Virus record (IMG/VR): IMGVR_UViG_3300044643_000906
Coordinates: 1-61,753 of that record
DNA length: 61,753 nt
Direction: 5' to 3' (one strand)
Source of the DNA: a virus
Taxonomy: Duplodnaviria; Caudoviricetes
Part shown: positions 1-61,753 of the stretch, in pieces
Numbering within the stretch: the stretch's first letter is position 1
Layout of the letters: every line of letters begins with the position of its first letter
Translations under genes and position numbers: made by a program
The notes under the pieces: generated by a model
Told to the model about the DNA's origin: nothing
What the model saw: the letters and a program-made list of their open reading frames with translations, nothing else
The model's database searches: none

Positions 1-127
1 CCCACTTTCCCGCTCGTGCCGTCCGATTGGGAGTCGATGATCCCCAAGTGGGGCGGCAGGTTCTCTGCCTTCCTGCGTCGGGCCGACGGGCTGGACAACG
101 TCCCGCCCTCCGATGAGAGCCGGGCCT
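1..127. repeat. 127-bp direct terminal repeat (copy at 61627-61753), indicating a circular contig
   Basis: Exact identity of 1-127 with 61627-61753. The AAA ATPase reading frame continues across the join. Confidence 0.97.
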
Positions 128-588
128 ACCCATCGCAGCGGTCGTGGCACAACGCAGTCAAGTGCGTGGCCGCTGCCGATGCGGCTGGTGCTGACCTGAT
201 CAGCGATCAGTCGTTCGTCCGCAAGATGGTGGCGGGCAACGTCGGTGAGGTGGCAGCCGATCAGTTCTGCCAGTTCAACGCGGCCTTCGACTTGGTCGAT
301 CCGCTCGCGGTGGTCGATGGCACTGCGAAGTTCAAGCACAACCCGGCTCGCCCCGACCTGACGTTCTGCGTGTGTGCATCCATCGCCTCGGCCATGCTCG
401 GTCAGGGGTTCAGTGAGGATCGATGGAACGCAGCAGCTGGGTTCTTCGCCGGGCTGGCGAAGGACACGGGGCCGGAGATTCCCCTCCGCTACACCGGCCT
501 GCTGAATCAGGCGGCGGCAGCGAGGAAGTATGCCCCGCCTGCCAAGGTGCTGGCCCCGATTGTCGAGTTGGCGAAGTCGCTTCGCTAA
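1..588 (+). CDS. MoxR-like AAA+ ATPase, 3' part
   Basis: Same frame as the 61099 ORF across the terminal repeat. Contains the AYPSQRSW lid-type motif. Confidence 0.88.
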   Translation, partial: PTFPLVPSDWESMIPKWGGRFSAFLRRADGLDNVPPSDESRAYPSQRSWHNAVKCVAAADAAGADLISDQSFVRKMVAGNVGEVAADQFCQFNAAFDLVDPLAVVDGTAKFKHNPARPDLTFCVCASIASAMLGQGFSEDRWNAAAGFFAGLAKDTGPEIPLRYTGLLNQAAAARKYAPPAKVLAPIVELAKSLR

Positions 589-660
589 ACGGCTGGTTGT
601 TAGTAGCCGGGCAGGTGCGTTGCCTGCCCGGCCAGACCACATGAGACAAGGAGACTGACG

Positions 661-2202
661 ATGGACAATGTGAACGACGAGACGCGGATGAAGGTGGCGA
701 AGTTTCGCACCAGCTGCAAGGCGGTCGTGCCCTACCTCACTCAGACAATCTACGGGCTGATCCCCGTGCGTGCCCCGGGCTGCAAGACGATGGCGGTTGA
801 TCAGTATGGTCGGCTCTACTACGACCCGTCCTACGTCAACCGCGTCACGCCTGAGACGGGGCGATGGACGATCCTGCACGAGGTGCTGCATGTGGTGCTC
901 GGCCACTGCCGCCTCGGCAAGCGTGTTCTGGGCGACAACCCCACGGCACAGATGTGCCTGCTGTGGAACATCGCCTGCGATATCGTGGTCAACCAGCTGC
1001 TCGATGCGTGGGGGCAGGATGCACCGGAAGGTGTCTACACCTACCAGCGCATGGGTTTCCCGCCCAAGCTGTCCGCGATTGAGTACTACCGCCTGCTCGT
1101 GCAGCAGGAGGAGGAGAAGCAGCAGCAGCGTGAGCAGCAGCAGGAGTCGGACGACTCGGAGTCGGACGACGAGCAGGACGAGGACGATTCCACCAGCGAG
1201 GAGGACGACGATGACGATCAGCAGCAGGGAGATGGAGATCGTGATGGGGATAGCGAGTCGGACGAACCCGGTGATGAGGAAGGCGAAGACGATGCGGAGT
1301 CCGGTGCTGGCTCCGACTCGGAGGACGGCGAGGAGGATGCATCATCCGACGGCGAAGCTGATGGCGACGAGGAAGATGGCGAGGCTGATGGTGCGGGTGG
1401 CGAGGGCGGGGATGGCGAGGAGAGCGGAGATCAGTCTGGTGATGGCGGGGATGCGGAGCCAGTAGAGGGTGCCGGTGGAAGCGGTGCCGACGGCCAGCCC
1501 CGCAGCTACGAACTCCCGCCCGACGCGGGTCACGCCGACCGCGAGTACTCGATGGTGAGTGAGCTTGAGAAAGCCATCGAGGAGCAGGAGGCTAAGGCTC
1601 CGGGCTCAGTCCCCGGGGAACTGAAGGCGGCGGTCGAGTTCAAGCTGCGACCGCAGCCCGACCCCTTCGATGTGCTGCGTGCAGCAGTGGCACGGGCAGT
1701 GGCAACACCGCTCGGGTCACCCGACTACACGTTCCGCCGCCTGTCCCGCAGGCAGGGTGATCCCAATGGGCCGCGTCTGCGTGGCATCAAGAAGGAGATG
1801 CCCAACGTGGTGGTGCTGCTCGACACGAGCGGCTCGATGGGGTGGGGCTATGACCATGACCTCACCACTCGGGCACTCGACTGCATCGCCAAGGGGGTGC
1901 GTCGGTTGCAGTCAGTGCGTGTGATCTGCGGTGACGCAGCACTGCATAACGATCAGGTCGTGCGGTCGGTCGGCCGCATGAAGATCGAGGGTGGTGGCGG
2001 CACCGACATGGGACAGCTGATCGAGCAGCTGGACAAGGAGGTGCGGCCGGATGCCATCCTCGTGGTGACAGACCTTGAGACAGCGTGGTGTGACAAGCCG
2101 CGGGCGAAGGTGGTGATCGCTGGTGTCAAGGCACCGTGCGATTACTACCCCGTCCCGGCATGGGCAAAGTTCGTAGACCTAACCAAGAAGGGAGGTGGTT
2201 GA
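661..2202 (+). CDS. HExxH metallopeptidase-like plus vWA domain protein (DUF2201-like) with a long acidic linker
   Basis: N-terminal TMAVD...HEVLH...WNIACD, a D/E/G-rich linker, and MIDAS elements DTSGSM, GGGGTD and VVTD. Adjacent to the MoxR ATPase. Confidence 0.88.
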   Translation: MDNVNDETRMKVAKFRTSCKAVVPYLTQTIYGLIPVRAPGCKTMAVDQYGRLYYDPSYVNRVTPETGRWTILHEVLHVVLGHCRLGKRVLGDNPTAQMCLLWNIACDIVVNQLLDAWGQDAPEGVYTYQRMGFPPKLSAIEYYRLLVQQEEEKQQQREQQQESDDSESDDEQDEDDSTSEEDDDDDQQQGDGDRDGDSESDEPGDEEGEDDAESGAGSDSEDGEEDASSDGEADGDEEDGEADGAGGEGGDGEESGDQSGDGGDAEPVEGAGGSGADGQPRSYELPPDAGHADREYSMVSELEKAIEEQEAKAPGSVPGELKAAVEFKLRPQPDPFDVLRAAVARAVATPLGSPDYTFRRLSRRQGDPNGPRLRGIKKEMPNVVVLLDTSGSMGWGYDHDLTTRALDCIAKGVRRLQSVRVICGDAALHNDQVVRSVGRMKIEGGGGTDMGQLIEQLDKEVRPDAILVVTDLETAWCDKPRAKVVIAGVKAPCDYYPVPAWAKFVDLTKKGGG

Positions 2203-2857
2203 GATGAGCAAGCGAGTGGCCGACATGACAGCCGACGAACTGGAGGATCAGCGTCGGCGGCGGCGGGAGTACGCGAAGCGTTATCGTGCAGCCAACCCGG
2301 ATGTTCCTAAGCGGCACAACAAAGCCCATCATGCGGCCAACAGGCAGGCCAACCTTGCCCGCATGAAGAAGTACTATTCGGCCAACAGCGAGGCCATCAG
2401 GGAACGCAACAGGCAGTGGAGGATCAGCAACCTCCCCCAAATCCGGGGCAAGCAGTGCCGCTATCACGCACGCCGGATGGCTAGGGACATTAACTACCGG
2501 CTGGCCTGCCTTCTACGGGCGAGGCTTGTGGCAACGCTTCGGCGGGGCAGGGCTGGCTCTGCCGTCCGCGATCTCGGCATGACCATCGCTGAGTTCAAGG
2601 CCCACATGGAATCTCAGTTCCTGCCCGGCATGACTTGGGACAACTGGGGCAAGGTCGCGGGGACATGGCAGATCGACCACCTCTACCCGCTCGCGGCGGC
2701 AGACCTGACCGACCGGGCCCAGCTGCTGGCGGTGTGCAACTACCGCAACCTGCAACCGCTGTGGTTCGCAGACAACAACGCCAAGGGTGACAGCGTGTCG
2801 CCCGCGGCACAGGCTTTGTTCGATGAGTTGGTTTCTCTTTTCCAAGGAGGCGAGTGA
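2195..2857 (+). CDS. HNH-type homing endonuclease-like protein
   Basis: Basic helical N-terminus, then GMTWDNWG...WQIDHLYP...NYRNLQPLW..DNNAK. Confidence 0.8.
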   Translation: MVEMSKRVADMTADELEDQRRRRREYAKRYRAANPDVPKRHNKAHHAANRQANLARMKKYYSANSEAIRERNRQWRISNLPQIRGKQCRYHARRMARDINYRLACLLRARLVATLRRGRAGSAVRDLGMTIAEFKAHMESQFLPGMTWDNWGKVAGTWQIDHLYPLAAADLTDRAQLLAVCNYRNLQPLWFADNNAKGDSVSPAAQALFDELVSLFQGGE

Positions 2858-3495
2858 TGGCACGAGCGAAAGACGAGTGGCTGCACCAGCACATCTACAC
2901 TGACCCGAACGGGGACTGCACGCCGCACACGCGGGCAGAGTTGCTCCGGTTCATGGGCAGTAAGTGGTATCTCAAGGGCCTGCCCCTTGACCACGCCAAG
3001 CTGCTGCACCGGAAGATCACTGCGATGGGCAAGGAGCTAGATGCCCGGGTCGAGATCGGCGTGGCAGACAAGCTGAAGCGGTTCATGCACGAACCCCTCT
3101 GGCCGTACTTCGCCATCGCCCAGTTCGAAGGCGACAAGTTACGGCAGGGGTACGTCATCATCCCCTGTGCATCCAACTACTGGCTGCCGTGGAAACTGAG
3201 TACTGCTTCTGGAGTGATGAAGCTGCCGGTCTGGGACGCATGGACGCGGCTCTGTCCGGTGAAGCATGAGATCGAGGGGTCGCGGGGGCAGGTGATGCCG
3301 GTCACTGAAGACCAGCTGGCCGACCGGGATACCGTGAGGAAGGGCGATGCGTACCTGCTCAACCTCACGGCCTGCCCCCGGTTGCACTACCGCCATCGAG
3401 AGTCCCTCGGTACGGCGGTCACGTTTGGTCAGATAGATGAGGTCATAGATACCGTGCGGTGTCGCCTCGCATTCGGCATGTTGCCATCAGCATAG
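2854..3495 (+). CDS. Hypothetical protein
   Basis: 213-aa ORF coupled to the upstream stop, with RBS GGAGG. Confidence 0.65.
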   Translation: MMARAKDEWLHQHIYTDPNGDCTPHTRAELLRFMGSKWYLKGLPLDHAKLLHRKITAMGKELDARVEIGVADKLKRFMHEPLWPYFAIAQFEGDKLRQGYVIIPCASNYWLPWKLSTASGVMKLPVWDAWTRLCPVKHEIEGSRGQVMPVTEDQLADRDTVRKGDAYLLNLTACPRLHYRHRESLGTAVTFGQIDEVIDTVRCRLAFGMLPSA

Positions 3496-3504
3496 GGGTG
3501 GATA

Positions 3505-3579
3505 ATGGAACTCATACTGTCTTGTATCTTCTTCGGCGTGGTCTGGGCGGTTCTCATCGGCAACGAAAGCACTAAGTGA
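3505..3579 (+). CDS. Small hydrophobic peptide (MELILSCIFFGVVWAVLIGNESTK)
   Basis: Manual translation. Fills the gap, and its stop overlaps the next start. One predicted transmembrane segment. Confidence 0.45.
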   Translation: MELILSCIFFGVVWAVLIGNESTK

Positions 3580-4364
3580 AAGGACGTTACATGCAGGTCT
3601 TTATGTACGGTCGGCACTCGACCGCGAAGCAGAGTGCTACGGAGGATGTCCAGAAGGAAGCGTGCGAGCGGCACTTCAAGCTGACGCTCAAGCCCAAGGG
3701 GGCCACGCTTGCGGGCTGGTTCTATGACGCAGCCGTGTCGGGCAGCAAGGGATTCGCTGACCGACCAGCTGGCGTGCAGGTCTGGGTGTCGGCTCGGAGG
3801 GGGGACTACATCGTGGTCAGCCACCTCGACCGGGCGTTCCGCTCGCTGATCGATGGGGCCAACTGCATCGAGGGACTCAAGCATCGGGGCGTGCATTTCG
3901 TCGCACTCGATCTCGGGCTCGACACATCAACCCCGATGGGTGAGTTCGCCCTGCACATCTTCCTCGCTGCTGCCCAGATGCAGCGGAGGTACATCGCGGA
4001 GCGAACGAGGGAGGTGATCCAGCACAAGCTGGCGATGGGCAAGCCGCACGCTGGGCAGAGGACAGGGGCACCCATCGGCTGGCGTCAGTCGGGGCTGGGC
4101 TGGATCGAGGCACCCGACGAAAGGGAGCAGGTCGAGAAGCTGTGTGTCATGCGTGACTCGGGCATGAGCCCGGCCCGCATCGAGCAGATGATCAACAAGC
4201 CAGACCTGCGTAGTCAGTTCGTCCGACGGTACGCGGTGAGCAAGAGGTGGACGCCACGCTACATCCGGCTGGCGTTCAGGGCTCGTGATCTGGGGTATCC
4301 AAAGTGCTTCCTAAACTCTCGCTCACGCAAGCCGAAAGCTGATCATACGCCTGCGTCAGCCTAG
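3576..4364 (+). CDS. Serine recombinase (resolvase/invertase family catalytic domain)
   Basis: YGRHST..Q (catalytic Ser), D.AVSG...DRP, LDRAFRS, DTSTPMG, IAERT, and a G.P.GW start to the C-terminal domain. Confidence 0.92.
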   Translation: MKGRYMQVFMYGRHSTAKQSATEDVQKEACERHFKLTLKPKGATLAGWFYDAAVSGSKGFADRPAGVQVWVSARRGDYIVVSHLDRAFRSLIDGANCIEGLKHRGVHFVALDLGLDTSTPMGEFALHIFLAAAQMQRRYIAERTREVIQHKLAMGKPHAGQRTGAPIGWRQSGLGWIEAPDEREQVEKLCVMRDSGMSPARIEQMINKPDLRSQFVRRYAVSKRWTPRYIRLAFRARDLGYPKCFLNSRSRKPKADHTPASA

Positions 4365-4821
4365 CCTTGACTGTCTGCCACTGCACGCCATCCTCGCGTG
4401 CGATCTGTGCCATCGATCTGTGGTGGAGGACATGCCGTTGCACCACAGATCGTGAGTAGGAGGGGAGCGCCTCAAGGCAGCGGAGTGCATCCTCTCTGCC
4501 TGCCCCCTTCAGCTGGAGGCCGAGCGCCTTGGGTAGGTTAACCCTGCCGTCGTCGCCCTCGCGGCTACGCTTGGCACGCCTCACCTCTTTGAGTAGGGCG
4601 TGCTTGATGGCCGACCCAAAGTAAGTCTGCGGCTGGCTCTTAGTTGGATCGTAGGTCAGGCTCGCCTGCACCACGGCCAGCTGGGCGGTGCTGTCCAGAT
4701 CACAGTGCCGCAGCAGGCGGCGGTAGCTGGGGTGCTGGGCAATGAACGCGGCCACGCACACCGGCACATACTGGAGTGCTGATTCAGCCAACCTCTTCTG
4801 CTCGTCGGTGAGCCGTCTCAT
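4276..4821 (-). CDS. Sigma-70/ECF-like RNA polymerase sigma factor
   Basis: Region 2-like DLDSTAQLAVVQASLTYDPTKS..TY and region 4-like HTH (SMAQIAREDGVQWQTVKARL). ATG at 4821 with an RBS. Confidence 0.75.
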   Translation of the reverse strand: MRRLTDEQKRLAESALQYVPVCVAAFIAQHPSYRRLLRHCDLDSTAQLAVVQASLTYDPTKSQPQTYFGSAIKHALLKEVRRAKRSREGDDGRVNLPKALGLQLKGAGREDALRCLEALPSYSRSVVQRHVLHHRSMAQIAREDGVQWQTVKARLTQAYDQLSACVSESLGSTLDTPDHEP

Positions 4822-5144
4822 TGCAGCGTCCTCACCCACACCTCGCCCCGCCAGCGGCGAGCACAGAGCGTCTCGTGGCACCGCTCGCACACCGGGGTGT
4901 CCGACGGCAGGCCCGAGCTATCAACCTTCACAGACGCAGGCCGGAGGCCACAGTGGGGGCACAGGCTAGTGGGATTTACGCCAGCCTTTGAGACGCTGGA
5001 GGACGGCTTTGCTTTTGCCACCGGGCGTGCCGTCTTTGTAGCTCCCGTCCCCCGCTTTGGAGAGGGGTTCGTAGACGACTTCGCCTTTGGCCGAGTCGAG
5101 CGTTTGCTGCAACGCCCCGATGGCTTTCGCCTGCCTGACTCCAT
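4818..5144 (-). CDS. Possible small Zn-finger protein (CPHC...CERC)
   Basis: Its stop overlaps the sigma ATG and it has two CxxC motifs. The start is uncertain and the ORF overlaps 4966..5298. Confidence 0.4.
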   Translation of the reverse strand: MESGRRKPSGRCSKRSTRPKAKSSTNPSPKRGTGATKTARPVAKAKPSSSVSKAGVNPTSLCPHCGLRPASVKVDSSGLPSDTPVCERCHETLCARRWRGEVWVRTLQ

Positions 5145-5298
5145 ACAGAACCGACCCAAGCAGCATGACCAGCAGCACGACGCAGAGCAGTTCTGCGACA
5201 TGCTTCAGCACGATGCCGGGCAACGCCTCCTTGGTTGCCGGGCGGGCACCATCCTCGCCTGAGAATGGGTGCGCCGCCGAGTACTCTTCATAAACCAT
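4966..5298 (-). CDS. Hypothetical membrane protein
   Basis: 110 aa with one hydrophobic segment (LLCVVLLVMLLGSVLYGV). G-rich RBS-like sequence upstream. Confidence 0.55.
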   Translation of the reverse strand: MVYEEYSAAHPFSGEDGARPATKEALPGIVLKHVAELLCVVLLVMLLGSVLYGVRQAKAIGALQQTLDSAKGEVVYEPLSKAGDGSYKDGTPGGKSKAVLQRLKGWRKSH

Positions 5299-5311
5299 CG
5301 TACCCCCAATG

Positions 5312-5325
5312 TGAACGCCCGTACA
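5312..5325. promoter_or_regulatory. Palindromic operator-like box TGAAC-GCCC-GTACA
   Basis: Intergenic, about 14 nt upstream of the gene cluster ending in the sigma factor. Similar boxes at 12705, 32477 and 54287. Confidence 0.5.
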
Positions 5326-5337
5326 TACCCACTGATC

Positions 5338-5658
5338 TTATGGCTTCGCCCCCGGCTGCTGGATTTTCCACCCCCTCCGGGTGCCCGGCTGGCAGTGGGT
5401 CAGCAGGTCGGCCCGCATTCGATCCTCGTCCACACCCAGTGCCTCGCAGCACTCACCGAAACTGAGTGCTCCACCACCGTCCATCCAGCCGCGGGCCACC
5501 TCCCGCTGACGCTGGACTTCTCGGATGAACGGACGCATCTCACGGCTGCTGTGGTTACGCGGCCTCTCTGCCAGAGCGTAGGCCGTGCTCACTAGCAGGC
5601 TGCCGCACAGTCGGCGGTAGCCACCCTCGATCTCATCGGCGGTCAAGTTATTCAACAT
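5338..5658 (-). CDS. Hypothetical protein
   Basis: 106-aa ORF inside a tightly packed - strand operon. Confidence 0.65.
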   Translation of the reverse strand: MLNNLTADEIEGGYRRLCGSLLVSTAYALAERPRNHSSREMRPFIREVQRQREVARGWMDGGGALSFGECCEALGVDEDRMRADLLTHCQPGTRRGWKIQQPGAKP

Positions 5659-6028
5659 CGCTCGGCACCTCCCCGTCCTTGGGAATCTTGCAACCGGCCT
5701 GACGCAGGTCGGTATTCAAATGGGGCCACAGTTCCTCGGAGTGCATCGAGAAGCACAGGTTCCAAGCAGCGTGACTGAGGTGATCCTCCGAGCGATCCCC
5801 CTCCAAGTAGCTATAGATGTGCGACAAGGCGTGGTTCAGGAACACCGAGATCGGCAGCCCCCTCTCCACGTTCAGAGCACCGTACTTCTCGGCACCCTCG
5901 TGGCTGGCCTGCGCCATCCGACGCAGCCCGATGGGCGACAGCAGTTCGAATCTCACGTCCTTCGCACTGCGCTTGGCACCAGAGCGGAACGTCGCCACTC
6001 CGCTCGTCACTTGCGGTTTACCCCACAT
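5648..6028 (-). CDS. dATP/dGTP diphosphohydrolase domain protein (DUF5664-like)
   Basis: F.SGAKR...RFELLSP.GLRRMA....GAEKYG..N.E.G......HAL.H...YL.GD.SEDHL.HAAWN. Confidence 0.82.
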   Translation of the reverse strand: MWGKPQVTSGVATFRSGAKRSAKDVRFELLSPIGLRRMAQASHEGAEKYGALNVERGLPISVFLNHALSHIYSYLEGDRSEDHLSHAAWNLCFSMHSEELWPHLNTDLRQAGCKIPKDGEVPSDVE

Positions 6029-6524
6029 GCTTACTCTCCTTGGTTAATGACCACTCTCTTGCATCCGACATATCAACAAATGCGTTAGCTCGGGTTGCCT
6101 TGCCACCATTGACGGTGGCCTGCGTCTCTGTCTGATCCACTCGCAGCTTGCAGCAGTACTGCCCAGAGGGGTCAGCGATCAGCTTGGTGAGGAGCAACTG
6201 CTCGTCCACGAGGTAGAGGAATCCGTAGAGGGGGACAGCCAGCAGTCGGGCTGCCTCTCTCCCCTCGTCCAGCTTCTCCATCGTGACCAGCCACTCGTCA
6301 TTCCACCCCTGACGCAGGGCATTCCTCGACAGCTTGTACCGGCACTTGGTTTCCACGACCGCGACGATCTCGCCAGACGGGCCGACAACCACGGCATCCA
6401 CCTTTGCAGGCTGATCCTTCGGCGTGCCCACATACCGGCAGCCAGTGGCCTTCTCAAAGATGGCAGCTGCTGCCTGCTCATCCCGTGCGGTCTGCTGCCC
6501 CTTGGGCGTGAGGATGTCCATCAC
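6018..6524 (-). CDS. Hypothetical PD-(D/E)XK-like protein
   Basis: VDA...VETKCR pattern. Coupled to neighbouring genes. Confidence 0.6.
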   Translation of the reverse strand: MMDILTPKGQQTARDEQAAAAIFEKATGCRYVGTPKDQPAKVDAVVVGPSGEIVAVVETKCRYKLSRNALRQGWNDEWLVTMEKLDEGREAARLLAVPLYGFLYLVDEQLLLTKLIADPSGQYCCKLRVDQTETQATVNGGKATRANAFVDMSDAREWSLTKESKHVG

Positions 6525-6892
6525 TTCACCTCATGTGCCGGGCCGGTCGAGCGCCTTGCCATGCCCCTCTGCATCCGCTCGATGAACGTGTGCAAATCCT
6601 TCATGCGTACCGTGACCAGCCACTCGCTGCCGTTCTTGCGATGGCAGATCATCGGCGTCTTCAGGTGCGGTGCCGCATCGAGCACTGCCTTTGCCATGGC
6701 CTCCTCGATGTTCAGCCGCTGCACCCTCTTGCACTCCACGAGCACGCCCGGGAGTTCCTCCACCAACAGATCGCTGGTTGCATCCGCACCGGAGTACTGC
6801 TGCGAGCGCCTCGCTGTGTACCCCATCGAGCGGAAGCACTCGGCTAGTTCGCGCTCGCCAGCTGCTCCCTTGGCTCGGCTATTGATGGTCAT
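6521..6892 (-). CDS. Holliday junction resolvase-like PD-(D/E)XK nuclease
   Basis: NSRAKGAAGERE...ARRSQQY...SD...VECKR...HRKNG.EW. Confidence 0.8.
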   Translation of the reverse strand: MTINSRAKGAAGERELAECFRSMGYTARRSQQYSGADATSDLLVEELPGVLVECKRVQRLNIEEAMAKAVLDAAPHLKTPMICHRKNGSEWLVTVRMKDLHTFIERMQRGMARRSTGPAHEVK

Positions 6893-7241
6893 TGTCTTCT
6901 CGCTCCTTGATTGCCCAGCTGGGCAGGGGTTGTGGGTCACACGGGAGGGCACGACGATGTCGAAGGCCAGCCAAGTACTCGATGTCCACTTCACCGTCTT
7001 CCTCCTGCTTGGCTGTGATGATCTGGCAGATGTCTAGGTTCTTCTTGCCACCCGAATGGAACCCGTAGTGGCACTCGTTACACAGGAGGATCAGACCTCG
7101 ATGATCGTGCGGATCTTTTCCGCGGCGTCCTTGGATGTGGTGAATCTCCATCCTTCTGCCCGGCCGATACTTCCGGTAGTGACACACGGCACATCGGTCG
7201 TGGCTGAAGGCGTAGTCTTCCAGCTGCTTACTCTTCCCCAT
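6879..7241 (-). CDS. HNH endonuclease (Zn-binding)
   Basis: CAVC...EIHHI...LLCNECH..H. Confidence 0.75.
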   Translation of the reverse strand: MGKSKQLEDYAFSHDRCAVCHYRKYRPGRRMEIHHIQGRRGKDPHDHRGLILLCNECHYGFHSGGKKNLDICQIITAKQEEDGEVDIEYLAGLRHRRALPCDPQPLPSWAIKEREDNDHQ

Positions 7242-7965
7242 CTCTATCCACCTCCGCGATCTCTAGCGTGCGGCCCAGCTGGATCAGTTCCTTGGCGTGG
7301 GTCTGGTGATCAAACTCAGGGCAGATCATGCGGGCCCGGGCGATAAGCAGATCGAGGAACTCCAGTAACTCCTGCTTGGGGTAGTCCTCTGACTCCCTCT
7401 TGCAGATTTCCTGAGCGGCATACATCGAGTACACCAACAACTCCACGCCGAACCGCTCTGTCTCCTGCCGATCCTTGCGGCCGATCTCCTGCCGCACCAT
7501 CGCACCCGACCAATAGGCGATGGCCTCATCGAACAGGTAGAGGGGGATGCCTTCCCAATCCTTCTGCGAATCAATCAGGTAGGTCTTATAGACCGAGCCG
7601 CGAGAGTCCTCCGGGATGGCCGCAGCCACCATCGAGAGCTTCGTCTTCTCGGGGATGGGGAATCTGTAGACCGTGTTGTCGAGCAGGTAGAAGCCACGCT
7701 TCTGTGCGTCACTCAGTCGGCTGTTCAAGAAGTGGTGTGCCTCGTGTGCCCAAGTAATCCAATCGTCGTCGTGCCTCGCCTTCAGCACATCCTGCGGGGG
7801 CAGGTGGCGGGCAATGTCTCGGAGCGTCGGAGGGTAGTCGTCCATGCCCAGCCTCTGCTCCAGCCCCGGCCGGGCTGCTGGCGGCACGGCGACAATCTCC
7901 ATCCCCCACAGGAACATGACAGCGAGCACGGCACCGGCAAGCACAGCAGCGAAGTTGATCCACAT
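7228..7965 (-). CDS. Membrane-anchored putative metallopeptidase
   Basis: N-terminal hydrophobic anchor, HEAHH (HExxH), and downstream LFDE. Confidence 0.55.
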   Translation of the reverse strand: MWINFAAVLAGAVLAVMFLWGMEIVAVPPAARPGLEQRLGMDDYPPTLRDIARHLPPQDVLKARHDDDWITWAHEAHHFLNSRLSDAQKRGFYLLDNTVYRFPIPEKTKLSMVAAAIPEDSRGSVYKTYLIDSQKDWEGIPLYLFDEAIAYWSGAMVRQEIGRKDRQETERFGVELLVYSMYAAQEICKRESEDYPKQELLEFLDLLIARARMICPEFDHQTHAKELIQLGRTLEIAEVDRDGEE

Positions 7966-7979
7966 AGGTTCTCCTCGGG

Positions 7980-8084
7980 TTAGTCGTTCTCATCCATGAA
8001 AACACTGAACAGGATGACCGCGGTCGCGATCAGTAGTGCGAAGGCAAGGAAGTCGCAGGCCGCGACCCAGCAAGCAGTGAGCAT
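7980..8084 (-). CDS. Small hydrophobic protein
   Basis: MLTACW...; TGATG overlap with the upstream stop, RBS GGAGGAG. Confidence 0.45.
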   Translation of the reverse strand: MLTACWVAACDFLAFALLIATAVILFSVFMDEND

Positions 8085-8398
8085 CAGAACTCCTCCATCT
8101 CGGTGTCGGTCGCCAGCTGCATGGAGGCAGCCACCAGCCACTGAGCGAGGGCGTAGACTTGGTCGGGGTCGGTGAAGGTAAAGCCACCGTAGAGCGAGAG
8201 ACGCACGCATGGGCGGTCAGTCGGACGAGCCACGTCCAGCATCTGTGCGTCACGCTGACTGATCTCGCCACCGTCTGGCAGAAGGTCTTCAATCGCCAGA
8301 GAGTCGAACACGCTGTGCCTCTCGCCATTGCGGTAGACCGCGGTCATCACCGCTTGGCCTTCGCCCCTCACCACGCACATAGCCTCGTGATCAACCAT
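8084..8398 (-). CDS. Hypothetical protein
   Basis: 104-aa ORF coupled to the helicase gene. Confidence 0.6.
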   Translation of the reverse strand: MVDHEAMCVVRGEGQAVMTAVYRNGERHSVFDSLAIEDLLPDGGEISQRDAQMLDVARPTDRPCVRLSLYGGFTFTDPDQVYALAQWLVAASMQLATDTEMEEF

Positions 8399-9944
8399 GA
8401 GACAGCCCTTTCTCTAGCTCGCGCTTGATCGCCTTCACCAGCCACTCGTTGCCCGGCGTCCTCTTCATCCCGCGGACGATGCGTTCCAGTTCCTTGCGGG
8501 GGATGAGCCGGATCGGCTCTCCCTTGAACGGGCCCCACAGCATGCGTGCCTCACGCCTCTTCGGGCTGGCCGCGGTGGGCTTGGCGAATGGGTCGGATGA
8601 GGTGGCGTCGAACGTGATCCCCACCACCAGCTGGCGGCGGCGGTGACGCTCGGCCTCCTGCTCGGCCCGGGCCCGCTCGACCTCCAGCTTCTCCTCAGCT
8701 GCTGCCATGGCGTCGATGTCCTCGACCTTGATCTCGCCTTCCTCGGCGGCAGCCAACAGCTTCTCTCTGTACTTCTTCACCTTCGGGCTCGGGGCCATGA
8801 TGTCGATGGACGAGCACAACTTGTGGAAGCGATGCGTGTCGGTGTAGTCCACGATGGTGGCGTATGGCTTGCTGCTCTTACTGATAGCCAGCTTGCGCAG
8901 GTAGTCAGTCGGCTGGCTGTCAACGGCGGCGTCAGCAGCTGGCCGCAGGATGCGACCGCAGATTTGCATATAGCGTTGGAGTGAGAATGTGGGCCGCAGG
9001 ATATGAACCTCGGCTGCCCTCTGGCTGTCCCACCCAGCCACGAGCGTGGCGACGTTAACCACCATGTCCACCTTGCCCGATTCGAAAGCCTTCATCTCCT
9101 CGGCCTTCTCGCTCAGTGGCATCTTGGAATGGACAAGGCTGGCAGTGATGCCATACCGGGCGATCATGTGCCTGAAGTCGGTGGCATGTGGGATCGAGGA
9201 ACAGAACACAGCAGCTGGCCGGGAGTGGTTCGCTGCCACCATGGCACACTGCTCGTGCAGTGGTCGTTCCTCACGCAGGATTTCACCGGCGCTCTTGCCA
9301 TCGAAGTCGGCCATGCCGTGCCGGATGTCGCCGTAGTCCACCCCCTTCAGGACAACACGCTTGCCGCGGATCGTAACCAGCCAGCCGTGGTCGATGGCCG
9401 GGGCCACGCCGTACTGGATAGGGCAGCGTCCGTAGTAGTCGAGGATGCTAGTGCCGTCGGCACGAGCGTGAGGCGTTGCTGTCAGCCCCACGACCTTCGC
9501 ACCCATGGCCGAGTAGTAATCAAGCAACTCGCGAGTCTTCTCCCCCAGACCCCAGTGGGCCTCGTCCACCATGACCAGATCGGGAGTGAACCGACGGCCA
9601 CGATCCCCGATGGTCAGGGTCTGGAGGGAGCCGACGACACAGTGCTGATCAACGTCGGCCCAGTTGTCGGACTGCTCGATGCCAACATCATGCAGCAGCC
9701 ACTTCTCCATGGAGCGTGCGATCTGGTGGACGAGGTTCACCTGCGGGTCGATGACCAACACTTTCTTGTAGCTATCGGCCAGCATCGCCATGATCAAAGA
9801 CTTGCCCAGCCCCGTCGCCGCCTCGACCACCATGCGGTCGTGAGTCCGCAGGTGATCGAGGACGGCGTTCACGATGGCCGTCTGGATCGGCCGGGGCCGT
9901 GGCCTCGGGTCGTTGAACAGATCGAGCGTGCCGTGCTGGGCCAT
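8391..9944 (-). CDS. SF2 DEAH-box helicase (Res III-like)
   Basis: PRPIQ Q-motif, ATGLGKS, DEAH, TATP, GWD, QICGRILR. Confidence 0.92.
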   Translation of the reverse strand: MAQHGTLDLFNDPRPRPRPIQTAIVNAVLDHLRTHDRMVVEAATGLGKSLIMAMLADSYKKVLVIDPQVNLVHQIARSMEKWLLHDVGIEQSDNWADVDQHCVVGSLQTLTIGDRGRRFTPDLVMVDEAHWGLGEKTRELLDYYSAMGAKVVGLTATPHARADGTSILDYYGRCPIQYGVAPAIDHGWLVTIRGKRVVLKGVDYGDIRHGMADFDGKSAGEILREERPLHEQCAMVAANHSRPAAVFCSSIPHATDFRHMIARYGITASLVHSKMPLSEKAEEMKAFESGKVDMVVNVATLVAGWDSQRAAEVHILRPTFSLQRYMQICGRILRPAADAAVDSQPTDYLRKLAISKSSKPYATIVDYTDTHRFHKLCSSIDIMAPSPKVKKYREKLLAAAEEGEIKVEDIDAMAAAEEKLEVERARAEQEAERHRRRQLVVGITFDATSSDPFAKPTAASPKRREARMLWGPFKGEPIRLIPRKELERIVRGMKRTPGNEWLVKAIKRELEKGLSHG

Positions 9945-10249
9945 CAGGCAACCCTCCCCGGCACCAACACCTTGGTCGGGCAGCGACGAATGCCGATCCT
10001 ACCCACCCACCTGCGGCTCGTTTCCTCCACGCTCCACCCCGCCTGAATCTCCGCGCACCTTGCGGCGATTTCCTCTGGGGTTGGATCGACGTTGCCCTTG
10101 ACGACCCTTACTGTTCGCAGCAGGTTTGCGAACCGGAGGTGCTTGTACACGAGGCTGTAGTGCAGGCCCGCCCTCATCGCCGTGTTCTTCAGCGTCTCGC
10201 CCTTCTGGTAGATCGCCACTGCCTTCTTCAACTTGTCGCTCGTGCTCAT
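9944..10249 (-). CDS. Small HTH-like protein
   Basis: TLKNTAMRAGLHYSLVYKHL followed by DPTPEEIAARCAEIQAGWS. Confidence 0.55.
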   Translation of the reverse strand: MSTSDKLKKAVAIYQKGETLKNTAMRAGLHYSLVYKHLRFANLLRTVRVVKGNVDPTPEEIAARCAEIQAGWSVEETSRRWVGRIGIRRCPTKVLVPGRVA

Positions 10250-10415
10250 CTGCTGGTACTCCTTGCAGAAACTTGGTTACGAAACACATTGCTTGCAGGG
10301 CCCTGACCTCCTCCAAGAGGGCAGGAACATCGACGTTTACGATCTGAGGCATGTTCTCCAGAAACAGGTTGCTGGCCCGCTCCTCGATATCTGCCAGCTG
10401 ACGATCACTCAGCAC
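9999..10415 (-). CDS. Hypothetical protein (3' part overlaps the next gene)
   Basis: GTG start with RBS GGAGG. N-terminal DVPALLEEVRAL helix. Confidence 0.45.
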   Translation of the reverse strand: MLSDRQLADIEERASNLFLENMPQIVNVDVPALLEEVRALQAMCFVTKFLQGVPADEHERQVEEGSGDLPEGRDAEEHGDEGGPALQPRVQAPPVRKPAANSKGRQGQRRSNPRGNRRKVRGDSGGVERGGNEPQVGG

Positions 10416-11076
10416 GCTTCACCTCCGCTATCGGGGCCATGGCTTCCCGCTCCTCCTTCAGCGAGAGCATCTGCTCCTCACTCATCCGGCCAGCTGCAAC
10501 TGAGAGGGCAGCCTTAGCGAGCACGGTGTTGCGATCCTGCTCGGTGCGTGCGTTACGCAGTGCCTGACGTGCCATGCCCACCACCGGGTTCACGGCGGGA
10601 GGGGCGGCGCTCTTCAGGTTGGCACCGTCGAGGTCGCTCTCAGCCGCGATCCCGCAGAGGCAGGCGTAGTCGTTGCGGCGGAAGTACGTCGTCCACGCCA
10701 GCTTGTCCTGCGGCTTGGAGCGGTTGTAGTTCAGCACACTGAACGAGCGTTCGAACTGACCGCTGACGTGACGCAGAGTGGAGACGAGCCATTCCTGATC
10801 CCCGATGATGATGGTCTTCGATGAGAGGTCGAGCCCGTACTTGGGCAGCGACTCACACACCGCATCGATCACCTCGTCAAGCGTGGCGTAGGGGCCAAAG
10901 TTCCCCTTGGCGTTCTTGTGAATCTTCTTGATCTCCGGCCGGGCCTTGCACTTCGCAGCACACAGCAGGTCGGTGAACTCGCTCTCTGCTGCCGGGAGCA
11001 TGGAGGTCTGCCCCTTGAGACGCGGGTCGCGGATTGGTTGGACGGGGACGATATCGAGAACTTCTTGATCAGCCAT
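10405..11076 (-). CDS. erf: ERF-family single-strand annealing protein
   Basis: KNAKGNFG.YATLDEVIDAV...L.KYGL...LRHVSGQ...TY.RR...GIAAESDLDG. Lies downstream of the exonuclease. Confidence 0.8.
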   Translation of the reverse strand: MADQEVLDIVPVQPIRDPRLKGQTSMLPAAESEFTDLLCAAKCKARPEIKKIHKNAKGNFGPYATLDEVIDAVCESLPKYGLDLSSKTIIIGDQEWLVSTLRHVSGQFERSFSVLNYNRSKPQDKLAWTTYFRRNDYACLCGIAAESDLDGANLKSAAPPAVNPVVGMARQALRNARTEQDRNTVLAKAALSVAAGRMSEEQMLSLKEEREAMAPIAEVKRAE

Positions 11077-11602
11077 TGACGCTCTCCTTCTGCTGGTGAA
11101 ACAACTCCCACGAACGTGTCTCTTCCTGTGCCATCTCGGACGCCTTCGCCTGCTGGTAGGCAGCGCCTGCCTCCTCGGCGGTCGCGAAGTACCCGAGATA
11201 CTTCCGACGGCCATGCACGTTGATGACCACCCGGTACGGCTTGTCTCGCTCGATGCTGTCGTAGAGACGCATGTCCTCGACGCCCGCGGGCAAGTGAGCA
11301 CGGTCGGCTAGACGACGCCTGCTGTTGCGATTGCGGATGTTCAACGAGCCCGTGGCCGGGCGAAGGTTGGTGAGGCGGCAGTCCCACTTCACGCCGTTGA
11401 TGTGATCCAGCTGGGCAGCTGAGTTCTCGTGGACGAGAGCCCAGATGAATCGGTGCAGCAGCACCATGCGGTCGTTGATGCGGGTCTGGAGATAGCCCTT
11501 GGCGTGTCTGCACCAGCTGTGCTTGGACACTTCCTCCGCGAACTGCTCGTCCACGAAGAACACCGGGTTGATGCGACCCTGACGATTGAGCCTTCCGATC
11601 AT
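11069..11602 (-). CDS. HNH homing endonuclease with C-terminal AP2 domain
   Basis: LHRFI...DHING.K.D.R..NLR, then Y...I...G...YLGYF.T.EEA..AY. Confidence 0.88.
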   Translation of the reverse strand: MIGRLNRQGRINPVFFVDEQFAEEVSKHSWCRHAKGYLQTRINDRMVLLHRFIWALVHENSAAQLDHINGVKWDCRLTNLRPATGSLNIRNRNSRRRLADRAHLPAGVEDMRLYDSIERDKPYRVVINVHGRRKYLGYFATAEEAGAAYQQAKASEMAQEETRSWELFHQQKESVNG

Positions 11603-12531
11603 GAGTGGAACCTCCGCAGCAGGTAATCGGGCACAGCCAACTCGTGGACTTCCCCGTATCCGGCGGGGAGCCAGTTGTCTGTCTCGGTGCGGATGGCGAT
11701 CTCATCGAGGTCGCGTGTGATCATGTCGTGGCACATGTCCACGACAGGGGCCGGGAGAGTGACGGCCTGCACCTGATAGCTGGGGGTAGTCGAGAGGACG
11801 ATGAACGTCATCGGCCGGTCGGAGATGCCAGCCTCGATTGCACCGCTGCCGTAGAGGGCGGCTTGGTAGTGGTAGCCGTGCTCTATCGCTGGCCCGATCC
11901 ACGACTCCAGAGGGCGAGCCTCGCGGCTCGTCTTCCAATCGATCAGCCTGCCATCACGGGTGACAGCATCGAACCGGCAGCGGAGACGGTGGCCGTCCTC
12001 CCGCTCCCATACCACCGAGAGTTCGTGCTCCTCAATGGACTCGATGATCTCGCGGACAGCGGCGTTGTCCTGAGCCTGCTTCCACAGGCCGGTGATCACG
12101 GCGTCGTCTGCCGGGGTCAGGAGGATGGCGTCCTTGGGCTGGTCGGCCAGCCACGCCCGTGCTTCCTTACCTGAGCTAAGTGTCCCGGTGGCGGTGCAGA
12201 ACTTCTCGGGAACGAGCACTGCCCGACGGCGGAATTCAGGCTCGCCTAGTTCGAAGACTAGGTGGACAAGCGTCCCTCTTGCGAGGGAGTCCGACGCGAA
12301 CGGAGGATGGGAGCGAGCAACGAACTGCTCGTAGTACCACACCGGGCCGTGTCTGCGAAAAGCCCACAGGGGGCTCTTCGACGGCACCGGAAGACTATGG
12401 TACTGGTCGTTAGGCAACCCTCTCAGGACGAGCGGGTAACCAAAAGAAAGCGCGGCTATCTCTTCTGCGAGTGCGCTACGTCCCGAACGTAGCGCTCTAC
12501 CAGACTGAGCTACGCCCCGATCTGGGTGCAT
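11599..12531 (-). CDS. RecE-like PD-(D/E)XK exonuclease (DUF3799-like); start uncertain
   Basis: PNDQYH...SKS...GTLVH...E.SV.W...RCRFD...IDWKTS...YHYQAALY. Possible starts are ATG 12531 (AGGA upstream), a TTG downstream of the tRNA half, or further upstream. Confidence 0.85.
   Translation of the reverse strand: MHPDRGVAQSGRALRSGRSALAEEIAALSFGYPLVLRGLPNDQYHSLPVPSKSPLWAFRRHGPVWYYEQFVARSHPPFASDSLARGTLVHLVFELGEPEFRRRAVLVPEKFCTATGTLSSGKEARAWLADQPKDAILLTPADDAVITGLWKQAQDNAAVREIIESIEEHELSVVWEREDGHRLRCRFDAVTRDGRLIDWKTSREARPLESWIGPAIEHGYHYQAALYGSGAIEAGISDRPMTFIVLSTTPSYQVQAVTLPAPVVDMCHDMITRDLDEIAIRTETDNWLPAGYGEVHELAVPDYLLRRFHS
12476..12519 (-). other. 5' half of tRNA-Pro(CGG), candidate attP core
   Basis: CGGGGCG TA GCTC AGTCTGGTA GAGC G CTACG TTCGGGA CGTAG gives the acceptor 5' strand, D arm and a complete anticodon arm. 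No T arm or 3' acceptor strand follows. About 215 bp from the integrase start. Confidence 0.85.
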
Positions 12532-12557
12532 TATGGCTTCCTGCTCGATTTCCGCAA
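12530..12557 (-). promoter_or_regulatory. Sigma70-like promoter TTGCGG-N16-CATAAT in front of the tRNA half
   Basis: The -10 hexamer ends about 10 nt upstream of tRNA position 1. Confidence 0.55.
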
Positions 12558-12704
12558 CGTCATTCTTCGACGGCGATGATTGTGACGACATTCTGAATTC
12601 CTTGAATTCCTCAGACAGTGGAAGCGGCCCCTTGAAAGGGGGAAACCGGGGGGTTGTTGGTTCCTTCGCAGTGAGTACTCTCTCCACCACTGGCAAGGAT
12701 GTTG

Positions 12705-12718
12705 TGGACGGTTGTACA
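12705..12718. promoter_or_regulatory. Palindromic operator-like box TGGAC-GGTT-GTACA overlapping a possible -10 (TACAGT) of the integrase
   Basis: Immediately upstream of the integrase RBS AAGGAG (12721). Confidence 0.5.
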
Positions 12719-12733
12719 GTAAGGAGCGGATCG

Positions 12734-13579
12734 ATGATAGGGGTCGCTGAAGGGTTTCTTTTGGGTCGAGACGTTAGCTCTGGTTACGCAAGCAACGTCC
12801 GACGAACGGCACGCAAGATGGCGGCGGCGGGAATCACCGCGGCGAACATCGATGGGCCTGTCGTGAACATGTGGCTCTCCTCCTTGACAACCAGTTCAAC
12901 CACCAAAGCATCCGAGCTTTGCACCGCCCTCACCCTGTGGCGCTGGGGCATCGAGGAAGGCGTGATCGTGAATCCCATCAGGCGAGTCAAGAAGATTCGC
13001 AAGACGAGGAAAGTCGTTCGTGCCTTCACTCGCAGCGATCTTACCATGGCTGTCAAGTTTTTCTCAGATGAGAGTTTCGTCCGAGAAAACCATGTGTTTC
13101 AGAAATCCCTGTGTCCAGTGTCCCTTTGGATGGAGGCGTGGACGAGGTTCTGTTATGAGACTGCGGCACGCATGGGTGACGCACACTCACTCCGTGCGGA
13201 AGCACTCGTTCCCGGCGGCGTGGCGTTCGTGGCATCGAAGACCGGGCAGCCGGTGGTCAGGCGGGTGAGCCCGCGAACCAGCGAGCTATTGCAGAAGTTG
13301 GCCGACATGTCACCCGATGGCACGGTGTTCAGCTGGGCAGTGAGTAGGCGATGGGCGTTCGCCAACATCAAGCGGTACTTCGAAATGGCTGGCCTGAAGG
13401 GTGGACGCTCACAGTGGCTGCGCCGTGCAGCCGCCACGCACGCAGAGATGATGCAGGAGGGGGCGGGCTCCAAGCTGCTCGATCACCGTGGCTCTGGTGG
13501 GCCCGAGCTAACCCGCCAGCACTACCTTGATATGAGCCAGCTAATGGAGAGATTGCCGTCTGGCCCGATGCTGGATTGA
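12734..13579 (+). CDS. int: Tyrosine recombinase/integrase
   Basis: Catalytic pattern R (TAARMGD), K (SKTG), WLRR (HxxR variant), LLDH and Y (TRQHY). ATG at 12734 after AAGGAG. Confidence 0.85.
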   Translation: MIGVAEGFLLGRDVSSGYASNVRRTARKMAAAGITAANIDGPVVNMWLSSLTTSSTTKASELCTALTLWRWGIEEGVIVNPIRRVKKIRKTRKVVRAFTRSDLTMAVKFFSDESFVRENHVFQKSLCPVSLWMEAWTRFCYETAARMGDAHSLRAEALVPGGVAFVASKTGQPVVRRVSPRTSELLQKLADMSPDGTVFSWAVSRRWAFANIKRYFEMAGLKGGRSQWLRRAAATHAEMMQEGAGSKLLDHRGSGGPELTRQHYLDMSQLMERLPSGPMLD

Positions 13580-14005
13580 GTTTCGGAATACTCGCTTGCG
13601 TGGCACCAGAAGGGCGCTACAACCGTAGGTGTCGCGGTAGGACTGATGGGCCGCGATCATCGGTGTGCGTGCCATTAGCGGAGGGCCAGCCCAATAAGCT
13701 GGCGAGACGGGAGCCTGACCCACGCATAAGCCCCAGCCCAAAGTCGAGGGGGCAAGTCAGGGTGGCGGTGCCATCGCCACACAGCAGCGACTAGTCACAG
13801 CGGATCGTCACCCGACTGTGGCCGCATGAAACGACGCGGATACCTCAAGAGGCAGCCGGGATCGAGTGCGACAGGGACTCCCTGACAGTGCCCTCAAGGG
13901 TAGGTCAGGAGAGTATCCCTGCGCACTCACTCAGCGTTTCCTAAGAGGCAACTCCGGTGCAGGGGAGACAGTGTTGCAGCTGATAAGAGACTGATAGCAA
14001 AGAGG
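13580..14005 (+). ncRNA. Candidate structured non-coding RNA or origin region
   Basis: No convincing ORF. At least eight stems found by eye, including the 65-nt compound hairpin 13864-13928. Strand is inferred only. Confidence 0.5.
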
Positions 14006-14007
14006 GA

Positions 14008-17000
14008 CTAGAGCCCGAATCGAGCAGCCCTCTTGGCTGCGTCCTTCTTCTGCTTGGCCTCGGCTTGGTTCTTCTTCTGGAGGGCCTGCCGTAGTTCGTA
14101 GTACTGCCTCATTTCAGGCGGCAGCTGCTCGACCTCTTCCTTCGGGATGCTCGTCGTTTCGAACCCCTTCGCCCCCGGGTAGCGCTCGATCTCGGCGTTC
14201 AACTGTCGCAGTGCATCGGCCCTCTGACGCTTCTCATCGATGACCCGCAGCTTGACCGGGCTGAAGGTGTTGAACAGCAGCGTCGAGGCACGGGATGCCA
14301 TAGGTGTGCGTTGGTCGGCCAGCTGGCGACCAGCACTGAGCAGTCGGCCCTGCCCCGGGAAGAGCATGTCGGCACCAGACTGCACCATGGACGGCAGGCG
14401 GAAGTCCTCGTTGCCGGTCCATGCACCGACGATGGTGTCGATCTCGCTGGGCACCTCACCGAGCTTGCGCTTCGTGAACATGTCACGCTGCGTGGCTGCC
14501 TCGATCAGTGTCTTCGGCAGAGGCCCCAGCTGCTGTGCGTAGTTCTGGATCGTGGAGATCATGCTGGCGTTGGGATCGAACTTGCCGCCGGTCTTCGCTA
14601 TCGACACGCGGTTCAACGCGGACAGACCGGGCAGGTCGATGTTGGTGACGGCACGACGCAGGCCGGGGCCGGGCTCTGCCACGTTGCCTAGCCCGAGCGC
14701 TTCGGTCGCAGCACCGAGTTCCTTGGGGAGCAGGAAGCCCGATTGCTCACGCAACGTCTGAGGTACATAGGTGTCGTCGTCTGATTGCTGCGCCTTATCA
14801 GCAACCTTCAGCATCTGGGTGTACGCACCGCCGGGCTTCGACGCCATCTTCTCTGCGGCGTACTTCAGGATGCGGCTCTCATAGGCATAGAAGGGCATCC
14901 ACTTCCTGATCGTCTTCTCGACCTCGGAGAGATTCCCATAGTCAACGTGGGCCGCGATCATGCGGCGCGCCGCTTCCTTCGGGGCGAAACCTTTCTGAAG
15001 CAATGCCATGTAACCACCCATGCGATTGACGCTGTCAGTCCAATCGCCCAGCTTCTCGCCGGTCTTGTACAAGGGGTTCGTGGTGTCTTTGTTTCCGAGC
15101 ACGCCCTTCACGCCGAACGGATTGACGGCCTGCTTGGCAAACTGCCCGTAGGTGCGAGATGGATCGCCAGCGAATGAGCCCGCGATGGACTGCGGCTTGA
15201 ACCCGGGCAGCAGTTCCTTCACTGCTTCGGCCGTGCGGTCGGCGTTAGTGCGATCAATGATTGCACCACCCTTGAGGATGCCTGCCTCTGCGGTGTCAGC
15301 GAGGAACTTGCTAATCAGCTGATCGTCGGACAGCCCAGCCTTAGATGCTGCGGCGTATAGGGGCATCTTCTTGATGTAAGGTAGTACCTTGTCATACTGA
15401 CCATTTAGTAACTTGGCTGCGTGGTATCCGCCCTTCACCGCTTCGGGGCCAGCCTCGATTACATTAGATATAAAGCCGCTAGTAAGATCGCGTGTATACC
15501 TACTCGGCCATGTTAATACACCGGCCTTAAACATCTTCGTGTACTGTTCCACGAGATTGCCGATCTCGCTCACTGCCTTCGGAGCAGCGAACACATCGTG
15601 CATTCGCGTCAGCTGGTTGAGTGTCTCAAGCGGGATCGAGTACTGCGACAGGTCAATCTCGTCGGCGGTGATCCGGCCCTCCGCTCCCTGAAGGCCGGAG
15701 TCGCCCAGTACTTCTGCCATGCGGCTGCGTAGTTCGGCGGCTGCTCCACCGCGAACCTTCGTGCCGTCAGCCAGCACGGTCTTCGGAGACTTCAGTCCAG
15801 CCTTCTGTAGTGCGGAGAGGGCCGAGATGTGCTTGCCGCCTTCCACTTGACCCGGTGTCTGATTGACCAGACGAGAGGCGATGGTGTTGATGAGTTCGTC
15901 TGCGGTGCCGATGGCACGCTTACGTCCGTAGACATATCGGGTGGTGGCTTCCAGCGGGTGGTTGCCGAATACGGGCGAGATGTCTCCGGCGTCTGGCACC
16001 TCAATCTGGTTGAGGAACCGCGCTAGCTGGCGTGCCTTCGCCTTGGAGTATCCCGCCGCGGGAACCGCAGCTGCCTTCTTAGCCGCAGCCGTTGACATTG
16101 CGCCGGATGACCAAGCTGCCGACAAAGCCGCCCGATCCGCAGCCGACTGAGCAGCGGCCTTGCCGACCGGAGAGTCAGCCATCGCCGCATAGTATTTATG
16201 GCTCGGGTCGTTGATGGCTTCGTACAGCTTCTGGGCAACCTCGTCTTCCTTGAATGCATCCCCGAGCCCAACGAAGTCTCTGTCCTGAGAGAACTTCCGC
16301 AGCTGGTCGATTCCGCCGGGCAGCTGGAGAGCCTTCGACCGAGCGAGCATGTCGCCCGTGACGGTGTCGAACAGTGCAGGCTGCCGCGACTTCTTGCCCA
16401 CGACCCGGTCGAGGACGTGCTCTAGCTGGTACGGTCGGTAGCCAGCACCATAGTTGTGCTGCAACTGGTGGGCACGCAGGCCCATCGCCTCGGACTCAGT
16501 GAGAATCTTCGGGGCGAGGTGCCCCCAGCGATCAACGAATGCCCGCACCCCCGGTGTGTTCTCAACGAAGTCGATGTCGGCTGCCGTGGCGGCGTTCTTC
16601 TCAAGGTAGCGGTCGATTGCCTCGCCCGCCTTGGCTGACATAACGTCGTCAATGCCTGTCCTCGATGCGACAGCAGGGTCGATCTTCGCCACCCGCAGCA
16701 TGTCGGCCATCTCTGCCGCCTCACGCCGCCCCTTCGCCTCGCTGATGTCAGCGGTCTGGTTGATTCTGAGTGCTGCCGCCTGAGCCGCGGCGTCTGTCTG
16801 CCCGCCTGCTGCCTTGTTGAACATGGCGTGGGCGTACAGACCGGGCGTAGACCATCGGATGGACTCTCCAAAACGGTCAGCACCACGAGCGAGTGCTTCG
16901 CCAGCAGCAGCACCGAGCGGATCACCGACGATTGAAGCGGAACCGAACCCAAGACCGAACGACTTGCCCAGCGTCTGGTCTTTCACCTGATCGTAGGTCA

Positions 17001-17727
17001 GCTTGTTCTTAGTCAGGTACGCATCCAACTGCTCCTTGAGAGCCTTCTGTGCGTCAGCTGGTGCAGCCTTGAGTGCATCGTCTAGCGTGGTCGTGCGGAG
17101 AGCCTCTCGCTTCCCGACCAGCGGGCGAGTGGTGTGCTCCGCGAAGTCTCGGATGTTCGTCTTGAGTGCGGTGAGCGTCCGTTGTGCCCGGCCCGGCAGC
17201 GTTGGAGTGAGTGCCTCGACCGCGGCGTCATCGAGCCCAGCCCTGAACGGTATCTTGGTGGGGGCGGCAGCCACTGCATCTTCAAGCACCTTGCTCCGCA
17301 GACGCTGGCTGGCGGATACCGTCGCGTTGTCGAGCAGGCCAGCTGCCTTAGCCGCCTTGCCAGCCTTAGTCAGACTAGACCCACCCAGCGTCATGTAGGT
17401 CAGGGGGTCGGTGCCGAGATCGAGGGCCATGCCGGTGACCCACCGGGCAGTGCTGTCGTCCTTCCAGCCAGCTTGATCCAGCAGCTGCTCGCTGGAGACG
17501 CGCTGCTCCGCGTCGAGGGGATTGTTCCACTCGCCGTCTTGGAGATAGTCGATGCCGCTGGCGATCAGTGCTCGCGGGGTGTCGAGCCCCCAGAGAAGAT
17601 TGCTCACTCCCTGACTGCTCTGCTGGCCGAGCTTAGAAAGGAGGCTCCGCTGCACAGGCTCGGGCATAGGCGTGGACGTTCCACGCTGGCGTCGTGCGCC
17701 AAAGCTGGTGCTGGGCCCGAGAGCCAT
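14008..17727 (-). CDS. Large internal virion/ejection-type protein (1239 aa)
   Basis: Size, Ala/Gly-rich helical composition, last gene of the late arm. C-terminal VDYGNLS..EK.IR.WMPFY motif recalled from large polyvalent virion proteins. Confidence 0.7.
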   Translation of the reverse strand: MALGPSTSFGARRQRGTSTPMPEPVQRSLLSKLGQQSSQGVSNLLWGLDTPRALIASGIDYLQDGEWNNPLDAEQRVSSEQLLDQAGWKDDSTARWVTGMALDLGTDPLTYMTLGGSSLTKAGKAAKAAGLLDNATVSASQRLRSKVLEDAVAAAPTKIPFRAGLDDAAVEALTPTLPGRAQRTLTALKTNIRDFAEHTTRPLVGKREALRTTTLDDALKAAPADAQKALKEQLDAYLTKNKLTYDQVKDQTLGKSFGLGFGSASIVGDPLGAAAGEALARGADRFGESIRWSTPGLYAHAMFNKAAGGQTDAAAQAAALRINQTADISEAKGRREAAEMADMLRVAKIDPAVASRTGIDDVMSAKAGEAIDRYLEKNAATAADIDFVENTPGVRAFVDRWGHLAPKILTESEAMGLRAHQLQHNYGAGYRPYQLEHVLDRVVGKKSRQPALFDTVTGDMLARSKALQLPGGIDQLRKFSQDRDFVGLGDAFKEDEVAQKLYEAINDPSHKYYAAMADSPVGKAAAQSAADRAALSAAWSSGAMSTAAAKKAAAVPAAGYSKAKARQLARFLNQIEVPDAGDISPVFGNHPLEATTRYVYGRKRAIGTADELINTIASRLVNQTPGQVEGGKHISALSALQKAGLKSPKTVLADGTKVRGGAAAELRSRMAEVLGDSGLQGAEGRITADEIDLSQYSIPLETLNQLTRMHDVFAAPKAVSEIGNLVEQYTKMFKAGVLTWPSRYTRDLTSGFISNVIEAGPEAVKGGYHAAKLLNGQYDKVLPYIKKMPLYAAASKAGLSDDQLISKFLADTAEAGILKGGAIIDRTNADRTAEAVKELLPGFKPQSIAGSFAGDPSRTYGQFAKQAVNPFGVKGVLGNKDTTNPLYKTGEKLGDWTDSVNRMGGYMALLQKGFAPKEAARRMIAAHVDYGNLSEVEKTIRKWMPFYAYESRILKYAAEKMASKPGGAYTQMLKVADKAQQSDDDTYVPQTLREQSGFLLPKELGAATEALGLGNVAEPGPGLRRAVTNIDLPGLSALNRVSIAKTGGKFDPNASMISTIQNYAQQLGPLPKTLIEAATQRDMFTKRKLGEVPSEIDTIVGAWTGNEDFRLPSMVQSGADMLFPGQGRLLSAGRQLADQRTPMASRASTLLFNTFSPVKLRVIDEKRQRADALRQLNAEIERYPGAKGFETTSIPKEEVEQLPPEMRQYYELRQALQKKNQAEAKQKKDAAKRAARFGL

Positions 17728-17729
17728 TA

Positions 17730-20231
17730 CTACTCCTTAGAGTACGGGTGCTTGCGGCGTCCCTTGCTGGCGTCTTCGGCAGCCTTCTTGCGATCTGCCC
17801 GTGCCTTCTCAACCTCTTCTGGAGTTGGCTGGCTCCACGCACCGCCGGATCGTCGCTGGCCTGCCGGGCGTGGCGGGCCCACTCGGCCAGCAGGTACGGG
17901 CGGTAGTTCTGCCTTGCCAGCAGATGGCGTCACGCCGTTCAGATCGTTGTACACCGCGTCGGCCTGCTCGGGGCTCATGCCAGCGTGCGTGCTGGCGTAG
18001 GCCCGGAACTCCTCCTGAGTCATCGGCGCAGACGGCCTGCCAGTTACCGGATCGACAGTCGGCTTACCGTCATCGCCCAACCTCTTCATCTCGTTGGTAA
18101 GGTGGGATCGCACGCCCGGGTGCATGCTGCCACCAGCGGCGTTCATCAGTGCCCGCCGTCGGAGAGTACTGGTTGCCAGTTCCAACGCCTGATCTTCGGA
18201 GAGGTGCGGGTGATTGCTCCGCAGCTGGGCAGCCATCTCGTTCCGAGAGTTCCCCATAGACAGTGCGGGGTTGGCGAACGCCTCGTCCGCGTAGCCGTTG
18301 GCAGTGGACTGCGGCGTGCCAGCTGCGGCCCTCTCTGCCTGCTTGACTCGCACGGCCTGATCGCCTTCGGCCGCGGTCTGCGTCAGCTGGCGCTCCGCAT
18401 CCTTAACGGCCTTTGCTTCCGCGAGTCGGGCGGCGTGGTCGGCCACCTTCTCGTTGATTACTCGCAGAGCTTCCGCCTCTTGGACGGTTAGCTCGCTAGT
18501 CTTCTCCTTCTCCTCCAGACGCAGCTTGAGGCCCTGCTCGGCAAGCGATAGAGCATAGCCATGCTGGTCTTTAGCCAGCGTCCGGTCGTGCTCCCAGCCT
18601 TCGCGGCGGATTTGCATCTCGTCACCGCGAGCGTCCTTCGCCGCGGCGGTGTCCCTATCCTTCATCTCTCCTTCGTGCAGCTGATCGTCCTCGCGAGCCT
18701 TGTCGGCCTGAGTGTTATCGATTCCACGCAGGTCAACGGTGTTCTTGTGCTTCGCTGCCTCCGCATCGGCAGCGTCCATCGCCGCCATCCGCTCTTGGTA
18801 CATCGGGTTGCCGGTGATCTGGCCCAAGCGACTCAAGCCCTCACGCACAGTGGCGGGGTCGGCTGACCGAGTCTTCTCATCGAGGTGGCCCGTGTATCCC
18901 TTGCGTTCCCAGATCGCTTCGTTGGCACGGGCGTGCTGGGCTTTGCGTGCGGCCTGTCGCTCAAGAAACTCCTTGCTGGCCTGCGGCCTGCCACCCGGAA
19001 ACATTTCCTTCTCGACCTCTTCGGGCGTCTTGCCGGTCGCTTGAGCAAGCTTTGCCACCTGACGGTCGGCGGCGAAGTTAGGGTCGCGTGCGGCCTTCTC
19101 GGCATTACGCCGCTCGATGCGTGCGTTGTACTGCTCGGGCGTGATCTTGTCGGCGGGTGTGCCGTCGCCGTACTTCGCCTGATCGTTGGTGGCGTGCTTG
19201 CGATGGACGCCCGGCATGGTCTTCAGCCACTCAGCCTCACGGCGTGCTTCCTGCGCCTGCTGGGCGTTGCTCATGCCAAGGCCCGGATTGGCTGGCGTTG
19301 CCTTGGGCTTCTCGCTGTAGGCACGGGCCGCTTCCTCTGGGGTCAGGCCGTAGCCAGCTGCACGCTCGGTGAAGTCCTGAAGAGAGATGGGTTGCCACCC
19401 TTGCGGCTTGGCTGCCGGAGCACCACGCAGACCTTCCTGCTTGGCACGCTCCTCAAGTAACTCTCGTCCGGTGAGGTGACCACCCAGCTGGCTGCGAGCG
19501 TATTCGTCCTGACGCCGCTCCATCCCTCGCACTCTTACAACATCCTCTTTCGCTTTCGCTCTCTCAGCGGGCGTGTTCCAAAGGTCGAGGAGTCGTGGGT
19601 CTAGACCTCCGGCCCGTCGGCTCTCGCTCTCGGCCAGACGGCGAGACTCCTCCTCGGTGTACCCAGCGTCGATCAGCTGCTGGGTGCGTTCGGCAAAGGT
19701 GTCGCGGTCTGTCGTGTTTCCGACGACCGTCTCGGCAGGGGGGGCGCTGACCTCCCTTTGTGGCCGCGGAGGTGCGGCAGTGCGGGGCATCGATGGCGGA
19801 ACAGCCACATGCCCGCCGTCACGACGATTCCTTCCGGCCTGTGCGTCGATGTCCGACCACTTGTCGAGCATCTCTCGGCTCGGGAGTGGCCGCTTGGAAC
19901 CGTCGGGGAGGTACATCATCTGTTGCGCGAGCGCGGACACTTGTGGCGCATCGCCCATCCCGGTCTGGCGGGCCGCACGAATCCGGTCGATCATGGCGTT
20001 GGAGTCGGCAGCCTTCGCCGTCAGCTTCGCATCACGGGCCCGCAGCTGGTTCTTGAAGGCGTTCGTGAACTGATCTTCCGACATGGCGGCGGCTTCGCCA
20101 GACAGCCTGTCCGACCGCTGCTCGGGCGTCTCGGGTGCCGCCTGCTGGGCAGGAGGACGAACGCCAGCGGAGTTTACGCCGGGCCTGACGACGTTGGCTT
20201 GCAGTCTTCGGATGCGGTCTTGGATGTCCAT
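17730..20231 (-). CDS. Putative internal virion protein (833 aa)
   Basis: Long A/E/R/Q-rich ORF in the ejection-protein position. Confidence 0.6.
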   Translation of the reverse strand: MDIQDRIRRLQANVVRPGVNSAGVRPPAQQAAPETPEQRSDRLSGEAAAMSEDQFTNAFKNQLRARDAKLTAKAADSNAMIDRIRAARQTGMGDAPQVSALAQQMMYLPDGSKRPLPSREMLDKWSDIDAQAGRNRRDGGHVAVPPSMPRTAAPPRPQREVSAPPAETVVGNTTDRDTFAERTQQLIDAGYTEEESRRLAESESRRAGGLDPRLLDLWNTPAERAKAKEDVVRVRGMERRQDEYARSQLGGHLTGRELLEERAKQEGLRGAPAAKPQGWQPISLQDFTERAAGYGLTPEEAARAYSEKPKATPANPGLGMSNAQQAQEARREAEWLKTMPGVHRKHATNDQAKYGDGTPADKITPEQYNARIERRNAEKAARDPNFAADRQVAKLAQATGKTPEEVEKEMFPGGRPQASKEFLERQAARKAQHARANEAIWERKGYTGHLDEKTRSADPATVREGLSRLGQITGNPMYQERMAAMDAADAEAAKHKNTVDLRGIDNTQADKAREDDQLHEGEMKDRDTAAAKDARGDEMQIRREGWEHDRTLAKDQHGYALSLAEQGLKLRLEEKEKTSELTVQEAEALRVINEKVADHAARLAEAKAVKDAERQLTQTAAEGDQAVRVKQAERAAAGTPQSTANGYADEAFANPALSMGNSRNEMAAQLRSNHPHLSEDQALELATSTLRRRALMNAAGGSMHPGVRSHLTNEMKRLGDDGKPTVDPVTGRPSAPMTQEEFRAYASTHAGMSPEQADAVYNDLNGVTPSAGKAELPPVPAGRVGPPRPAGQRRSGGAWSQPTPEEVEKARADRKKAAEDASKGRRKHPYSKE

Positions 20232-23200
20232 CAGCGTCCCAGTGCTTTCATGAGGCGGGAGAGTTTGGCCCGCGGGTCATCAGAGTTTTTGGCCCGCTCC
20301 GGCCCCATGGAAACACGGCCAGCGTTCGGATCAGGCAGGAACAGGTCACGACCGGCGTGCGGGTCTGGCAGGACAAGGTCGTCGTGGTTCGGGTTAGCGA
20401 GTACTAATTCCTCTTCCGGCGGCGCTTGGTAGCGAGCGGCCTGCGGGGCACGGTAGCCCGGGGGTAGGCGTCGGCCGGGAGGGGGAGGTGCATCTATGGA
20501 TACGTCCTCCATAAGGTCGGGGCCGTCATCGGGCAGGCCCACCTGTGTCTCGGTCGGACGGTCAGGCACCTGCTCTGGCGGCTCTGCCGGGGCAGCTGCC
20601 TTCCGCTCCTCCTCGTTGGCTGCGTAGAAGCCGCCCGCAGCGGCGAGGGCGGCAGCGGCCGTGAGCGAGTTCCTGCGGAGTCGGGCCTCATCAGCCCGCC
20701 TCGTGACGTTGCTGACGGCCCCCGGCGTAGGCATAGAGAAGCCCTCGCCCTCCATGCGGTCGATGTCGCTGTCCTCCAGAACCTGAGCGTGGTTCCTCCT
20801 GCGGTCAAGCTCCCGCACCGGGGTCGGCTGCGAGAAGCCCTCGTCGTCCATACGGGACATGCCGTCCTCATCAAACACCTGATCGGCGGCGTGCCTGCGG
20901 GCCATCTCTGCGGCCCGTCGGGCCTCGATGCGGGCGGCGACGGTGTCGGCTGGTTCGGGGCTGGAGAACCCCTCGTCGTCCATCCGGGTGAGAGCGTCTT
21001 CGTCAGCGAACTGGTCAGCGGCCTGCCTGCGAGCCATGGCCTCAAGTCGGCTGGTGTGAGCATCATCAACGGCAGACCCGGCGCTGTCCCACTGCGATGA
21101 GTACTGGGCCCTGCGGGCCTGCTCGTCGGCAACCTTCTTAGCGGCTGCGTCACTGGCAGCACGCTGACGACGAGCGAGGTCGGCCTCGTATGCCGCGTCC
21201 TCCAGCTGCGACTGCTTCTCATCCCACTCTCGCTCATAGCGCCGCGGGTTCGGGCCGACAGGCTCCATGCCGCCCTCGTCTGCCATGCGTGCCGCCTCCA
21301 TCTCGGAGGTGTCTGGCTGGGGCCGACTGCGAACTCGGGTCTGCTTGGGCTTGGCCGTCACATCGAGGTTGCCGTCACCGCCAGCAGCGTCGTCGGCAAC
21401 GCCAACCTGAGTCTCCTGCTTGGGAGCAGCCTTCGGCTTGGGCTCGGGCTTAGGTGCAGGTGCAGCTGGCTTCGGAACGTGGTTGCCGCCTCGCGCCTTG
21501 CGTGCCTTCTCCCACTCCTCAGTCACTATGCGGCGGAAGATGTCGTCGCCCCACTGCTCGGTCGTCTTTGCACCACGCAAGGGCTTCCCCTCTTCGGCGG
21601 CGGGCTTCGCAGCAGCTGGCTTCTCGGCCGGTGGCTTTGTTCCACGTTTGCCAGCAGCGGGCTTGGTTTCGACCACGGGCGGCGTTGCGGCAGTTTCAGT
21701 GGTCTTAGTTGGGATGGGGCCGAGCCTCTTCACGGCATCCTCTGCGGCACCGGCAGCTTCGAAGTGAGCAGTGCCAGCCTTCTCCCCGAGCTTAAGGATT
21801 TCAGCGTCGAGCACTGCGAGCCGTTCGTTCAACTCTCCTGCCATGCTCGGGTCGGCGTTGCGGGCATCTTCAGCGAGTGCTGCGTAACGCTCGGTCAGTG
21901 GCACGGTGCTAGCCTGACCGCGGGTCGTGGAGGTATCCCCGGCAGCCTTCCTTGCCCCCTTCACGCCACTGTCGGCATCGAGGGAGGAGGCGACCGTGTC
22001 CTTCGCGATGGCAGGGCCAGCCTTCTTGCCGCTTGGCTTGCCAGCGATTACGTCAACGACCGTGCTCTTCTTGCTCGCCATGTCAGTGCCTTCATTAAGG
22101 GCGGTGTCGCCCGGGGTGGTAGGTGTTTCCGCGACCGTCACGTCTGACGATTCGGGGAGTACTGTGTTCTGCGACTTACGGTTGACCCGGGTCTTAGCCC
22201 GTGCCGCCGCCTTCTCCCGTGCGATGCGAGTCTTCTCCGACTCTTTGAATAGCTCGCCCTGCGCTCGGCGCGTCTCAATGATGTCTTCCAGATACGCCTT
22301 CTGGTCGGGGTCGGTGATCTCGCCAGCGCGGTACGCCGCAAGCTCCTCCTCGATGTTCTTCGGCACCTTCCCCTGCGGACGCTGCTCAACGGGCAGGGTC
22401 GGCTTAGGGTCAAGATCGGGCTTGGCGTTGATGGTCGGATCGAACCGCTTGTTCGGCAGACTGCTCGGGGCGGACGCCGGGGCCACGCGAGAGGGCTGGG
22501 CAGCCGACCTCTCGCCGCGAGACTGAAAGGATGCGTCGGTGCTTCGCTTGGCGTCCCGCTGAACCTTGTTGTACCACTCCGGCATTACTGCTGGCATCTC
22601 GCGGCCAGCTGCCGCCATGAGCCCCTGCACGACGCCGTGGATGGCGTCTTGGTCTGCCACTGCGGTGGCACGCTCCGCGGTGGGGATGCGGTCGATCATC
22701 GCGTCACGAGCGGCACGGTGGGCAATCTTGAGTGCTGTTTCTTCGTCGGCCTGCCGCAGGTAGTTGAGGACTTGGTCGGAGCCGCTACGCCCAGCAGCGT
22801 CTCGCGTGTAGTTGTCGTCCATCAGGCGGCGGGCTGCATCCTGCCGGTCGAAGCCCGACTGCGTGGATCGCTGGCGAAGCCTGTTAAACTCGCTCTCGGG
22901 AACAACGTCCTCGATGGCAGCGCCGGGAGAGAATCCCTCGGGCGCGGCCGGGTCAAATCCAGCTGCGGCTACGGCGCGACTGCGCTGCCGTGCCTCCTGC
23001 GACTTGTTGGCTTCGTTCTCTGCGACGTAGCCGAGCCGTTTCTCCTTATTCCCATCGACCGGCTTCGCCTTCACCTTGGTATCGTCAACGATCTTGGTGT
23101 CGGTGACTTTGTGGCTGTAGTCTTTCGCAAACTCTTCGAACGGGTAGACGACGGTGCCGTCTGCGTCTTTGGTTAGGCCATCCTTCTCCAGCTGCTTGTA

Positions 23201-24073
23201 CCACTTCTTGAGTTGTGCGTAGGCATTCTTGAGATTCACCGACAGCGTCTTGTCTGTCGCCCCCTTGATTACCCCGCCCTCCTTGCCCATGCGGTCGATG
23301 TGCGACCGGGACTCAGGGAGCCGCTTACGGACGAGGGTAACGTCCTCCACTTCGGTGACGTTGACAGTGTTCTTCTTGACCTTACCGCCCTTGCCTTCAA
23401 CGTCGATCTTTTTCTTGCCGCCACGCTTCTTCTCGGCAGGCGTGATCTTCTTCGGATCATCCGGCGGGGAGATGTACACGCCGTCGCCTTCAGCTGCTTC
23501 CTTGGCCGCACCTTCGCCAGCACCGACGCCTTCGAACCCGGCGTCGAGCTTCGGGGCAGGGGCCTCACCAGCGAGGGCGAGATCGAAGTCATCAGCCCAC
23601 GACTGATTGCGGGCATACAGAGCAGCCCGGATGGCCTTCTGCTTCTTGTGGCCGGGGTCGTCACCGATGTGCCGCCGGAGTTCAGCCAGCCCCTCGGGCG
23701 TAGCGATGAGGTCGCGAATCTCTTCGGCCGGGTACTCGCGTCGGATGGGCGTGCGGCTGCCTTGTCCGGTCTTGGGCTTGTTGGCCTCGGCATCGGCCCG
23801 TGAAAGAGTACTGTCGATTACGTCATCGACGCGGTTCCGCTTCGCCGCCCCGGAGATCATCTTCTCCAGAGCATCGACGTTCTCGCCTTCCTTCGGCCTC
23901 TTGGGCGCTTCAGCCTTGGCGGGCGTCTTCCTCTTGACGGGCGGCTTCCTTGCCGTTGGCTGGGCCTTGAGCGACTTGTCAGCCAACGCCTTCTTGGCAC
24001 GAGCCGCACCAAGCCCGCCGCCGGGGGCGTTCTGCCGGAGAATCTCTGTGAAGCGGTCGCGGGCAGCCATCAC
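20231..24073 (-). CDS. Putative internal virion protein (1280 aa, low complexity, internal repeats)
   Basis: Long charged/disordered ORF with RM(D/A/E)(D/G)EG(F/G) repeats. Confidence 0.6.
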   Translation of the reverse strand: MMAARDRFTEILRQNAPGGGLGAARAKKALADKSLKAQPTARKPPVKRKTPAKAEAPKRPKEGENVDALEKMISGAAKRNRVDDVIDSTLSRADAEANKPKTGQGSRTPIRREYPAEEIRDLIATPEGLAELRRHIGDDPGHKKQKAIRAALYARNQSWADDFDLALAGEAPAPKLDAGFEGVGAGEGAAKEAAEGDGVYISPPDDPKKITPAEKKRGGKKKIDVEGKGGKVKKNTVNVTEVEDVTLVRKRLPESRSHIDRMGKEGGVIKGATDKTLSVNLKNAYAQLKKWYKQLEKDGLTKDADGTVVYPFEEFAKDYSHKVTDTKIVDDTKVKAKPVDGNKEKRLGYVAENEANKSQEARQRSRAVAAAGFDPAAPEGFSPGAAIEDVVPESEFNRLRQRSTQSGFDRQDAARRLMDDNYTRDAAGRSGSDQVLNYLRQADEETALKIAHRAARDAMIDRIPTAERATAVADQDAIHGVVQGLMAAAGREMPAVMPEWYNKVQRDAKRSTDASFQSRGERSAAQPSRVAPASAPSSLPNKRFDPTINAKPDLDPKPTLPVEQRPQGKVPKNIEEELAAYRAGEITDPDQKAYLEDIIETRRAQGELFKESEKTRIAREKAAARAKTRVNRKSQNTVLPESSDVTVAETPTTPGDTALNEGTDMASKKSTVVDVIAGKPSGKKAGPAIAKDTVASSLDADSGVKGARKAAGDTSTTRGQASTVPLTERYAALAEDARNADPSMAGELNERLAVLDAEILKLGEKAGTAHFEAAGAAEDAVKRLGPIPTKTTETAATPPVVETKPAAGKRGTKPPAEKPAAAKPAAEEGKPLRGAKTTEQWGDDIFRRIVTEEWEKARKARGGNHVPKPAAPAPKPEPKPKAAPKQETQVGVADDAAGGDGNLDVTAKPKQTRVRSRPQPDTSEMEAARMADEGGMEPVGPNPRRYEREWDEKQSQLEDAAYEADLARRQRAASDAAAKKVADEQARRAQYSSQWDSAGSAVDDAHTSRLEAMARRQAADQFADEDALTRMDDEGFSSPEPADTVAARIEARRAAEMARRHAADQVFDEDGMSRMDDEGFSQPTPVRELDRRRNHAQVLEDSDIDRMEGEGFSMPTPGAVSNVTRRADEARLRRNSLTAAAALAAAGGFYAANEEERKAAAPAEPPEQVPDRPTETQVGLPDDGPDLMEDVSIDAPPPPGRRLPPGYRAPQAARYQAPPEEELVLANPNHDDLVLPDPHAGRDLFLPDPNAGRVSMGPERAKNSDDPRAKLSRLMKALGR

Positions 24074-24474
24074 TTCCCCTTCTTGCCGAAGGGAAATCCG
24101 CCACCCTTTTTCTTTCCGAATGGTGGAGCTTTCTTGCCGCCGACCTTCTTTCCAAAGTCAGGCTTCTCGCCCTTCTTGAAGGAGGGTTTCTTGGACGGCT
24201 TGTCGTCGTCATCATCCTTGTCGTCGTCGTCATCGCCCTTGATCGCGGCTTTGATGTCCGACGAGTGGAGATCATCCTCCTCGACCTCGGGCGCGTTGCT
24301 CTTGCCCTTCGACTCATCGAGGTCAGCAAGGTCTTCACGCTCCTTGTCCTCGTCTTCGCGAGCGGCCTTCTTCTTGTCGTCGGCGTGGTCGCCCTTCTTC
24401 ATCAATGCGTTCTTGAGCATTCGCTCCAGAGCGGCACGAGTGAGATCGCGGAAGTCGAGAGATTCGTGAGACAA
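24070..24474 (-). CDS. Highly charged small protein
   Basis: TTG start with GAGG RBS. D/E-rich middle and KKP(P/S/D)F(G/K)KK tail. Confidence 0.6.
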   Translation of the reverse strand: MSHESLDFRDLTRAALERMLKNALMKKGDHADDKKKAAREDEDKEREDLADLDESKGKSNAPEVEEDDLHSSDIKAAIKGDDDDDKDDDDDKPSKKPSFKKGEKPDFGKKVGGKKAPPFGKKKGGGFPFGKKGK

Positions 24475-24483
24475 GGGGTCACC

Positions 24484-25062
24484 TCAAACGTAGGCGTTGT
24501 AAATTTGCAGCTGACCCGACTGCTGGGCAGCACCGATCTTGGCGGCAGCCATCTGCCTCGCCATTTCCACAGACCAATCGCTCTGACCCAACGCTTGCTG
24601 GATCATTGCCAACTTCTGCGCCTCCATTTCGGAGCCGTACTGGAAGTCGAGTCGTTGCTTTGCGTTGGTGGTGTCGGCTTGCAGCTGCGTCTGTGCGGCC
24701 TGCTGACGGGCGTCTGCCAGTGCGGTCGCACTACCGAGAGCAGCTGCCGATTGCTGGGCCTTGCCATTGCTCACGCCAGCCTTGGTGAACTGCTTCTTCT
24801 GGTTGCGCAGGTCACCAGCCGCATCGCCCATAGCGAGGCCGCTTGAGATGGAGTCAGTCGGATCAACGGCGACGGGCATCTTCCATGTGGACTGAGCAGA
24901 CAGACCACCAGCTGCTTGGGCAGGAGCAGCAGCCTTGGCGGCAGCCGCCCTTGCCGCGGCGGGCGATGCGGGCGCAGAGGAGTTCGAAATGGAAGGCGTG
25001 CGGGCCTGCCATGCGCGACCCGCCGCAGGGGACGAACCAGCCTTTGGGTCAGATGAGATCAT
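24484..25062 (-). CDS. Putative virion (pilot/ejection-like) protein
   Basis: Ala/Gln-rich, coupled to the upstream gene. Confidence 0.55.
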   Translation of the reverse strand: MISSDPKAGSSPAAGRAWQARTPSISNSSAPASPAAARAAAAKAAAPAQAAGGLSAQSTWKMPVAVDPTDSISSGLAMGDAAGDLRNQKKQFTKAGVSNGKAQQSAAALGSATALADARQQAAQTQLQADTTNAKQRLDFQYGSEMEAQKLAMIQQALGQSDWSVEMARQMAAAKIGAAQQSGQLQIYNAYV

Positions 25063-25475
25063 CCGTTCCCCCGTGCTCTATTCATCCAGTGCCGGATGTT
25101 GGCGGCGGTGATGCCAGACTGAAATCCGATGTTGCTGGCCTGAACGCCAGCATTCAGATCAATCGCCTGCGCCTGACGCTGATTCAGCTGGTCGTGAATC
25201 GTGGATTGGTCATTCAATCCACTGATCGTGGCGTCAGACCTTCGTGCCTGAGAGTCAGCCATGAACTGGGCGTTAGCGCCCTGAGCAGCGAGCCCAAGCT
25301 GGGCCCGGTCGTTCTGGGCGGTCATCTTGGCGAACTGGTTCGCCCTCTGATCCGCCATAGGGGAGGGCTTGAGGAGCCCGGTCAGCGCACCCGCGTTCGT
25401 CGCCGGGCCAGCTTGAATGCCGGTCTGGTAGCCAACTTTGGGTTGCGCGTTCGCGATAGCCATGCCTGCCTCCAA
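25059..25475 (-). CDS. Putative virion (pilot/ejection-like) protein
   Basis: Ala/Gln/Asn-rich. The likely start is ATG 25463 after GGAGG. Confidence 0.55.
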   Translation of the reverse strand: MEAGMAIANAQPKVGYQTGIQAGPATNAGALTGLLKPSPMADQRANQFAKMTAQNDRAQLGLAAQGANAQFMADSQARRSDATISGLNDQSTIHDQLNQRQAQAIDLNAGVQASNIGFQSGITAANIRHWMNRARGNG

Positions 25476-25513
25476 TGGCCTTTTGGCCCGGAGACAGGGG
25501 TTTCAGCAGAAAG

Positions 25514-25945
25514 TCAGGGCCTTGCGTCGGGGTACTTAGAGCCCCGGTAAATGGCTAGTTTCAACAGCTTCTTCCCGGCGAACGGGACGTATGGCAGTGA
25601 GCGTTTCCCAGCCTCCTCGGCCAGCCAGCCCTTCTCCCCGGCGATTAGCTCCTCGTTCTCCCTGCACCACTGGAGGCCCTTGTCATCCATAGTTCGGGCC
25701 CGAGCGTTACATCGGCAGGTCGGACTGCTCGTGATCCCAATCAGTTTCAATAGCCCCTTCATCGCCGTGCCAGCGCCCGGGGGCGGTAGTTCCGCGTCGG
25801 GCCGCGGATGGGGGTAGTGCGGGCTCGCGGGATCGATAGTCCACAGATCGCCATCCTGATGGACGACGCTGGGCATAACGTCCTCCAGCTTGTAGCCCCT
25901 CTCAGAGCAGCGGGCGATGAGGTGTCGCTTATCGCAGGTGATCAT
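25514..25945 (-). CDS. Conserved-looking hypothetical protein (GAGT.MK.LL..IGI....CRCN.RA..MD..G..WC..N)
   Basis: ATGA overlap with the Cys-rich gene. I recall this motif from planctomycete-type phage contigs (not verified). Confidence 0.65.
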   Translation of the reverse strand: MITCDKRHLIARCSERGYKLEDVMPSVVHQDGDLWTIDPASPHYPHPRPDAELPPPGAGTAMKGLLKLIGITSSPTCRCNARARTMDDKGLQWCRENEELIAGEKGWLAEEAGKRSLPYVPFAGKKLLKLAIYRGSKYPDARP

Positions 25946-27933
25946 GGGAGTGGGTTCCCGTCGCGGGCCGAGCCAAACGTGATGCGGCACATTCCGGGCG
26001 TGACGCCTATGTTTCTCCAAAAACTCCGCTGCGTTTGGAGTGCCTTGGGGCCAGCTGTTGTGTTGGTTCCGAAAGTCCAACCATCCCGATACGGAGGCAG
26101 AGCCACGCCGTCGCGGTTCCGGCTCCAGAATCCGTTCACGCACTCCGAATCGCCGCTGACTGTATAAAGTCCCAAGTAGGCGTAGTCGCATCCGTTGGAA
26201 TCGAATTCGGTGCCTCGCGTGAGTTCCAGATCATGCTGCGGCCACCCAGAAGGAAGTGTCAGCGTGCCTTTCCAGACAATCGCGCTAGGGAGCAAGAAGT
26301 CCAGAAGCTGAAGTTCGACGGTCTGGTTGAAGACAGCCGCGTACCCACTCTGTGGCACACCCGTGTCCGCATCTGGTAGGCAGTCCGGCAGAGGGGAGCG
26401 GTCAACGAATCCGCACAGGGCGACTGTGACTTTAGTCGGAACCGACTCGCCGCAGCCCTGCGGCAGGCACGCACCCTCACAAAGTGCGGGCGTGTCATAT
26501 AGCGTTACGCCATCTGGGCACGGCGAATCGACAGCGAGGCAGTTCCCGCTCGCGCAGCACTTCTTGCAGGTCTGGTTCTCGCAGTAGTACTTGTACACGG
26601 GCGGATTGCAGACGGGCTCGCACTCGGAAGTCTTGCCGTATGGGCCCGACTCCTTGTTGACGTTCTCGTTCACGCAGGTGGCAGGAAGTAGCGGGCCTTC
26701 GCAAATCCGGTTGTCACAGTTCTCGGCAGGCTGATCGCGTGGGCAGTTGTAAAGAAGATACCACTCGCCGTTCGGCTGCTGAGACAGATCGGTGTCGAAC
26801 CCTGCCTCCTTGAAAGCCTGCTCCTCGGCCCTTGCCCGCTCCTCTTCTAATGGGCTGAAGATAATCATTGGCTGCCCAAGGCATGAGTACGATGCCGTGC
26901 AGCCGTCTGGCGAATCCTCCTGACAGACCTTCACCGTGCTGTACGGAGTGGTGATGTCGTTGTAAGACCAGCAGTAGATTCTGTGGCAGTCATCCTCGCA
27001 CGCCTTCTTGTCATCGTGCGGGCCAGACCGCTCAAACCCCGGATCACATTCGCCTAGCTGGCAGTACGATCCCCGCGTCGGATCGCCCTGAGAAACCCAG
27101 CAGCAGTAGTAGTTGTCGCACTCGTCATCGCAAGCAGCCTGTGAGGAATACGCCGGGGCACCGGGGGCAGGCGGCGAGGCCAGCTGCTGGCAGGGATCGC
27201 CCGGCGTAACGCAGTACCATTTCTCGGGCAGGCAGTCGGCCACGCACTCGTCATATGTGCCGTGCTCCTCGCAGAACACTCCGAACGAGCACTCCGGCGG
27301 CGGGCCGTCATAGCTGATCACGCACCGTTTATTATCAACGCACCAGATGGTACGGCGTCGTGTCGAGCAGGAAGACTCGCAGAGAGCCAGCGCGGTCGGG
27401 CCGGAGATAACCAGATGCCCCGTGGGGTCGATCACGCATGCGTAGTGCTCAGGCTGCGAACCGTCGAACCCGTTCAGCAAGACGCAGTAGTACAGCGACT
27501 CGCACTCCGCATCGCATTCGGGCTTGTCTTTGTACGGGCCGGAGCGAACAAGTCCCTCGTCGGGCCCCTTACCCTGCTGGCAGGCAGACCCCTTCGTGTA
27601 GTCGGCGCTCTTGTAGACGCAGTACCACGCATAGTCCTTCGGGCAATTCTCCTCGCACGCGGACTTCGAAGGGTAGGAAGCAATCGCGTCAGTTGGGTCG
27701 GTATCGCACTCGTAATCAACATGGCAGAAATGCTCGACCCGGTCTTCGCACAGGCGCAGGCACTCAGCCTGCGTGGCGTGCTCCGAGATGTGCCCCGGCT
27801 CGTTCTGGTCGCATGTGTAGTCGGGAAGATGGCAGTACCACTTCGCGCAACAGGCGTCCGCGCACCCGGCGACGAAAGCCTTGAGAGCACCGCCGATTGA
27901 GGCGAGCAAGCCGTCTTTAACGAGAAGTGGCAT
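25942..27933 (-). CDS. Cysteine-rich repeat protein (59 Cys in 663 aa), probably virion-associated
   Basis: About nine repeats of aromatic-aromatic-C...C...(SGP)Y/H-x5-C-x3-C, located within the tail module. Confidence 0.8.
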   Translation of the reverse strand: MPLLVKDGLLASIGGALKAFVAGCADACCAKWYCHLPDYTCDQNEPGHISEHATQAECLRLCEDRVEHFCHVDYECDTDPTDAIASYPSKSACEENCPKDYAWYCVYKSADYTKGSACQQGKGPDEGLVRSGPYKDKPECDAECESLYYCVLLNGFDGSQPEHYACVIDPTGHLVISGPTALALCESSCSTRRRTIWCVDNKRCVISYDGPPPECSFGVFCEEHGTYDECVADCLPEKWYCVTPGDPCQQLASPPAPGAPAYSSQAACDDECDNYYCCWVSQGDPTRGSYCQLGECDPGFERSGPHDDKKACEDDCHRIYCWSYNDITTPYSTVKVCQEDSPDGCTASYSCLGQPMIIFSPLEEERARAEEQAFKEAGFDTDLSQQPNGEWYLLYNCPRDQPAENCDNRICEGPLLPATCVNENVNKESGPYGKTSECEPVCNPPVYKYYCENQTCKKCCASGNCLAVDSPCPDGVTLYDTPALCEGACLPQGCGESVPTKVTVALCGFVDRSPLPDCLPDADTGVPQSGYAAVFNQTVELQLLDFLLPSAIVWKGTLTLPSGWPQHDLELTRGTEFDSNGCDYAYLGLYTVSGDSECVNGFWSRNRDGVALPPYRDGWTFGTNTTAGPKALQTQRSFWRNIGVTPGMCRITFGSARDGNPLP

Positions 27934-28745
27934 CAGCCCCCCGCTTCGCAGTCAGCTACTGGGATGGAGAAGATAATCTCGGTCGCAGCTGGAGGGGAGC
28001 CAAGGTAATAGACGATGTCGCCGCCAAAGTTTAGCTGTCCTTTAGTCAGCGTACCGCTGTTAGCGACCTCGACCCGCTCAAAAGGGATAGAGGCGTCTGA
28101 GCGGCTGTCCACCCATGCGTCTAGCCGGGCGGTAGTGATCCGCAACTCGCGGGAGTCCAGCGTTATGCCGGTCACCACTTCGATCTTCTCGGTGGGCTTG
28201 ACGCGAAGCACCCACTCCCGATCAATGAAGTCGCCCTCTTCGGTGAATCGGGCCAAGTCCCAATCGGACTTAACCTTGATGCTGCCGCCGACGATTCGAT
28301 CCGTATCGAGAATCGCCACCCCTGAGCGAGACGCGAGAACGGAGATCATGCCATTGCGAATCTCGATGTACCGTCCTGCTACATACTGCCCGTCACCATA
28401 CCCAGACACCGGCTGTTGATGAGGCTCGCTAGGACGTGGGTTCTGGGGTTCCTCCCACGGCTCGGGCTCAGGAAAAATCTCCTCTTCGGGCGTGTTGCTC
28501 TTTGGCCCACGACGCTCGCCCTCCGAACTACGGAAGTCGAAGTTAGGGAACTGATACTTGCGTAGCTCGGGCGACACTAGCCGCAGGTTAGGCGACGTGT
28601 AGTCGAGAGTGGTTGGCCCACGCCAGCGTCGAGGCGTGGCGCAGTGGAGTATGGCAGCTGTGGCGGCGTTCGCGGCAAGCGGGTTAACGCCACCCTGCAC
28701 AAGTGCCTGCTCAAATACGCCTGCCCTGCGGTCGGGTATCGACAT
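27933..28745 (-). CDS. Hypothetical tail-associated protein
   Basis: 270 aa with a beta-rich C-terminus, between the nozzle-like and Cys-rich genes. Confidence 0.6.
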   Translation of the reverse strand: MSIPDRRAGVFEQALVQGGVNPLAANAATAAILHCATPRRWRGPTTLDYTSPNLRLVSPELRKYQFPNFDFRSSEGERRGPKSNTPEEEIFPEPEPWEEPQNPRPSEPHQQPVSGYGDGQYVAGRYIEIRNGMISVLASRSGVAILDTDRIVGGSIKVKSDWDLARFTEEGDFIDREWVLRVKPTEKIEVVTGITLDSRELRITTARLDAWVDSRSDASIPFERVEVANSGTLTKGQLNFGGDIVYYLGSPPAATEIIFSIPVADCEAGG

Positions 28746-28747
28746 GC

Positions 28748-31177
28748 TTACCCCCTCGGGCTCGGGACACCGTAGATGTCCAGCTGGTGAATCGCCACCG
28801 GGCCGGAGTCCCCAGCAGCACCGGAGAGTTCCAGAGCGACGTGACGGTCGTTACCCCGGAGGTCATCGATGGTCTTACCGGCGAACAGGGCGCGGCACAC
28901 GCCAGAGGAGATGTTCTCGTGGAGCGTCCCGGCGTCCATGTCAACCCGGGTCACAGGCTCAGTGGTGTCGTGTATGAACCCCGTGCCGCGGTCGCGTTCT
29001 ACGATGTTGACCCTCGGGTGCGGGCTGTTGTTGTAGTACATCCTGAGCTTCAGGAGGCTCTCGCCCTGAGTGGGCGTGAAGAGCACAGAGATGTTTCGAG
29101 CACCTCCATCCGGCAGGCCGTCGGTTGCCATTGAGTCGCTCGGGTACTCAAGGTTCCCGGTCTTGAAGAGGTACGGTATCGGGAGAAAGTCGTCGGATAT
29201 GAAGTACTCTGCCACGGCGGGGGTGCCGTTCTCCGGTGGCTCGATCACCAGCTGCCCGCTTGAGTATCCGTAGCCGGGGATGCGGACGTAGATGCCGAGC
29301 AGCTGCCCGTCTGCGGTGATTGCACTCTCCAGCACCGCCCCACACCCACCGGGTGCAGTGACCTTGGGAGGCTTGGTGTACCCGCTGCCGTAATTCTGTA
29401 TTGCAACACTTGCTATCCCGCCGTCCGACTTGTCCACATTTCCGGTGTTCAGCTGATAAGCCTTACCGGACGACGAGCCGTAGACGACACGACGCTGTCC
29501 GTTAGGCAGTACTACGGCAGCTGCTCCCACGAGCGGGGCAGGGTATCGCTCTTCCCACCATGCCGATGTCTGGAACGAGTAGACCAGCATCCGCGTTGGG
29601 TAGTCTCCGGGGCCGTCACCGATGAATCGCACAGAGCACCGCAGGAGGTACTCGGCAGGATCGGCCACAACGCTAAACCACTTCGACTTCGTGAAGTCGA
29701 TCCGGCTCGTGAACAAGTCTGCCACCCCGTCGGTGATCGACTTGATCTGCCCGCCGTAGTCCATCGTGTAGACGCCCTGAGCGTCCATGGAATACAGCAT
29801 GCCGTCGATCTCGTCCCAGCATCTCTGGTTGAGACAGCCGCGGTAACCGCCGACCGATACGTTCACGTCGATCAAAGGCTGTGCGACATAGGTGACGCGA
29901 TAGAAGTGCCGACTCTGAAACACGCCGAGCGTGCCGCCGTAGGGGACAAGGGCGGTGATCGAGTCTGCACCCTTGACGTTCGTCTGGATCAGCAGTTCGT
30001 TGATGTCTGGCATCGACTCCGGCTCGTCTACCTCGGAGTACTGAAGCGCGTTCGGACGCATGCCGGATGGATCGACAGCACACCACAGCCGGTCTTGGAA
30101 CGTGACGGCTACGGCGAAGTCGCTGGGAGGAATGCCGAATCGGTTGGCGTTGAGTTCACCGTTCGGCAGGATCACGGGCAGTCCTAGATACCCCGGTCGG
30201 TTGTAGTCGCGAAGCTCTTCGTCAGTGAGCGTGTCTTCGTCAGTCTCCCCGCTTACTCGGTAGAGCGTGAAGGACTGATTGGAAGTTGTGCGCCACCGTT
30301 CCAGCGTCAGGCCCTTGGCCTTGGCGGCAGCGGCTGCGGCCGAGTACCCAGACCACAGCAGCTTCTCTGCTCCATCTCCAGCGTCCAGTACGCAGACAGG
30401 AGAGAGATTTGAAACGCGAGGCCCACCCCGCGACTCAGGCGTGTCGTCAACGTATCGGTAGTAGCACTCATACTGACCGCGAACGTGGCAGCGTGCGATA
30501 GCCACTGCCGTGGCCCCGCCTTGAATGGGCGTGACTGTGGGAGGAGATGCGTAGCCGCTGCCCGGCTCGACAACAGATACGGCCGTGACCTTGCCACCAG
30601 CCACTGTCGCCTTAGCGGTCATTCCAGAGCCAGTGGTCGATGATACCGACAGCTTAGGCGGCGTCAGGTACTGCACCCCGGGGTTCACGATTGTGATGCT
30701 CTTGACCGGCACGGGAACTATCGCGGCAGGGCCACGCTCCGGCGGCGTGGCTGGCTGATCCTCCAGTACCGCCTCTAGCTCTAGCCCCTTGGCGTGCGAT
30801 TCAGAGAGATGCACGGCGGGCGTCTCGGCATACCCCTTGCCGTAGTCGCTCATGCGAATCTCGTCCAGCTGACCGTCTCGCAGGAACGCACGAGCCTTGG
30901 CCGGTCGCTCGCATGCACCGACGATGTCTACCGTGGGCGGCGTGTGATAGAGGTAGCCGAACTCGACAACGTCGATGCGCGGTATGTAGTACTTCTTCGC
31001 GCCCTGAGCCGTCACGACGGGGGCAGCGGTCGGGGCGTCCAGACCAGCTGGCACGATATCGCCAGTGCGTAGGTCAATCCGGTCGGGCCTGCCTTTGCCG
31101 TGATAGACGTATGCATACCCGTGAGGGCCGAGAGCTACCGTGGCTGGTGTGTTGGCTGGAACCGGCATGAGGATCAC
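28748..31177 (-). CDS. Tail nozzle/tubular protein B-like, with GxGYxxxP repeat insertions
   Basis: Propeller-type segments (FQDRLW, YSEVDEPE, ITALVPYG, GCLNQRCW) and several (N/D)xGxGYxxPP repeats. Follows the adaptor gene. Alternative ATG at 31168. Confidence 0.7.
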   Translation of the reverse strand: MILMPVPANTPATVALGPHGYAYVYHGKGRPDRIDLRTGDIVPAGLDAPTAAPVVTAQGAKKYYIPRIDVVEFGYLYHTPPTVDIVGACERPAKARAFLRDGQLDEIRMSDYGKGYAETPAVHLSESHAKGLELEAVLEDQPATPPERGPAAIVPVPVKSITIVNPGVQYLTPPKLSVSSTTGSGMTAKATVAGGKVTAVSVVEPGSGYASPPTVTPIQGGATAVAIARCHVRGQYECYYRYVDDTPESRGGPRVSNLSPVCVLDAGDGAEKLLWSGYSAAAAAAKAKGLTLERWRTTSNQSFTLYRVSGETDEDTLTDEELRDYNRPGYLGLPVILPNGELNANRFGIPPSDFAVAVTFQDRLWCAVDPSGMRPNALQYSEVDEPESMPDINELLIQTNVKGADSITALVPYGGTLGVFQSRHFYRVTYVAQPLIDVNVSVGGYRGCLNQRCWDEIDGMLYSMDAQGVYTMDYGGQIKSITDGVADLFTSRIDFTKSKWFSVVADPAEYLLRCSVRFIGDGPGDYPTRMLVYSFQTSAWWEERYPAPLVGAAAVVLPNGQRRVVYGSSSGKAYQLNTGNVDKSDGGIASVAIQNYGSGYTKPPKVTAPGGCGAVLESAITADGQLLGIYVRIPGYGYSSGQLVIEPPENGTPAVAEYFISDDFLPIPYLFKTGNLEYPSDSMATDGLPDGGARNISVLFTPTQGESLLKLRMYYNNSPHPRVNIVERDRGTGFIHDTTEPVTRVDMDAGTLHENISSGVCRALFAGKTIDDLRGNDRHVALELSGAAGDSGPVAIHQLDIYGVPSPRG

Positions 31178-31201
31178 CCCTCGGAGTAGATGGGGACGAC
31201 G

Positions 31202-31495
31202 CTAGACCTGCTCGTCGCCAGAGACAGACTGCGTCACGGTGACCTTCCCCGTCTCATCGATCATCACAAGCTTGTCGCCCTTGCCGACACCACCCGGTGC
31301 AGGGAACAGCTGCGTAACCACGCCGGTCGGAGTCCCCTTGCCCTCGTCAAAAGTGACAAGGGCCGAGCCGCCACGCGATGTCAGCTGCCCCGGGAGCGAA
31401 CAGGTGATGTTGACCTGCTGCACTGCACCGCCGGGCGGAACGGCGTAGCTGCTGGCATACGTCAGTAGACCGCCGAATCGGGCGATACGCAGCAT
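31202..31495 (-). CDS. N-terminal nozzle-like module encoded as a separate ORF
   Basis: F.GL.T......PPG.....N......G.L..RGG, recalled as typical of podovirus nozzle N-termini. In frame with 28748..31177 and separated from it by one TAG. Confidence 0.6.
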   Translation of the reverse strand: MLRIARFGGLLTYASSYAVPPGGAVQQVNITCSLPGQLTSRGGSALVTFDEGKGTPTGVVTQLFPAPGGVGKGDKLVMIDETGKVTVTQSVSGDEQV

Positions 31496-31497
31496 GA

Positions 31498-32454
31498 TCA
31501 GGTGCCCCCGTCAGGCCCCATCGAATAGCCGCTGCCCGCATACGGAGCACTCGGGGTATCCGGGTTGGCGTTGTACGGAGCACGACGGCCAGACATGGGG
31601 GCGATAACGTCCTGCTCCATCGCCAGCTTGATATCCCGCTGGTACATGGTCGCAGCACCATCGACGTTCTTGCCCATCAGCCGTGCCAGCCAAAGCTCAC
31701 TGCCCGTGAGGACGGCGGTGAACATGTTTGGGGACACGTCGAGGTGATCCGAGATCACATACCGACAGTCGGTGTACACACCCGCCAGCGGAAGCTCCAG
31801 CGTCAGGGCATCGCCCTCGGTGCGAGACTCGATCTTCGACTGCTCGGCGTATGGGTACATGCCCGACAGGGGCTCGGGGTAGTTGCCCGGGGTGCCGATG
31901 CGGAAGATGGCACCGGCACATCGCAGCGGGAAGTTAGTGTTCTTGCCTGTCACCGCAGTACCGGCGACAGTGGCATAGCCGGTGCGGCACTGTGTTTCGT
32001 ACCCCATCAGCGTCAGCGGCTTCGGGCGACGGCGGTAGGTATATCGCAGCGTCGTCCCGGCCTTGGCCTGACCGGCGATGCGAATCTCCCAGCGGTCAAA
32101 CGTCTTCGGGTCTTGAGACTTCAAGACAGTCCAGTAGACGGGCTCGCCCAGAGTCAGGCTGCTCTGCTCCAGCTTCATCCACTCAGCTGGCGAGATGTAG
32201 GACGTGATCGTTGTGTTGTCGGGGCTGACGAGAGCGTCTACGTTGCTGCAATCTTCAGGCAGCAGGTAGGTGTTCTGCCCATCGACAGTGACGATGGTCG
32301 ATTCGGTGACGTACCACAGCCAATCCTTGGCGTTCGATACGTCACGATAGGAGTGATGCACGGCTGCCCGGAGAGCGCGATGCTCCTGATCCTGAGCGCC
32401 GCCGCCCGTGGACTGCATCAAATAGTCAATGGCGTCATGCGCTGTGTAGTACAA
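31498..32454 (-). CDS. Head-tail adaptor / tail tubular protein A-like
   Basis: DW.W......TVDGQNTY.LP.D, GEP.YW, YRRRP. TTG start with AAGGAG. Confidence 0.72.
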   Translation of the reverse strand: MYYTAHDAIDYLMQSTGGGAQDQEHRALRAAVHHSYRDVSNAKDWLWYVTESTIVTVDGQNTYLLPEDCSNVDALVSPDNTTITSYISPAEWMKLEQSSLTLGEPVYWTVLKSQDPKTFDRWEIRIAGQAKAGTTLRYTYRRRPKPLTLMGYETQCRTGYATVAGTAVTGKNTNFPLRCAGAIFRIGTPGNYPEPLSGMYPYAEQSKIESRTEGDALTLELPLAGVYTDCRYVISDHLDVSPNMFTAVLTGSELWLARLMGKNVDGAATMYQRDIKLAMEQDVIAPMSGRRAPYNANPDTPSAPYAGSGYSMGPDGGT

Positions 32455-32476
32455 GAGAATCTCCTTGATGAGAGTA

Positions 32477-32490
32477 TATACGGGCGTTCA
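32477..32490. promoter_or_regulatory. Palindromic operator-like box (TGAAC-GCCC-GTATA on the - strand) overlapping TATACT
   Basis: 13 of 14 positions match the box at 5312. Directly upstream of the adaptor RBS. Confidence 0.5.
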
Positions 32491-32511
32491 GTCTCAAGCC
32501 AGTTTTGCCAC

Positions 32512-32775
32512 TTAGTTAGCGAGTGCATCCCGGTACGCATCACACTCGGCTTTGACTGCCGCCAGTGCCGCGTCCTGCTCGGCAGCGAGAGCAGCCTCAT
32601 CGACTCTGAGTTGATCCATCTCTGCCTGAACTTGCGCTTGCTTGTCCTGTGCGGCTTTGTCCTGTGCCTGCAACTCGGCCTGCATCTCGGCCTGCCGCTT
32701 GGCCTGTTCGGCTGCGGCCATGTCGATGACAGGTTCGGCTACGGTTTCGGTCACTACTTCGTTTTCAGTTGTCAT
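32512..32775 (-). CDS. Small coiled-coil protein
   Basis: A/Q/E-rich, RBS AAGGA. Confidence 0.6.
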   Translation of the reverse strand: MTTENEVVTETVAEPVIDMAAAEQAKRQAEMQAELQAQDKAAQDKQAQVQAEMDQLRVDEAALAAEQDAALAAVKAECDAYRDALAN

Positions 32776-32783
32776 GGTTGTCC

Positions 32784-34853
32784 TTAGTTCAGCACTACCC
32801 AAGTATCAGTGCCGGTCTTTATGAGCGTTACTCTGGAGATGGGGGTGGGGAGGGTTAACGAAGCCCCAGCACCACCGGCCAACGCGGGAGTCCCGCCGGT
32901 CAACGAGGCGTTCCAGTTAAGGGTGACTCCTGCAACCGCCGAGATGACGGTTGCTGATGTTGCCGATAGATCAAGAATCTCCAAGCGACTCCCGATGGCA
33001 AAAGCCGCGCTTGCGTTCAGCGGTATGAAAATCGTGACGGTTGCCGCACCAGTTGAGACATTGGCAATGGTGGCACTGCGGGCGGCAAGAGTTAAAGTGT
33101 AAGAGCTTGTCACAGCGACGTATGGGCGATCACCGATCAGCTTGCCGCTGACAGTCAGGTCACCGCCCAACTGGGAAGGTGCTGGCCCATCCGACCGGAA
33201 TGCAAAGTCCCCAACTCTCGGAACAGACGGGTTATTGTCAGTGCCGCGAGTCCTTGCAAGCACTGCGGTGTAGCTGCCTGATGAGACTGTGGCGTTTGCC
33301 TGTATGAGGCTTTCTCCATTACCACCAAAGGCAGAAGGTGCGGTGGCAGTAAGCGCGGTTGTATTTGTGAATCCTTCAAGGAAGATGCTAGGCGTCTTGA
33401 CATGGAAGCCAGTGAGAGGGGTCACGCCCACACCCAGCTTGGCATTCACAATCAGGTCGCCGGTCATCGTGTCGCCAGTGATGTTCACGTAGCGATTGTC
33501 CGCGTCCGCTTGGGTCATGCCGCCGCCGGGAGCCGTGCCGGTCAGGTCTGAGTAGTTCAGCACTGAGTTCACAAAAGCAGTGCCGTTCCAGCGGAGGACT
33601 TGCCCTGCGGCGGGAGTGGTGACCGTAACGTCAGACAGGTCATCCGCCTTAAGGGTGGGCACTCCATTGATGGCCGAAGCCGGAATGGACTTGGCAGCAA
33701 AGTTATGGGCGGTGCCAGCACTGGTGATGTTGCCAACTACCTCTAGGGTAGACCGCAGCTTGGTTGCTCCACCGACCTCTAGCAGGACTGACGGGGTTGA
33801 CCAACCAATGCCCACGTTGGACTTGAAGTACGAATCGGCATCACCCTGAAACTGGACAGCGTATGACCCGTCAGCCTTCGGAACATCAACGTACAGACCA
33901 ATGTTGCGGGTGCCGCCTCTTACGGTTGTTGCAAAGCCGTAATTCTGCGTAGCGGTGGCGGTTACACTGGCACTGACCCCGATCCCAGTGCTGACCGTGC
34001 CCGTAACCTCACCGCGAACCCCAGTAACTCCACCGCTTGTGGCAGACGTTCCAGCCGCAGCACCGAGAAGGCTAAGCCCTGTCTTCCCGTCACCGTTGCC
34101 GTTTGAGCGAAACGTGGCCGCAGCACCGCCGGAAGCAATGGTGCCTGCGACCGGGCCAGACTGAACCGTTAGGCCAACGGCGGCAGTGACCGAACCAGAG
34201 GCATCGACGCTGAAGTTCTTTGCGGAACAAACAAATGCGTCCGCACCAATGCTGGCAGTAGTGCCGGTGGCAGCGAGGTTCGTTAGAGCAAAAAAACTGT
34301 TTGACTGCCCTGTCTTGGCACCTGCAAGCGAGAGATCCATCGACCCGTCGAAAAAACCGTCCTGTGTCTCGGCACTGAGGGCGAAGACTTGTATCTGAGC
34401 CGTAGTCCTGTCCACTGCGCCGCTTGCAGGCTTGGTCTGCCAGCGGAGAAAACCCATGCCGGAGTTGGCGTTGACAGGGGTTGGGGCGGCAATGGTGCCA
34501 GACTTGCGGCGCAGATAAAAGCCGGGCGTACCACCAACGCTGTAGGTTTCGACGAAGCAATCAAGCGTTGATTCGCGCACGACCTGAAGCATCGTGCTGG
34601 AGTCGATCGCGGTTGGAGGTGCCGGTGTAGCGGCCCCAGTGACCAGACCCAGTGCCCCCGTCATTTTGTCGCCAGCCAAGTTGACATAGATCGCATCTAG
34701 GTCTGGCTGAGAGACAAGGAGTTTCCCGTCTGTGCCTAGCTTGGCAAGGTTCTTGGCATCGGCACTGACTACGGTCGGGCCTTCTGCCCCATCGGCTCCC
34801 TGAAGGGGTAGCCACTTGGTGCCGTCGAAGATGTGTGGTTTTGGATCAGCCAT
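32784..34853 (-). CDS. Tail fibre / receptor-binding protein (689 aa)
   Basis: Two YVNxxGDxMTG motifs, DDLSDV...AGQVLRWNGT.F, T/A/G/S-rich, C-terminal K.GTDTWV. Confidence 0.8.
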   Translation of the reverse strand: MADPKPHIFDGTKWLPLQGADGAEGPTVVSADAKNLAKLGTDGKLLVSQPDLDAIYVNLAGDKMTGALGLVTGAATPAPPTAIDSSTMLQVVRESTLDCFVETYSVGGTPGFYLRRKSGTIAAPTPVNANSGMGFLRWQTKPASGAVDRTTAQIQVFALSAETQDGFFDGSMDLSLAGAKTGQSNSFFALTNLAATGTTASIGADAFVCSAKNFSVDASGSVTAAVGLTVQSGPVAGTIASGGAAATFRSNGNGDGKTGLSLLGAAAGTSATSGGVTGVRGEVTGTVSTGIGVSASVTATATQNYGFATTVRGGTRNIGLYVDVPKADGSYAVQFQGDADSYFKSNVGIGWSTPSVLLEVGGATKLRSTLEVVGNITSAGTAHNFAAKSIPASAINGVPTLKADDLSDVTVTTPAAGQVLRWNGTAFVNSVLNYSDLTGTAPGGGMTQADADNRYVNITGDTMTGDLIVNAKLGVGVTPLTGFHVKTPSIFLEGFTNTTALTATAPSAFGGNGESLIQANATVSSGSYTAVLARTRGTDNNPSVPRVGDFAFRSDGPAPSQLGGDLTVSGKLIGDRPYVAVTSSYTLTLAARSATIANVSTGAATVTIFIPLNASAAFAIGSRLEILDLSATSATVISAVAGVTLNWNASLTGGTPALAGGAGASLTLPTPISRVTLIKTGTDTWVVLN

Positions 34854-34913
34854 TGGATTGCCCTAGTGTTCTGGGCCGGGAGGCGAGATTGCCATCCCGG
34901 CAGTGACCCCTAC

Positions 34914-35519
34914 TTAGACCTGAAACCAGATAGCACCCTTCGCGGCACCCGTAGGTTCAGCGGCCTGCGGGCCATAGACTTCCTGCGACACGCCATCGGC
35001 ACCGTCCGCACCAGCCTCACCCTTCTCGCCGGGATCGCCCTTCGCACCATCGGCACCGGCAACACCGTCATCGCCGTCCGCACCAGCGGGGCCTTGCGGG
35101 CCAACCGGGCCACGCACGGGGCCGACGTTGATCCACGCCGCCGAATCCCACACGATCCCGTCGCCGGGCTGGGCAGGGCCGCTCGCGCTGGCGGGAGTGC
35201 CAACCGGAACCGGATCACCAGCAAGCCACATATCACCAACATCGGGAGCAGCATCAGGCGGGTAGGTAGTGGCAGTGCCCTTGATGGTCACGCCGCTGCC
35301 CGAGTCGCCCTTGTCACCCTTCTCACCGGCAGGGCCTTGCTCGCCCGGATCGCCCTTCGGGCCAGCCTCACCAGCGGCACCGTCCGCACCGGCAGGGCCA
35401 GCGGGGCCGACCTCGCCCTGCGCGCCGTCAGCACCGGGCTGACCATCCGCACCAGCCGTACCAGCGGGGCCACGCAGAGAAATCCACTCAACGCCATTAA
35501 AGCAAAGGACATCAGCCAT
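34914..35519 (-). CDS. Collagen-like fibre protein
   Basis: Two long Gly-X-Y tracts. Confidence 0.85.
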   Translation of the reverse strand: MADVLCFNGVEWISLRGPAGTAGADGQPGADGAQGEVGPAGPAGADGAAGEAGPKGDPGEQGPAGEKGDKGDSGSGVTIKGTATTYPPDAAPDVGDMWLAGDPVPVGTPASASGPAQPGDGIVWDSAAWINVGPVRGPVGPQGPAGADGDDGVAGADGAKGDPGEKGEAGADGADGVSQEVYGPQAAEPTGAAKGAIWFQV

Positions 35520-35532
35520 GTTCAGGTTCCTT

Positions 35533-35775
35533 TCAAGTTAAGTCATCAAGAGTTCGGTAGGTCTTCAGTTGGTCGAGAGTTCGATAAACCTTCTTCGCTT
35601 CTTCGTTAATCCAGTGGTCACCCACGCTGGCAGTGGTGGGCATGGTGGTCTGAACGAAGACGTTGATTGATTTGCCCGGCTCGCCCTGTGGGCCTTGAGG
35701 GCCAACACTGCCGCCGCCACCCGATGAAATCGGTTGCCAGCCCGTGCCGTCGAAGTAGTAGAGGTTGTTTGCCAT
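35533..35775 (-). CDS. Short collagen-containing fibre linker protein
   Basis: YYFDGTGW, GPQGPQGEPG, PTTASVGDHW. Confidence 0.75.
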   Translation of the reverse strand: MANNLYYFDGTGWQPISSGGGGSVGPQGPQGEPGKSINVFVQTTMPTTASVGDHWINEEAKKVYRTLDQLKTYRTLDDLT

Positions 35776-37466
35776 TACGCAACCTTTGCTTTGAGTTCTG
35801 CAATGTCAGCCTGCGCTTGCGTGAGTGCCGCCCGCAATGCCGTCAACTCGTCCACTAGGGTCAACTCATCAGCCACGAACTTTGGAGCGAAGTTGCCGTC
35901 AACGTAGTCCTTGCGGGTCAGGTGGCTGGCTGCCGTAGGGGCCGCAGCGGTGGACTCCACGTTCGCGGAAATAGACACAACGCCAGAGGCATTGGTTACG
36001 GTCGGGCCACCTGAGCCAAACCGAATGGCTGTACCGGTTGCCCGCACCTCAAGCAGCACCACCGCAGCGACACTGGTAGTGGTCACAAGCAGCAAGTTGG
36101 AGTTGTTGTTGCGGAAAGCAACGCCACCGCTGGAGCCAAAGATGTTGTAGGTCGTGGCCCAAGTCATCGTGTTGACTGCGGTGGGGGCCACGATGGTGCC
36201 CGTCATAGTCCCGCCGGTAGTCTTCAGGAATGCCGTGCTTCCTGAGACAGCCCCATCAACGTACTTCTTGTTTGTGAGGTCGTTGTCTACGGCTGGGGTG
36301 AAGGGTGTCTGTGGGTTCGCACCGAGGAACTGCACAACAGCCGTGTCTGGAGCAGCAACAAAAGCCTGCTTGCCACCCGGCATATACAGACGGTAATAGG
36401 AACCGTCGTAGTATGTATAAACGTCGGTCCCGTTGAACCCAGCGGGGGCGGCGTTTGGCGCATACCGCAGGGGGCCGTTCATGACATCCCCTGCCTTGTT
36501 GACATAGTTGCCAGCAAGGGAAGCCGTGCAAACTCCATTGGCATCAATTGCCAAGCCAGTGCCAATCTTGATGCCACCCAGAATTGCAGCACTGGCCTTA
36601 GGCAAAACATAGTCACTACCAGCACTTGCACTGATGGTGCCGTCAGCCGTGACCGTGATTCCACTACCAATCTTCACGCCACCAAGCACAGTGGCAGTGG
36701 CAATAGCGGTAGGGCCAGCGGGTCCGACTTCACCCTGCGGACCAGCGGGGCCAGTGACAGAATCACCCTTGGGGCCAGCAACCCCGGGCTCGCCCTGAAT
36801 GCCTTGAATGCCTTGGGGGCCAGCAACACCCTGTGGGCCTTGCACTGGGCCAGAGTCTTGCCATGCAGCCTTGGTATCATCCCAAACAAATCCCCTAGCT
36901 GGCTCGGGGGTCGAGACAACATAGAGGTCGCCCTGAGTGGCAGAAGCTGGAAGGTCGCCTTGGGTAGCGACCGTGCCTGCATACCTGATCCCAAGACCCG
37001 GTTGACCTTGAATACCTTGAGGACCCTGAATGCCTTCTGGGCCTTGAATGCCCTGCTCGCCCTGAGGGCCAGCTTCACCAGCCACGCCGGGATCACCCTG
37101 CGGACCAGCGGGACCAGCTACACCGGCTTCGCCATTCACACCGGGCAACCCTTGCGGAATCTTGAACGACAGGGACGCCTTGTTCTCGTTGCCGATATTG
37201 ATCACTTCGGCTGGCAGCCCACCTTCAATCGTGATCGTTTCGGCTACTTCGATTGTGGCAGCAAGGCCCGGTTCACCTTGGGGGCCGGGTTCACCTTCAC
37301 CCGGCGAACCCGGAGGGGCAGTGCCGTTCGGCTGAATCCACAAGTCACCCACAGCCGCCACGCCGGTCGGCTCGGTGTCGGAGACGATGTGTGCGGAGTC
37401 GGAGCCGCCGCCACCTGTGGAGATGGGGAGCCAAGCCGTGCCCGACCAGTAGTACATCGCAGCCAT
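35775..37466 (-). CDS. Collagen-like tail fibre protein (563 aa)
   Basis: Gly-X-Y tracts, two LGG(V/I)KIG.G repeats, two LT.K.YVD motifs, C-terminal coiled coil. Confidence 0.85.
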   Translation of the reverse strand: MAAMYYWSGTAWLPISTGGGGSDSAHIVSDTEPTGVAAVGDLWIQPNGTAPPGSPGEGEPGPQGEPGLAATIEVAETITIEGGLPAEVINIGNENKASLSFKIPQGLPGVNGEAGVAGPAGPQGDPGVAGEAGPQGEQGIQGPEGIQGPQGIQGQPGLGIRYAGTVATQGDLPASATQGDLYVVSTPEPARGFVWDDTKAAWQDSGPVQGPQGVAGPQGIQGIQGEPGVAGPKGDSVTGPAGPQGEVGPAGPTAIATATVLGGVKIGSGITVTADGTISASAGSDYVLPKASAAILGGIKIGTGLAIDANGVCTASLAGNYVNKAGDVMNGPLRYAPNAAPAGFNGTDVYTYYDGSYYRLYMPGGKQAFVAAPDTAVVQFLGANPQTPFTPAVDNDLTNKKYVDGAVSGSTAFLKTTGGTMTGTIVAPTAVNTMTWATTYNIFGSSGGVAFRNNNSNLLLVTTTSVAAVVLLEVRATGTAIRFGSGGPTVTNASGVVSISANVESTAAAPTAASHLTRKDYVDGNFAPKFVADELTLVDELTALRAALTQAQADIAELKAKVA

Positions 37467-37639
37467 TACTTCTTGTCCTTGTCGTCAGGGTGTTGCCGGG
37501 CGTGTTCGTCTAGCCATTTCTCAAGGGCGCGTTGCTCTGCCGCCATGAACCAATCGCAGGCGAGTGCGAACAGGTAGCACACCAGCACGAAGCCGAGCGT
37601 GGCTGCACCCGCACCGACGATGTGGAAGTTAAGGTGCAT
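37466..37639 (-). CDS. Small single-TM protein (57 aa, MHLNFHIVGAG...DDKDKK)
   Basis: Manual translation. TGATG and TAATG overlaps on both sides. Hydrophobic N-terminal half and charged tail. Confidence 0.6.
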   Translation of the reverse strand: MHLNFHIVGAGAATLGFVLVCYLFALACDWFMAAEQRALEKWLDEHARQHPDDKDKK

Positions 37640-39258
37640 CAGTAGGCGTATGCCGTAGCTCCAGTGAGGGTGGCTGCGGTCATGGTGCCGTCTGGGCAGA
37701 TGCCGATTGAGCCGTCAGTCCCCCAGCGGACAAACACGCGACGGTAGGTGCTGCCTGTCTGAATCCCGTAGACAAGGCTGTTGTATTCAGCCAGCGGCTT
37801 CGGGAAGTTCGCCGGGAGCCTGCGAACTTGCGTGAACGAGCCTGTGGCCGAGACATTGATCGTCACCTCGCCGCGAAGCTGGAGAATGCCGTTCAGGACG
37901 CGGGCCTCAACCGTCCCGGCCCCGGCGACTTGCTGGCAAACCGTCCAGTCGATGTCAGCCGGGACAGTCTTCCCGCCCGCCATCATCTTCTTGACTTCAT
38001 CCAGCACCGACTGCTTGAAGTCAGCCAGTGCGGGATTGTTGATCGAAGACGCACCAATCGGGTTGATCGCCGCCAGCCGGTCATCGACCTGCTTGCGGGA
38101 GTACAACATCAGGGCCATCTGGTTGTCGAAGTCGATCTTGCTGAACGCTTGGTCGATCCGCATGAAGCGGTCGTCGCACTGCTTCTGCGTGTAAACGTCA
38201 GACTGAAAGACGAACCTGTCAACGTCCACAAGCGTCAGGAACTTGGAGTCGGCCTGAGTCTTCGTGTAGGCATCAATCGTCGGAGCGGCCTTGCTCTCAA
38301 GTGCGTTGATGCGGTCAGCGAAGGGGTCGAAGTCCGACCGCAGTGCCACATAGTCGTTGACCAAGCCGACCGCGAACACAAGACGCGGGCCGTAGCCTTC
38401 GCCAGTGTCGGTGTAGGTCAGAGCAGCAGGAGGAAGTGCAGAGTCACCAAAGCCGACAGCCTGCGTCACGACAGTCTTGGCGAGGATGGCCTGTGCGTTG
38501 TCGCTGATCTTCGCGTAAGCGGTTAGGTCAACAGGGCCGACCTGAGAAATGATCTCCTCGATCTGGGCCTGCGTAAGCTGACCACTGATGGAGTCGCCAA
38601 TGGCCTCGTCAACTTCAGCTTTGGTGTAGGTGGTGGCCTTGTCGGCCTTCAGGTCGAGTTTGGCGGCGGTCTGGATGCCGATCTGTTCTGCAACGAAAGG
38701 GATTTGGTCGGCAACACCCTGCACTCCAAGATTGGCATCATCCACGCCTTGCTGAAGGGCAGCAACCTTTGCATCTACCTCTTGCTTGGTGTACCGCTCT
38801 ACGAACGCAACCGTACAAGCGGCCTTGATCTCGTCGGTCTTGCCATCGACGTATGCAGTCGTCGCGTAAGCCGACAGGTCAACCGTGCCAGTGGCATTCT
38901 CGGTCGTGCCGGTGGGGTCAATCCACAGGTCGCCAATCTCCACGCCCGGCGGCGGCTCAACATCAGAGACGATGTGTTGTGCGTCCGTACCATCGACGCC
39001 CGGTGCGCCATCGGCTCCCGGCTGACCGTCAACCCCATCCTTGCCATCAACGCCGTCTTTGCCCGGTGCCCCATCCGCACCGTCCTTGCCCGGCTGACCG
39101 TCCGCACCCGGAGGGCCAGCTGGGCCAGCTACAGTCCCGACGAGGTCAAGAATCTGACCAACTGTCACTCGCTGCGTGACAGCACCGTTCACGCCCGGAA
39201 GAAGCGTAGTGGCGACTGCTGTGCCAGCTGGCAGCTGCGTTATCTTGGAGTCAGCCAT
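37639..39258 (-). CDS. Tail fibre protein (539 aa)
   Basis: MADSKITQLP N-terminus, a collagen tract, YTKxE/QxD repeats, and a C-terminal knob (LRG...LP.NF). Confidence 0.8.
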   Translation of the reverse strand: MADSKITQLPAGTAVATTLLPGVNGAVTQRVTVGQILDLVGTVAGPAGPPGADGQPGKDGADGAPGKDGVDGKDGVDGQPGADGAPGVDGTDAQHIVSDVEPPPGVEIGDLWIDPTGTTENATGTVDLSAYATTAYVDGKTDEIKAACTVAFVERYTKQEVDAKVAALQQGVDDANLGVQGVADQIPFVAEQIGIQTAAKLDLKADKATTYTKAEVDEAIGDSISGQLTQAQIEEIISQVGPVDLTAYAKISDNAQAILAKTVVTQAVGFGDSALPPAALTYTDTGEGYGPRLVFAVGLVNDYVALRSDFDPFADRINALESKAAPTIDAYTKTQADSKFLTLVDVDRFVFQSDVYTQKQCDDRFMRIDQAFSKIDFDNQMALMLYSRKQVDDRLAAINPIGASSINNPALADFKQSVLDEVKKMMAGGKTVPADIDWTVCQQVAGAGTVEARVLNGILQLRGEVTINVSATGSFTQVRRLPANFPKPLAEYNSLVYGIQTGSTYRRVFVRWGTDGSIGICPDGTMTAATLTGATAYAY

Positions 39259-39419
39259 CAGGTGCGTTGCTCCTTACGGAGTGGTGTGCCAGACTCGGTC
39301 AGAATCTTGAAGCCATCCTCTTGCAGGATGCGGTACGTCACGGCCGGAGGTGGTGGCCCAATCGGCCCGCCGCCATCGGTCTTTTTGATGGGTCGCAGGA
39401 GTCGCTGATCTTGGGGCAT
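39258..39419 (-). CDS. Small virion-associated protein (ILQEDGFKILTESG)
   Basis: TGATG-coupled on both sides. Confidence 0.6.
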   Translation of the reverse strand: MPQDQRLLRPIKKTDGGGPIGPPPPAVTYRILQEDGFKILTESGTPLRKEQRT

Positions 39420-39733
39420 CAGGAACTCACCGCGATAAAGCCCTCGATGTCGCAGCCTCCACCGACAATGAACGGGCAGCCGAACAAGCAAGCGGGCATA
39501 TCAAAGGCATTGCCTTCCGACACCGCCGTCTCGCAGGCGGCACCGTCTGCGTCGAACATCGGGAACAGGTCGCCATCAGGTGTGGCTTGGCAGTGCCAAG
39601 TGATCGTGCCGCTACCAGAGGTGACCATCAGTACGCCGCCCGCGACTGCCCCGTAGGGAATCTTCTGGGAGGTCGAGGGATCGGTCGTGATCTTTACAGC
39701 AGCACTGCTGTTGAGCCGTTCAATGCGGGCCAT
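39419..39733 (-). CDS. Hypothetical beta-rich structural protein
   Basis: RBS GGAGG, preceded by the late-type motif at 39766. Confidence 0.6.
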   Translation of the reverse strand: MARIERLNSSAAVKITTDPSTSQKIPYGAVAGGVLMVTSGSGTITWHCQATPDGDLFPMFDADGAACETAVSEGNAFDMPACLFGCPFIVGGGCDIEGFIAVSS

Positions 39734-39792
39734 GCCGGGCCTCCAGTGGGTGTGTTCCACTGGGTTTTTGGCCCGGAAGGGGCGATCTGGAA

Positions 39793-40338
39793 TTAGAGCT
39801 TCCGCTTCAGGGCGTGCCGCTTTTTCACGGCTTCTACAGCGTCAGCCCGCTTCATCTTGGGGTTGGCGGCTAGCTCCTTGCGGACTAGCTCGTTGACCAG
39901 CCGCGGGGCCATGTCAATCCTCTTGGGCGGCGGGGCCTCGCCCGGGCTGTAGTTGATCGTCCCCTTGATCTCCAGCCTGCGATCTTTGCAGACCTGAAGC
40001 ACGTCGTCCCGGCTGCTCACCCAAGCTTTGGGGTCACGGGCACCACGCTTGTCCGCGATGCCCGAGAAGTAGAACTTGCCAGCCGTGGATATCCCGGCCT
40101 CCTTGGCCTCGCGGATCATCCGCTGGGCCTGCTTCTTGGGCAGCTTGTCTAACCAGTTGCCGTCGAGGTGCCCCTCTTGAAACGTCCTGTCAACGCCAGA
40201 CACGCCGGGCGGCTGCTGGAGTGCGACCATCGTGGCCCAGCGTTCGCCGTAGCCAAGCGCGAGCACCTTGAGAAAGTGCTCTCGGACGGGGGCAGGGGCG
40301 GTCGCGATGTCGGGCGGGAGGGTTTCAGTTACGGGCAT
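39793..40338 (-). CDS. Hypothetical protein
   Basis: ATG at 40338 with GGAG RBS, downstream of the portal gene. Confidence 0.65.
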   Translation of the reverse strand: MPVTETLPPDIATAPAPVREHFLKVLALGYGERWATMVALQQPPGVSGVDRTFQEGHLDGNWLDKLPKKQAQRMIREAKEAGISTAGKFYFSGIADKRGARDPKAWVSSRDDVLQVCKDRRLEIKGTINYSPGEAPPPKRIDMAPRLVNELVRKELAANPKMKRADAVEAVKKRHALKRKL

Positions 40339-40807
40339 TGGTCGTCTCCATAGCTCGTTTGTAGAAGGTAACGAGGTCGAACGCAGGCGTGCCGCCCGCC
40401 TCGATGTAGTCGGCAAGCTTTCGAAGAAGCTTCGGTGAGTCCTGCATTTTCCCGGCAGCAGTGTTGCACGGCTGACACAGCAGGCCCCTCACCTCGCCCG
40501 TCTCGTGGCTGTGATCGACGCAGAGGCGGGGCTGGATTGCGCACTGCTCCTCGCATACCGCACACACGCCCTTCTGCCCCGACAGCAAGCCTTCGTACTG
40601 CGCAGGCGTGATGGCGTAGTGACGCCACAGGTTGGCGTGTCTCCTGCGCAGACGCTGTCGAGGGGCCGCCCTCCGAAGACGCTCGTATTCAAGATATGCC
40701 GCCCACGTCTCGGGCGTGCAATCACGCTTCCGGCCGCAAAGCGGCCTCGGCTCTACGCCACGCTTACTGATCGCCGCTACCTCTGCGTCGAACTCGTCCT
40801 CGGTCAT
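40325..40807 (-). CDS. Endonuclease VII-family (homing) nuclease
   Basis: Y.IT...Y..L...Q.G.CAVC...L.VDH.H.TG.VRGLLC..CN. Confidence 0.9.
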   Translation of the reverse strand: MTEDEFDAEVAAISKRGVEPRPLCGRKRDCTPETWAAYLEYERLRRAAPRQRLRRRHANLWRHYAITPAQYEGLLSGQKGVCAVCEEQCAIQPRLCVDHSHETGEVRGLLCQPCNTAAGKMQDSPKLLRKLADYIEAGGTPAFDLVTFYKRAMETTNARN

Positions 40808-40809
40808 CG

Positions 40810-42942
40810 CTAGCCTCCTTGCTGCGGTGGTGGTGGTTGCGCGGGATTGCCAGCCGCCGCCCCGGGCGCGGGTGATGAAGGAGGAGCATCAGGCGCTGCA
40901 CCGGGGGGCGGCATGGGCTGTGGCGGGGGAGGTGGGGGTGGAGGAGGCGGGAGAAGGTAGGGGCGTACATCGAGGTCGTTGGCGTCAGCCCAATCGGAAA
41001 GAAGGGCATTGAGCGGCCCCGGATTCCCGGCTCCCGCCAGCTGCTGCAACATCGGCCCCAGCGTCTGGAGGGCCGCGTTCATGTTCTCTTGCTTGAAGGA
41101 TTTGTTGGGCTTCTTAGCGGAGCCCGCCTCGATGCGGTAAGTGAACTCGCGTGCGATCTCGCCAGCTGGGTCACCGCCGGAGGTCGTGAGATGGATCGAC
41201 CACGCCTCGGCACCAAGCGGGCCGAGCACCGGGGCAACGTCCTGCGGCTGCAACAGCCACCGGGCAGCCATTGCTTCCTTCCTCGCTATGTCGGAGAGCC
41301 AATCCTCCACGCTCGATGCCAGATCGTCTGGCCTGATCTGCATGCTGTCAGCCTTGACCTGCGCCTCGCTAGCACTTCTCAGTGCCGAGCGGGTTTGGCC
41401 GTAGACCAATTCCGTAAGCCCACAGCGCTTGTCGAACATTTGCGACACCTCGTTGATGAGGTTGGGCAAATCCGACGTGACGTTAGGGGACTGAAATACC
41501 GACATGATTTCGTTGACCGACTTGCCGAGAGCCTCGCTGATCTCAACGATCTTGAACCCGTTTTCGCTGGGCGCAAGAATCTGCTGCTTGAGGTCATAGT
41601 CAGCTGCCTTGCTCACGCCGATGATCGTCTCGCAGCTGATGGCGACTCGCTGCATGAGGAACGAGAAAGCCCATTGCATGAACCGTAGCTCACCGATTCC
41701 GGGCTTGATGTAGGAGAGCGGCCACAGCGAGTTCGGCTTAGGGTTGGGTGCCCACATCGAGAACGGCCAACCCTGAGCGTCAGCTGCCCAGAACGGTATC
41801 GGCCAGCTGGAGCGAGCACGCAGCGACTGCGGCAGGCCCTCTTCGTCGGTCGGCTCTTTCAAGCACTCGGGCGGGATGTTCAACGGGAACTCGACGCCAT
41901 CGGCCACGACTAGGTAGCAGAAGTCTCCAAGGGGATCGAAGATGCCCCTGTCTTCCTTCTTTGCACCCTTGAGACGGTCGCCAAAACCGCACTTCGACCA
42001 AATCTTCCAGTAGGTGACGAGGTCGTTGCTCTTCCCTGTGCGGTGCTTCTGCGAGCCGTTGTAGTCGTTACGCCGGTCGTCCACCTGCCGCGATGCGGAC
42101 GAGTAGCTCTCAAGGTTGGGCTTGAGGTCGTCGCGAGACAGGCCGAATTGTCGAGCCACCTGATCGATAGGCTGCACGCACCGCTTGGCACACCACTGAA
42201 TCTCCTGAATCACCTGAGCGTCTGGGTCAAGCAGTAGGTTGTCCACGCTATCCATGAACGAACCGATGAGGAGTGTCGGCTGTGCGGGCGGCACGTTCTC
42301 TACCTGCACTGCCTCAGTCCACAGCACACCGCCCCCCTTGATGATGCCCTCATCGATGGCTCGTCGGGAGTGCCCCTTCAAGTCGTTCTCGACGGGCGTG
42401 TAATTCAGGTAGGCCGACAGCAGTTCGGCTTGCAGCTTCTTCTTCTCCTCTTGCAGGATCACAGCCTGAGAGGTGTCCATGTAGGTCTGCAACGCCGGAT
42501 CGGGCATCGGCTGCCCGGTCATCGGGTCGATCTGCATGGACTCGGGACTCAGGCCCAGCATCTCCGGCGGCACGGCAGGGAACTTCCGCGGCGTGACAGT
42601 ACGCACCGGGTTCCGGGCGTACAGCACCGCGCCGATGAGCTTGACGGCTTCGAAGACACGGTTGATGGAGAGACGAAACGCAGGGGCAGGTGTCGGCCGG
42701 GACATGATGCTCTGGCCGCGAACATTGCTCTGGTTCATCGACCATGCACCGAGCCCGTCGAAGAACGCCATGCCCTCTCGGGCGTCGGCGTCGAACTGCG
42801 ACTTAGCCCGCTTGGCGGAAGCGATCTTCTGGAGCCAGCTGGCCGCAATCGGGCGAAGGGGAGACTCAGGAGGCAGCTTCGCCTGCTTGGGGTTCTCGTT
42901 GAGCGGGCCGTCGTCCTTGACCTCAAAGCCGTTGTCTTCCAT
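40810..42942 (-). CDS. Portal protein (large podovirus type)
   Basis: 710 aa, downstream of TerL. ARNP, L.DPDA and SASEA motifs and a Pro-rich tail. Confidence 0.8.
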   Translation of the reverse strand: MEDNGFEVKDDGPLNENPKQAKLPPESPLRPIAASWLQKIASAKRAKSQFDADAREGMAFFDGLGAWSMNQSNVRGQSIMSRPTPAPAFRLSINRVFEAVKLIGAVLYARNPVRTVTPRKFPAVPPEMLGLSPESMQIDPMTGQPMPDPALQTYMDTSQAVILQEEKKKLQAELLSAYLNYTPVENDLKGHSRRAIDEGIIKGGGVLWTEAVQVENVPPAQPTLLIGSFMDSVDNLLLDPDAQVIQEIQWCAKRCVQPIDQVARQFGLSRDDLKPNLESYSSASRQVDDRRNDYNGSQKHRTGKSNDLVTYWKIWSKCGFGDRLKGAKKEDRGIFDPLGDFCYLVVADGVEFPLNIPPECLKEPTDEEGLPQSLRARSSWPIPFWAADAQGWPFSMWAPNPKPNSLWPLSYIKPGIGELRFMQWAFSFLMQRVAISCETIIGVSKAADYDLKQQILAPSENGFKIVEISEALGKSVNEIMSVFQSPNVTSDLPNLINEVSQMFDKRCGLTELVYGQTRSALRSASEAQVKADSMQIRPDDLASSVEDWLSDIARKEAMAARWLLQPQDVAPVLGPLGAEAWSIHLTTSGGDPAGEIAREFTYRIEAGSAKKPNKSFKQENMNAALQTLGPMLQQLAGAGNPGPLNALLSDWADANDLDVRPYLLPPPPPPPPPPQPMPPPGAAPDAPPSSPAPGAAAGNPAQPPPPQQGG

Positions 42943-42945
42943 TCG

Positions 42946-43287
42946 CTAGTCCTTCTTGTGCTTCGCCAGAACGGTCACCATCTGCGGGAGGATCGACTCC
43001 AGACGCTTCAGCAGTGCGGTCTTCGGGTGCAGCACCCACGCTCCCCACTGACGCCACTGCGGGTTCTCCTGAAGACCGGGGTCTTCCAGATGCCGCACGC
43101 TCGGCTTCTCGATGAAACCAAGGTCGGGACTGAAGATCAGGACTGAAACAGTCTTCACGCCCGGCCGACGGCATACCCAGCCGAGAACCGGCTCGGTGAG
43201 ATCGAGCGACGACGAGTAGTACAGAACCATGTCGCCAAGCTCGACTGACGGCATTTCGAAATCGCTAGACCCATTCTGAGATGTCAT
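42946..43287 (-). CDS. Hypothetical protein
   Basis: Between TerL and portal. ATG at 43287 with GGAGGA. Confidence 0.65.
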   Translation of the reverse strand: MTSQNGSSDFEMPSVELGDMVLYYSSSLDLTEPVLGWVCRRPGVKTVSVLIFSPDLGFIEKPSVRHLEDPGLQENPQWRQWGAWVLHPKTALLKRLESILPQMVTVLAKHKKD

Positions 43288-44968
43288 GCGCACTATCCTC
43301 CATTTCCTGAGACGAGAGGTCTGACTGTGGGCCGAGATAAGTGAACTTCGCCGGGCCCATCCGTTTACGGCGGCGCTCCATAAAGTCAATCATCCACTGA
43401 GGCATCTCGGGTTCCAAGTCAGTTTTCTTCTGTGGAACGTACTTAGGCTCGGCTGCAAATAGGTACTCCATGCACTGCACAGCATGGCACTCGCCCTTCG
43501 TGTTGGGCTCGTCAGTAACTACCGGCGTGCCGTTAACGATGACGGTCTTCTTCCGGTATCGCTTGAGTTCACGCTCAAGGTTCGGGCATGCATCACGCAG
43601 CACCCGGAGCTTGGTCTTGCCGTCCGGTCGAACGTGCAACGCGGAGCGAACAGCACTCGTTCGTGCGGCTACTTCGTCGCAGCCAGCCATGAACGCAGAC
43701 CCCGTAGAGAGCGAGCGTACCCCACGCTTCCTAAGCTCCTCTACATATTGAACGACAACCTGTCGCCCGGAGCCTATATCTCGCAGCCTTCCGCCGTGCA
43801 TGTCGATGATGAAGCTATAGAACGTCTGTCCCTTCACGACCTCTGCCAGCTTTTCCCCGAACGTCACGGCATTGCACTGCCGGATGTAGAGTTCGTCATA
43901 GATGACTGCATATGTGCTGTCAGGCGGGACGGCGAGAAACAGTACTGCGCAGACCTGATGACCCGGGTCTACCGCGAGGTATCGAGTCCACTCTTGGGGG
44001 ATCGTGCCACTGGGCAGCTGTGCCCGATCCATCCCATGCACGCTCATGTGGAAGCGTGGGTAAACCAGCACAGAGTCGGTGAGGAACTCGCCCTCGGATC
44101 GCATCCGAAGAACGTCCTCGCCCGCCGCGGCCCACCGCTCGATGGCCTTGGCTTTTTCTCCATCTTCAATGTGATCGTTATCAAGGAAGCGGAGAACGTA
44201 CTTCCTAATGTTCGGGTTCGGGTCTTCGCTCTCGGCGGCACGGTCGGCACGCTCGGACAAGCCCAGCAGCGACTCCGACCGGGAATGCGGCATGGCCGAC
44301 CACAGAAATCGGCCCTTCCTGTCAGCGAGCCTCGCCTGCAATTCAGGGATGAGGTTGTCTTGAGGGATGTCCTCGTCCACCCACACGAGGTCGGCGGAAA
44401 AGCCTTGGGGCGGCTCTGATTCGGCTGAGAAGAAGAAGATGCGTGTGCCGTTGGTTAGCTCGATGCAGTTGGCGTAGTTGGCCGACTTTTGTATCCAGCT
44501 GATCGACTTGATCATCCTCGGCGGAATCAGGGGCGGCGCAGGCTTGGACTCGCTCTTACGATCCGCATCTGTCTTGGGATCGAACGCACGCCACTGCTTC
44601 GTGGTCAGGTCGCGGATGATGCGAAACGCACCAGCCCGGAGGAGGTAAGGGACGCAGACCATACCCAAATGGGAATAGCTGCGACCGATCACCGCTATCA
44701 CCGCATCGCTCTTGGGATACTTGTTGTACGGGTCAGTGCCGGTGGCAGCCCGTGCCACCTCGATGGCGGTACACATCGTCTTGCCTGAACGATTGCCTCC
44801 GATGACCAGACGCTCGCTGACCGTGTCGGCGTGCATCCTGTCCTGCAACGGAGACGGGCGGTACAGACGCAGGGCCTCGATGCGGCGGTCGTTAAGTTCC
44901 GCCTGAAGCTCCCGCAGCTTGTCCTTCTGGTAACTAGACGTTACCGGGATCGACGGCAGCGGGTTCAC
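43265..44968 (-). CDS. terL: Terminase large subunit
   Basis: Walker A GGNRSGKT, Walker B VWVDE, LDN.H, and RNase H-like AVDPG...YDELY. Confidence 0.93.
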   Translation of the reverse strand: MNPLPSIPVTSSYQKDKLRELQAELNDRRIEALRLYRPSPLQDRMHADTVSERLVIGGNRSGKTMCTAIEVARAATGTDPYNKYPKSDAVIAVIGRSYSHLGMVCVPYLLRAGAFRIIRDLTTKQWRAFDPKTDADRKSESKPAPPLIPPRMIKSISWIQKSANYANCIELTNGTRIFFFSAESEPPQGFSADLVWVDEDIPQDNLIPELQARLADRKGRFLWSAMPHSRSESLLGLSERADRAAESEDPNPNIRKYVLRFLDNDHIEDGEKAKAIERWAAAGEDVLRMRSEGEFLTDSVLVYPRFHMSVHGMDRAQLPSGTIPQEWTRYLAVDPGHQVCAVLFLAVPPDSTYAVIYDELYIRQCNAVTFGEKLAEVVKGQTFYSFIIDMHGGRLRDIGSGRQVVVQYVEELRKRGVRSLSTGSAFMAGCDEVAARTSAVRSALHVRPDGKTKLRVLRDACPNLERELKRYRKKTVIVNGTPVVTDEPNTKGECHAVQCMEYLFAAEPKYVPQKKTDLEPEMPQWMIDFMERRRKRMGPAKFTYLGPQSDLSSQEMEDSAHDISEWV

Positions 44969-45482
44969 TGACCACCTCCAGAGTTAGCATCGGGGCACCA
45001 ATCGCCTGCCGAATGCGGAGGTCTAGCTCACCCTCAAGCTCCTCCTCGCTCCACAAGGCGAGAGGCTTCTTAGAGCCGCCCTGATCGGCGTTGACCGTGA
45101 CGAGCTTCGTGATCATCTCCATGATCTTGGTTCGCTGGGCTGATCCGGCCGGGGCGTCGAAGTAGTTCTTTAGCAGCAGCTGGCTGAATCCGTTCACGCC
45201 GCCGAAGCAGACCATCAGCTGCTCAAGCAACTCCGCGGAGTGCGGGATGTTCGTGCCGCCCTTGCGTGAGGCTTGGAGCAGCGTGTCTACAGCTGCTTCC
45301 TCCATCCGCCCCATCTGCCGGGAACGCTTCTCTCGCTTGGCATCAGCAGCTGCTCGCCGCAGACGAACAACGCATCCAATGCACTTCTGCACCCGCCTCT
45401 TGTAGACGGGGAAGTTGATGGTCGTGTCTTCCAGCTGCTCGCCGCAGTCTTCGCACACCCGAATAGCCATGATGAACTCCAA
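44934..45482 (-). CDS. Possible terminase small subunit with N-terminal Zn ribbon
   Basis: Immediately upstream of and overlapping terL. CEDC...CIGC and a C-terminal WSEEEL helix. Confidence 0.5.
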   Translation of the reverse strand: MEFIMAIRVCEDCGEQLEDTTINFPVYKRRVQKCIGCVVRLRRAAADAKREKRSRQMGRMEEAAVDTLLQASRKGGTNIPHSAELLEQLMVCFGGVNGFSQLLLKNYFDAPAGSAQRTKIMEMITKLVTVNADQGGSKKPLALWSEEELEGELDLRIRQAIGAPMLTLEVVSEPAAVDPGNV

Positions 45483-45549
45483 CTAAGAACCGATCCGACG
45501 GGCGTCCCCGCCAGACCGGCCCCGAGCGTCCCGCACCAGCGGGACTATT

Positions 45550-45996
45550 TCAGGCCAACCCAGCGAGCGGCGTCCCGCCAATCCTGCGACCGCTACTACC
45601 GTAGAGGTTCACTGCGGTTTGCTGCGGAGCGCTCGTGGTGAGGCCGCTCAACAGGCCACCCCCACCCATCACCCGACCCATGGCACCTGCCTTAGCCATC
45701 TCTGCCGCATTGCGGCCAGCCACATCCTCGCCACGAATCCGCATGGCTTCGTTCTGGAGGCTCCGCTCATGGCCGACCTGCTGCATCGCACGCTCGTCGA
45801 ACAGCTGCGTTTGCCAGAGGTTCGTTTCGGCCTGCGTGTTGCCAAAATGCTCGGCGGCATTCTGGGCAGCGCCGGTGTTCATGAAGTTGTTCAGCTGCGC
45901 CGACCCGGGGTCGGAACGGGTCGCAAACGCGGCCCGCTGGAAGTGGCTGGCGTCGTTGTTGTAATCACGCTGGGTGACGTAACGTCCGCTTGGCAT
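45550..45996 (-). CDS. Hypothetical (possible virion) protein
   Basis: 148-aa A/Q/G-rich ORF in the late operon. Confidence 0.55.
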   Translation of the reverse strand: MPSGRYVTQRDYNNDASHFQRAAFATRSDPGSAQLNNFMNTGAAQNAAEHFGNTQAETNLWQTQLFDERAMQQVGHERSLQNEAMRIRGEDVAGRNAAEMAKAGAMGRVMGGGGLLSGLTTSAPQQTAVNLYGSSGRRIGGTPLAGLA

Positions 45997-45998
45997 GT

Positions 45999-46385
45999 TT
46001 ATTTCCCTGTTCTGTCCTGACCACGCATGTGCGGGTCAAAGTAGTCAACTGCGGTAGAGCCATCACTGTCGGTACTAGAGGACTCGCGAATGCCCTTGAC
46101 TCGCGTGCCCGGGAGAACGGCGTCGTCCCCCAGCTGCGTTCCGGTGTGGTATGCGTTTAAGTACCGCTGCAATCCTCGGATACGCTCGTTCGTGTCGAGC
46201 GTGGAGAGCGGGTCGTCAAGCAGTGCTTGATTCTTAGAGGCCCTGAGCTTTGAAAGCTCGTCGCCCTTCTTGGCGGCGAGGTCGTGCCCTGTGTGGTCAA
46301 AGTCGATGTCCGTAGACTGCGACTGCTTTGATCCAAACTTTGCCGCCCCGCCTTTGAAGTCTTGGCTTGGGTCGAGGAATGGCAT
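45999..46385 (-). CDS. Hypothetical protein
   Basis: 128 aa, AGGT RBS. Confidence 0.55.
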   Translation of the reverse strand: MPFLDPSQDFKGGAAKFGSKQSQSTDIDFDHTGHDLAAKKGDELSKLRASKNQALLDDPLSTLDTNERIRGLQRYLNAYHTGTQLGDDAVLPGTRVKGIRESSSTDSDGSTAVDYFDPHMRGQDRTGK

Positions 46386-46402
46386 ATGGGCACCTAGAGA
46401 AG

Positions 46403-46436
46403 AGGCGGCGGGAGAGGGCTACTCGTCCCGCCGCCT
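46403..46436 (-). terminator. Strong hairpin after the capsid module
   Basis: AGGCGGCGGGA...TCCCGCCGCCT (11-bp stem) followed by CTTCTCT on the - strand. Confidence 0.6.
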
Positions 46437-46463
46437 GTGATCGCATCGTTCCTTGGTTACTGA

Positions 46464-46676
46464 TTACTTCGTAACCGTCTTGGCCCGCACCTTCTCGGCA
46501 CGGGATTCCAAGTTTTTGGCGACAAGCTTGCGGTGAATCGCGGCCCGCTCCTTGCGGCTCTCACGCTTCACCTCTTTCAACTGCGACTTCATGTCGAGGT
46601 AGTCGCGAGGATCGGCATCACCAGCAACCGCCAGAGACGCAGAGACAACACAGAGAAGACAGAGGACATACCGCAA
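46464..46676 (-). CDS. Small protein with signal peptide and basic coiled coil
   Basis: MRYVLCLLCVVSASLAVA|G; TTG start with GGAGG. Confidence 0.6.
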   Translation of the reverse strand: MRYVLCLLCVVSASLAVAGDADPRDYLDMKSQLKEVKRESRKERAAIHRKLVAKNLESRAEKVRAKTVTK

Positions 46677-46690
46677 GGATCACCTCCTCA

Positions 46691-47269
46691 TTACGGGGTT
46701 ACAGTGGGATCAACGGGGACAGTCTCAGCGACCGGAGCGACCACCGGCTCGGTGGTCGGAGTGGCCGTGGCATCGGGCGTGGTCGCGGCGGCATCGGCCG
46801 TCTCGCCTTCCGCCTCTTCGAACACCACGCGAACGGAAGGGTTCGTGTCGGTGTTTTCCGGCACTTCCTTACCGTCCACCACAAGCAGACGCGGAACCGG
46901 CGTTCCGTTCGTCATCAGATTGACACGGGTGCCCAGCGGCTGCTGGGTCGGGCCGTTGATGACGAGCCAGAACACCTCGCCCACAGGCACGCCCGTGGAC
47001 TTGACGTACTCGTCCACCACGCCGACATAACCCGACAGGGTCTGGTTCGTGCCCGGGAGCACGGCAGCAGCGGTGGTGTTGCGAAGAGCCACGCAGGTGA
47101 CGACCTCGTTGGAGAGGAGGACACCCGTCTTGGCGTTCACGTCAGTGAACTCTTTCTTGCGGCCGACGGTGGAGTTCCCGGTGGACGGGTCGGTCTTCTC
47201 GATGGGGTGAGCCCACAGAGCGCCGAGCACCAACCCACGACCGAAGCTGGGATCGAAAGTGTAGGACAT
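46691..47269 (-). CDS. Putative capsid decoration/cement protein
   Basis: Directly after the capsid gene. GVVDEY...GE.FW.V..GP motif. Confidence 0.6.
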   Translation of the reverse strand: MSYTFDPSFGRGLVLGALWAHPIEKTDPSTGNSTVGRKKEFTDVNAKTGVLLSNEVVTCVALRNTTAAAVLPGTNQTLSGYVGVVDEYVKSTGVPVGEVFWLVINGPTQQPLGTRVNLMTNGTPVPRLLVVDGKEVPENTDTNPSVRVVFEEAEGETADAAATTPDATATPTTEPVVAPVAETVPVDPTVTP

Positions 47270-47305
47270 GCGAACTGTTCCTTGGAACTGGAGTGAAGGT
47301 GTGGA

Positions 47306-48424
47306 TCAGGCGACGGCCGCGAGCTTGAAAAAATTCCTCGGACTGACAAAACGGAGGTTTGCTAAAACCGAAGCGACGTATTCGTATGCTTGGTTGTGTT
47401 GATTAAAGTAAGGGCCTTCGGCCGTGATCAGCTGCGACTCCATGCAGTGGAGGTACATGTTGTCGATGCTGAGGCCATACGCACAGCCCGTTGGCACAGC
47501 GTATTCGGTCGAGATTTCAACACCGTCCTGTTCGAACACGTCCGAGAAGCCGTAGGACTTCAGGCCGTTCGTCTTCGTGACGATGGCCCGCTCCTTGCTG
47601 TCGAGACGGTTCATGTAGTCGATGAACATCCGACGATCCATGATCACGAGGTTGACGGCGGCGTCTTTCGAATCATTTCTCTTTGTCTGATGAATCGCCT
47701 CACGAGTCGCCTCGACGCACTGATCCTTCCACGTCGCGGTCGCACCCTTGAAGAAGGTGCTCGTGTAGTTGCAGATAATCGGCGTGTAATAATCGTAGGA
47801 CTCATCGCACGCCACGTTGGGCCAGCTGCCCGTCTCCAGCTGCGAGCCCGCTTCCGCACCGAGTTCGGTGGAGAGGCCAGCGTACTCATCCTTCGCCCAA
47901 GCGAACGGATCAGCAGCGTTGGCCGCACGCTTCGCGCCGGTGGTCACGTTGACCGTGCCATCGTAGTTGAACATCGAGTCGAGGCCGCAGAAGCGATGCT
48001 CGTTGCCAGCCTTAAAACCGTCAACGTATACCTCCCTTGAGAGGTGCTGCTCCATGCTCTCCTGAAGACGCGCGCTCATCTTGCCAGCGACGTTGATCAA
48101 CGCCTGCTGACCACGGTTCTCCAGCATCTCGCGCCGCAGAATCGAATCCGTCACTTGGTAGCCGCGCCAATCGAGCTTCGCCGTCTTCCAGAGATTCTGG
48201 CGGCTGAAAACGCGAGGAGTTTCTCCATTATTGGACGACACGGGCTGGTTGCGGAATCTGACCTCCCACGAGAAGCCTCTGCCACTCTGGTTGGTGAGCA
48301 CATTGCCGCTGCCTTCAAGGGCTGCGTAGATGCGGAACTTGCGGAGGACGGCAATCTCTTCCTCACGCAAATAGTTCGTGATCGATGTGCCAATAGCCCG
48401 GGCCCAGTCAGTGGTACTCGCCAT
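47306..48424 (-). CDS. Major capsid protein
   Basis: 372 aa after the scaffold. ENRG..ALIN, GL.S and GF.....DGVEI..EY.VP patterns. Confidence 0.85.
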   Translation of the reverse strand: MASTTDWARAIGTSITNYLREEEIAVLRKFRIYAALEGSGNVLTNQSGRGFSWEVRFRNQPVSSNNGETPRVFSRQNLWKTAKLDWRGYQVTDSILRREMLENRGQQALINVAGKMSARLQESMEQHLSREVYVDGFKAGNEHRFCGLDSMFNYDGTVNVTTGAKRAANAADPFAWAKDEYAGLSTELGAEAGSQLETGSWPNVACDESYDYYTPIICNYTSTFFKGATATWKDQCVEATREAIHQTKRNDSKDAAVNLVIMDRRMFIDYMNRLDSKERAIVTKTNGLKSYGFSDVFEQDGVEISTEYAVPTGCAYGLSIDNMYLHCMESQLITAEGPYFNQHNQAYEYVASVLANLRFVSPRNFFKLAAVA

Positions 48425-48458
48425 AATCAGAGCAACCTTTCTTGTTCAGTTAGGCAGG

Positions 48459-49541
48459 TCAAATAAGACCTGCGTCCGATGCGTCGGCACGAAGCCGTTC
48501 TTCAAAAGACATCCCCTTGCGACCAGCTTCGGGGTTATTCGTCTGCACTCCAGCCCGGTTGGCCGTGCGCGAGGCTGCTCGTCGCAGATACTCCATGTTC
48601 GCCTCGGCCTGCGTGCGCTGCGGCGGCACTATGGTGCGAGCCGGAGCTTGGACGCGGTCAAGCTGCGATTGGAAGGACTGCTGACGGGCCTGACCTGCTT
48701 GTGCGTCAAGCACTTGATGCAGGAGGTCACGCTCAACCTTCTCCAGAGCAAACTGCCAGCGGGCTTCCGGTGAGGAGATGCCCAGCTGTGCTGCCTGCTC
48801 TATGTATCTTTTGGCAGCCTCTCCTTCTTTCGAAGAAATTTTGTTCACAGGATCGCTGTAGAGCCAATCCTTGTTCTGCTCTTCCAGCGTCTGGATGTAC
48901 TGCTGACGGCCCGCTTGCTCCAGCTGCTCGGCCACAATCTGCTGTGCCTGCTGCTGTGCCAGACGCGACACCATCGGTGCGAGAGCGTCTTCCGGGTTGG
49001 TCAGAAACTTCTCAGCGAAGTCCTGCTTGTACTGGAAGAACTCGGTGAGAGCGTGCTTCGCATCGAGCGGTGCGTCGGGATGAATCGTGTCCCTGCCGTT
49101 CTCGTCCTTGACGATGTAACGCTTGAAGGCGTCACGCATCGGCGGCGGGTTCCACCACTTCTCTTCCTGCGGCTGGGGTGCCGCCTGCACGGGAGCCTGC
49201 TGCGGGGCGGCTCCCGCCCTTTGCTCCGCAAGCCACTTGTCGAACTGAGGCCGGTGCTGAAGGTACTGCTGGGCGACCGGCATCATCTGCTGGTACTGCG
49301 AGAGGGCGTGTGTCGCCTGCTTCTCCCGCTCCAGACTCTGATACAGCCGCTGTGCAATCGCACGCTCGTCCTGACCCTGAAAGTCGGGCAGTGACTTAAA
49401 CGCATCCCACACCGTTGGTTGCGGGGCGACTTCACGTTCCTCGGGCTGCTCAACCTCTTCCGTTTCGGAGGACTCGTCTACGGAGTCCTGATCCGGGGAA
49501 TCGTCTTCAAGCTCTGCATCATCAATCATTTCGTCAGACAT
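48459..49541 (-). CDS. Capsid scaffolding protein
   Basis: Acidic N-terminus, Q/A-rich helices, upstream of the capsid gene. Confidence 0.7.
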   Translation of the reverse strand: MSDEMIDDAELEDDSPDQDSVDESSETEEVEQPEEREVAPQPTVWDAFKSLPDFQGQDERAIAQRLYQSLEREKQATHALSQYQQMMPVAQQYLQHRPQFDKWLAEQRAGAAPQQAPVQAAPQPQEEKWWNPPPMRDAFKRYIVKDENGRDTIHPDAPLDAKHALTEFFQYKQDFAEKFLTNPEDALAPMVSRLAQQQAQQIVAEQLEQAGRQQYIQTLEEQNKDWLYSDPVNKISSKEGEAAKRYIEQAAQLGISSPEARWQFALEKVERDLLHQVLDAQAGQARQQSFQSQLDRVQAPARTIVPPQRTQAEANMEYLRRAASRTANRAGVQTNNPEAGRKGMSFEERLRADASDAGLI

Positions 49542-49579
49542 ATTTCTCTCGCTCGGGGTGCTTCGGGGACGCTCGGGGA

Positions 49580-50035
49580 CTACCTAAATTGCTGCGTGAA
49601 GAACGCTTGGCCGTTACTCGCGATGACGACGCCAACGCCGATCTCGGTGTATTTGGCGTTGAGGATGTTGGCCCGATGGCCGGGTGAATTCATCCACGCA
49701 CGCATCACATCGGCCGGGTCTTTCTGGCCGTATGCCACGTTCTCACCCATGCCGGGCCAGTTGCTGTGGTACATCCGACGCTCGCTCGCCTGACGGCCAG
49801 ACCAGCTGCGTGCGGACTGCATCAGCGACAGCGTTACCTTCAGAGGACGCATGCCACGCATGCCACGCTCACTGTTAACGCGATCAGCGATCTCGTTCTC
49901 CCAGCCGGAGCCGACGTAGACGCGAGTGCAAACACCGTCTTTGCACTCAGTGCGGTAGAGACGATTGCCAGTTTCGCCATTCGCGAACTGCGAAAGGCAG
50001 GCCACCAGAAGGGCGGCAATGCATAGCCGTTTCAT
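49580..50035 (-). CDS. CAP (SCP/PR-1) domain protein with signal peptide
   Basis: VN.ER...G..PL, GENVA.G, WMNSPGHRANIL, EIGVG, TQ.F. ATG at 50035 followed by a hydrophobic signal. Confidence 0.92.
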   Translation of the reverse strand: MKRLCIAALLVACLSQFANGETGNRLYRTECKDGVCTRVYVGSGWENEIADRVNSERGMRGMRPLKVTLSLMQSARSWSGRQASERRMYHSNWPGMGENVAYGQKDPADVMRAWMNSPGHRANILNAKYTEIGVGVVIASNGQAFFTQQFR

Positions 50036-50117
50036 CAAAAACCTCTCCTCGGGGTAAGGGTTTCTGACTTTCTGGCCCGACAATCGAGAAATGCTCCATA
50101 AATTCTTTGGAGGCACC

Positions 50118-51428
50118 ATGTCTGAACCCGACTATTTGATCTCAGCGCGTCAGCGAATCTCCCCCCATCTCGCGAGAATGGTGCAGCGATATGCTCCTAA
50201 CATCGATCCTGATACTGCTGCTGGCATTCTTTTTGACCCTGAGCATCCTGATCGCGACAGCCTCATCGACCTCCTCGATGACGCCATCCCAAAATCAGCC
50301 TCCGGCCATACCCCCGGGATCGCAGAAAGCGAAAGAAACGGCTGGTACTCCCTCGGGCCGGGCGACCAAAAGGTCTACGCCGCACTCAGGGACTCAAACC
50401 TCCTCAACGCAGTGCTCAACAGACAGCCCGTTCAGTCCTCGCGACACCTGATCGGCGGCGGTAACTACGGAGTGGATAGATACTGGCAGCCCGCCCAGCT
50501 GCCACTGCCGCAGTCAGCGTGGGGGAAGGACACCGCTCTGTCTCCGGTAACTCAGGCGCAGCGGCTGAACGATGCCGTTGGCTACTACGAAGCCGCGGAG
50601 GCAGACCCGAGCCACCACTCCAACGCGCTCACCACCTACTACCCGGGGCAGCACTCATTCTGGAATGTGGAAACCAATGGCGACACGGCCTTCGGGCAGG
50701 TGATGTCCGAGATGGGTGCGTGGCCCACCGGGAGCATGCGGGCCAGCAGGCGTGACGAGCCGCAGCTGCTCAAGAACGACCAGCCCGATCTGCCGTTCAT
50801 GCCCAACACAGCTGTGCGAGCAGCTGGTGATCTGGTCAACCATGGGTACAAGTGGGGAAAGAATATCATCGGTGGCCTGATCGATAGCCATACGCACGAG
50901 GGTGCTAGGACTGCCGTAGATCGAGCTAGCGTCCCGGTGCCAGAAGGGCTGTCGCCGGTAAGACGAGCGGGCTACATCAACTCGCTGCGAGGGCTGATCG
51001 AGCCGTCGGGAGCACCGGAGTTGGCCGACTACGGGCACTCAAAGGGCGTGACGTACTCCGACATGGAGACATGGCTCAACGACACTGCCCATGAGTTTGT
51101 TGACCCCACGTCAGCCGCCTCGCTCGGGTTCGGGCTATTCAAGGGTGCCACGGGTGCCGGGCTCAAGGCAGTCGGTGGCGTGGTCGGCCGAGAAGGCTGG
51201 GACGAGGTCACGAGCCCAATGAATGCCATCTCGCTGATGTCGCTCCCAGAGAAGACAGCTGCGAGCTTCAAGCGGCCGGATGCGGACACGATCCCAGAGG
51301 ACGCCAAAGAGACTTACGCCCAGCAGCAGGTCGAGCGTGATCAAGCACTAAAGGACGCCGCCAAGCTCAGGGAGCAGAGGAAGGAGTCTTCGTGGCTTCC
51401 CCGCGGGGCAATGATCTTCCCGCACTAG
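50118..51428 (+). CDS. Hypothetical protein transcribed opposite to both flanking blocks
   Basis: 436 aa from ATG 50118 with GGAGG RBS. Confidence 0.75.
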   Translation: MSEPDYLISARQRISPHLARMVQRYAPNIDPDTAAGILFDPEHPDRDSLIDLLDDAIPKSASGHTPGIAESERNGWYSLGPGDQKVYAALRDSNLLNAVLNRQPVQSSRHLIGGGNYGVDRYWQPAQLPLPQSAWGKDTALSPVTQAQRLNDAVGYYEAAEADPSHHSNALTTYYPGQHSFWNVETNGDTAFGQVMSEMGAWPTGSMRASRRDEPQLLKNDQPDLPFMPNTAVRAAGDLVNHGYKWGKNIIGGLIDSHTHEGARTAVDRASVPVPEGLSPVRRAGYINSLRGLIEPSGAPELADYGHSKGVTYSDMETWLNDTAHEFVDPTSAASLGFGLFKGATGAGLKAVGGVVGREGWDEVTSPMNAISLMSLPEKTAASFKRPDADTIPEDAKETYAQQQVERDQALKDAAKLREQRKESSWLPRGAMIFPH

Positions 51429-51741
51429 GCGGCTCGGGCAGAAACATCCAGTGACTTACGTCATTCGGGAGCAGCCCCTTTCGGCCGATCCACATGAACC
51501 CCTCCAGCTTGTCGGTGTAGAGTAGGCACTGACGGGTGGGGTCTGACGGCTCGACCTGAGAGCGATCCATCCACTGCGGCTCGTGCGAGTTGTGATCGTG
51601 CACGGCCTGCCAGTACCGGGCGTTCCGCCGCAGCTGCTCGATCTCCCGGGCTGCCTCATCCATGATGTCTTGGGCAGACTGAGCGTACACGTCGTGGCAC
51701 CAGCGGCGCAGGCGTTCGGTGATGTCGGTCATGTCAGTCAC
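51367..51741 (-). CDS. Hypothetical protein with DUF551-like C-terminus
   Basis: VSHWMFLPEPP. Confidence 0.6.
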   Translation of the reverse strand: MTDMTDITERLRRWCHDVYAQSAQDIMDEAAREIEQLRRNARYWQAVHDHNSHEPQWMDRSQVEPSDPTRQCLLYTDKLEGFMWIGRKGLLPNDVSHWMFLPEPPSAGRSLPRGEATKTPSSAP

Positions 51742-51897
51742 TTTCTCCGGCTAAAAATCTCAAGTAGGAGGGCGTATCCGCCCGTCACCAAGCAGGCGAT
51801 ACCCACCATGCAGGCCACAACTCCAACCACCCATGAGAGGGAGGCGCTCATGTCATCGCTCCACAGAAGTTCCGTAAAAGTGCAACTAACCGGGAGG

Positions 51898-52122
51898 TCA
51901 CTCCCGTTCGGCCATGATCCGGTCAGCCTCTTCCGGGGAGAACGAGTCCTCGGCGTACTTCAGGTCAACCACTGAGGGGAAGTGCCGCAGGAGACGCAGT
52001 GCTTCTTCTCGGACGGGCTTCGGGATTCGCTTGTAGCCGCCGGGCACATACGGGCTCACCAGCCGGGCGAGGAACTCCCGGGTGCGGATTACTGAGCGGG
52101 TGCGTTCGTGGGGGAGGGTCAT
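51898..52122 (-). CDS. Small conserved-looking phage protein (MTLPHERTRSV...LLRHFP)
   Basis: ATGA-coupled start, GGAG RBS. Confidence 0.65.
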   Translation of the reverse strand: MTLPHERTRSVIRTREFLARLVSPYVPGGYKRIPKPVREEALRLLRHFPSVVDLKYAEDSFSPEEADRIMAERE

Positions 52123-52688
52123 TTGGTTCTCTCCAGCAGGTTGCGGAGGGTGGTGCTGTATTTTTCCACCTTACTCCACCGATGGTTCGTCCATTCCGCC
52201 TTGGCAAAACATTCAATCGCCTGCCGCTCCTCGTCGGTGAGCCGCAGACGCTCGATCTCGCAAGCAGCCTGATCCATCAACGCCTGAGTCTCCGCCCTGT
52301 CCGCAAACTGCTCGCACCACCGTGTCAGACGCACCGCGATGTCGTCGCCGTGAGTGAATTGCACCGTTGTATTTCCGGCTGGCGGATCGGAGGCTCTTAC
52401 CCGATTGCCATCTGAGTGACTGCCGTCACTGCCTGCTGACGGAACAGCGTTGTTTTGCGTGGCGATCTCTGCCTCCAACGCCTTAAACGCCGCAATGGCT
52501 TCGTCGTTGTTGTATTCATCGCCGTCGGATTGAATGAAAAACGCATCTTCAAGAGCAACAAGCACGGAGAAAAGAACATCCGATGAAATGCAGTGTCTAT
52601 CGGCGTGGGCGACGATTGCACGCAGCCTTTCTGCTTGAGTCATAAACCCTTCTGGCAATTGATTGTCTGTCATTTCGACCCTCTGCAT
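52119..52688 (-). CDS. Hypothetical mosaic protein
   Basis: Shares segments with the 51367 and 52953 ORFs. Confidence 0.55.
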   Translation of the reverse strand: MQRVEMTDNQLPEGFMTQAERLRAIVAHADRHCISSDVLFSVLVALEDAFFIQSDGDEYNNDEAIAAFKALEAEIATQNNAVPSAGSDGSHSDGNRVRASDPPAGNTTVQFTHGDDIAVRLTRWCEQFADRAETQALMDQAACEIERLRLTDEERQAIECFAKAEWTNHRWSKVEKYSTTLRNLLERTK

Positions 52689-52915
52689 TTCATGGACAAC
52701 CGCAGTTCCTTCCGGCGAGCGTCCAATTTTGATCGCTCCGATTGTAGCCGCGACATCCGCTTTTCGTTAGTTTGCACAAGGATGCACGCCATCGCTTGGT
52801 CTAGCCAACAAATGCCGCGATCCAATTGCGCAAGCCGCTTTCGGCAAGACTTTTCAATTGAGAGGCCGCGACTCGAACGCGGGCCTTTGGCGTTCCTGCC
52901 AATGTGCTGCACCAC
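52670..52915 (-). CDS. Hypothetical protein
   Basis: 81 aa, fills the operon gap. Confidence 0.4.
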   Translation of the reverse strand: MVQHIGRNAKGPRSSRGLSIEKSCRKRLAQLDRGICWLDQAMACILVQTNEKRMSRLQSERSKLDARRKELRLSMKCRGSK

Positions 52916-52952
52916 CTACACCACCCCTCATAAATACATTGCTTCTGTCAGT

Positions 52953-53468
52953 TTATTTAGATTGATCGCGTGCTCTTTTGAGTAGCGACCGGAAAACCAT
53001 TTCGTCTTTTGCTCGCAGCGAAGAGTATTCCACAAGAAGCTCAATCGCCTCTTGCTCCTCGTCGGTGAGCGTGAAGTTCAAGCTGCAATGCTGCGTGACC
53101 GTGCCGCGAACGTGCGGGCAGACTTGAGTGGCAGGGGCCGAATCGAACGGCTGTCCACAGGAGTGCGCACTCCCTTGCGTGGCGACTGATTTACGATCAG
53201 CCCCCGAGTCCATCTCGGGCACACCTGCCGATACGAAGAGCGGGCCGTTCTCGCCTACGAAGCTGCCGAGCGTGTTGAACGACAGGAATTCCTCGGCGTC
53301 ATCCGGCGTCATGCCGTCGCGATCCACGAGGATTCCGACGCACTTTTCATAGGAGTAGACCGCTACATGGGCGTGGTGGTGGTTCATGGTGAACCCGATA
53401 TAGGCCGCTTCCAGACCATCCGGGGTCAGGGCCTCGGGATTCAACTCAGCCAACATCTCGATGCTCAT
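52953..53468 (-). CDS. Hypothetical protein (DG.E.A.IG...VAVY..EKC...A.EF..FN..G.FVGE..P.F family)
   Basis: GGAGG RBS. Motif recalled as common in aquatic phages. Confidence 0.65.
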   Translation of the reverse strand: MSIEMLAELNPEALTPDGLEAAYIGFTMNHHHAHVAVYSYEKCVGILVDRDGMTPDDAEEFLSFNTLGSFVGENGPLFVSAGVPEMDSGADRKSVATQGSAHSCGQPFDSAPATQVCPHVRGTVTQHCSLNFTLTDEEQEAIELLVEYSSLRAKDEMVFRSLLKRARDQSK

Positions 53469-53647
53469 GGCACCTCCAAGAAGACCGACCCAGCTGGGCG
53501 GGCGTCATGCCTCGCCCAGCTGGGTCGCGAAAATCCGTTTTCACACCGGCCATCCGGCTCTGATGAGAAGATCGCGGAGACGCTCCACTTCCTGTAGAAG
53601 CCTCCGGTTTTCCTCTCGGAGCTTTTGGAGTACTTCTTCGGGGGTCA

Positions 53648-54013
53648 TCAGAAGGGGTTCTTCCAATCCTCCTCGCCAGCGCTAGCGGCCTGCTGGGCAC
53701 GCTTCGGCCACTTGAGGCTCAGGCCCACGTCGTCGGCCACGAGGGTGACGCTCGTCCGCTCGACGCCGTCCTGTTCGTACTTCTCGACTTCCAGCCGCCC
53801 GGTGACCATCACCCGGTCACCGACACCGACCTTCTCGGAAACGAGTACTGCCTGCTCATCGAAGCACAGGACAGACACCCAGCTGGTCACCGGCTCACGG
53901 CCTTCGACCTTCTTGGTGCTGGCGACACTGAAGCGGCACATCTGCTTGCCGGTTTTCGTGTCCTTGAGTTCCGGCTTCTGGCCGACGTTTCCAACCACCT
54001 CTGCGCGAATCAT
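53648..54013 (-). CDS. ssb: Single-stranded DNA-binding protein
   Basis: GNVGQKPELK, FSVA, GDRV.V.GRL, acidic tail EEDWKNPF. RBS AAGGAGG. Confidence 0.92.
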   Translation of the reverse strand: MIRAEVVGNVGQKPELKDTKTGKQMCRFSVASTKKVEGREPVTSWVSVLCFDEQAVLVSEKVGVGDRVMVTGRLEVEKYEQDGVERTSVTLVADDVGLSLKWPKRAQQAASAGEEDWKNPF

Positions 54014-54056
54014 GCGAGCCTCCTTGGATAGGGTCTTGAGTAGTCACTACCTTCGA

Positions 54057-54092
54057 CCCATTATCCACGCTCGTCAAGTTTTCCAGACTTCA
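54057..54092 (-). promoter_or_regulatory. 36-bp site A: TGAAGTCTGGAAAACTTGACGAGCGTGGATAATGGG
   Basis: 30 of 36 positions identical to site B (59995-60030), in inverted orientation. Upstream of ssb. Confidence 0.7.
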
Positions 54093-54164
54093 TGGTTTCG
54101 CGCGGAGAAACACGATGAAATCGTCCATGGCGTCCTCGTCATCGCAGTCATCGAAGTCCCACAT
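54090..54164 (-). CDS. 24-aa acidic peptide MWDFDDCDDEDAMDDFIVFLRAKP
   Basis: Manual translation. Strong RBS GGGGAGGG 7 nt upstream. Confidence 0.45.
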   Translation of the reverse strand: MWDFDDCDDEDAMDDFIVFLRAKP

Positions 54165-54309
54165 GCAGCAGCCCTCCCCTGACGTTATGGGTGGGTGTGA
54201 CGAAACCGCGGTTGTCAGGACTGAGTGCCGAGCTTTTGTCACACTGGGGAGCCCGGCCTCCAAATTTGAGGCGTGCGCTCAACTAGTGGACGGGTGTATA
54301 CCCGTAAGG

Positions 54310-54774
54310 CTAGGTGGCTGAAATGGCGTTAGGCACGAAGCTAGGGCCCTTAATCGCGATGCTGGCCTCGACCTCGATCAGGCGGGCTATGCAAGCCTCC
54401 CGGGCGGCTTGAGCTTCTGCCTCGGATCGGAACGTCCCGACGTGAATCTTCTTGCCACGGTAGCCGACCCTGACACGCCAGCGGGGAGTGCCGCCTCGCG
54501 TGAGGTGCTTTGGCTCGATGTACTGCTTGTTGCGTCGGACGTTGAGTGACTGAAGCGTCGGCGTGGCCGGTCGCAGGTTCTCTAGCCTGTTGTCGGACGG
54601 GTCGCGATTGATGTGATCCAGCTGGGCCGGGCACGAGCCATGAGCCAGCCACCAGACGAAGCGGTGCAGGCTCTGCGGCCCTTTGCCGCCGCTGCGCTTC
54701 CAGTAGCCCTTGCTGTCCTGTTGCCATGTGTACTGCGACACGGCCCACTTGAAGTCATGGTCGATCTTGTACAT
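54310..54774 (-). CDS. HNH homing endonuclease with AP2 domain
   Basis: LHRFV...LDHINRD..DNRLENLR, then WRVRV...HVGTF.SEAEA. ATG at 54774 with AGGAGG. Confidence 0.88.
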   Translation of the reverse strand: MYKIDHDFKWAVSQYTWQQDSKGYWKRSGGKGPQSLHRFVWWLAHGSCPAQLDHINRDPSDNRLENLRPATPTLQSLNVRRNKQYIEPKHLTRGGTPRWRVRVGYRGKKIHVGTFRSEAEAQAAREACIARLIEVEASIAIKGPSFVPNAISAT

Positions 54775-55325
54775 AGCTTCCCTCCTGTCGCAAAACGCTA
54801 AGGCGAGAAGGGCGTCCAAAGAAGTCAATATTGTAATAGACCCTCGGAAGGGGGGGTCAGCTTTTTCTGACAGAAATTTCGGGTGACGAATGTAGATGGG
54901 ATGGGATTCACGATGGGGGCAGGGGCCTGTCCCCATCGCCCGCCGCCGCCGCCGGTGCGATGCCTGCGAATGCGGGGGAAACGCCCGTTGCAGCGTAGGT
55001 TCAGGGTGCTGCAAACCCTATAAAACAAGGCATTTTCGTCACCATTCCCCATCCGCCCCCTCTCCTTCTCTACATCGTCTGCCATTCGTCGCCGCGGCAG
55101 GCATCGCCGCAGGCTTCGCCCATCGGCACCACCGCGGCACCATCCACAGCATGCTGCGACGTGGTGCGATGCATGCCATCGGGGGGACATTCAATCGATG
55201 GGCCCAGCATTCCCGGGCTTGTGACATTCGATGCGGATGCCGCGGAGAAATAGTACTGATTCGTGATCGGCTGGTTGATTGTGTCGGGGCACTGTGACCA
55301 CGACACAACACCAGAGGATTGAACC

Positions 55326-55571
55326 ATGGCACACGGCCAACGTGAATCGTTCGTGATCATCTCCACAGACCGAGAGGATGGCAGCATCTCCCGTCGGTAT
55401 GCATCGCTCGCAGACGTGATGCAACACGCTCACGAACAATGGCCCGCCGCGATGCGGGACTACGTTCAAACGTACTTCATCCACAAGCTTCGCAGCATGG
55501 ACGTTGGCGACACGTTCGACGGCCCGAACGCACTGCGGTTTTCAGACCGCATCGTGATGGTTGGCCCGTGA
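55326..55571 (+). CDS. First early gene, hypothetical
   Basis: GAGGA RBS, bounded by motif copies. Confidence 0.7.
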   Translation: MAHGQRESFVIISTDREDGSISRRYASLADVMQHAHEQWPAAMRDYVQTYFIHKLRSMDVGDTFDGPNALRFSDRIVMVGP

Positions 55572-55664
55572 TCGGCTGTTTGATTCTGTCCACCCCACAA
55601 ACCCTATGCGGCCCGCCCGGGAACGTCTCCCGCGGCGGGCCGTGTCATTTCAGGAGGTTCCACC

Positions 55665-56519
55665 ATGTCGATTCTTTCTCTCGTTCTCGATTCCGCCCCG
55701 GTCTACACCGCACCCCGTGTCATCCGCATCGCTCGCAGCGAAGCCACCGTGACGGGTGGCGTCTTGGGTGATCGTGTCGTGACGATCCGCCGGTTGACGG
55801 GTGCCGGTGATCTCAACCCCAAGACTGCGAAGAATGACGTGCAGACGCTGGGGCTGTCGCTCCTGCCGCACAAGTTCGCGGGCATCGGCAATCTGTGCCC
55901 GTTCGCGGTGAACTGCCCGAACGGCTGCCTCGCGAATCAGGGTCAAGGCCCGATGCCGTCTGTGCGGCTACCGCGGGCTGCGAAGTCGATGCTCTGGTAT
56001 CTGGCCCGCGATTGGTTCCTCGACAAGCTTTCCCGCGAGTTGACCACGTTCCGGCGGCGTGTCCCGGTCGATCAGACTGCCGGTGTACGGCTGAACATGT
56101 TCAGCGATATCGCATGGGAGGAGCACGGGATCATCGACGCCTTCCCGGGCATCACGTTCTATGACTATGCGAAGAACCCGCAGCGGCACGGCTGGCTGCG
56201 TCCAAACTACTGGGCAACGTACTCGTTCGACGGCTTGGATCGGCATCTGCCCAACGTCGATGCGGTGATTGCCGCGGGGCACAACGTGTCGGTCGTGTTC
56301 TATGACCCGGCACCGGGTGCGAAGTGCGGCAAGGCTGCCCATCGTCAGCGTCTGCCTGAGTCGTGGCGGGGCATTCCCGTGATCGACGGCGGCAAGAGCG
56401 ATTGGCGTCCCGATGATGCCCGCGGCGTGATCGTGGGCCTGCGTCTGCTCGCTCGCACCTACGCCTCTCGCAACGAGAGCATCGAGAGCGGCTTCGCGGT
56501 GCGTCTGCCCGGAGCCTGA
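55665..56519 (+). CDS. GP88-like protein (Cys cluster, possibly Fe-S)
   Basis: NPK..K, CPFAVNCPNGCL, VRLN..SDI.WE, FYDY.K, VIDG...D.R..D. Confidence 0.75.
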   Translation: MSILSLVLDSAPVYTAPRVIRIARSEATVTGGVLGDRVVTIRRLTGAGDLNPKTAKNDVQTLGLSLLPHKFAGIGNLCPFAVNCPNGCLANQGQGPMPSVRLPRAAKSMLWYLARDWFLDKLSRELTTFRRRVPVDQTAGVRLNMFSDIAWEEHGIIDAFPGITFYDYAKNPQRHGWLRPNYWATYSFDGLDRHLPNVDAVIAAGHNVSVVFYDPAPGAKCGKAAHRQRLPESWRGIPVIDGGKSDWRPDDARGVIVGLRLLARTYASRNESIESGFAVRLPGA

Positions 56520-56604
56520 TCGTCTGGCTGATTTCAACACACCGTCACGACCCCGGCTGGCACGTTGCCTGACCGGGGTCGTGGCATTTCAGGAGGGTTT
56601 CATC

Positions 56605-56994
56605 ATGGTTCGCGTTCGCTTTCACCTTGGGGCCGGGAAGAACTACATGAAGTGGCAGATCACGCACTGGGACGGTCGCAAGACGTACCACGATCCCGCC
56701 ACTACCACGCTCACGATCTATCAGGGGCGGCTGCGGAATGAGCGTGGCACCGCGGAGCGCATCCACGCAGGGGCATCGAAGACGGTCTGCGCTTGGATCG
56801 AAGCGGAGCACGTTGACGTTGACCGCGGCGTGTCGGCTGTCATGGGCGGCACGCAGGCGTCCTACAACCCGCGGGTCGCACCGCACTGGGTCATCAACGG
56901 CTGGAACGCAGACGGCAGACGGTTCGAACTGATGACCACTGCGGGGAGCGGCGTGTTCGTGTCGGCCAAGTCGATGCAGCCGGGGGCGTATTGA
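56605..56994 (+). CDS. Hypothetical protein
   Basis: AGGAGG RBS. VRFHLG.G.NYMKWQI...KTVCAWI...YNPR..P.W. Confidence 0.7.
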   Translation: MVRVRFHLGAGKNYMKWQITHWDGRKTYHDPATTTLTIYQGRLRNERGTAERIHAGASKTVCAWIEAEHVDVDRGVSAVMGGTQASYNPRVAPHWVINGWNADGRRFELMTTAGSGVFVSAKSMQPGAY

Positions 56995-57009
56995 TCGGCT
57001 GATTGATTG

Positions 57010-57549
57010 TGAGGGTACGCGGTCGCCAGCCCGGGCACGTTGCTCGGGCTGGCTGGGGTCATTCACACGCAGGAGCAATGCAATGCACGGTCTGTTTGTT
57101 CAACGTCCCTTCGCCTCGTCTCTGGTGCATGGACGCAAGACGATTGAGACACGCAGCTACAAGCTGCCCGAGCACATGTTCGGCAAGCTGGTCTACATCA
57201 TCGAGACTCCGCGGCGTGAGCACCGCAGGACGGGGGATCGCGGCATGATCGTGGGCGTGGTGCGCTTCGATGGCTGGAAGCTGTACCGCACCCGCGATGA
57301 GTGGCTGCTCGACGCTGATCGGCACCTCGTCACGCCCGACGACCCGCTCTATGGGTGGCGGGATGACAAGCCCAAGTACGGGTGGACTGTGGCTGATCTC
57401 TCCAGCGGGTGGCGTGACAACTGCGAGGTGCTGGAGCCGTCGCAGTATCGGGGCACCGGGTACGGGCGTGTCTGGGTGACCGACTGTGAGCAGGTCGAGT
57501 ACCGACCCACAGTGATACGGGCGTCGAGGTCTTGAGGGTACGCGGTCGC
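57010..57549 (+). repeat. 17-bp direct repeat TGAGGGTACGCGGTCGC (57010-57026 and 57533-57549) flanking the ASCH gene
   Basis: Exact match of the two copies. Confidence 0.9.
57083..57535 (+). CDS. ASCH domain protein
   Basis: L.VQ.PFA..LV.G.KTIETR...IVGVV. Confidence 0.85.
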   Translation: MHGLFVQRPFASSLVHGRKTIETRSYKLPEHMFGKLVYIIETPRREHRRTGDRGMIVGVVRFDGWKLYRTRDEWLLDADRHLVTPDDPLYGWRDDKPKYGWTVADLSSGWRDNCEVLEPSQYRGTGYGRVWVTDCEQVEYRPTVIRASRS

Positions 57550-57625
57550 AGGCTGGGCATGGGCACAGCCTGCATCCCTGCACCTTCGCAGGTTGAGTGA
57601 TGACACGAAGAGGGAGTACTGAATC

Positions 57626-58072
57626 ATGGGCAAGAGCAGCCAGTGGGTGATGGGCAGCGACGTGTGCGAGCAGAAGGCGTGGATTGAGAACGACGAGGGG
57701 CAAGGGGTTGTCAAGCTGGAGCGCATGAACTACGGGCTGGCATCGACGCCCGGCCATGCCTCGGCCACCGACGAGCAGTGGCAGTCGATCATCGACCAGA
57801 TCGCAGCGGTGCCGGAGATGATCGCCGCCCTGCGTAACGTGCAGCACGAACTGACGCACGACAGCGAGGTGCATCACTCGACACGCTGCGACATTGACTC
57901 CCTCCTCAAGCGTGTCGATCCGCCTTGCCCCGTCACGCGGACGGTGAACGTGACCATGCAGGTGGATGTTCGGGTGTTCTCCGATGCACCGGAAGACGTG
58001 GTGCGGGCGATGGCTCTCGCTCAGGTGCGGAAGGGTGATGGGTTCGTGACGGGCGGCAAGGTGATTAGCTGA
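57626..58072 (+). CDS. Hypothetical protein
   Basis: GGGAG RBS, IAAVPEM..AL motif. Confidence 0.65.
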   Translation: MGKSSQWVMGSDVCEQKAWIENDEGQGVVKLERMNYGLASTPGHASATDEQWQSIIDQIAAVPEMIAALRNVQHELTHDSEVHHSTRCDIDSLLKRVDPPCPVTRTVNVTMQVDVRVFSDAPEDVVRAMALAQVRKGDGFVTGGKVIS

Positions 58073-58156
58073 ACGGCTGATTGATTTCACACACAGCAGT
58101 GACCCCGGCAGGCGAGTGACCTGACCGGGGTCGCTGTGTTTCTAGGAGGACGAGCG

Positions 58157-58480
58157 ATGAGGAATCGGAACTACCAAGCGATGCGGCGGCAGCGTGCGAC
58201 CGAGCGTCGAAACTATGAGCGGACGGGCGTGCTGTTCGAACCGCAGCGGTGGTCGATGGTCAACCTGCGGGGCATCGCTCCGTACACCATCGACCGCTGC
58301 GAGGGCACCTACACGGTGGAGTTCGACCGCACTGGCCGGTCGCTGCCCATCTCGCAGCACAGGGAGGTCAAGGTCGTGGCCTATGACCTGCGTCTGCCCG
58401 ATGGCAAGAGTCGCCGGTTCTCACGGCTGATCGATGCGAAGGCGTATGTCCGCATGCTTCAGGAAGGGGGTGCTGCATGA
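58157..58480 (+). CDS. Hypothetical protein
   Basis: AGGAGG RBS. Confidence 0.65.
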   Translation: MRNRNYQAMRRQRATERRNYERTGVLFEPQRWSMVNLRGIAPYTIDRCEGTYTVEFDRTGRSLPISQHREVKVVAYDLRLPDGKSRRFSRLIDAKAYVRMLQEGGAA

Positions 58481-58779
58481 GCACGGGCAACTTCAACCTG
58501 ACATGGGTGCGGCGTGTGATCCCCAACCTCTGCAAGCGTGGAGCACGGGGACGCACGCTGCTCGTCGCCAGCGTGGGCAGGGGTGCGGTCTATCGCGTGA
58601 GGGAGGTGCCATTCCGCGGGTGGTGTGCGGAGCGGCACGAGGAGGGGTCGAACTGCGTGGTCGGATGCAAGGTGTTCGCCAAGCAGGCCGACGCACAGCA
58701 GTGGTGCAGGGAGGATGCGTTCGTCTTCCTGCTGGAGCGGTCGAACTTCTACGCCTTGATGGAAGGGGGTGACGAGTGA
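58477..58779 (+). CDS. Hypothetical protein
   Basis: ATGA-coupled start. Confidence 0.55.
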   Translation: MSTGNFNLTWVRRVIPNLCKRGARGRTLLVASVGRGAVYRVREVPFRGWCAERHEEGSNCVVGCKVFAKQADAQQWCREDAFVFLLERSNFYALMEGGDE

Positions 58780-59609
58780 AGAAGCGGACTGTGTTCGGGT
58801 TGCCTCTCAACCCTGCCCACCTGCTCGACCAGCTGGATGGGCACTCGTTCTGCGTCAGCTACTACCACCGCTCCAAGCTGGGGCGGCAGTTGCAGCAGGC
58901 CATCAGTCTGGTTGGCGACGACCAGCTGCTCATGGTGGACAACGGAGCGTTCAGTGCGTGGCGTTCGGGCAAGGCGCTGGATGAGCAGCATTGGGATGCG
59001 TTCGCCCGATGGGGCATCCGCATCCTCGACGCCTGCCCGCAGGCAGTGCTCGTTATCCCCGACGTGATCGGCGGGTCAGTCGAGCAGAACCACCAGCTGG
59101 CGTGCGAGTTCACCGCTGGTCTGTCGGTGGTCTACGGGCGGGCTGATCTGGTGGATCGATGCATGATGGTCTGGCACATGCACGAACCCATCGATCACCT
59201 GCTTGGCATGATCGAGGGCGGCTACCAGTGGATAGCCGTGGGTAGCAGCGGTGAGTACGCCAAGGTGGGCACGCCTGCATGGCACGCCCGCATCCGCGAG
59301 GCGTTCGCTGCGATGGATGAGTTGTGCTGCGAGGGCAGCGGGTATCGGAGGCCGTGGATGCACCTCATGCGGGGGCAGTCCATGTTCCACCTCTACCCCT
59401 TCGATAGCTGCGACTCATGCAACGTGGCGGTGAACCACAACACATGGCGGCGGGTCAACCCCGGCGAGAACCATGTGGCACGCATGGCGGGTGGCATCAA
59501 GCGGCGGGCGGATGCCAGCTGCAACAGGTTGGATCGGGTCGAGAGTCCAGCTGCGTTGGCTGGGCTCGTCGGTGGGTGGTGGTCTGCACACAGAGGAGGT
59601 GCTGCATGA
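58776..59609 (+). CDS. tRNA-guanine transglycosylase (TGT/DpdA)-fold-like protein
   Basis: VDNGAFS.W, PDVIGG, VWH, A.GSS, H.M.G and FDSCDS resemble TGT-superfamily motifs. Confidence 0.65.
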   Translation: MKKRTVFGLPLNPAHLLDQLDGHSFCVSYYHRSKLGRQLQQAISLVGDDQLLMVDNGAFSAWRSGKALDEQHWDAFARWGIRILDACPQAVLVIPDVIGGSVEQNHQLACEFTAGLSVVYGRADLVDRCMMVWHMHEPIDHLLGMIEGGYQWIAVGSSGEYAKVGTPAWHARIREAFAAMDELCCEGSGYRRPWMHLMRGQSMFHLYPFDSCDSCNVAVNHNTWRRVNPGENHVARMAGGIKRRADASCNRLDRVESPAALAGLVGGWWSAHRGGAA

Positions 59610-59686
59610 CAGAGGCTCAGGTCTGGATCGTCGTCACGATCCTGCGGTTGGTGATCGAGTTGCTCACGCTGGGAGGTGCGACATGA
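59606..59686 (+). CDS. Small hydrophobic peptide
   Basis: GAGGAGG RBS, ATGA-coupled at both ends. Confidence 0.5.
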   Translation: MTEAQVWIVVTILRLVIELLTLGGAT

Positions 59687-59997
59687 AGACGCAGTACTCC
59701 GAATCGTACCGGGTCAGCCCGCGGGTGGTGCTCACCCCGGGCACCCGGTTCCGGGCGAGAGGCGGGCCGATGATCCGCCTCTCGACCGGGGAGACAGTGG
59801 CGATGTCTGCGAAGGGGCCATTCCGTTTCGTCAGGCACTGCAAGCGCGGCACATGCGAGTGGCTCGACGCCCTCGACCGCGATGGAAACTACGCACCGCT
59901 GCATGTGGCGGGGCGACGACGCAAGGTGACGGCAGCGATGGTGCTCAGAAAGTACTCCATCACCGGAACTGTGCGTGGATCACGGGCGAAAGCCTGA
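59683..59997 (+). CDS. Hypothetical basic protein
   Basis: GGAGG RBS, MKTQYS start. Confidence 0.6.
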   Translation: MKTQYSESYRVSPRVVLTPGTRFRARGGPMIRLSTGETVAMSAKGPFRFVRHCKRGTCEWLDALDRDGNYAPLHVAGRRRKVTAAMVLRKYSITGTVRGSRAKA

Positions 59998-60030
59998 AGT
60001 CTGGAAAAGTTGACACGTCTAGATAATGGG
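59995..60030 (+). promoter_or_regulatory. 36-bp site B: TGAAGTCTGGAAAAGTTGACACGTCTAGATAATGGG
   Basis: Inverted partner of site A, upstream of the 60099-AAA-vWA genes. Confidence 0.7.
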
Positions 60031-60098
60031 GAAACGAAGTACTCATTTACGAACGGCTGATTACCTATGGGTGGCATGTCGCTGCCCATCACAAGGAG

Positions 60099-61007
60099 AT
60101 GGCGATGAACATCGAGAAGATTCCCCCGTCCACAAAGGGCGGTCTGGTTTGGCTGACGGCTGGCAAGGTTCGCTGCATCGTGATGCAGCAGGTCTTCACG
60201 AAGATGGGGTGGAAGAAGCTCCTTCCCCGCAGGGAGAAGCGTGCCATCGCACTGCGTTCGGCACTGCTCGACACGCTGCGAGAGCACTACGGCAAGCGGA
60301 AGAAGCTGCGTGTCTTCCCCCTTGACCGGCGTGTCCTCGGGTTCGACGTGCGTGAGCACATCCCGGGTGCGGAGAAGTCGGAGTTGCCCTACCTGCTCAC
60401 GGCCAAGGCCGACGAGCGGCATGCGTGGATCACCCTCGATGGTCTGCCGGGTGACCCGCAGATGAGTCGTGACCTGAGCGACCGCTATCTGGAGAGGGTC
60501 AACTACTACTGCCCCACCACCACGGGTGCGCTGATCAAGAAGGCCATCGAGTCTGAGATGTATGCGTCGTCGGTCAAGGGCAACGGCGGTCTGTGGTTCC
60601 TGCCCGGTGCGTACATCGACCGCTACCGGCAGCTGGCCTCGGAGTTGGAGCGGTCTGCCACCAACCCTGACAGCGAGTGCATCTTCAGCCTCGGTCAGTT
60701 CCAGTTGTGCGACAACCCGGAGGTGGCTCGCGATGCGATGGCGTCGGTGATCGAGGATGCCAAGGCACTGTCGGCTGAGATCAATGCCGACCTGCTCGGC
60801 ACCGGGGCTACGTCAACCGACGATACCAACTCGCTCGGCATGACCAAGCAGGGCGTGCAGTCGAGGAAGGATCGGCTCGCCTCGATGATGGAGAAGGTCA
60901 AGGGCTACGCCGCCATGTTCGGCGTGGGCCTGACCGAGATCGAGCAGCTGCTGGCTGCGACCGACAGTGCCCTCGCTCTCGCGGAGTTGAACGACCTCTC
61001 TGCGTGA
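60099..61007 (+). CDS. Hypothetical helical protein preceding the AAA-vWA pair
   Basis: 302 aa, AAGGAG RBS, GG.WF.P motif and a coiled-coil C-terminus. Confidence 0.75.
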   Translation: MAMNIEKIPPSTKGGLVWLTAGKVRCIVMQQVFTKMGWKKLLPRREKRAIALRSALLDTLREHYGKRKKLRVFPLDRRVLGFDVREHIPGAEKSELPYLLTAKADERHAWITLDGLPGDPQMSRDLSDRYLERVNYYCPTTTGALIKKAIESEMYASSVKGNGGLWFLPGAYIDRYRQLASELERSATNPDSECIFSLGQFQLCDNPEVARDAMASVIEDAKALSAEINADLLGTGATSTDDTNSLGMTKQGVQSRKDRLASMMEKVKGYAAMFGVGLTEIEQLLAATDSALALAELNDLSA

Positions 61008-61098
61008 ACGGCTGATTGATTCTGTGTGCTGCGTCGGGGCAGGCCGGGTGTTCCGGCCTGCCCCTGTTCTTTCACGGTTCTTCAAGGAGATGATTCCA

Positions 61099-61753
61099 AT
61101 GGTTGCTTTCAATGCGTTCGCCAACGTCAACGCTGCGTTCTTCATTGCCTTGCAGGCCCGCGTGCCTGCCCTCGCCCGGGGTCTGCCGGGTACTGGCAAG
61201 TCCACCATCATGGCGGCACTCGCCGCTGCGATGGGCCGTCGGTTCGTCGCACTGATCGGTAGTCAGTGTGCCCCGGAGGATTTCGGTGGCATGCCGGTGC
61301 CCGACCTGAAGGCGAAGCTCTGCCGCCTCATGCCTGCCGAGTGGGTCGAGGCGTTCCTCACCCCGGGTGGTCTGCTCTTCCTCGATGAGATCACCGCCGT
61401 GTCCCCGTCAGTGCGGGCTGCCCTGCTCACGCTCATCACTGAGCGTCACGTCGGCAGCGTTCACCTCGACCACGACACGCTGATGGCAGCGGCCTGCAAC
61501 CCAGAGGAACTGTGCCCTAATGGCACGCCGCTGGAACTGGCGATGAACAATCGGTTTTACCACCACGAGTGGAAGGTGGAGCGGGAGGAGTGGCTCGACG
61601 GCATGGCGACCGGGCAGTGGGCGGCTCCCACTTTCCCGCTCGTGCCGTCCGATTGGGAGTCGATGATCCCCAAGTGGGGCGGCAGGTTCTCTGCCTTCCT
61701 GCGTCGGGCCGACGGGCTGGACAACGTCCCGCCCTCCGATGAGAGCCGGGCCT
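61099..61753 (+). CDS. MoxR-like AAA+ ATPase, 5' part (continues at 1-588; about 371 aa in total)
   Basis: Manual translation MVAFNAFANV..., Walker A GLPGTGKS, Walker B LLFLDE, sensor ACNP, NNRF arginine finger. RBS AAGGAG upstream. In frame with 16..588. Confidence 0.9.
   Translation, partial: MVAFNAFANVNAAFFIALQARVPALARGLPGTGKSTIMAALAAAMGRRFVALIGSQCAPEDFGGMPVPDLKAKLCRLMPAEWVEAFLTPGGLLFLDEITAVSPSVRAALLTLITERHVGSVHLDHDTLMAAACNPEELCPNGTPLELAMNNRFYHHEWKVEREEWLDGMATGQWAAPTFPLVPSDWESMIPKWGGRFSAFLRRADGLDNVPPSDESRA
61627..61753. repeat. Second copy of the 127-bp terminal repeat
   Basis: Identical to 1-127. Confidence 0.97.

What the first reader, a model, noticed from the sequence alone, without database searches (positions are those of the whole stretch)
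12476..12557. Candidate attP made of a promoter plus the 5' half of tRNA-Pro(CGG), lying in frame inside the exonuclease ORF
Seen: a 44-nt tRNA 5' half ending exactly at the end of the anticodon stem, a TTGCGG-N16-CATAAT promoter just upstream, and a divergent tyrosine integrase about 215 bp away. The same bases are read as RGVAQSGRALRSGRS in the open frame of the RecE-like gene. Known: most tRNA-targeting phages carry the 3' portion of the tRNA; 5'-end targeting is rarer and requires the phage to supply a promoter. Inference: integration would restore the host tRNA under the phage promoter while cutting the exonuclease-ERF-helicase arm off from its promoter and possibly its start codon. Integration itself would then be the lysis/lysogeny switch.
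Basis: partly seen in the sequence, partly recalled or inferred. Interest (0 to 1): 0.82.

Follow-up and report, generated by a model that had tools for sequence, protein, structure and literature searches.

The report
Phage attachment site carrying tRNA-Pro front half
A lake-water phage appears to insert into a bacterial proline tRNA gene while carrying the front half of that gene plus its own promoter, the mirror image of the usual arrangement, and close relatives with the same integrase carry the back half instead.

Summary
Minus strand 12519..12476 is the first 44 nt of a tRNA-Pro(CGG). It ends at the 3' end of the anticodon stem and is identical (45 nt with base -1) to a tRNA gene in one Alphaproteobacteria MAG. 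It lies 215 bp from a divergent tyrosine integrase and inside the open frame of a RecE-like exonuclease.

Ten related contigs with integrases 52-75% identical all carry the same 17-nt anticodon stem-loop at the same place and in the same orientation. Two, like the window, extend it with the tRNA 5' half preceded by a conserved TTGC..-N16/17-CA.AAT motif. Eight extend it 3'-wards, the usual type (one is cut 7 nt past the core).

This is therefore very probably attP, with crossover in the anticodon loop. The intact tRNA would be rebuilt at the integrase-side junction.

The exonuclease frame is open through the tRNA piece in 9 of 9 loci, in two different phases. Integration would therefore split that gene from its start codon.

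Not shown: promoter activity, any attL/attR junction, the host, or a lysis/lysogeny switch role.

Elements carrying a 5' tRNA fragment are rare but known (159 of 3919 Islander islands). I call this a new variant of a known kind.

The parts
12476..12519 (-). 5' half of tRNA-Pro(CGG), positions 1-44 (acceptor 5' strand, D arm, whole anticodon stem-loop)
   Evidence: Read; unique in the window; Rfam tRNA alignment; exact match to the tRNA gene of L002.
12476..12492 (-). 17-nt core (anticodon stem-loop) shared by the host tRNA and all related attP regions; the 7-nt loop is the proposed crossover (overlap) region
   Evidence: Invariant columns in alignment A4 of host plus 8 phage loci; present in all 11 contigs examined. 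That the crossover lies in the loop is inference.
12464..12504 (.). Extended imperfect inverted repeat (18-nt arms, 83% complementary, 5 nt apart) centred on the anticodon loop; candidate pair of core-type integrase sites
   Evidence: the repeat finder I1. L004 shows only an 11-nt, 82% repeat at this place, and no repeat at the core was reported for L005, so the extension is window-specific.
12530..12557 (-). Promoter-like TTGCGG-N16-CATAAT, ending 10 nt before tRNA +1, lying inside the exonuclease leader codons
   Evidence: It is the best sigma-70-like match between integrase and core in the window, L004 and L006, at 37-42 nt before the core. Not listed by the tool scan. Function is inferred.
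11599..12591 (-). RecE-like (exonuclease VIII, PD-(D/E)XK) gene, 330 aa if started at ATG 12591 (AAGGA 7 nt upstream); alternative in-frame ATG at 12532
   Evidence: Homology to phrog_412 starts at residue 53 (E 1.6e-38). No ATG/GTG/TTG lies between the tRNA piece and residue 53.
12734..13579 (+). Tyrosine integrase, 281 aa, core-binding plus catalytic domains; the whole protein is covered by lambda Int residues 75-356
   Evidence: phrog_1 E 1.3e-13. PF00589 matched in 26 of 33 family members at E <= 0.01, the window's own protein below the Pfam cut-off. AlphaFold model pLDDT 89.8. Foldseek top hits are lambda Int 75-356, E about 1e-8, TMq 0.63-0.67.
12592..12733 (.). Integrase-exonuclease intergenic region: conserved CTGTACA motif (12712-12719) and a tandem 9-nt repeat (12594-12611); presumed divergent promoters
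   Evidence: Roles are inferred.
8391..11602 (-). Genes downstream of the exonuclease on the same strand: HNH endonuclease (11069-11602), Erf-like annealing protein (within 10405-11301), helicase (8391-9944)
   Evidence: PHROG hits. A RusA-like resolvase lies further on at 6521-6994.

Best explanation
The stretch is the attP of a temperate phage. Its small tyrosine integrase (12734-13579) recombines at the anticodon stem-loop of a bacterial tRNA-Pro(CGG) gene.

Unlike most tRNA-targeting elements, this phage carries the 5' part of the gene, from base +1 to the end of the anticodon stem, preceded by its own promoter-like motif. After a crossover in the 7-nt anticodon loop, two junctions would result:
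- The integrase-side junction would read phage promoter, phage 5' half, host 3' half, host terminator. That is an intact tRNA gene.
- The other junction would join the host promoter and the displaced host 5' half to the body of the RecE-like gene.

Because the core lies inside the N-terminal leader of that gene, integration separates the exonuclease, and the HNH, Erf and helicase genes behind it, from the exonuclease start codon and from the phage's own upstream promoter.

Shown: the tRNA half, the host match, the integrase fold, the shared core in relatives, and the open frame.
Inferred: crossover position, promoter activity (my odds about 0.6), tRNA rebuilding, and any regulatory effect of the split (about 0.2 that it acts as a real control step).
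For: 1. There is a 45-nt exact identity to a full tRNA-Pro(CGG) gene, starting at the gene's first base and ending at the anticodon stem.

2. All 11 contigs whose integrase is 52-100% identical and whose upstream DNA is held carry the same 17-nt core between the integrase and the RecE-like gene, in the same orientation.
- Three extend it 5'-wards: the window, L003 and L006.
- Eight extend it 3'-wards: L005, L007, L008, L016, L017, L018, L019 and L020. L008 is cut 7 nt after the core.
- The 3' extensions run to ..CGCCCCGA, with compensatory T-stem differences between phages.

3. The integrase is a tyrosine recombinase by profile and by fold. R146, K169, R230 and Y264 are invariant and H251 is at least 90% conserved in 33 sequences.

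4. In all three 5'-type phages the best sigma-70-like match sits 10-14 nt before tRNA +1 (8, 8 and 9 of 12). Both hexamers are identical between the window and L004, while their spacers agree at 8 of 16 positions (my own count on the output). No 3'-type locus has its best match there. The Ile codon inside the -10 box is ATA, which makes up 52 of 583 Ile codons in the window's long ORFs.

5. The exonuclease frame is open through the tRNA piece in 9 of 9 loci, with the core in phase 0 in five and phase 2 in four. ATG starts lie upstream of the core in all nine. The other two frames hold 1-6 stops over the same span.

6. In run X20 the phage contigs stop at 12505 and restart at 12492. A 46-nt contig covering 12476-12521 without mismatch has depth 75.7 against 13-15 for the phage. 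This fits an exact repeat shared with more abundant DNA in the same lake.
Against: - No attL or attR junction was found.
- No integrase relative turned up in 401 genomes of the MAG's class or 237 of its family. Two weak hits came from 301 genomes of its order.
- No contig in four lake runs demonstrably joins a phage arm to host DNA.
- The only genome with the exact 44-mer has 52% G+C over 8 kb against 61.5% for the phage, so it may not be the host.
- The promoter motif is weak (8 of 12) and was not called by the scan tool.
- The frame relative to the promoter is the same in the three 5'-type phages, so coding constraint could explain part of its conservation.
- In 6 of 9 loci a canonical start also exists between the core and the conserved LPN motif, so a downstream start is not excluded there.
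Confidence: 0.72

Rival explanations
1. It is attP, but the promoter-like motif is not a working promoter. The 5' half is kept only as homology and binding context for the integrase, and lysogens live without this tRNA or read CCG with another tRNA-Pro.
For: The motif matches the consensus at 8 of 12 and the scan tool lists nothing. Its conservation could come from the codons it overlaps. L002 has a second tRNA-Pro(GGG) 88 nt upstream.
Against: Identity begins at tRNA +1 and covers the D arm and acceptor strand, far beyond what a 7-nt overlap with flanking core sites needs. Three phages with integrases 60-63% identical keep the half intact and keep both hexamers at the same distance. 3'-type relatives likewise keep a complete 3' half.
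Confidence: 0.15
2. The overlap with the exonuclease ORF is accidental. The gene starts downstream of the tRNA piece and the long open frame is a by-product of 61% G+C.
For: Six of 9 loci have an ATG, GTG or TTG between the core and the LPN motif, for example ATG at +66/+69 in L016/L018. The leader is poorly conserved as protein.
Against: The frame is open in 9 of 9 loci despite a phase change inside the tRNA piece. The other two frames hold 1-6 stops. L004 and L006 have no canonical start within 110 nt after the core. In the window the first one (TTG at +75) lies inside the region homologous to exonuclease VIII, which starts at residue 53.
Confidence: 0.1
3. The piece is a dead remnant of host DNA picked up by faulty excision, or a tRNA-like RNA gene of the phage itself, and the real attP lies elsewhere.
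For: Rfam can align a full-length 'tRNA' over 12423-12519 by using CGTCCTGA as a 3' acceptor strand (28.9 bits). ARAGORN calls a 92-nt tRNA-Pro in L003 and a 69-nt one in L018.
Against: Those calls lack a T arm. ARAGORN and Rfam at gathering score find no tRNA here in the window. The 17-nt core sits beside the integrase in all 11 contigs, whichever half accompanies it, which a random relic would not do.
Confidence: 0.04

Closest known systems
Genomic islands and prophages that carry a 5' tDNA fragment (Islander class; Zhao and Williams 2002)
   Same: The element replaces the 5' part of a tRNA gene instead of the 3' part. Islander Table 1 counts 159 islands with a 5' fragment against 3760 with a 3' fragment (PMC4383910, passages). 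[quoted passage not shown]
   Different: I could not read Zhao and Williams 2002 (not held), so details of that element are recalled only. Here the site is seen in the free phage form, lies inside a protein-coding leader, and sits in an integrase clade that also holds 3'-type sites at the same crossover point.
Klebsiella islands of type arg2A-VII, which integrate upstream of the tRNA gene
   Same: Islands reported to integrate upstream of the target tDNA 'in contrast to all other' islands (preprint 10.1101/2020.11.02.365908, passage).
   Different: That paper names the D-loop as the sublocation. Here the inner end of the identity block is the anticodon stem-loop. No promoter or ORF overlap appears in the passages I saw.
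Anticodon-loop class of tRNA integration sites (Williams 2002)
   Same: The identity block starts at the symmetric anticodon stem-loop, with the 7-nt loop as the likely overlap region. Islander counts 2083 anticodon-centred sites.
   Different: Williams 2002 itself was not held. [quoted passage not shown]
Integration-dependent immunity of mycobacteriophages BPs and Brujita
   Same: attP lies inside an open reading frame, so integration changes what the gene encodes (PMC4557955 and PMC3694055, search-listing abstracts; PMC10865867 introduction). Brujita integrase is among the fold matches.
   Different: There the gene is the repressor, and as I recall integration removes a C-terminal degradation tag. 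Here the gene is a RecE-like exonuclease and its N-terminal start is removed. No immunity role is shown.
tRNA-dependent lysogeny (Guerrero-Bustamante and Hatfull 2024)
   Same: A tyrosine integrase targets a tRNA gene and the phage must deal with the disrupted tRNA (PMC10865867, abstract and introduction).
   Different: Those phages share only about 10 bp with attB and carry a separate whole tRNA gene. This phage shares 45 nt and has no whole tRNA-Pro gene.
SSV and Mx8: attP inside the integrase gene
   Same: An att site embedded in a coding sequence that integration splits (Islander paper, passage).
   Different: The split gene there is the integrase itself.

Membership tests
tRNA-targeting integrative element (attP with a tDNA identity block) | A tyrosine integrase gene lies next to the site | tested here: met
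   Integrase starts 215 bp away on the opposite strand. Profile and fold evidence.
tRNA-targeting integrative element (attP with a tDNA identity block) | A block identical to a host tRNA gene that reaches one end of the gene | tested here: met
   45 nt exact, from base -1/+1 to the end of the anticodon stem, against L002. This was the only one of the species-representative genomes scanned with an exact 44-mer.
tRNA-targeting integrative element (attP with a tDNA identity block) | The inner end of the block lies at a symmetric sublocation (anticodon or T stem-loop) | tested here: met
   The block ends at the anticodon stem. The 17-nt stem-loop is the only part shared by 5'-type and 3'-type relatives.
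tRNA-targeting integrative element (attP with a tDNA identity block) | attL and attR junctions in a lysogen, with a displaced tDNA fragment | tested here: inconclusive
   No integrase relative in 401 (class) or 237 (family) genomes and 2 weak hits in 301 (order). No junction contig in 4 runs. All 8 metagenome and 8 viral loci are attP forms or cut.
Elements carrying the 5' tDNA fragment | The element-borne fragment is the 5' part of the tRNA gene | tested here: met
Elements carrying the 5' tDNA fragment | The element supplies a working promoter for the rebuilt gene | tested here: inconclusive
   A conserved TTGC..-N16/17-CA.AAT lies 10-14 nt before +1 in 3 of 3 5'-type phages. It is below the scan tool's threshold, and there are no transcript data.
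Tyrosine recombinase | Catalytic Arg, Lys, His-x-x-Arg, His/Trp and Tyr residues, and the fold | tested here: met
   R146, K169, R230 and Y264 are invariant and H251 is at least 90% conserved in 33 sequences. R146 and K169 lie in the stretch aligned to integrase 5c6k. The fold matches lambda Int 75-356. The first His of H-x-x-R appears to be Q227; assigning these residues to catalytic roles is my own reading.
Integration-dependent immunity | attP lies inside the repressor gene | tested here: not met
   The ORF that holds the core is an exonuclease VIII / PD-(D/E)XK protein.
tRNA-dependent lysogeny | Short common core (about 10 bp) and a separate phage tRNA gene of the same isotype | tested here: not met
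   The identity is 45 nt. ARAGORN finds only one odd 'tRNA-???' at 52858-52930, and Rfam finds none at gathering score.

The most novel reading that the evidence does not exclude
Within one integrase clade, the half of the tRNA gene that the phage carries has flipped at least twice around a fixed crossover point.

In every member the att core is kept inside the translated leader of the first early gene. Integration therefore beheads that gene and places the recombination operon behind the host tRNA promoter as an untranslated RNA. That RNA might be stopped by the hairpin plus U-rich tract that the truncated tRNA forms with the phage arm, or by polarity.

This would be an integration-dependent gate on early genes, distinct from integration-dependent immunity, together with a promoter written into coding sequence to drive the rebuilt tRNA.
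Probability: 0.2. Interest if true: 0.75.

Novelty: new variant of a known kind. Interest (0 to 1): 0.58.

Why it matters
Nearly all tRNA-targeting phages and islands carry the 3' part of the gene. The usual explanation is that carrying the 5' part would also require a promoter. This phage group offers a natural side-by-side comparison: one integrase family and one crossover site, with some members carrying the 5' half plus a promoter-like motif and others carrying the 3' half.

It makes three things testable:
- how an identity block changes sides;
- whether a promoter embedded in codons really drives the rebuilt tRNA;
- whether splitting the first early gene at integration has a regulatory role.

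The integrase is also small, with the core-binding and catalytic domains and no arm-binding domain, and its site appears compact. That may interest people who build integration tools.

Tried and rejected
**Searches for relatives and lysogens**
- Close relatives among cultured phages: megablast of 11000-14000 gave no match, and tblastn of the integrase gave no match at E <= 1e-3. The 46-nt site gave only whole tRNA-Pro genes at 95% identity or less. The full L002 tRNA gave 873 records; all 25 rows listed are whole tRNA-Pro genes or unannotated records at 82-86% identity. One record with a short match at >= 99% was not among the rows shown and was not followed.
- Prophage search: a single-protein scan of viral contigs found nothing. 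The L002 genome has no integrase relative. Class: 0 of 401. Order: 2 of 301, weak (E 2e-5 and 6.5e-4) and taken as unrelated integrases. Family: 0 of 237.

**Lake metagenomes**
- Contigs bridge the core as attP in X2 (record 1, which may be the source sample) and in X24 (record 27).
- Many short, deep contigs over 12476-12522 with 1-4 mismatches are other tRNA-Pro genes.
- Nothing joined a phage arm to host DNA, so these runs give no verdict on integration.
- My reading of the X20 contig ends as a 46-nt exact repeat assumes assembly with words of 31, which is recalled.

**Host**
- L002 is the only exact match, but its G+C is 9 points below the phage's.
- In its family 13 of 237 genomes have the 44-mer with 3 or fewer mismatches, and only this genome has it exactly.
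- I therefore do not name a host.

**Promoter origin**
- Host tRNA-Pro(CGG) genes of that family have TTGACA-N16-TATTGT-like promoters 17-19 nt upstream (my reading). These show no clear likeness to the phage motif, so capture from such a host is not shown.

**Hairpin and terminator idea**
- The tRNA half pairs with the phage arm and is followed by CTTTCTTTT.
- Against shuffles of the downstream arm: window z = -2.0 (22 of 500), L004 z = -2.3 (12 of 500), L006 z = -0.2 (190 of 500).
- This is suggestive only, and the scan tool calls no terminator there.

**Rejected readings**
- The pseudo-tRNA calls were rejected as whole tRNAs because they lack a T arm.

- Searches for a 5'-half attP with a promoter found nothing specific.
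- Williams 2002 and Zhao and Williams 2002 are not held.
- Supplementary files were not opened, and lists of 5'-fragment islands there may bear on novelty.
Full report
**What the window is.** The window is a complete 61,753-bp virus record with direct terminal repeats and about 61% G+C. It is found in at least 24 lake or freshwater metagenome runs. No cultured phage in the phage collection resembles it, either at the DNA level around the site or through its integrase.

**The observation.**
- On the minus strand, 12519..12476 reads as acceptor 5' strand, D arm, anticodon stem, loop TTCGGGA (anticodon CGG) and the returning stem strand, 44 nt in all.
- The 44-mer is unique in the window and absent from 100 shuffles.
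- Rfam's tRNA model aligns these 44 positions at full posterior probability. The hit as a whole is 28.9 bits against a gathering score of 29, because there is no T arm.
- ARAGORN and Rfam at gathering score call no tRNA here.
- TTGCGG (12557..12552), 16 nt, then CATAAT (12535..12530) precede the piece, with 10 nt between the second hexamer and tRNA +1.
- The integrase ATG at 12734 follows AAGGAG and lies 215 bp from tRNA +1.
- The frame of ORF 11599..12696(-) reads the piece as RGVAQSGRALRSGRS.

**A matching tRNA gene exists.**
- A scan of one genome per prokaryote species found the exact 44-mer once. It is in an Alphaproteobacteria MAG (L002), where it is the 5' part of a 77-nt tRNA-Pro(CGG) lying 88 nt behind a tRNA-Pro(GGG).
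- Exact identity runs from base -1 to the last base of the anticodon stem (45 nt) and stops there.
- In that MAG's family, 13 of 237 genomes hold the 44-mer with at most 3 mismatches, and only this genome holds it exactly.
- Its G+C is 52% over 8 kb, against 61.5% for the phage, so I do not claim it as the host.
- In run X20 the phage contigs end at 12505 and restart at 12492. A 46-nt contig covering 12476-12521 without mismatch has depth 75.7, against 13-15 for the phage.
- That pattern fits an exact 46-nt repeat shared with more abundant DNA in the same water. This DNA could be a host tRNA gene, related phages, or both.

**Relatives settle what the piece is.**
- The integrase has 39 homologues in metagenome proteins.
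- Scans with alignments of them returned 8 metagenome loci and 8 viral loci.
- Counting distinct contigs whose integrase is at least 52% identical and whose upstream DNA is held, there are 11: the window, L003 (also fetched as L004 and L015), L005, L006, L007, L008, L016, L017, L018, L019 and L020.
- L009 and L012 lack the upstream DNA. L010, L011 and L021 (38% identity) have no tRNA piece. L022 (29%, partial) is unrelated.
- All 11 carry the same 17-nt anticodon stem-loop between the integrase and a RecE-like gene, reading in the direction of that gene.
- Three carry the tRNA 5' half in front of it: the window, L003 and L006.
- Eight have unrelated sequence in front and the tRNA 3' part behind it, down to ..CGCCCCGA: L005, L007, L016, L017, L018, L019, L020, and L008, which is cut 7 nt after the core.
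- The 3' parts differ between phages by compensatory T-stem changes. This looks like real tRNAs of different hosts (the pairing is my reading).
- The only stretch common to both kinds and to the bacterial gene is the stem-loop. This is what one expects of a tyrosine-recombinase core, with the 7-nt loop as overlap region. The crossover position itself is inferred.

**The integrase.**
- 26 of 33 family members match Pfam Phage_integrase at E <= 0.01. The window's own protein scores 19.3 bits, below the cut-off of 27.1.
- It matches phrog_1 at E 1.3e-13.
- R146, K169, R230 and Y264 are invariant.
- An AlphaFold model (pLDDT 89.8) matches lambda integrase residues 75-356 best (E about 1e-8, TMq 0.63-0.67), then XerA, XerH, Cre and Brujita integrase.
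- The 281-residue protein thus covers the core-binding and catalytic domains, and I see no separate arm-binding domain.
- In the window, the sequence after the stem extends the natural 5-bp stem into an 18-nt, 83% inverted repeat. L004 lacks that extension, so I treat it as a feature of this phage only.

**Consequences of the geometry (inference).**
- With the tRNA direction equal to the exonuclease direction, a crossover in the loop gives two junctions.
- On the exonuclease side: host promoter, host 5' half, core, exonuclease body.
- On the integrase side: phage leader, core, host 3' half.
- In 3'-type relatives the whole tRNA is rebuilt on the exonuclease side under the host promoter, which is the usual solution.
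- In the window it is rebuilt on the integrase side, 60 kb from the host promoter, so a phage-borne promoter is needed.

**The promoter-like motif.**
- In all three 5'-type phages the best sigma-70-like match between integrase and core sits 37-42 nt before the core, which is 10-14 nt before tRNA +1. The matches are TTGCGG-16-CATAAT in the window and L004, and TTGCCA-17-CACAAT in L006.
- Between the window and L004 both hexamers are identical, while the spacer agrees at 8 of 16 positions (my count).
- No 3'-type locus has its best match at that place.
- The Ile codon inside the second hexamer is ATA, a rare choice here: 52 of 583 Ile codons in ORFs of at least 250 aa.
- Against this, the match is only 8 of 12 and the scan tool lists no promoter. 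The reading frame over the motif is also the same in the three phages, so codon constraint may contribute.
- I put promoter function at about 0.6.

**The overlap with the exonuclease gene.**
- The ORF is a RecE-like nuclease: DUF3799/PDDEXK_1 and phrog_412 exonuclease VIII at E 1.6e-38, from residue 53 of the 330-aa form.
- In the window no ATG, GTG or TTG lies between the tRNA piece and residue 53. The first candidate (TTG at +75) is inside the homologous region.
- Two in-frame ATGs lie upstream: 12591, with AAGGA 7 nt before it, and 12532, which overlaps the -10 hexamer.
- Across 9 loci (L008 is cut, and L017 was left out because its stretch is identical to L016) the exonuclease frame is open through the core in 9 of 9. 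ATGs lie upstream of the core in all nine.
- The core is read in phase 0 in five loci and in phase 2 in four.
- The other two frames hold 1-6 stops over the same 39-61 codons.
- Frame restoration on both sides of the piece argues that translation really runs through it.
- Six of the 9 loci also offer a start between the core and the conserved LPN motif, so in those a shorter protein remains possible.

**What integration would split off.**
- Behind the exonuclease on the same strand lie an HNH endonuclease, an Erf-like annealing protein, a helicase and a RusA-like resolvase.
- Integration would therefore cut this arm from the exonuclease start codon and from whatever promoter lies in the 142-bp intergenic region.

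**The 'switch' idea.**
- It is not established. The split is shared by 3'-type relatives, so it does not depend on the 5' arrangement.
- After integration the arm is not promoterless. It follows the host tRNA promoter, and bacterial tRNA-Pro(CGG) genes of the L002 family show TTGACA-N16-TATTGT-like promoters and downstream terminators (my reading).
- Two things might limit read-through. One is loss of translation of the first gene. The other is a long hairpin that the tRNA half forms with the phage arm, followed by CTTTCTTTT.
- Against shuffles of the downstream arm this pairing is marginal in the window (22 of 500) and L004 (12 of 500), and absent in L006 (190 of 500).
- I keep this as a hypothesis at about 0.2.

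**Evolution of the two types.**
- On an integrase tree of 12 rows, the window pairs with L005, a 3'-type (support 100/99). L004 and L006, both 5'-type, pair with each other (97/94), and the four form a clade (97/98).
- The sister clade is all 3'-type, L019 (3'-type) branches below, and L010/L021 lie outside.
- The tree was built without L009, L011, L012, L017 and L022. The drawing is midpoint-rooted, and the L010 branch is long.
- Taken at face value, this needs at least two changes of type, or exchange of the attP segment between phages.
- The promoter motifs of the window and L004 look homologous, which favours one origin of the 5' type followed by a return in the L005 line. A route through an intermediate carrying a whole tRNA gene is my speculation, and no such member was found.

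**What is known.**
- 5'-side integration is rare but on record. Islander lists 159 islands with a 5' tDNA fragment against 3760 with a 3' fragment, and 2083 anticodon-centred sites (PMC4383910, passages).
- A Klebsiella preprint reports islands inserted upstream of arg2 (passage).
- att sites inside genes are known for SSV and Mx8 integrases and for repressors in integration-dependent immunity.
- tRNA-dependent lysogeny is a different solution and does not fit here.
- My searches found no description of a 5'-half attP with an embedded promoter inside an exonuclease leader, nor of both polarities within one integrase clade.
- Williams 2002 and Zhao and Williams 2002 could not be read, and supplements were closed.

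**Verdict.** Promoter function is plausible but unproven. The lysis/lysogeny switch claim is not supported by anything obtained here. I class this as a new variant of a known, rare kind.

Noticed in passing
window 52858-52930 (-): ARAGORN calls a 73-nt 'tRNA-???' with a two-base anticodon. Rfam finds no tRNA at gathering score anywhere in the window. It is probably spurious or a degenerate tRNA-like element.
   Followed up: partly
window 11069-11602 (-); L003 5564: An HNH endonuclease ORF sits between the exonuclease and the Erf-like gene in the window. In L003 a 222-aa ORF (5564-6232, not scanned against any family library) follows the exonuclease stop directly. The HNH gene may be a mobile insertion.
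   Followed up: no
window 12712-12719; L007, L008, L016, L018, L019, L020 upstream of the exonuclease ATG: A CTGTACA motif is conserved in the integrase-exonuclease spacer of every locus. In 3'-type phages it forms TGTACA-N16-(C/G)AG(A/C)AT followed 4 nt later by the exonuclease ATG, which would give a nearly leaderless mRNA (my reading).
   Followed up: partly
L016 2772-2802; L018 equivalent: A perfect 11-bp hairpin with a 9-nt loop lies shortly after the phage-borne tRNA 3' end, inside the exonuclease leader. It could stop read-through from the rebuilt tRNA in lysogens.
   Followed up: partly
L005 2211-2246; similar in L004, L006 and window about 12410-12440: An inverted repeat overlaps the conserved codons VG.PLI..G.PN at the start of exonuclease homology (15-nt arms, 80% complementary, in L005; a second hairpin in the window's fold). 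It may be a binding site or an RNA hairpin. The other loci were judged by eye only.
   Followed up: partly
window 12521 joined to 13214 in run X20: One 1085-nt contig (depth 46) joins the start of the tRNA half directly to the middle of an L003-like integrase gene, skipping 692 nt, with 30 letters on the shorter side. It could be a deleted prophage remnant or an assembly join, and remains unexplained.
   Followed up: no
window 12594-12611: A tandem 9-nt repeat TGAATTCCT x2, each copy with an EcoRI-like palindrome, lies 2 nt upstream of the exonuclease ATG and overlaps its ribosome-binding site.
   Followed up: no
window 13580-14007: About 430 bp without a long ORF lie between the integrase stop and the end of a 1239-aa ORF that has no PHROG match. 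A terminator-like hairpin sits at 14024-14040.
   Followed up: no
L003 4649-4740; L018 2823-2891; window 12423-12519: tRNA finders stretch the half-tRNAs into odd full-length calls of 92 nt, 69 nt and 97 nt by pairing the acceptor strand with nearby coding sequence. Automatic annotation of such phages may list false tRNA-Pro genes.
   Followed up: yes

Follow-up and report, generated by a model that had tools for sequence, protein, structure and literature searches.

For both host-range evolution and phage engineering, a central question is how phages fit multiple receptor-binding proteins to a single attachment site. Known mounting solutions combine a large branching domain with a docking peptide. 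The long tail fibre of phage T4 is assembled serially from gp34, gp35, gp36 and gp37, whose neighbouring genes follow one another as the proteins do in the fibre, and its joints are not known to contain a split shared domain. Chaperone-usher pili are non-covalent chains built by donor-strand complementation, in which the unfinished fold of each subunit is completed by an N-terminal extension of its successor, and their order is set by subunit compatibility.

Klebsiella phages KP32 and K11 and coliphages K1-5, G7C and CBA120 have branched receptor-binding systems that combine a T4 gp10-like branching domain with a conserved docking peptide at the N-terminus (PMC13352976, PMC6872550). In these systems, a single primary protein carries the sole virion anchor, and the genes with docking peptides come after the primary gene. 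The chain-like fibres of podophages A1002, GP4 and VP1 consist of several small proteins that attach by beta-sheet augmentation (PMC13730344). The locus analysed here seems to use, as its junction, a very small domain to which two proteins contribute; it occurs four times, and there are dedicated connector proteins.

Fibre gene cluster

The window, which is the whole 61,753-bp stretch of DNA analysed, is a complete phage genome whose virus record has direct terminal repeats. The source phage is uncultured and short-tailed. Five successive fibre genes are found on the minus strand, between the portal and adaptor genes. They contain two kinds of half-domain: the socket, which consists of two strands, a and b (for example, HIVSD and GDLWI; consensus h-I-V-S...E-P...G-D-L-W-I), and the plug, which is a two-strand hairpin, c and d (consensus Y-Y-W-x-G-x-x-W-x-P-I). 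All four unpaired sockets and all four unpaired plugs of the window are located in these genes, and because the record is complete with direct terminal repeats, this is the tally for the whole genome.

The primary fibre gene (37639..39258, minus strand) encodes a 539-aa protein with a putative virion-anchor N-terminus, collagen, socket S1, a coiled body and a receptor-binding tip, and it lacks a plug. S1 (HIVSDVEPPPGVEIGDLWID, residues 95-114; 38917..38976, minus strand) is a hidden Markov model (HMM) match with no plug in the 40 residues downstream. The N-terminal pattern MAD.KI..LPAG...TQRVTV is common to the first fibre gene of relatives and is absent from the other four proteins. A 57-aa open reading frame (ORF) with one predicted membrane helix follows (37466..37639, minus strand) and shares a 1-base stop/start overlap with each neighbouring gene. 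Its homologues occupy the same location in the related loci L004, L006, L007, L008, L012, L013 and L014.

The second fibre gene (35775..37466, minus strand) encodes a 563-aa protein that comprises an N-terminal plug, a socket, collagen, an intact node, a body and a tip, and that matches the tail fibre family phrog_3904 (E 5.2e-25). Motif scan and HMM both locate its plug (MYYWSGTAWLPI, residues 4-15; 37422..37457, minus strand) and its unpaired socket (HIVSDTEPTGVAAVGDLWIQ, residues 26-45; 37332..37391, minus strand). The intact node, GIRYAGTV...GDLYVV...GFVWDDTKAAWQDSG, lies at about residues 160-206 (36849..36989, minus strand); it was found by HMM and has a four-strand pattern in an AlphaFold2 (AF2) model of low confidence. 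A match of residues 491-524 to the T4 gp36 family PF03903 was rejected (19.1 bits, below the cut-off of 26).

Two connector genes come next. The 80-aa connector (35533..35775, minus strand) consists of a plug (residues 5-16), a short collagen rod, a socket (37-57) and a short tail. Its family has 18 clusters at 53-94% identity, with invariant residues L5 Y7 G10 W13 P15 I16 ... G52 D53 W55 I56, and pN/pS values for the gene are 0.11 and 0.37. The 201-aa connector (34914..35519, minus strand) has a plug (5-15), collagen, an intact node (77-134), more collagen and a socket at the protein end (179-201). This C-terminal socket (QEVYGPQAAEPTGAAKGAIWFQV; 34917..34985, minus strand), located by alignment and HMM, is directly followed by the stop codon. 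The terminal gene (32784..34853, minus strand) encodes a 689-aa fibre that has only a plug (HIFDGTKWLPL, residues 7-17; 34803-34835, minus strand; HMM), then a short collagen stretch, a body and a tip.

Stop and start codons overlap in series from the 539-aa gene through the 57-aa ORF and the 563-aa gene to the 80-aa gene. Matches to Collagen (PF01391) above the cut-off of 27.2 bits occur in the 539-aa (33.8 bits, E 2.8e-8), 563-aa (49.7 bits, E 3.2e-13) and 201-aa (54.7 bits, E 8.6e-15) proteins, and a Pfam scan of the five fibre proteins at E<=0.1 gave nothing else. The adaptor gene (31498..32454, minus strand) is SU10-type (PF24175, 34.2 bits; cut-off 27), and the portal matches PF23899 below the cut-off (17.5 bits; cut-off 30); an SU10-type adaptor together with an SU10-type portal would mark an SU10-like, or Kuravirus-type, podophage tail. 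A tblastn search with the portal found no relative among cultured phages.

The five reading frames and every motif that a first-pass annotation of this DNA had quoted were found on the minus strand. Its distribution of halves (socket only in the 539-aa protein, both in the 563-, 80- and 201-aa proteins, plug only in the 689-aa protein) was confirmed by ORF and HMM mapping, as were its intact two-part domains within single chains, which lie in the 563- and 201-aa proteins, and its count of three tips (539, 563 and 689 aa) and two linkers (80 and 201 aa) fits.

Detection of sockets and plugs

A loose regular expression applied to all six frames of the window placed 3 of 3 plug matches in the cluster, missing the 689-aa plug, and 6 of 8 socket matches; the other two are loose matches elsewhere, on the plus strand. 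HMMs were trained solely on the window's six sockets and six plugs and then iterated. Within the window, HMM matches of at least 9 bits are confined to the five fibre ORFs. A scan of 17,891 ORFs taken from 96 sources yields, at a threshold of 10 bits, 248 matches to the socket and 199 to the plug on the fibre strand and none on the opposite strand, where the best scores are 7.3 (socket) and 8.3 (plug) bits. The plugs of the 563-, 80-, 201- and 689-aa proteins begin within seven residues of the initiating Met. The 539-aa socket closely resembles the 563-aa socket, and the 563-aa plug closely resembles the 80-aa plug. The node is a newly defined, widespread fibre domain, for which we found no Pfam family, no solved relative in the PDB by sequence and no paper.

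Trimers of the fibre proteins are probably joined by hairpin complementation, which would give a collagen-noded backbone in which two connectors and three receptor-binding tips are combined. A node split between polypeptides and flanked by collagen triple helices would hold the five gene products in one receptor-binding apparatus. The 539-aa trimer, sole carrier of the putative virion-anchor N-terminus, would offer an unfinished node, which the N-terminal hairpins of the 563-aa trimer would complete. The next unfinished node, on the 563-aa protein, would accept the 80-aa connector, whose socket would be entered by the 201-aa connector; the 689-aa fibre would then enter the chain-terminal socket of the latter, leaving the 539-, 563- and 689-aa proteins as tips. 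The motifs, their location at chain ends, the modelled fold of the intact node, the fusions and fissions and the unsplit homologues are observed; we infer the physical contact, the trimer stoichiometry and the docking order, and the assignment of plugs to sockets is based mainly on gene order.

Positions and loop lengths among relatives

Positions were counted in 81 non-redundant sources, after 15 loci that duplicate contigs had been removed. Within eight residues of an in-frame start codon lie 74 of 83 unique unpaired plugs, compared with 0 of 19 plugs in intact nodes; the remaining nine unpaired plugs are away from a start codon. When a socket ends no more than six residues before a stop codon, a plug-initiated gene usually begins within the next 250 nt (19 of 23 unique sockets). 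Both counts fit docking of one protein on another through a split domain. At gene-boundary splits, the tail after the socket and the residues before the plug sum to 9-15 residues (median 11, n=21), which matches the loop of 10-16 residues in the short-loop class of intact nodes.

The automated tally of unpaired halves balances between sockets and plugs in 9 of the 11 closest sources, as it does in L025 and L026. Raw automated counts are unequal in L001 (4/3) and L007 (5/4) and in distant loci such as L023 (6/3), L024 (5/3) and L057 (5/3), and these level out only on inspection by eye, which adds divergent plugs after internal sockets; L057 still has one socket over. Socket-like motifs with no visible partner are IYVGTTAPGNLSTLWLNPAG in the anchors of relatives and GDLWL in the 318-aa protein of L057 and the 231-aa protein of L013.

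Pairing between trimers might lack positional specificity, such that any plug fits any socket, mixed branched particles form and gene order does not reflect architecture. We consider this unlikely. In L012-L014, the plugs of two successive proteins, SDVRIWDGAAWVSLKG and SDVRIYDGAAWVSLKG, are nearly identical, yet they are expected in different sockets, so docking may be partly promiscuous. The likeness of the 539- and 563-aa sockets, and of the 563- and 80-aa plugs, points the same way, and proteins with both halves could in principle join head to tail. However, in three loci without a 563-type fibre (L001, L013 and L014), the connector has a 563-type plug (FYWSGTEWLPI, YYWDGSAWLPI) in place of the usual YYFDGTGWQPI, which suggests that plug type follows the target socket. 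The regular succession of C-terminal socket and plug gene also argues against indiscriminate pairing. The proposal of the first-pass annotation that each fibre docks on the previous one is supported comparatively, with the exact pairing order taken from gene order.

Fusion, fission and unsplit homologues

In relatives, fusion and fission occur precisely at the border between socket and plug. Residues 1-92 of the L009 anchor match residues 1-89 of a 229-aa protein of L014 (57% identity, E 7e-30), with the match stopping at the socket, and the remainder of the anchor matches a plug-initiated 245-aa protein of L014 (45% identity, E 2e-39). In the window, residues 1-113 of the 539-aa protein match the L013 anchor (71% identity), ending at GDLWI, and residues 127-507 match a plug-initiated fibre of L004 (71% identity), beginning just past the plug and GGG. 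The 539-aa protein is, judging from these alignments, a recombinant of an anchor through its socket and the body of a fibre whose counterparts in relatives begin with a plug. Similarly, protein P0119 has a plug where the homologous tip protein of L014 has a virion anchor.

A search with a connector profile matches 452 clusters at E<=1e-3. Of the best 150 of these 452, some 30 are small proteins in which the match begins at the N-terminus, and the remainder are long fibres with 4-20 internal copies. These long beaded fibres (for example P0019, with 1423 aa and 14 matched stretches; P0020; P0150) share the node, TFYQ..AP....GDLW.DT...LYRWNG..W, and have the same plug-linker-socket unit from one node to the next. 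In contrast to the cluster of the window, a single chain holds all the nodes, and helical linkers often take the place of collagen. Neither a Pfam family nor a PDB relative by sequence was found for them.

Fold and complex predictions

In an AF2 model of the 201-aa protein, the intact node (77-136) is four-stranded (strands 78-83, 96-100, 120-124 and 129-134; pLDDT 81-90). The protein's own N-terminal plug and C-terminal socket are of low confidence and are not paired together. The first-pass annotation had proposed complex prediction of socket and plug trimer pairs. Three copies of residues 135-201 of the 201-aa protein with three of residues 1-70 of the 689-aa protein gave ipSAE values of 0.33, 0.37 and 0.38, whereas the best control gave 0.00; the prediction itself returned no interface. 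Partner pLDDT was 79, and contacts agreed by at least 95% between runs. In calibration of the tool, 58 of 80 solved complexes reached the mark, compared with 2 of 110 mismatched pairs, and only 7 of the 80 reached it at 0.60 or below. The prediction thus weakly favours contact between the 201-aa C-terminus and the 689-aa N-terminus.

The weak score could also be expected if half-motifs never pair, each being a self-sufficient cap that nucleates or registers the adjacent collagen, with fibres attached by other surfaces. Nodes always adjoin collagen, and the intact node has a faint fold likeness to the trimerisation domains of collagen XV and XVIII (Z 2.9, rmsd 4.6-4.7 over 50-53 residues). Nevertheless, this explanation is quite unlikely. 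It leaves unexplained why a complete genome has as many unpaired sockets as unpaired plugs, why gene boundaries cut at the b|c loop with a summed loop length like that of intact nodes, and why an intact node has undergone fission such that the socket ends one protein and the plug begins another. Also, an N-terminus of the virion-anchor type is found only on the 539-aa protein.

It is highly improbable that plug and socket of the 563- and 80-aa proteins fold within their own chains as a circularly permuted node, which would leave unpaired halves only in the 539-, 201- and 689-aa proteins. The gap between plug and socket in the 563-aa protein is merely about 10 flexible residues (STGGGGSDSA), and the AF2 model of its N-terminus (mean pLDDT 29.5) is uninformative on pairing within the chain. 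However, the L001 and L009 anchors also have plug, short linker and socket in this order after an intact node, and there the plug belongs to the socket before it. Indels between plug and socket, among them those of the 80-aa family, are multiples of three residues, as a real collagen rod would give, and because such a rod separates the halves, pairing within one chain would be unlikely. The terminal halves in the 201-aa model do not pair with each other, and the 539-, 201- and 689-aa proteins would keep two sockets and two plugs in need of partners.

Although long unsplit homologues exist and the 201- and 689-aa genes of the window share a frame 60 nt apart, it is barely credible that the cluster is one long beaded fibre gene broken by mutation or assembly error, or rejoined by frameshifting or read-through, because the same split recurs in more than 20 distinct viral contigs, the spacing from 201-like genes to the next gene (12-97 nt) covers all three frames, each piece begins with ATG, pN/pS is 0.1-0.4, and the 563-, 80- and 539-aa proteins end in non-socket sequence and so are not consecutive pieces of one chain.

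Hairpin complementation between trimers might extend well beyond this locus. The chances seem evenly balanced that socket and plug form a general, portable phage-fibre connector. In this reading, a gene boundary would cut a node of about 45-60 residues in its b|c loop, the node would be restored between trimers, and whole fibres and connectors could be added, removed or swapped as cassettes. Uncultured podophages of a wide clade would use the connector, and its origin would lie in the tandem nodes of the long beaded fibres that make up hundreds of protein clusters. If so, about 15 N-terminal residues would suffice for grafting, so that such a phage could carry a foreign receptor-binding protein, and the connector would be the fibre counterpart of pilus donor-strand complementation. 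A split-node junction would also explain precise recombination of fibre modules at their ends and provide a minimal connector tag.

Comparison with known systems

As in the T4 long tail fibre, several fibre proteins would be assembled serially here from neighbouring genes in matching order. The chain-like fibres of podophages A1002, GP4 and VP1 resemble the apparatus proposed here in that several small proteins build a podophage fibre through beta-sheet augmentation. In those phages, 11 fibre dimers sit side by side on the fibre-dock domain of one nozzle-rope protein (PMC13730344), whereas the trimeric fibres proposed here would be connected through split nodes, either as branches or end to end.

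The organisation of the window agrees with that of gp10-like systems in that the putative virion anchor is on the 539-aa protein only and the other four proteins start with a short plug. The docking site here has about 20 residues, half of a collagen-embedded node, compared with about 240 residues for the XD2/XD3 domain of those systems, and a Pfam scan did not find that domain in the five fibre proteins. Because only about 35 residues of the 539-aa protein separate the collagen end (about residue 92) from the body homologous to a separate fibre (from 127), the protein has no room for a gp10-like domain. The peptide appears to complete a fold here, whereas in the gp10-like systems it binds a finished domain. 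Also unlike those systems, up to five proteins would be chained, two of which are pure connectors.

The proposed completion of a fold by the N-terminus of the next protein resembles chaperone-usher pili; the complex prediction was weak (ipSAE 0.37 against 0.00 for the best control), and the comparative evidence fits such a scheme. A Pfam and PHROG scan of nine proteins found no pilin, chaperone or usher family. The beta-strand complementation between fibres that the first-pass annotation had suggested is supported comparatively as split-domain docking, but the donated element would not be a single strand. In pili, a single strand enters an Ig-like pilin, whereas here a two-strand hairpin would enter a two-strand socket in a trimeric, collagen-flanked node. 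Split-node fibres are best read as a variant not previously reported among branched receptor-binding systems.

Unpaired half-domains in the fibre genes

The five consecutive fibre genes (encoding proteins of 539, 563, 80, 201 and 689 aa, in transcription order) lie on the minus strand between the portal and adaptor genes, and their products carry halves of a small four-strand domain, the node. The first half is termed the socket and the second half the plug, and a half without a partner on the same chain is called unpaired. All of the socket and plug motifs quoted in the first-pass annotation were found at their assigned places in these proteins. In a loose regular-expression scan of the window in six frames, all 3 plug matches fell within the fibre cluster, as did 6 of the 8 socket matches; its pattern missed the plug of the 689-aa protein. 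The six sockets and the six plugs of the window itself were used to train two small HMMs, which were run against stop-to-stop ORFs. The first round (3,579 ORFs) gave a signal well apart from noise, with all matches of at least 8.8 bits in fibre-cluster ORFs. After two iterations, the fibre strand of 96 sources (17,891 ORFs) yielded 248 socket and 199 plug matches of at least 10 bits and the opposite strand none, its best matches scoring 7.3 and 8.3 bits. HMM matches in the window are confined to the five fibre genes and comprise four unpaired sockets, four unpaired plugs and two intact nodes. This tally is final for the phage because the genome is complete (a 61,753-bp virus record with direct terminal repeats).

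Gene order and balance in relatives

Related viral contigs were gathered with three queries, namely the adaptor protein, a profile built on the 18-cluster family of the 80-aa connector, and a profile of the terminal-fibre N-terminus. Positions were counted after removal of 15 loci that duplicated contigs, and the single match from the genome contig scan, 16 residues long in a contig of a gut MAG (L015), was taken as chance. Unpaired plugs lie at most 8 residues from an in-frame start codon in 74 of 83 unique cases, as do none of the 19 plugs of intact nodes. Sockets ending at most 6 residues before a stop codon number 23 (unique), and a plug-starting gene follows within 250 nt in 19 of them. 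Three of the exceptions (L004, L042 and L046) have an insert of ~0.6 kb ahead of a later plug gene; in the fourth, L019, the regular-expression scan finds a plug-starting gene that the HMM missed. The insert, at about 8865-9449 in L004, at 8883-9464 in L006 and also in L042 and L046, breaks an otherwise tight pair of socket-end and plug-start genes, and in L006 it is a 170-aa ORF.

Where a gene boundary splits the node, the residues after the socket and before the plug sum to 9-15 (median 11; n=21, including one apparently spurious frame). Compact intact nodes have a loop of 10-16 residues. These lengths agree, so the gene boundary makes a clean cut through a single loop of the node.

The automated tally of unpaired sockets against unpaired plugs is even at 4/4 in the window, L004, L006, L008, L009, L011, L012 and L014, and at 3/3 in L013, L025 and L026. 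The tally is uneven in L001 (4/3) and L007 (5/4), in each of which one internal plug (GIVWNGTSY and FVWDDPKAAW, respectively) falls below threshold. More distant loci have an apparent surplus of sockets, for example, 6/3 in L023 and 5/3 in L057. Divergent plugs can be read by eye after the internal sockets of these loci (SFWVYDAATSTW), and equality is then regained in L019, L023, L034, L036, L038, L042 and L046; L057 keeps one surplus socket. The HMMs missed a further divergent pair in several relatives, in which ...SSIWINPKG closes the anchor protein and a fibre gene starting MPSLNYFDKDKQEWVAIPLGGG lies two bases further on. In the same anchors there is also a single socket-like motif for which no partner can be seen.

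A distant node variant (GDLWWDS…GQL..WY.DPNSSQWV) occurs intact at the extreme C-terminus of one protein in L055 (6761-9509), and the next proteins bear W.W/FDG.KWVAI near their starts. Node splitting may also apply to this variant.

Fold of the node and proposed pairing of its halves

An AlphaFold2 model of the 201-aa protein, from an alignment of 11 relatives, is confident only at residues 77-136 (pLDDT 81-90), which form four strands (78-83, 96-100, 120-124 and 129-134). From this strand layout, the socket corresponds to strands a and b and the plug to the c+d hairpin, with the cut in the b|c loop. In the same model, the N-terminal plug forms a hairpin of low confidence and the C-terminal socket has no structure; the two are not paired with each other. 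A model of the N-terminus of the 563-aa protein was too poor in quality for use. The node has no Pfam family. PDB sequence searches gave collagens alone for the 563-aa protein, none for node profile A4 at E<=10, and nothing meaningful for the homologous protein cluster P0150. When the 201-aa model was compared by fold with 48,161 PDB chains, nothing scored Z>=5 and the node had no convincing match, so that no fold is assigned; the best was 7chu_A (Z 4.5, rmsd 4.0 over 58 residues), with 8rk3_a at Z 3.9 (rmsd 2.4 over 45 residues). Matches in BFVD were discounted as collagen-driven.

The plug-to-socket stretch of the connector varies in length by multiples of three residues, and length differences of this kind are also seen in the 563- and 201-like proteins. 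Such steps are expected of a true collagen rod, and the two halves of one chain should thus lie at opposite rod ends.

Read-through from the 201-aa to the 689-aa gene was considered, their frames being identical in the window, and rejected, as the frame is not kept in relatives, in which the spacing from the 201-like gene to the next gene is 12-97 nt and the frame is variable. All fibre genes have an ATG start and their pN/pS is 0.1-0.4. One-base stop/start overlaps link the 539-aa gene to a 57-aa ORF, that ORF to the 563-aa gene, and the latter to the 80-aa gene. Judged from these features, the fibre genes are separate genes under selection, and they are probably co-translated.

The best reading of the data is a relay of trimers that would be joined by hairpin complementation, the 539-, 563- and 689-aa proteins providing three tips and the 80- and 201-aa proteins serving as two connectors. 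The first-pass annotation had each fibre docking on the previous one by beta-strand complementation, and one junction was taken to complex prediction. This sole job, with three copies of 201[135-201], three of 689[1-70] and our own alignments, gave ipSAE values of 0.33, 0.37 and 0.38 against 0.00 for the best control, which the tool rates as "weak support". The partner pLDDT was 79 and the runs shared at least 95% of contacts; no interface was returned. The tool was calibrated on pairs of single chains, unlike the 3+3 job. The mark was reached there by 58 of the 80 solved complexes and by 2 of the 110 mismatched pairs; only 7 of the 80, together with both of those mismatches, reached it at 0.60 or below. 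The score adds little alone and is compatible with a guess already likely from the comparative data.

Near-identical plugs in L012-L014 suggest some promiscuity of docking. On the other hand, a 563-type plug occurs on connectors of phages that have no 563-type fibre, which suggests that the plug is matched to its socket. Socket/plug residue covariation was looked at by eye, and no claim is made because it is confounded by phylogeny.

Module exchange and unsplit homologues

In the anchor protein of L009, an unpaired socket comes after an intact node, and the homologous sequence in L014 is divided. The L014 anchor protein matches L009 residues 1-92, stopping at the socket (57% identity, E 7e-30), and continues with its own tip; a separate 245-aa protein has a plug at its start and carries the remainder of the L009 anchor (45% identity, E 2e-39). 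The window's 539-aa protein represents the reverse direction. Its residues 1-113 match an anchor as far as GDLWI (71% identity), and residues 127-507 match the body of a separate plug-initiated fibre of L004, from just past its plug and GGG (71% identity). In protein cluster P0119, a plug is present where the homologous tip protein of L014 has the virion anchor. These cases indicate that sockets and plugs are borders of fibre-module exchange, and that a plug can replace a virion anchor.

Among 1.84 billion representative proteins, a connector profile (plug, collagen, socket) matched 452 clusters at E<=1e-3, 106 of them at E<=1e-10. Among the best 150 of the 452, about 30 are small proteins (64-150 aa) whose match begins at the first residues, and the remainder are fibres (200-3,900 aa), each matched in 4-20 stretches. 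The long fibre proteins P0019, P0020 and P0150 show tandem intact nodes with linkers between them; this repeat is widespread, but is covered by no Pfam family and has no relative by sequence in the PDB. Their node copies (…TFYQ..AP….GDLW.DTDD.NKLYRWNG..W…) number up to 14 or more, and the linkers are alanine-rich. The connector is therefore the unit that lies between the nodes of a beaded fibre, made here as a protein of its own.

The first fibre protein has two types of N-terminus, MAD.KISALPAG…TQRVTV and …ERGYQRIRFRQDTAENWLKNDPILASGE.GYVIG…LKVGDGW..WSQLPW, and both precede the same socket (L004:4084-4836, L006:3838-4578, L019:5080-5742 and others). The second type is similar to the motif at the N-terminus of prophage fibres of the Mtd or hyaluronidase type. 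Anchor-type proteins at L009:3477-4274, L013:5112-5609, L014:5653-6390 and L057:4470-5540 have a repeated end unit (…VGG.PV..GGKRYLLPL.EE), and the gene after each starts MPAP.R..PY… without a plug. Such ends and starts may form a second, different docking junction.

Genomic setting

By gene content, this is a short-tailed phage. The large terminase gene (43265-44968; PF03237) and the portal gene (40810-42942) are present, and a recombination endonuclease VII gene (40325-40807, minus strand; PF02945, E 6.8e-25) immediately follows the portal gene and precedes the fibre cluster. An SU10-type adaptor (31498-32454; PF24175, 34.2 bits against a cut-off of 27) and a nozzle-like protein of 809 aa (28748-31177) are also encoded. 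The minus strand downstream of the tail genes (14008-24073) contains ORFs of 1239, 833 and 1280 aa; all three are very large, lack a Pfam match and probably encode internal or ejection proteins. Three of the five fibre proteins pass the Pfam collagen threshold, and PHROGs labels the 539-, 563- and 201-aa proteins as tail fibre.

The phage has no close relative among cultured phages, as judged by these searches: the fibre-region DNA has nothing beyond short collagen-like matches of 50-77 bases, tblastn gave no match for the portal or the 80-aa protein, and the sole match to the first 300 residues of the 563-aa protein is an unrelated fibre motif (residues 260-300).

The 57-aa ORF (37466-37639, minus strand), between the 539- and 563-aa genes, encodes one hydrophobic (membrane) helix and a charged tail (…AEQRALEKWLDEH…). 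Homologous small ORFs trail the equivalent fibre gene in L004, L006, L007, L008, L012, L013 and L014. The product could be a membrane protein linked to the fibre, for example, an exclusion or assembly factor.

Comparison with known systems

No literature on strand complementation in phage tail fibres, or on the node motifs, was found in print, supplements aside, and the RBPseg atlas makes no mention of collagen. The window's fibres would work like the donor-strand complementation of pili, to which they have no kinship.

In Klebsiella and coli phages with branched receptor-binding systems, only the primary protein has an anchor and the secondary proteins carry docking peptides (PMC13352976). 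The window's fibres would work in this way but, unlike those systems, lack a T4 gp10-like branching domain. Sheet augmentation, as proposed here, also attaches the chain-like fibres of A1002, GP4 and VP1, but there it takes place on a nozzle-rope protein (PMC13730344).

Follow-up and report, generated by a model that had tools for sequence, protein, structure and literature searches.

The window, a stretch of 61,753 nucleotides analysed at its full length, is one complete phage genome (61.6-kb). It belongs to an uncultured lake phage family with genomes of roughly 60-kb, in which the small genes of one arm are joined via a repeated linker. At the gene junctions of this accessory (+) arm are eight copies of a 17-nt motif, all on the + strand, with none elsewhere in the window. 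Recognised among the products of the arm are only GP88, a weak match to L5 gp82 and a TGT/DpdA-like protein. The original prediction had placed the eight copies in this arm and none in the late arm; each was recovered where it had been placed, and a weight-matrix scan of the whole window on both strands gave none in the − (structural) arm. Also as predicted, six copies (2–5, 7 and 8; Table 1) open with the triplet at which the upstream ORF stops, and the other two (copies 1 and 6) come after AGTACT(G/C)ATT. The motif is present at almost all junctions lacking gene overlap, where it either borders on the stop codon or provides it.

A search with the 17-mer allowing up to three mismatches gave six matches, on the + strand only, against 0.19 expected, a count reached in none of 100 dinucleotide shuffles. 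With up to one mismatch, CGGCTGNTTGATT matches the whole record six times in the forward direction and never in reverse, and the reversed-pattern control gave no match. A weight matrix built from the eight copies scores them at 18.0–28.2 bits, against 14.5 for the best other site on either strand of the window; under leave-one-out the scores are 11.6–26.8, with copies 6 and 8 lowest. Supported is the reading of the motif as a functional, oriented, arm-specific signal of no recognised family; Rfam RNA families gave no match to the whole window at the gathering score.

Every leader in the window ends in a GGAG-type ribosome site followed by the start codon. Compared with 200 shuffles of each, six of the eight leaders fold more stably (z-scores of −3.36 to −3.95, equalled by 0–2 of the 200 shuffles), whereas those of the two operon-start copies, 1 and 6, do not (−0.47 and −1.05). 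The predicted stems were recovered exactly at 61036–61064 and 606–632 and within a few bases elsewhere. Both operon-start copies lie immediately behind a promoter-like AGTACT box. The longer repeat preceding copy 6 has an inverted second copy (~54050–54104, − strand) ahead of an SSB-like gene, and the hairpin behind copy 5 has near-identical copies at the corresponding junction of four related genomes (G001–G004).

Table 1. Motif copies, hairpins and associated repeats of the accessory arm, in window coordinates.
Feature	Coordinates	Strand	Value
Motif copy 1, TGATCGGCTGGTTGATT; leader of the arm's first gene, no gene upstream	55264..55280	+	27.2 bits
Motif copy 2; TGA is stop of ORF 55326-55571	55569..55585	+	
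Motif copy 3, TGATCGTCTGGCTGATT; TGA is stop of GP88-family gene 55665-56519	56517..56533	+	
Motif copy 4; TGA is stop of ORF 56605-56994	56992..57008	+	
Motif copy 5; TGA is stop of ORF 57626-58072	58070..58086	+	
Motif copy 6, weakest, CGAACGGCTGATTACCT; after promoter-like repeat, ahead of DUF6744-like gene 60105-61007	60050..60066	+	18.0 bits; leave-one-out 11.6
Motif copy 7; TGA is stop of 60105-61007; AAA ATPase gene next	61005..61021	+	
Motif copy 8, TAAACGGCTGGTTGTTA; TAA is stop of ATPase gene; gene 661-2202 next; last copy of the arm	586..602	+	20.8 bits
Hairpin behind copy 2, then TGTCATTTCAGGAGG	55606..55645	+	leader dG −37.7, z −3.88
Hairpin behind copy 3, GACCCCGG..CCGGGGTC family, bulged A; then CATTTCAGGAGG	56544..56585	+	z −3.48
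Hairpin behind copy 4	57025..57053	+	z −3.60
Hairpin behind copy 5, same family as 56544-56585; terminator-like in simple scan	58096..58137	+	z −3.95
Hairpin behind copy 7, then T-rich tail; terminator-like in simple scan	61036..61064	+	z −3.36
Hairpin behind copy 8, apex GCGTT, no T-run after	606..632	+	z −3.58
AGTACTGATT box immediately upstream of copy 1	55252..55261	+	
Promoter-like repeat GAAGTCTGGAAAAGTTGAC..GATAATGGG..AGTACTCATT, immediately upstream of copy 6	59983..60047	+	
Direct repeat TGAGGGTACGCGGTCGC, copy one, right behind motif copy 4	57010..57026	+	
Direct repeat TGAGGGTACGCGGTCGC, copy two; first triplet is stop of gene 57083-57535	57533..57549	+	

A scan of related phages, proposed with the original prediction, found the same layout in six records, each with its own lineage-specific motif variants; 57 sites were curated in the seven genomes, all on the gene strand. 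The variants are CGGCTGnTTGATT in this genome (G000), CGGCTAGTAGTTC in G001, CGGCTTGTAGTTC in G002, CGGCTGAywGTTy in G003, TGGCTGATTGwTT in G004, CGTTCGGCAGGTGnATTGTG in G030 and CGCTGCGGAGTCTGGTTTGT in G032, built on the common skeleton GG-N4-T-N-G-N-TT. Between the close relatives G002 and G003 (80–97% DNA identity), 17 of 85 motif positions differ, against 9 of 452 in the homologous flanks (Fisher p = 5e-9), and an identical TG/GA exchange recurs at several junctions, whereas one intragenic copy is unswitched. To judge from the sequences, this excess divergence points to a reader specified by the phage itself. A strict switch of specificity is weakened by G001, which holds mixed variants, one copy being of the G000 type. 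G001 also has a perfect consensus copy within an ORF, 150 nt ahead of the next gene, which fits a DNA-level site better.

A hairpin with a dG of −20 or lower accompanies 41 of the 57 sites, always downstream of the motif (41 of 41), and the leaders of the remaining 16 are unstructured and 29–40 nt long. In G000 the distance from the motif to its hairpin is anything between 3 and 22 nt and some hairpins stand without a motif, so the two modules are separable; in G030 and G032 the hairpin begins 0–6 nt past the motif. The stems differ in sequence; the one recurrent part is the apex, which reads CGT in 26 of the 41, and no pairing was found between the motif and sequence beyond the hairpin. Many hairpins of G000–G004 are trailed by just 3–4 T, and the one ahead of the VWA gene by none; two of the six G000 hairpins pass a simple terminator scan. 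The arm of G032 holds 10 terminator-like sites, against 3.7 ± 2.0 in shuffles, six or seven of them at its 10 junctions, and no sigma-70-like promoter.

Located in the leader of gene 1 is the first motif copy of G000–G004 and of the partial record G022, with the first strong hairpin following gene 1; by the curated site lists, the first copies of G030 and G032 are likewise in the gene 1 leader. In G004 the conserved DUF6744, ATPase and VWA genes lie behind the motif and two T-run hairpins in tandem, and no promoter could be recognised in between. At the junction before the DUF6744-like gene of G001–G003, the motif is followed by a strong hairpin, a TTGAC..AGTACT box and the gene.

Owing to the fixed order of motif and terminator-like hairpin, we tentatively favour a post-initiation signal of the antitermination kind, a reading that may well be wrong. 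The 17-mer would be the first module of a reusable linker joining the genes of the accessory (+) arm: stop codon and motif, a spacer rich in C and A, in most cases a GC hairpin and its short T-run, strong ribosome site and start codon. As this anatomy suggests, a phage-specified factor would read the motif once transcription is under way, probably in the growing RNA, and would let RNA polymerase through the terminator-like hairpin downstream, in the manner of nut or put sites. The cassettes past the first gene would then need this factor for their expression. The findings are consistent with the processing or antitermination role at the RNA level that was originally proposed; a kinship to boxA is not supported.

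A lambda-type nut site comprises a linear motif (boxA) and a hairpin (boxB), placed in the leader and just past the first gene, before terminators. The linker resembles it in having motif and hairpin in the leader and after the first gene, upstream of terminators, and its reader, if so, would be phage-specific; unlike nut, it has many copies per operon, stems and spacing that vary (in G000, 3–22 nt) where boxB has a conserved sequence at fixed spacing, no boxA match to the hinted host order and no small basic N-like protein. That order is the one in the title of a metagenome-assembled locus (L193), so that the host assignment comes from one binned contig. Its rRNA leaders, with which the original prediction had suggested a comparison, carry TCTTTGA(C/A)AAGTGAACAG in 15 of 16 genomes, and a matrix derived from them ranks no motif copy among its top 8 in the seven phage genomes, for the order as assigned from this one contig. 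The first-gene products, which have no Pfam or PHROG match, are acidic in six of the seven genomes (pI 4.4–6.0) rather than arginine-rich and N-like, and no reader emerged from the roughly 60 ORFs scanned, which gave no Pfam or PHROG match to an antiterminator, NusG-like or RNA-binding protein.

Closest among known systems is the promoter-early stem-loop (PeSL) cassette of T4-type phages. In the sections of PMC2839356 and PMC4122927 that describe them, PeSLs, like the linker, combine a conserved transcription signal, a terminating or attenuating stem-loop and a ribosome site, and recur from one small accessory gene to the next, where relatives differ by insertions, deletions and replacements. 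In both, a stem-loop terminator and a ribosome site separate small accessory genes where recombination has its breakpoints. By the same sections, PeSLs carry a strong sigma-70-type −35/−10 promoter whose two boxes enclose or overlap the stem-loop, whereas the linker has a single contiguous motif at the stop codon, a hairpin downstream and a motif that varies from phage to phage. Sigma-70-type promoters gave one match in 54800–61753, against 1.1 expected, none in the G032 arm and no strict match in G000.

The motif might itself be a promoter, recognised by the host's RNA polymerase under the direction of a phage factor such as the ECF-like sigma encoded at 4276–4890(−), a possibility that we regard as real but doubtful; it would give every non-overlapping gene its own start, with the hairpin ending upstream read-through or stabilising the 5′ end. 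The conserved block is contiguous (13–22 nt) and in its 3′ half richer in AT than the genome as a whole (62% GC), the variants are lineage-specific, as for the promoters of phage RNA polymerases or sigma factors, and the motif stands at nearly all junctions without translational coupling. G000 is nearly devoid of sigma-70-like promoters (14 relaxed matches against 64.6 in mononucleotide shuffles), so the motif could take their place, and its sigma-70 region 4 domain protein (26.8 bits; cutoff 25.7) is common to all five full genomes at 50–55% identity. Hairpin-less leaders of the length found would suit a 5′ UTR, the intragenic G001 copy would suit a promoter, and in G030 and G032 the start could lie in the 5′ arm of the hairpin, escaping termination as in PeSLs. 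The order at all 41 hairpin sites is, however, the reverse of the usual terminator-then-promoter, and the spacers of G000–G004 would leave the whole hairpin in the transcript. Arguing in the same direction are the second promoter-like box beyond motif and terminator in G001–G003, the two T-run hairpins behind the motif in G004 and the promoter-like boxes already present before two copies in G000. No residues of the sigma-like protein co-vary with motif type, no bipartite −35/−10 layout was seen, and Pfam and PHROG searches of the large ORFs detected no single-subunit RNA polymerase.

T7-type and sigma-54 promoters differ from the motif too. At T7 junctions, class II promoters and RNase III sites form a contiguous element of ~17–23 nt over gene ends, followed by a junction hairpin and a ribosome site, and the linker likewise has a contiguous element overlapping gene ends, then hairpin and ribosome site. 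It differs in being confined to the accessory arm, a restriction that to our knowledge T7 promoters do not have, and no T7-like polymerase gene was detected: the large ORFs, including those for proteins of 833, 1239 and 1280 aa, gave no PHROG or Pfam RNA polymerase match, in searches that detect recognisable polymerases only. Sigma-54 promoters combine GG at −24 with GC at −12, a spacing of ten bases; the GG is present in the motif, but GC or TTGC occupies the −12 position in none of the 57 sites.

Another family of oriented sites comprises the stoperators of Cluster A mycobacteriophages, portrayed in the relevant parts of PMC6550527 and PMC9283540 as asymmetric, transcription-oriented, intergenic sites of ~13 bp, many per genome (20–30, on both arms), with a phage-specific consensus that diverges along with its reader, a known repressor of temperate phages. 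By analogy, a phage DNA-binding protein, be it a repressor conferring immunity or a factor for early shut-off, might block elongating polymerase along the arm, which we consider unlikely. The motif shares several of the features given there (PMC6550527, PMC9283540, in the same parts), being asymmetric, oriented with transcription, repeated in short gaps at stop codons and genome-specific in consensus, and its rapid divergence between close relatives is reminiscent of immunity specificity. Moreover, the arm carries GP88 and a weakly matching L5 gp82-like gene, families of Cluster A right arms, DNA matches extend to 26 Mycobacterium phage records, and the phage encodes a serine recombinase and a weak tyrosine-recombinase-like ORF, the latter, however, below cutoff and missing from G001 and G004. 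Unlike stoperators, the linker has 5–10 sites in one arm only and a fixed partner hairpin downstream, and a roadblock leaves this fixed place ahead of hairpins unexplained. No repressor-like or HTH protein was recognised in the ORFs scanned, a weak argument as only recognisable repressors would be seen. Evidence of lysogeny, or of an integrated copy, was likewise absent from the databases searched: relatives of the DUF6744-like protein numbered 0 in 185,579 species genomes, and the four MCP matches are all loci from MAG contigs of 11.7–97.7 kb in which host flanks were not apparent at first sight.

A nuclease, whether a host RNase or an endoribonuclease of the phage, could cut the polycistronic RNA at or just past the motif. 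Every downstream cistron would then begin with an identical leader and be protected by a hairpin at its 5′ end, much as happens at the RNase III sites of the T7 early operon. We hold such processing to be quite unlikely, even though the site right after the stop codon comprises an AU-richer single-stranded stretch, a stable hairpin and a ribosome site. Where the two operons of G000 start, a few bases separate the AGTACT box, possibly a −10 element, from the motif that follows, so primary and processed RNAs would share a 5′ end. A host nuclease would, however, leave the phage-specific motif switch unexplained, no candidate phage nuclease is tied to the motif, and 16 of the 57 sites have no hairpin.

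The linker most likely has two roles, in the control of transcription along the arm and as a marker of the points of gene exchange. A 20-kb lake metagenome contig matches the window at ~99% identity from position 57013, but has 55625–56529 replaced by 1032 other letters and 56597–57012 by about 880, retaining the island 56530–56596 with one difference; another lake metagenome run has the joints 55652>56516, 58442>58777 and 58410>59604. Breakpoints fall in the hairpin (55624), at the ribosome site (55652 and 56596), at the motif (56516, 56530 and 56990) and also within a 20-nt coding repeat, and an insertion in G003 has as its boundary a 20-nt repeat, located where the gene ends beside the motif. 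Gene content thus changes in the junctions of motif, hairpin and ribosome site, in relatives as in lake populations, as had been anticipated. The replacements of the lake contig support the junctions as homology joints; swapping at a fixed nucleotide, as in attC, is not supported, because the breakpoints are scattered across the whole junction. As a by-product of the favoured antitermination-type linker, its 70–100 nt of conserved junction would serve as a homology joint for whole-gene exchange, of which the encoded Erf-like and exonuclease VIII-like proteins could be the agents.

A small serine recombinase that looks catalytically intact is conserved at the arm's end in all five full genomes, and we give very little weight to the motif being its crossover site, with excisable, integron-like cassettes. 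The sites are direct repeats flanking single genes, and whole genes are replaced between adjacent junctions; the motif, however, lacks dyad symmetry, and scattered breakpoints fit homologous rather than site-specific exchange. Integron attC sites have imperfect inverted repeats with pairing ends, one fixed crossover position and an adjacent IntI tyrosine recombinase; here no pairing links the motif to sequence past the hairpin, and the conserved recombinase is of the small serine type. Equally improbable, in our view, is a phage-borne integron-like array in which this recombinase excises and inserts single accessory genes at the motif as core site, the variant setting a recombination (and expression) specificity that limits exchange to the lineage; each gene would then bring along a leader, a terminator and a ribosome site of its own.

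To the signs of exchange at junctions belongs also a direct repeat: since the second TGAGGGTACGCGGTCGC begins at the stop codon of gene 57083–57535, its two copies bracket one leader-plus-gene unit.

Recurring at the gene junctions of the + strand accessory arm is a 17-nt element, the motif: a genuine junction signal of a new phage family, under selection and specific in form to each lineage. All eight copies of the original prediction are found at their assigned positions. With up to three mismatches allowed the 17-mer has six matches against 0.19 expected, a number reached in 0 of 100 shuffles, and with a matrix derived from all eight the copies reach 18.0–28.2 bits, compared with 14.5 for the highest other site on the two strands. 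Every copy lies on the + strand and none in the − arm, bearing out their reported absence from the late genes; a control count of 9-mers recurring behind stop codons picked out the motif among the + strand genes; on the − strand no 9-mer occurred three times. Six copies do begin with the stop codon of the upstream gene, and the two operon-start copies (55264 and 60050) stand immediately behind a promoter-like box, AGTACT(G/C)ATT, as had been described. The hairpin claimed for each copy holds for six of the eight leaders, which fold better than their shuffles (z of −3.36 to −3.95), and not for the two operon-start leaders. Rfam has no match in the whole window. Scanning viral contigs for the exact window motif gave 106 stretches; each of the 80 loci listed is a single match, and among these no other record carries an array.

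Features of the window and motif variants of its relatives
Feature	Record	Position	Strand or arm	Detail
Motif copies	Window	586, 55264, 55569, 56517, 56992, 58070, 60050, 61005	+	CGGCTGnTTGATT
Small ORFs of no assigned family	Window		+ arm	
GP88-family gene	Window		+ arm	PF17338, E = 2.7e-29
L5 gp82-like match	Window		+ arm	Weak, under cutoff
TGT/DpdA-like protein	Window		+ arm	phrog_887
DUF6744-like protein	Window		+ arm	PF20529 in homologues
AAA ATPase and VWA-type partner	Window		+ arm	
Two genes of no assigned function	Window		+ arm	
Small serine recombinase	Window	3576–4364	+ arm	
Sigma-70 region 4 domain ORF	Window	4276–4890	−	PF08281, 26.8 bits against a cutoff of 25.7; convergent to arm
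Hairpins with CGT apex (examples)	Window	55606–55645, 56544–56585, 57025–57053, 606–632		Also in G001–G004, G030 and G032
26-codon hydrophobic ORF	Window	59606–59686	+	ATGA overlap with both neighbours
HNH gene divergent from arm	Window	54310–55014	−	HNH and AP2-like domain
HNH gene divergent from arm	G001	56573–57112	−	HNH and recombinase-type DNA-binding region
HNH gene divergent from arm	G002	16700–17212	−	HNH and recombinase-type DNA-binding region
Doubtful tRNA (ARAGORN, the only one)	Window	52858–52930		
Motif	G004			TGGCTGATTG(A/T)TT
Motif	G003			CGGCTGA(T/C)(T/A)GTT(T/C)
Motif	G002			CGGCTTGTAGTTC
Motif	G001			CGGCTAGTAGTTC
Motif	G030			CGTTCGGCAGGTGnATTGTG; upstream of it, conserved GGTTGAGGCT
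Motif	G032			CGCTGCGGAGTCTGGTTTGT

At 61,753 bases, with its ends overlapping by 127 bases and a GC content of ~62%, the window record is a complete virus genome and represents a previously undescribed, abundant lake phage family. The + strand genes begin at 55326, continue over the record ends and stop at 4364; the remainder, on the − strand, comprises capsid, terminase, portal and tail genes and then a recombination/replication block. At least half of the sampled words of the stretch are present in 24 lake or freshwater DNA runs from 24 studies, eight of which may be the source sample. The phage GenBank collection holds no close relative, the sole match being a 93-nt GP88 piece in 26 Mycobacterium phage records, and one tail-fibre-like protein found no match among deposited phages. 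Neither the element nor the phage family was found in the open-access literature searched, in keeping with the predicted novelty of the signal.

Relatives were reached through the DUF6744-like protein, whose 26 metagenome homologues gave a profile leading to four viral contigs of 57–63 kb (G001–G004) and six short metagenome contigs. Identity of the four to the window is 37–44% in this protein and 82–83% in the capsid. A capsid search added G030 (complete) and G032 (a fragment), and an ATPase profile search for further arms returned only five known relatives and one 8-kb fragment. Of 39 records that hold a related capsid gene, one also has the DUF6744-like gene; G035, the most distant complete relative (capsid 63% identical), has no repeated 9-mer behind its stop codons. 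The only host hint available comes from a MAG with Phycisphaerales in its title, one contig of which holds a capsid relative of 87% identity; other capsid matches are on one further bacterial contig and, as two copies, on a contig from a MAG titled Crocinitomicaceae. This last contig, of 97.7 kb, carries its two related copies (66% identity) ~65 kb apart and has the look of a concatemeric phage assembly that was placed in the bin of a low-GC host.

The arrangement extends to related phages: the gene-strand layout is equal in each genome, the motif variant its own, and common to the variants is the skeleton GG-N4-T-N-G-N-TT. Genome-specific matrices recover the curated copies, with 0–4 other sites of at least 14 bits per genome against 0.15–1.05 in shuffles. 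The stop of an open frame of at least 45 codons falls within −15 to +14 of the motif start at 48 of the 57 curated sites, placed at motif position 1 (TGA), 9 (TGA) or 12 (TAG), or 3–14 nt upstream. A hairpin of −20 kcal/mol or lower follows the motif at 41 sites; the other 16 have instead a C/A-rich unstructured leader of 29–40 nt. Junctions lacking the motif are nearly all start/stop overlaps, the exceptions being window 57535–57626 and G002 18862–18938, the latter with leader and hairpin kept and only a half-motif, inside the coding end.

Wherever a hairpin is present it lies behind the motif and ahead of the ribosome site (41 of 41), and this order places antitermination-type action first among the possible functions. 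The motif may, tentatively, be an antitermination-type signal acting after initiation: it would be read once transcription is under way and would ready the polymerase for the terminator ahead. The G032 arm contains 10 terminator-like sites, against 3.7 ± 2.0 in shuffles, six or seven of them at its 10 junctions. In G004 the motif is followed by two tandem T-run hairpins and then the conserved DUF6744–ATPase–VWA genes, the corresponding junction of G001–G003 reading small-ORF stop, motif, strong hairpin, TTGAC..AGTACT box, gene. The leader of gene 1 holds a motif copy in the window, G001–G004 and the partial record G022, with the first strong hairpin behind gene 1, and the curated site lists of G030 and G032 also have the first copy ahead of gene 1. 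However, many hairpins of the window and G001–G004 have short T-runs, only two in the window pass the terminator scan, the motif–hairpin spacing varies, and 16 sites are without a hairpin. The apex is CGT in 26 of the 41 (GCGTT or ACGTT, a CGU triloop closed by G.U or A-U) on varying stems, and one hairpin, GACCCCGG..A..CCGGGGTC, is ~90% conserved between genomes, neighbouring proteins being <50% identical.

It is rather unlikely, though in accord with several observations, that the motif is a phage-specific promoter. Sigma-70-like matches are near absent from the window (no strict and 14 relaxed, against 64.6 in mononucleotide shuffles, a lenient null that overstates the depletion), the phage encodes a sigma-like protein, and in G030 and G032 the start site could lie inside the hairpin's 5′ arm, as in PeSLs. 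A sigma-70 promoter as the identity of the motif is rejected by scans of the window, its arm and the G032 arm, the last with no match. The sigma-54 consensus has GC at −12, which is found at 0 of 57 sites, and no T7-type polymerase was matched in the ORFs scanned, against a T7-type promoter. A stoperator-like roadblock site is improbable: the sites agree with the stoperator description in PMC6550527, but no repressor was found among the ORFs scanned and there is no sign of lysogeny. Antitermination, promoter and roadblock are all ordinary classes of transcription control.

Among known systems, the motif–hairpin junction works like a PeSL cassette, whose defining part, a sigma-70 promoter, is absent from the window junctions. 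In the PeSL literature the stem-loop overlaps the promoter (PMC2839356) and homologous exchange at conserved linkers is proposed (PMC4122927, PMC2839356). Stoperators are alike in site properties and unlike in distribution and life style. The layout resembles a nut site, but the motif fails the boxA test. Within 16S loci from 16 genomes of Phycisphaerales, an order chosen from one MAG contig title that may not be the host's, a leader block TCTTTGA(C/A)AAGTGAACAG is conserved in 15 of 16; the leader matrix ranks a motif among its top eight in 0 of 7 phage genomes, which speaks against the suggested boxA kinship as far as an order taken from one MAG title allows. A by-eye likeness (GCT..TTGA) was lost in the matrix test, and the junctions tested negative as attC sites. 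Nut sites, T7 promoters, RNase III sites, ops and attC were compared by their anatomy.

The sequences offer evidence for a motif reader that the phage itself would specify. G002 and G003 share 80–97% identical DNA, and across five orthologous junctions 17 of 85 motif positions are different, compared with 9 of 452 in the homologous flanks (Fisher p = 5e-9); in a gapped comparison 14 of ~86 motif positions differ. The same switch, CTTGTAG versus CTGATAG, recurs at several sites in otherwise identical surroundings, and an in-gene copy (G002 25831, G003 10823) is without it. The requirement for a variant is not absolute, since G001 has mixed variants, with one copy of the window type between two genes common to the window (42% and 63% identity). 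Searches of each genome for an antisense partner with up to two mismatches gave only chance-level matches to the short G030 core, and for lack of a pairing sequence the reader is more likely a protein. Repressor, antiterminator and polymerase families were not matched among the ORFs scanned. The sigma-like protein, convergent with the serine recombinase gene and kept at 50–55% identity in G001–G004, shows no co-variation with motif type, no alignment column separating G001 and G002 from the window, G003 and G004. First-gene products form two unrelated families partly tracking the motif (those of G001 and G002 are 63% identical, with the TAG/TTG-TAGTTC motif type in common, and that of G003 is divergent), but they are acidic and n = 5; this candidate was set aside, as was the HNH protein divergent from the arm, whose family differs between genomes.

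Contigs of four lake DNA runs were aligned to 55000–61753 at a likeness of at least 80%. A 20-kb contig of run X21 matches 57013–58473 with 13 differences, and a neighbouring contig 58540–61753 with two. On the 20-kb contig the GP88 gene region 55625–56529 is replaced by 1032 other letters and 56597–57012 by ~880 (by subtraction of record positions), and retained between them, with one difference, is a 67-nt island, 56530–56596, of motif end, hairpin and ribosome site. Both joints recur on a contig of X18; those of X24 join 55652 to 56516, 58442 to 58777 and 58410 to 59604. Metagenome joints at a likeness below 95 can stem from other organisms, but a flank this long and nearly identical points to a true relative. 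A two-gene insertion distinguishing G002 from G003 is bounded by a 20-nt repeat at gene ends adjoining the motif, and in the window a 17-nt direct repeat lies on both sides of the leader and gene 57083–57535. Breakpoints thus do fall in junctions, as predicted for changes in gene content, but are scattered over them with no fixed point at the motif. Given this scatter and the Erf-like and exonuclease VIII-like proteins that the phage encodes, homologous exchange at conserved linkers is the simplest account of the joints. Breakpoints in lake contigs and relatives support the proposed role of the junctions as homology joints, and from these alignments there is good evidence that they are the places of gene swapping; as whole-gene exchange must break between genes, the coincidence with junctions is partly expected.

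The family offers a clean natural case of plug-and-play gene linkers, in which the recognition motif shifts at several junctions together from one near-identical genome to the other. Should the motif prove to be an antitermination or promoter signal whose phage reader co-evolves with it, it would supply compact, orthogonal parts for controlling expression, drawn from a host group for which hardly any genetic tools exist, and would account for the way in which accessory genes are insulated and yet shuffled. As a promoter or roadblock site only, it would carry the PeSL and stoperator ideas over to a new lineage of phages, a useful but unsurprising outcome.

The HNH genes divergent from the arm, including that of G003, resemble homing endonucleases sited at the edge of the arm. 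The C-terminus of the 26-codon hydrophobic ORF resembles those of small ORFs ending at the motif ahead of a strong terminator in G001–G003. The decamer AGTACTSATT is enriched in the window (16 matches with up to one mismatch, 2.0 expected). An inverted pair of ~55-nt promoter-like sequences, 59983–60047 (+) and ~54050–54104 (−), reads GAAGTCTGGAAAAnTTGAC..GATAATGGG..AGT(A/G), each directly behind a stop codon, one ahead of the DUF6744-like gene and the other ahead of an SSB-like gene; its TTGAC–GATAAT gap is too small for one sigma-70 promoter, and two lake contigs have, from 60014 on, the sequence of the other copy. G001–G004 share a conserved block in the divergent intergenic region, some 300 nt ahead of the arm's first gene, that reads ..TTTTGnnnGTCAACTCG..GTAT(G/A)TATGGGGCC and has GC-rich sequence behind it. 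The block may act as a promoter or form a structured leader, and of it only ATGGGCC, near 55205, can be recognised in the window.
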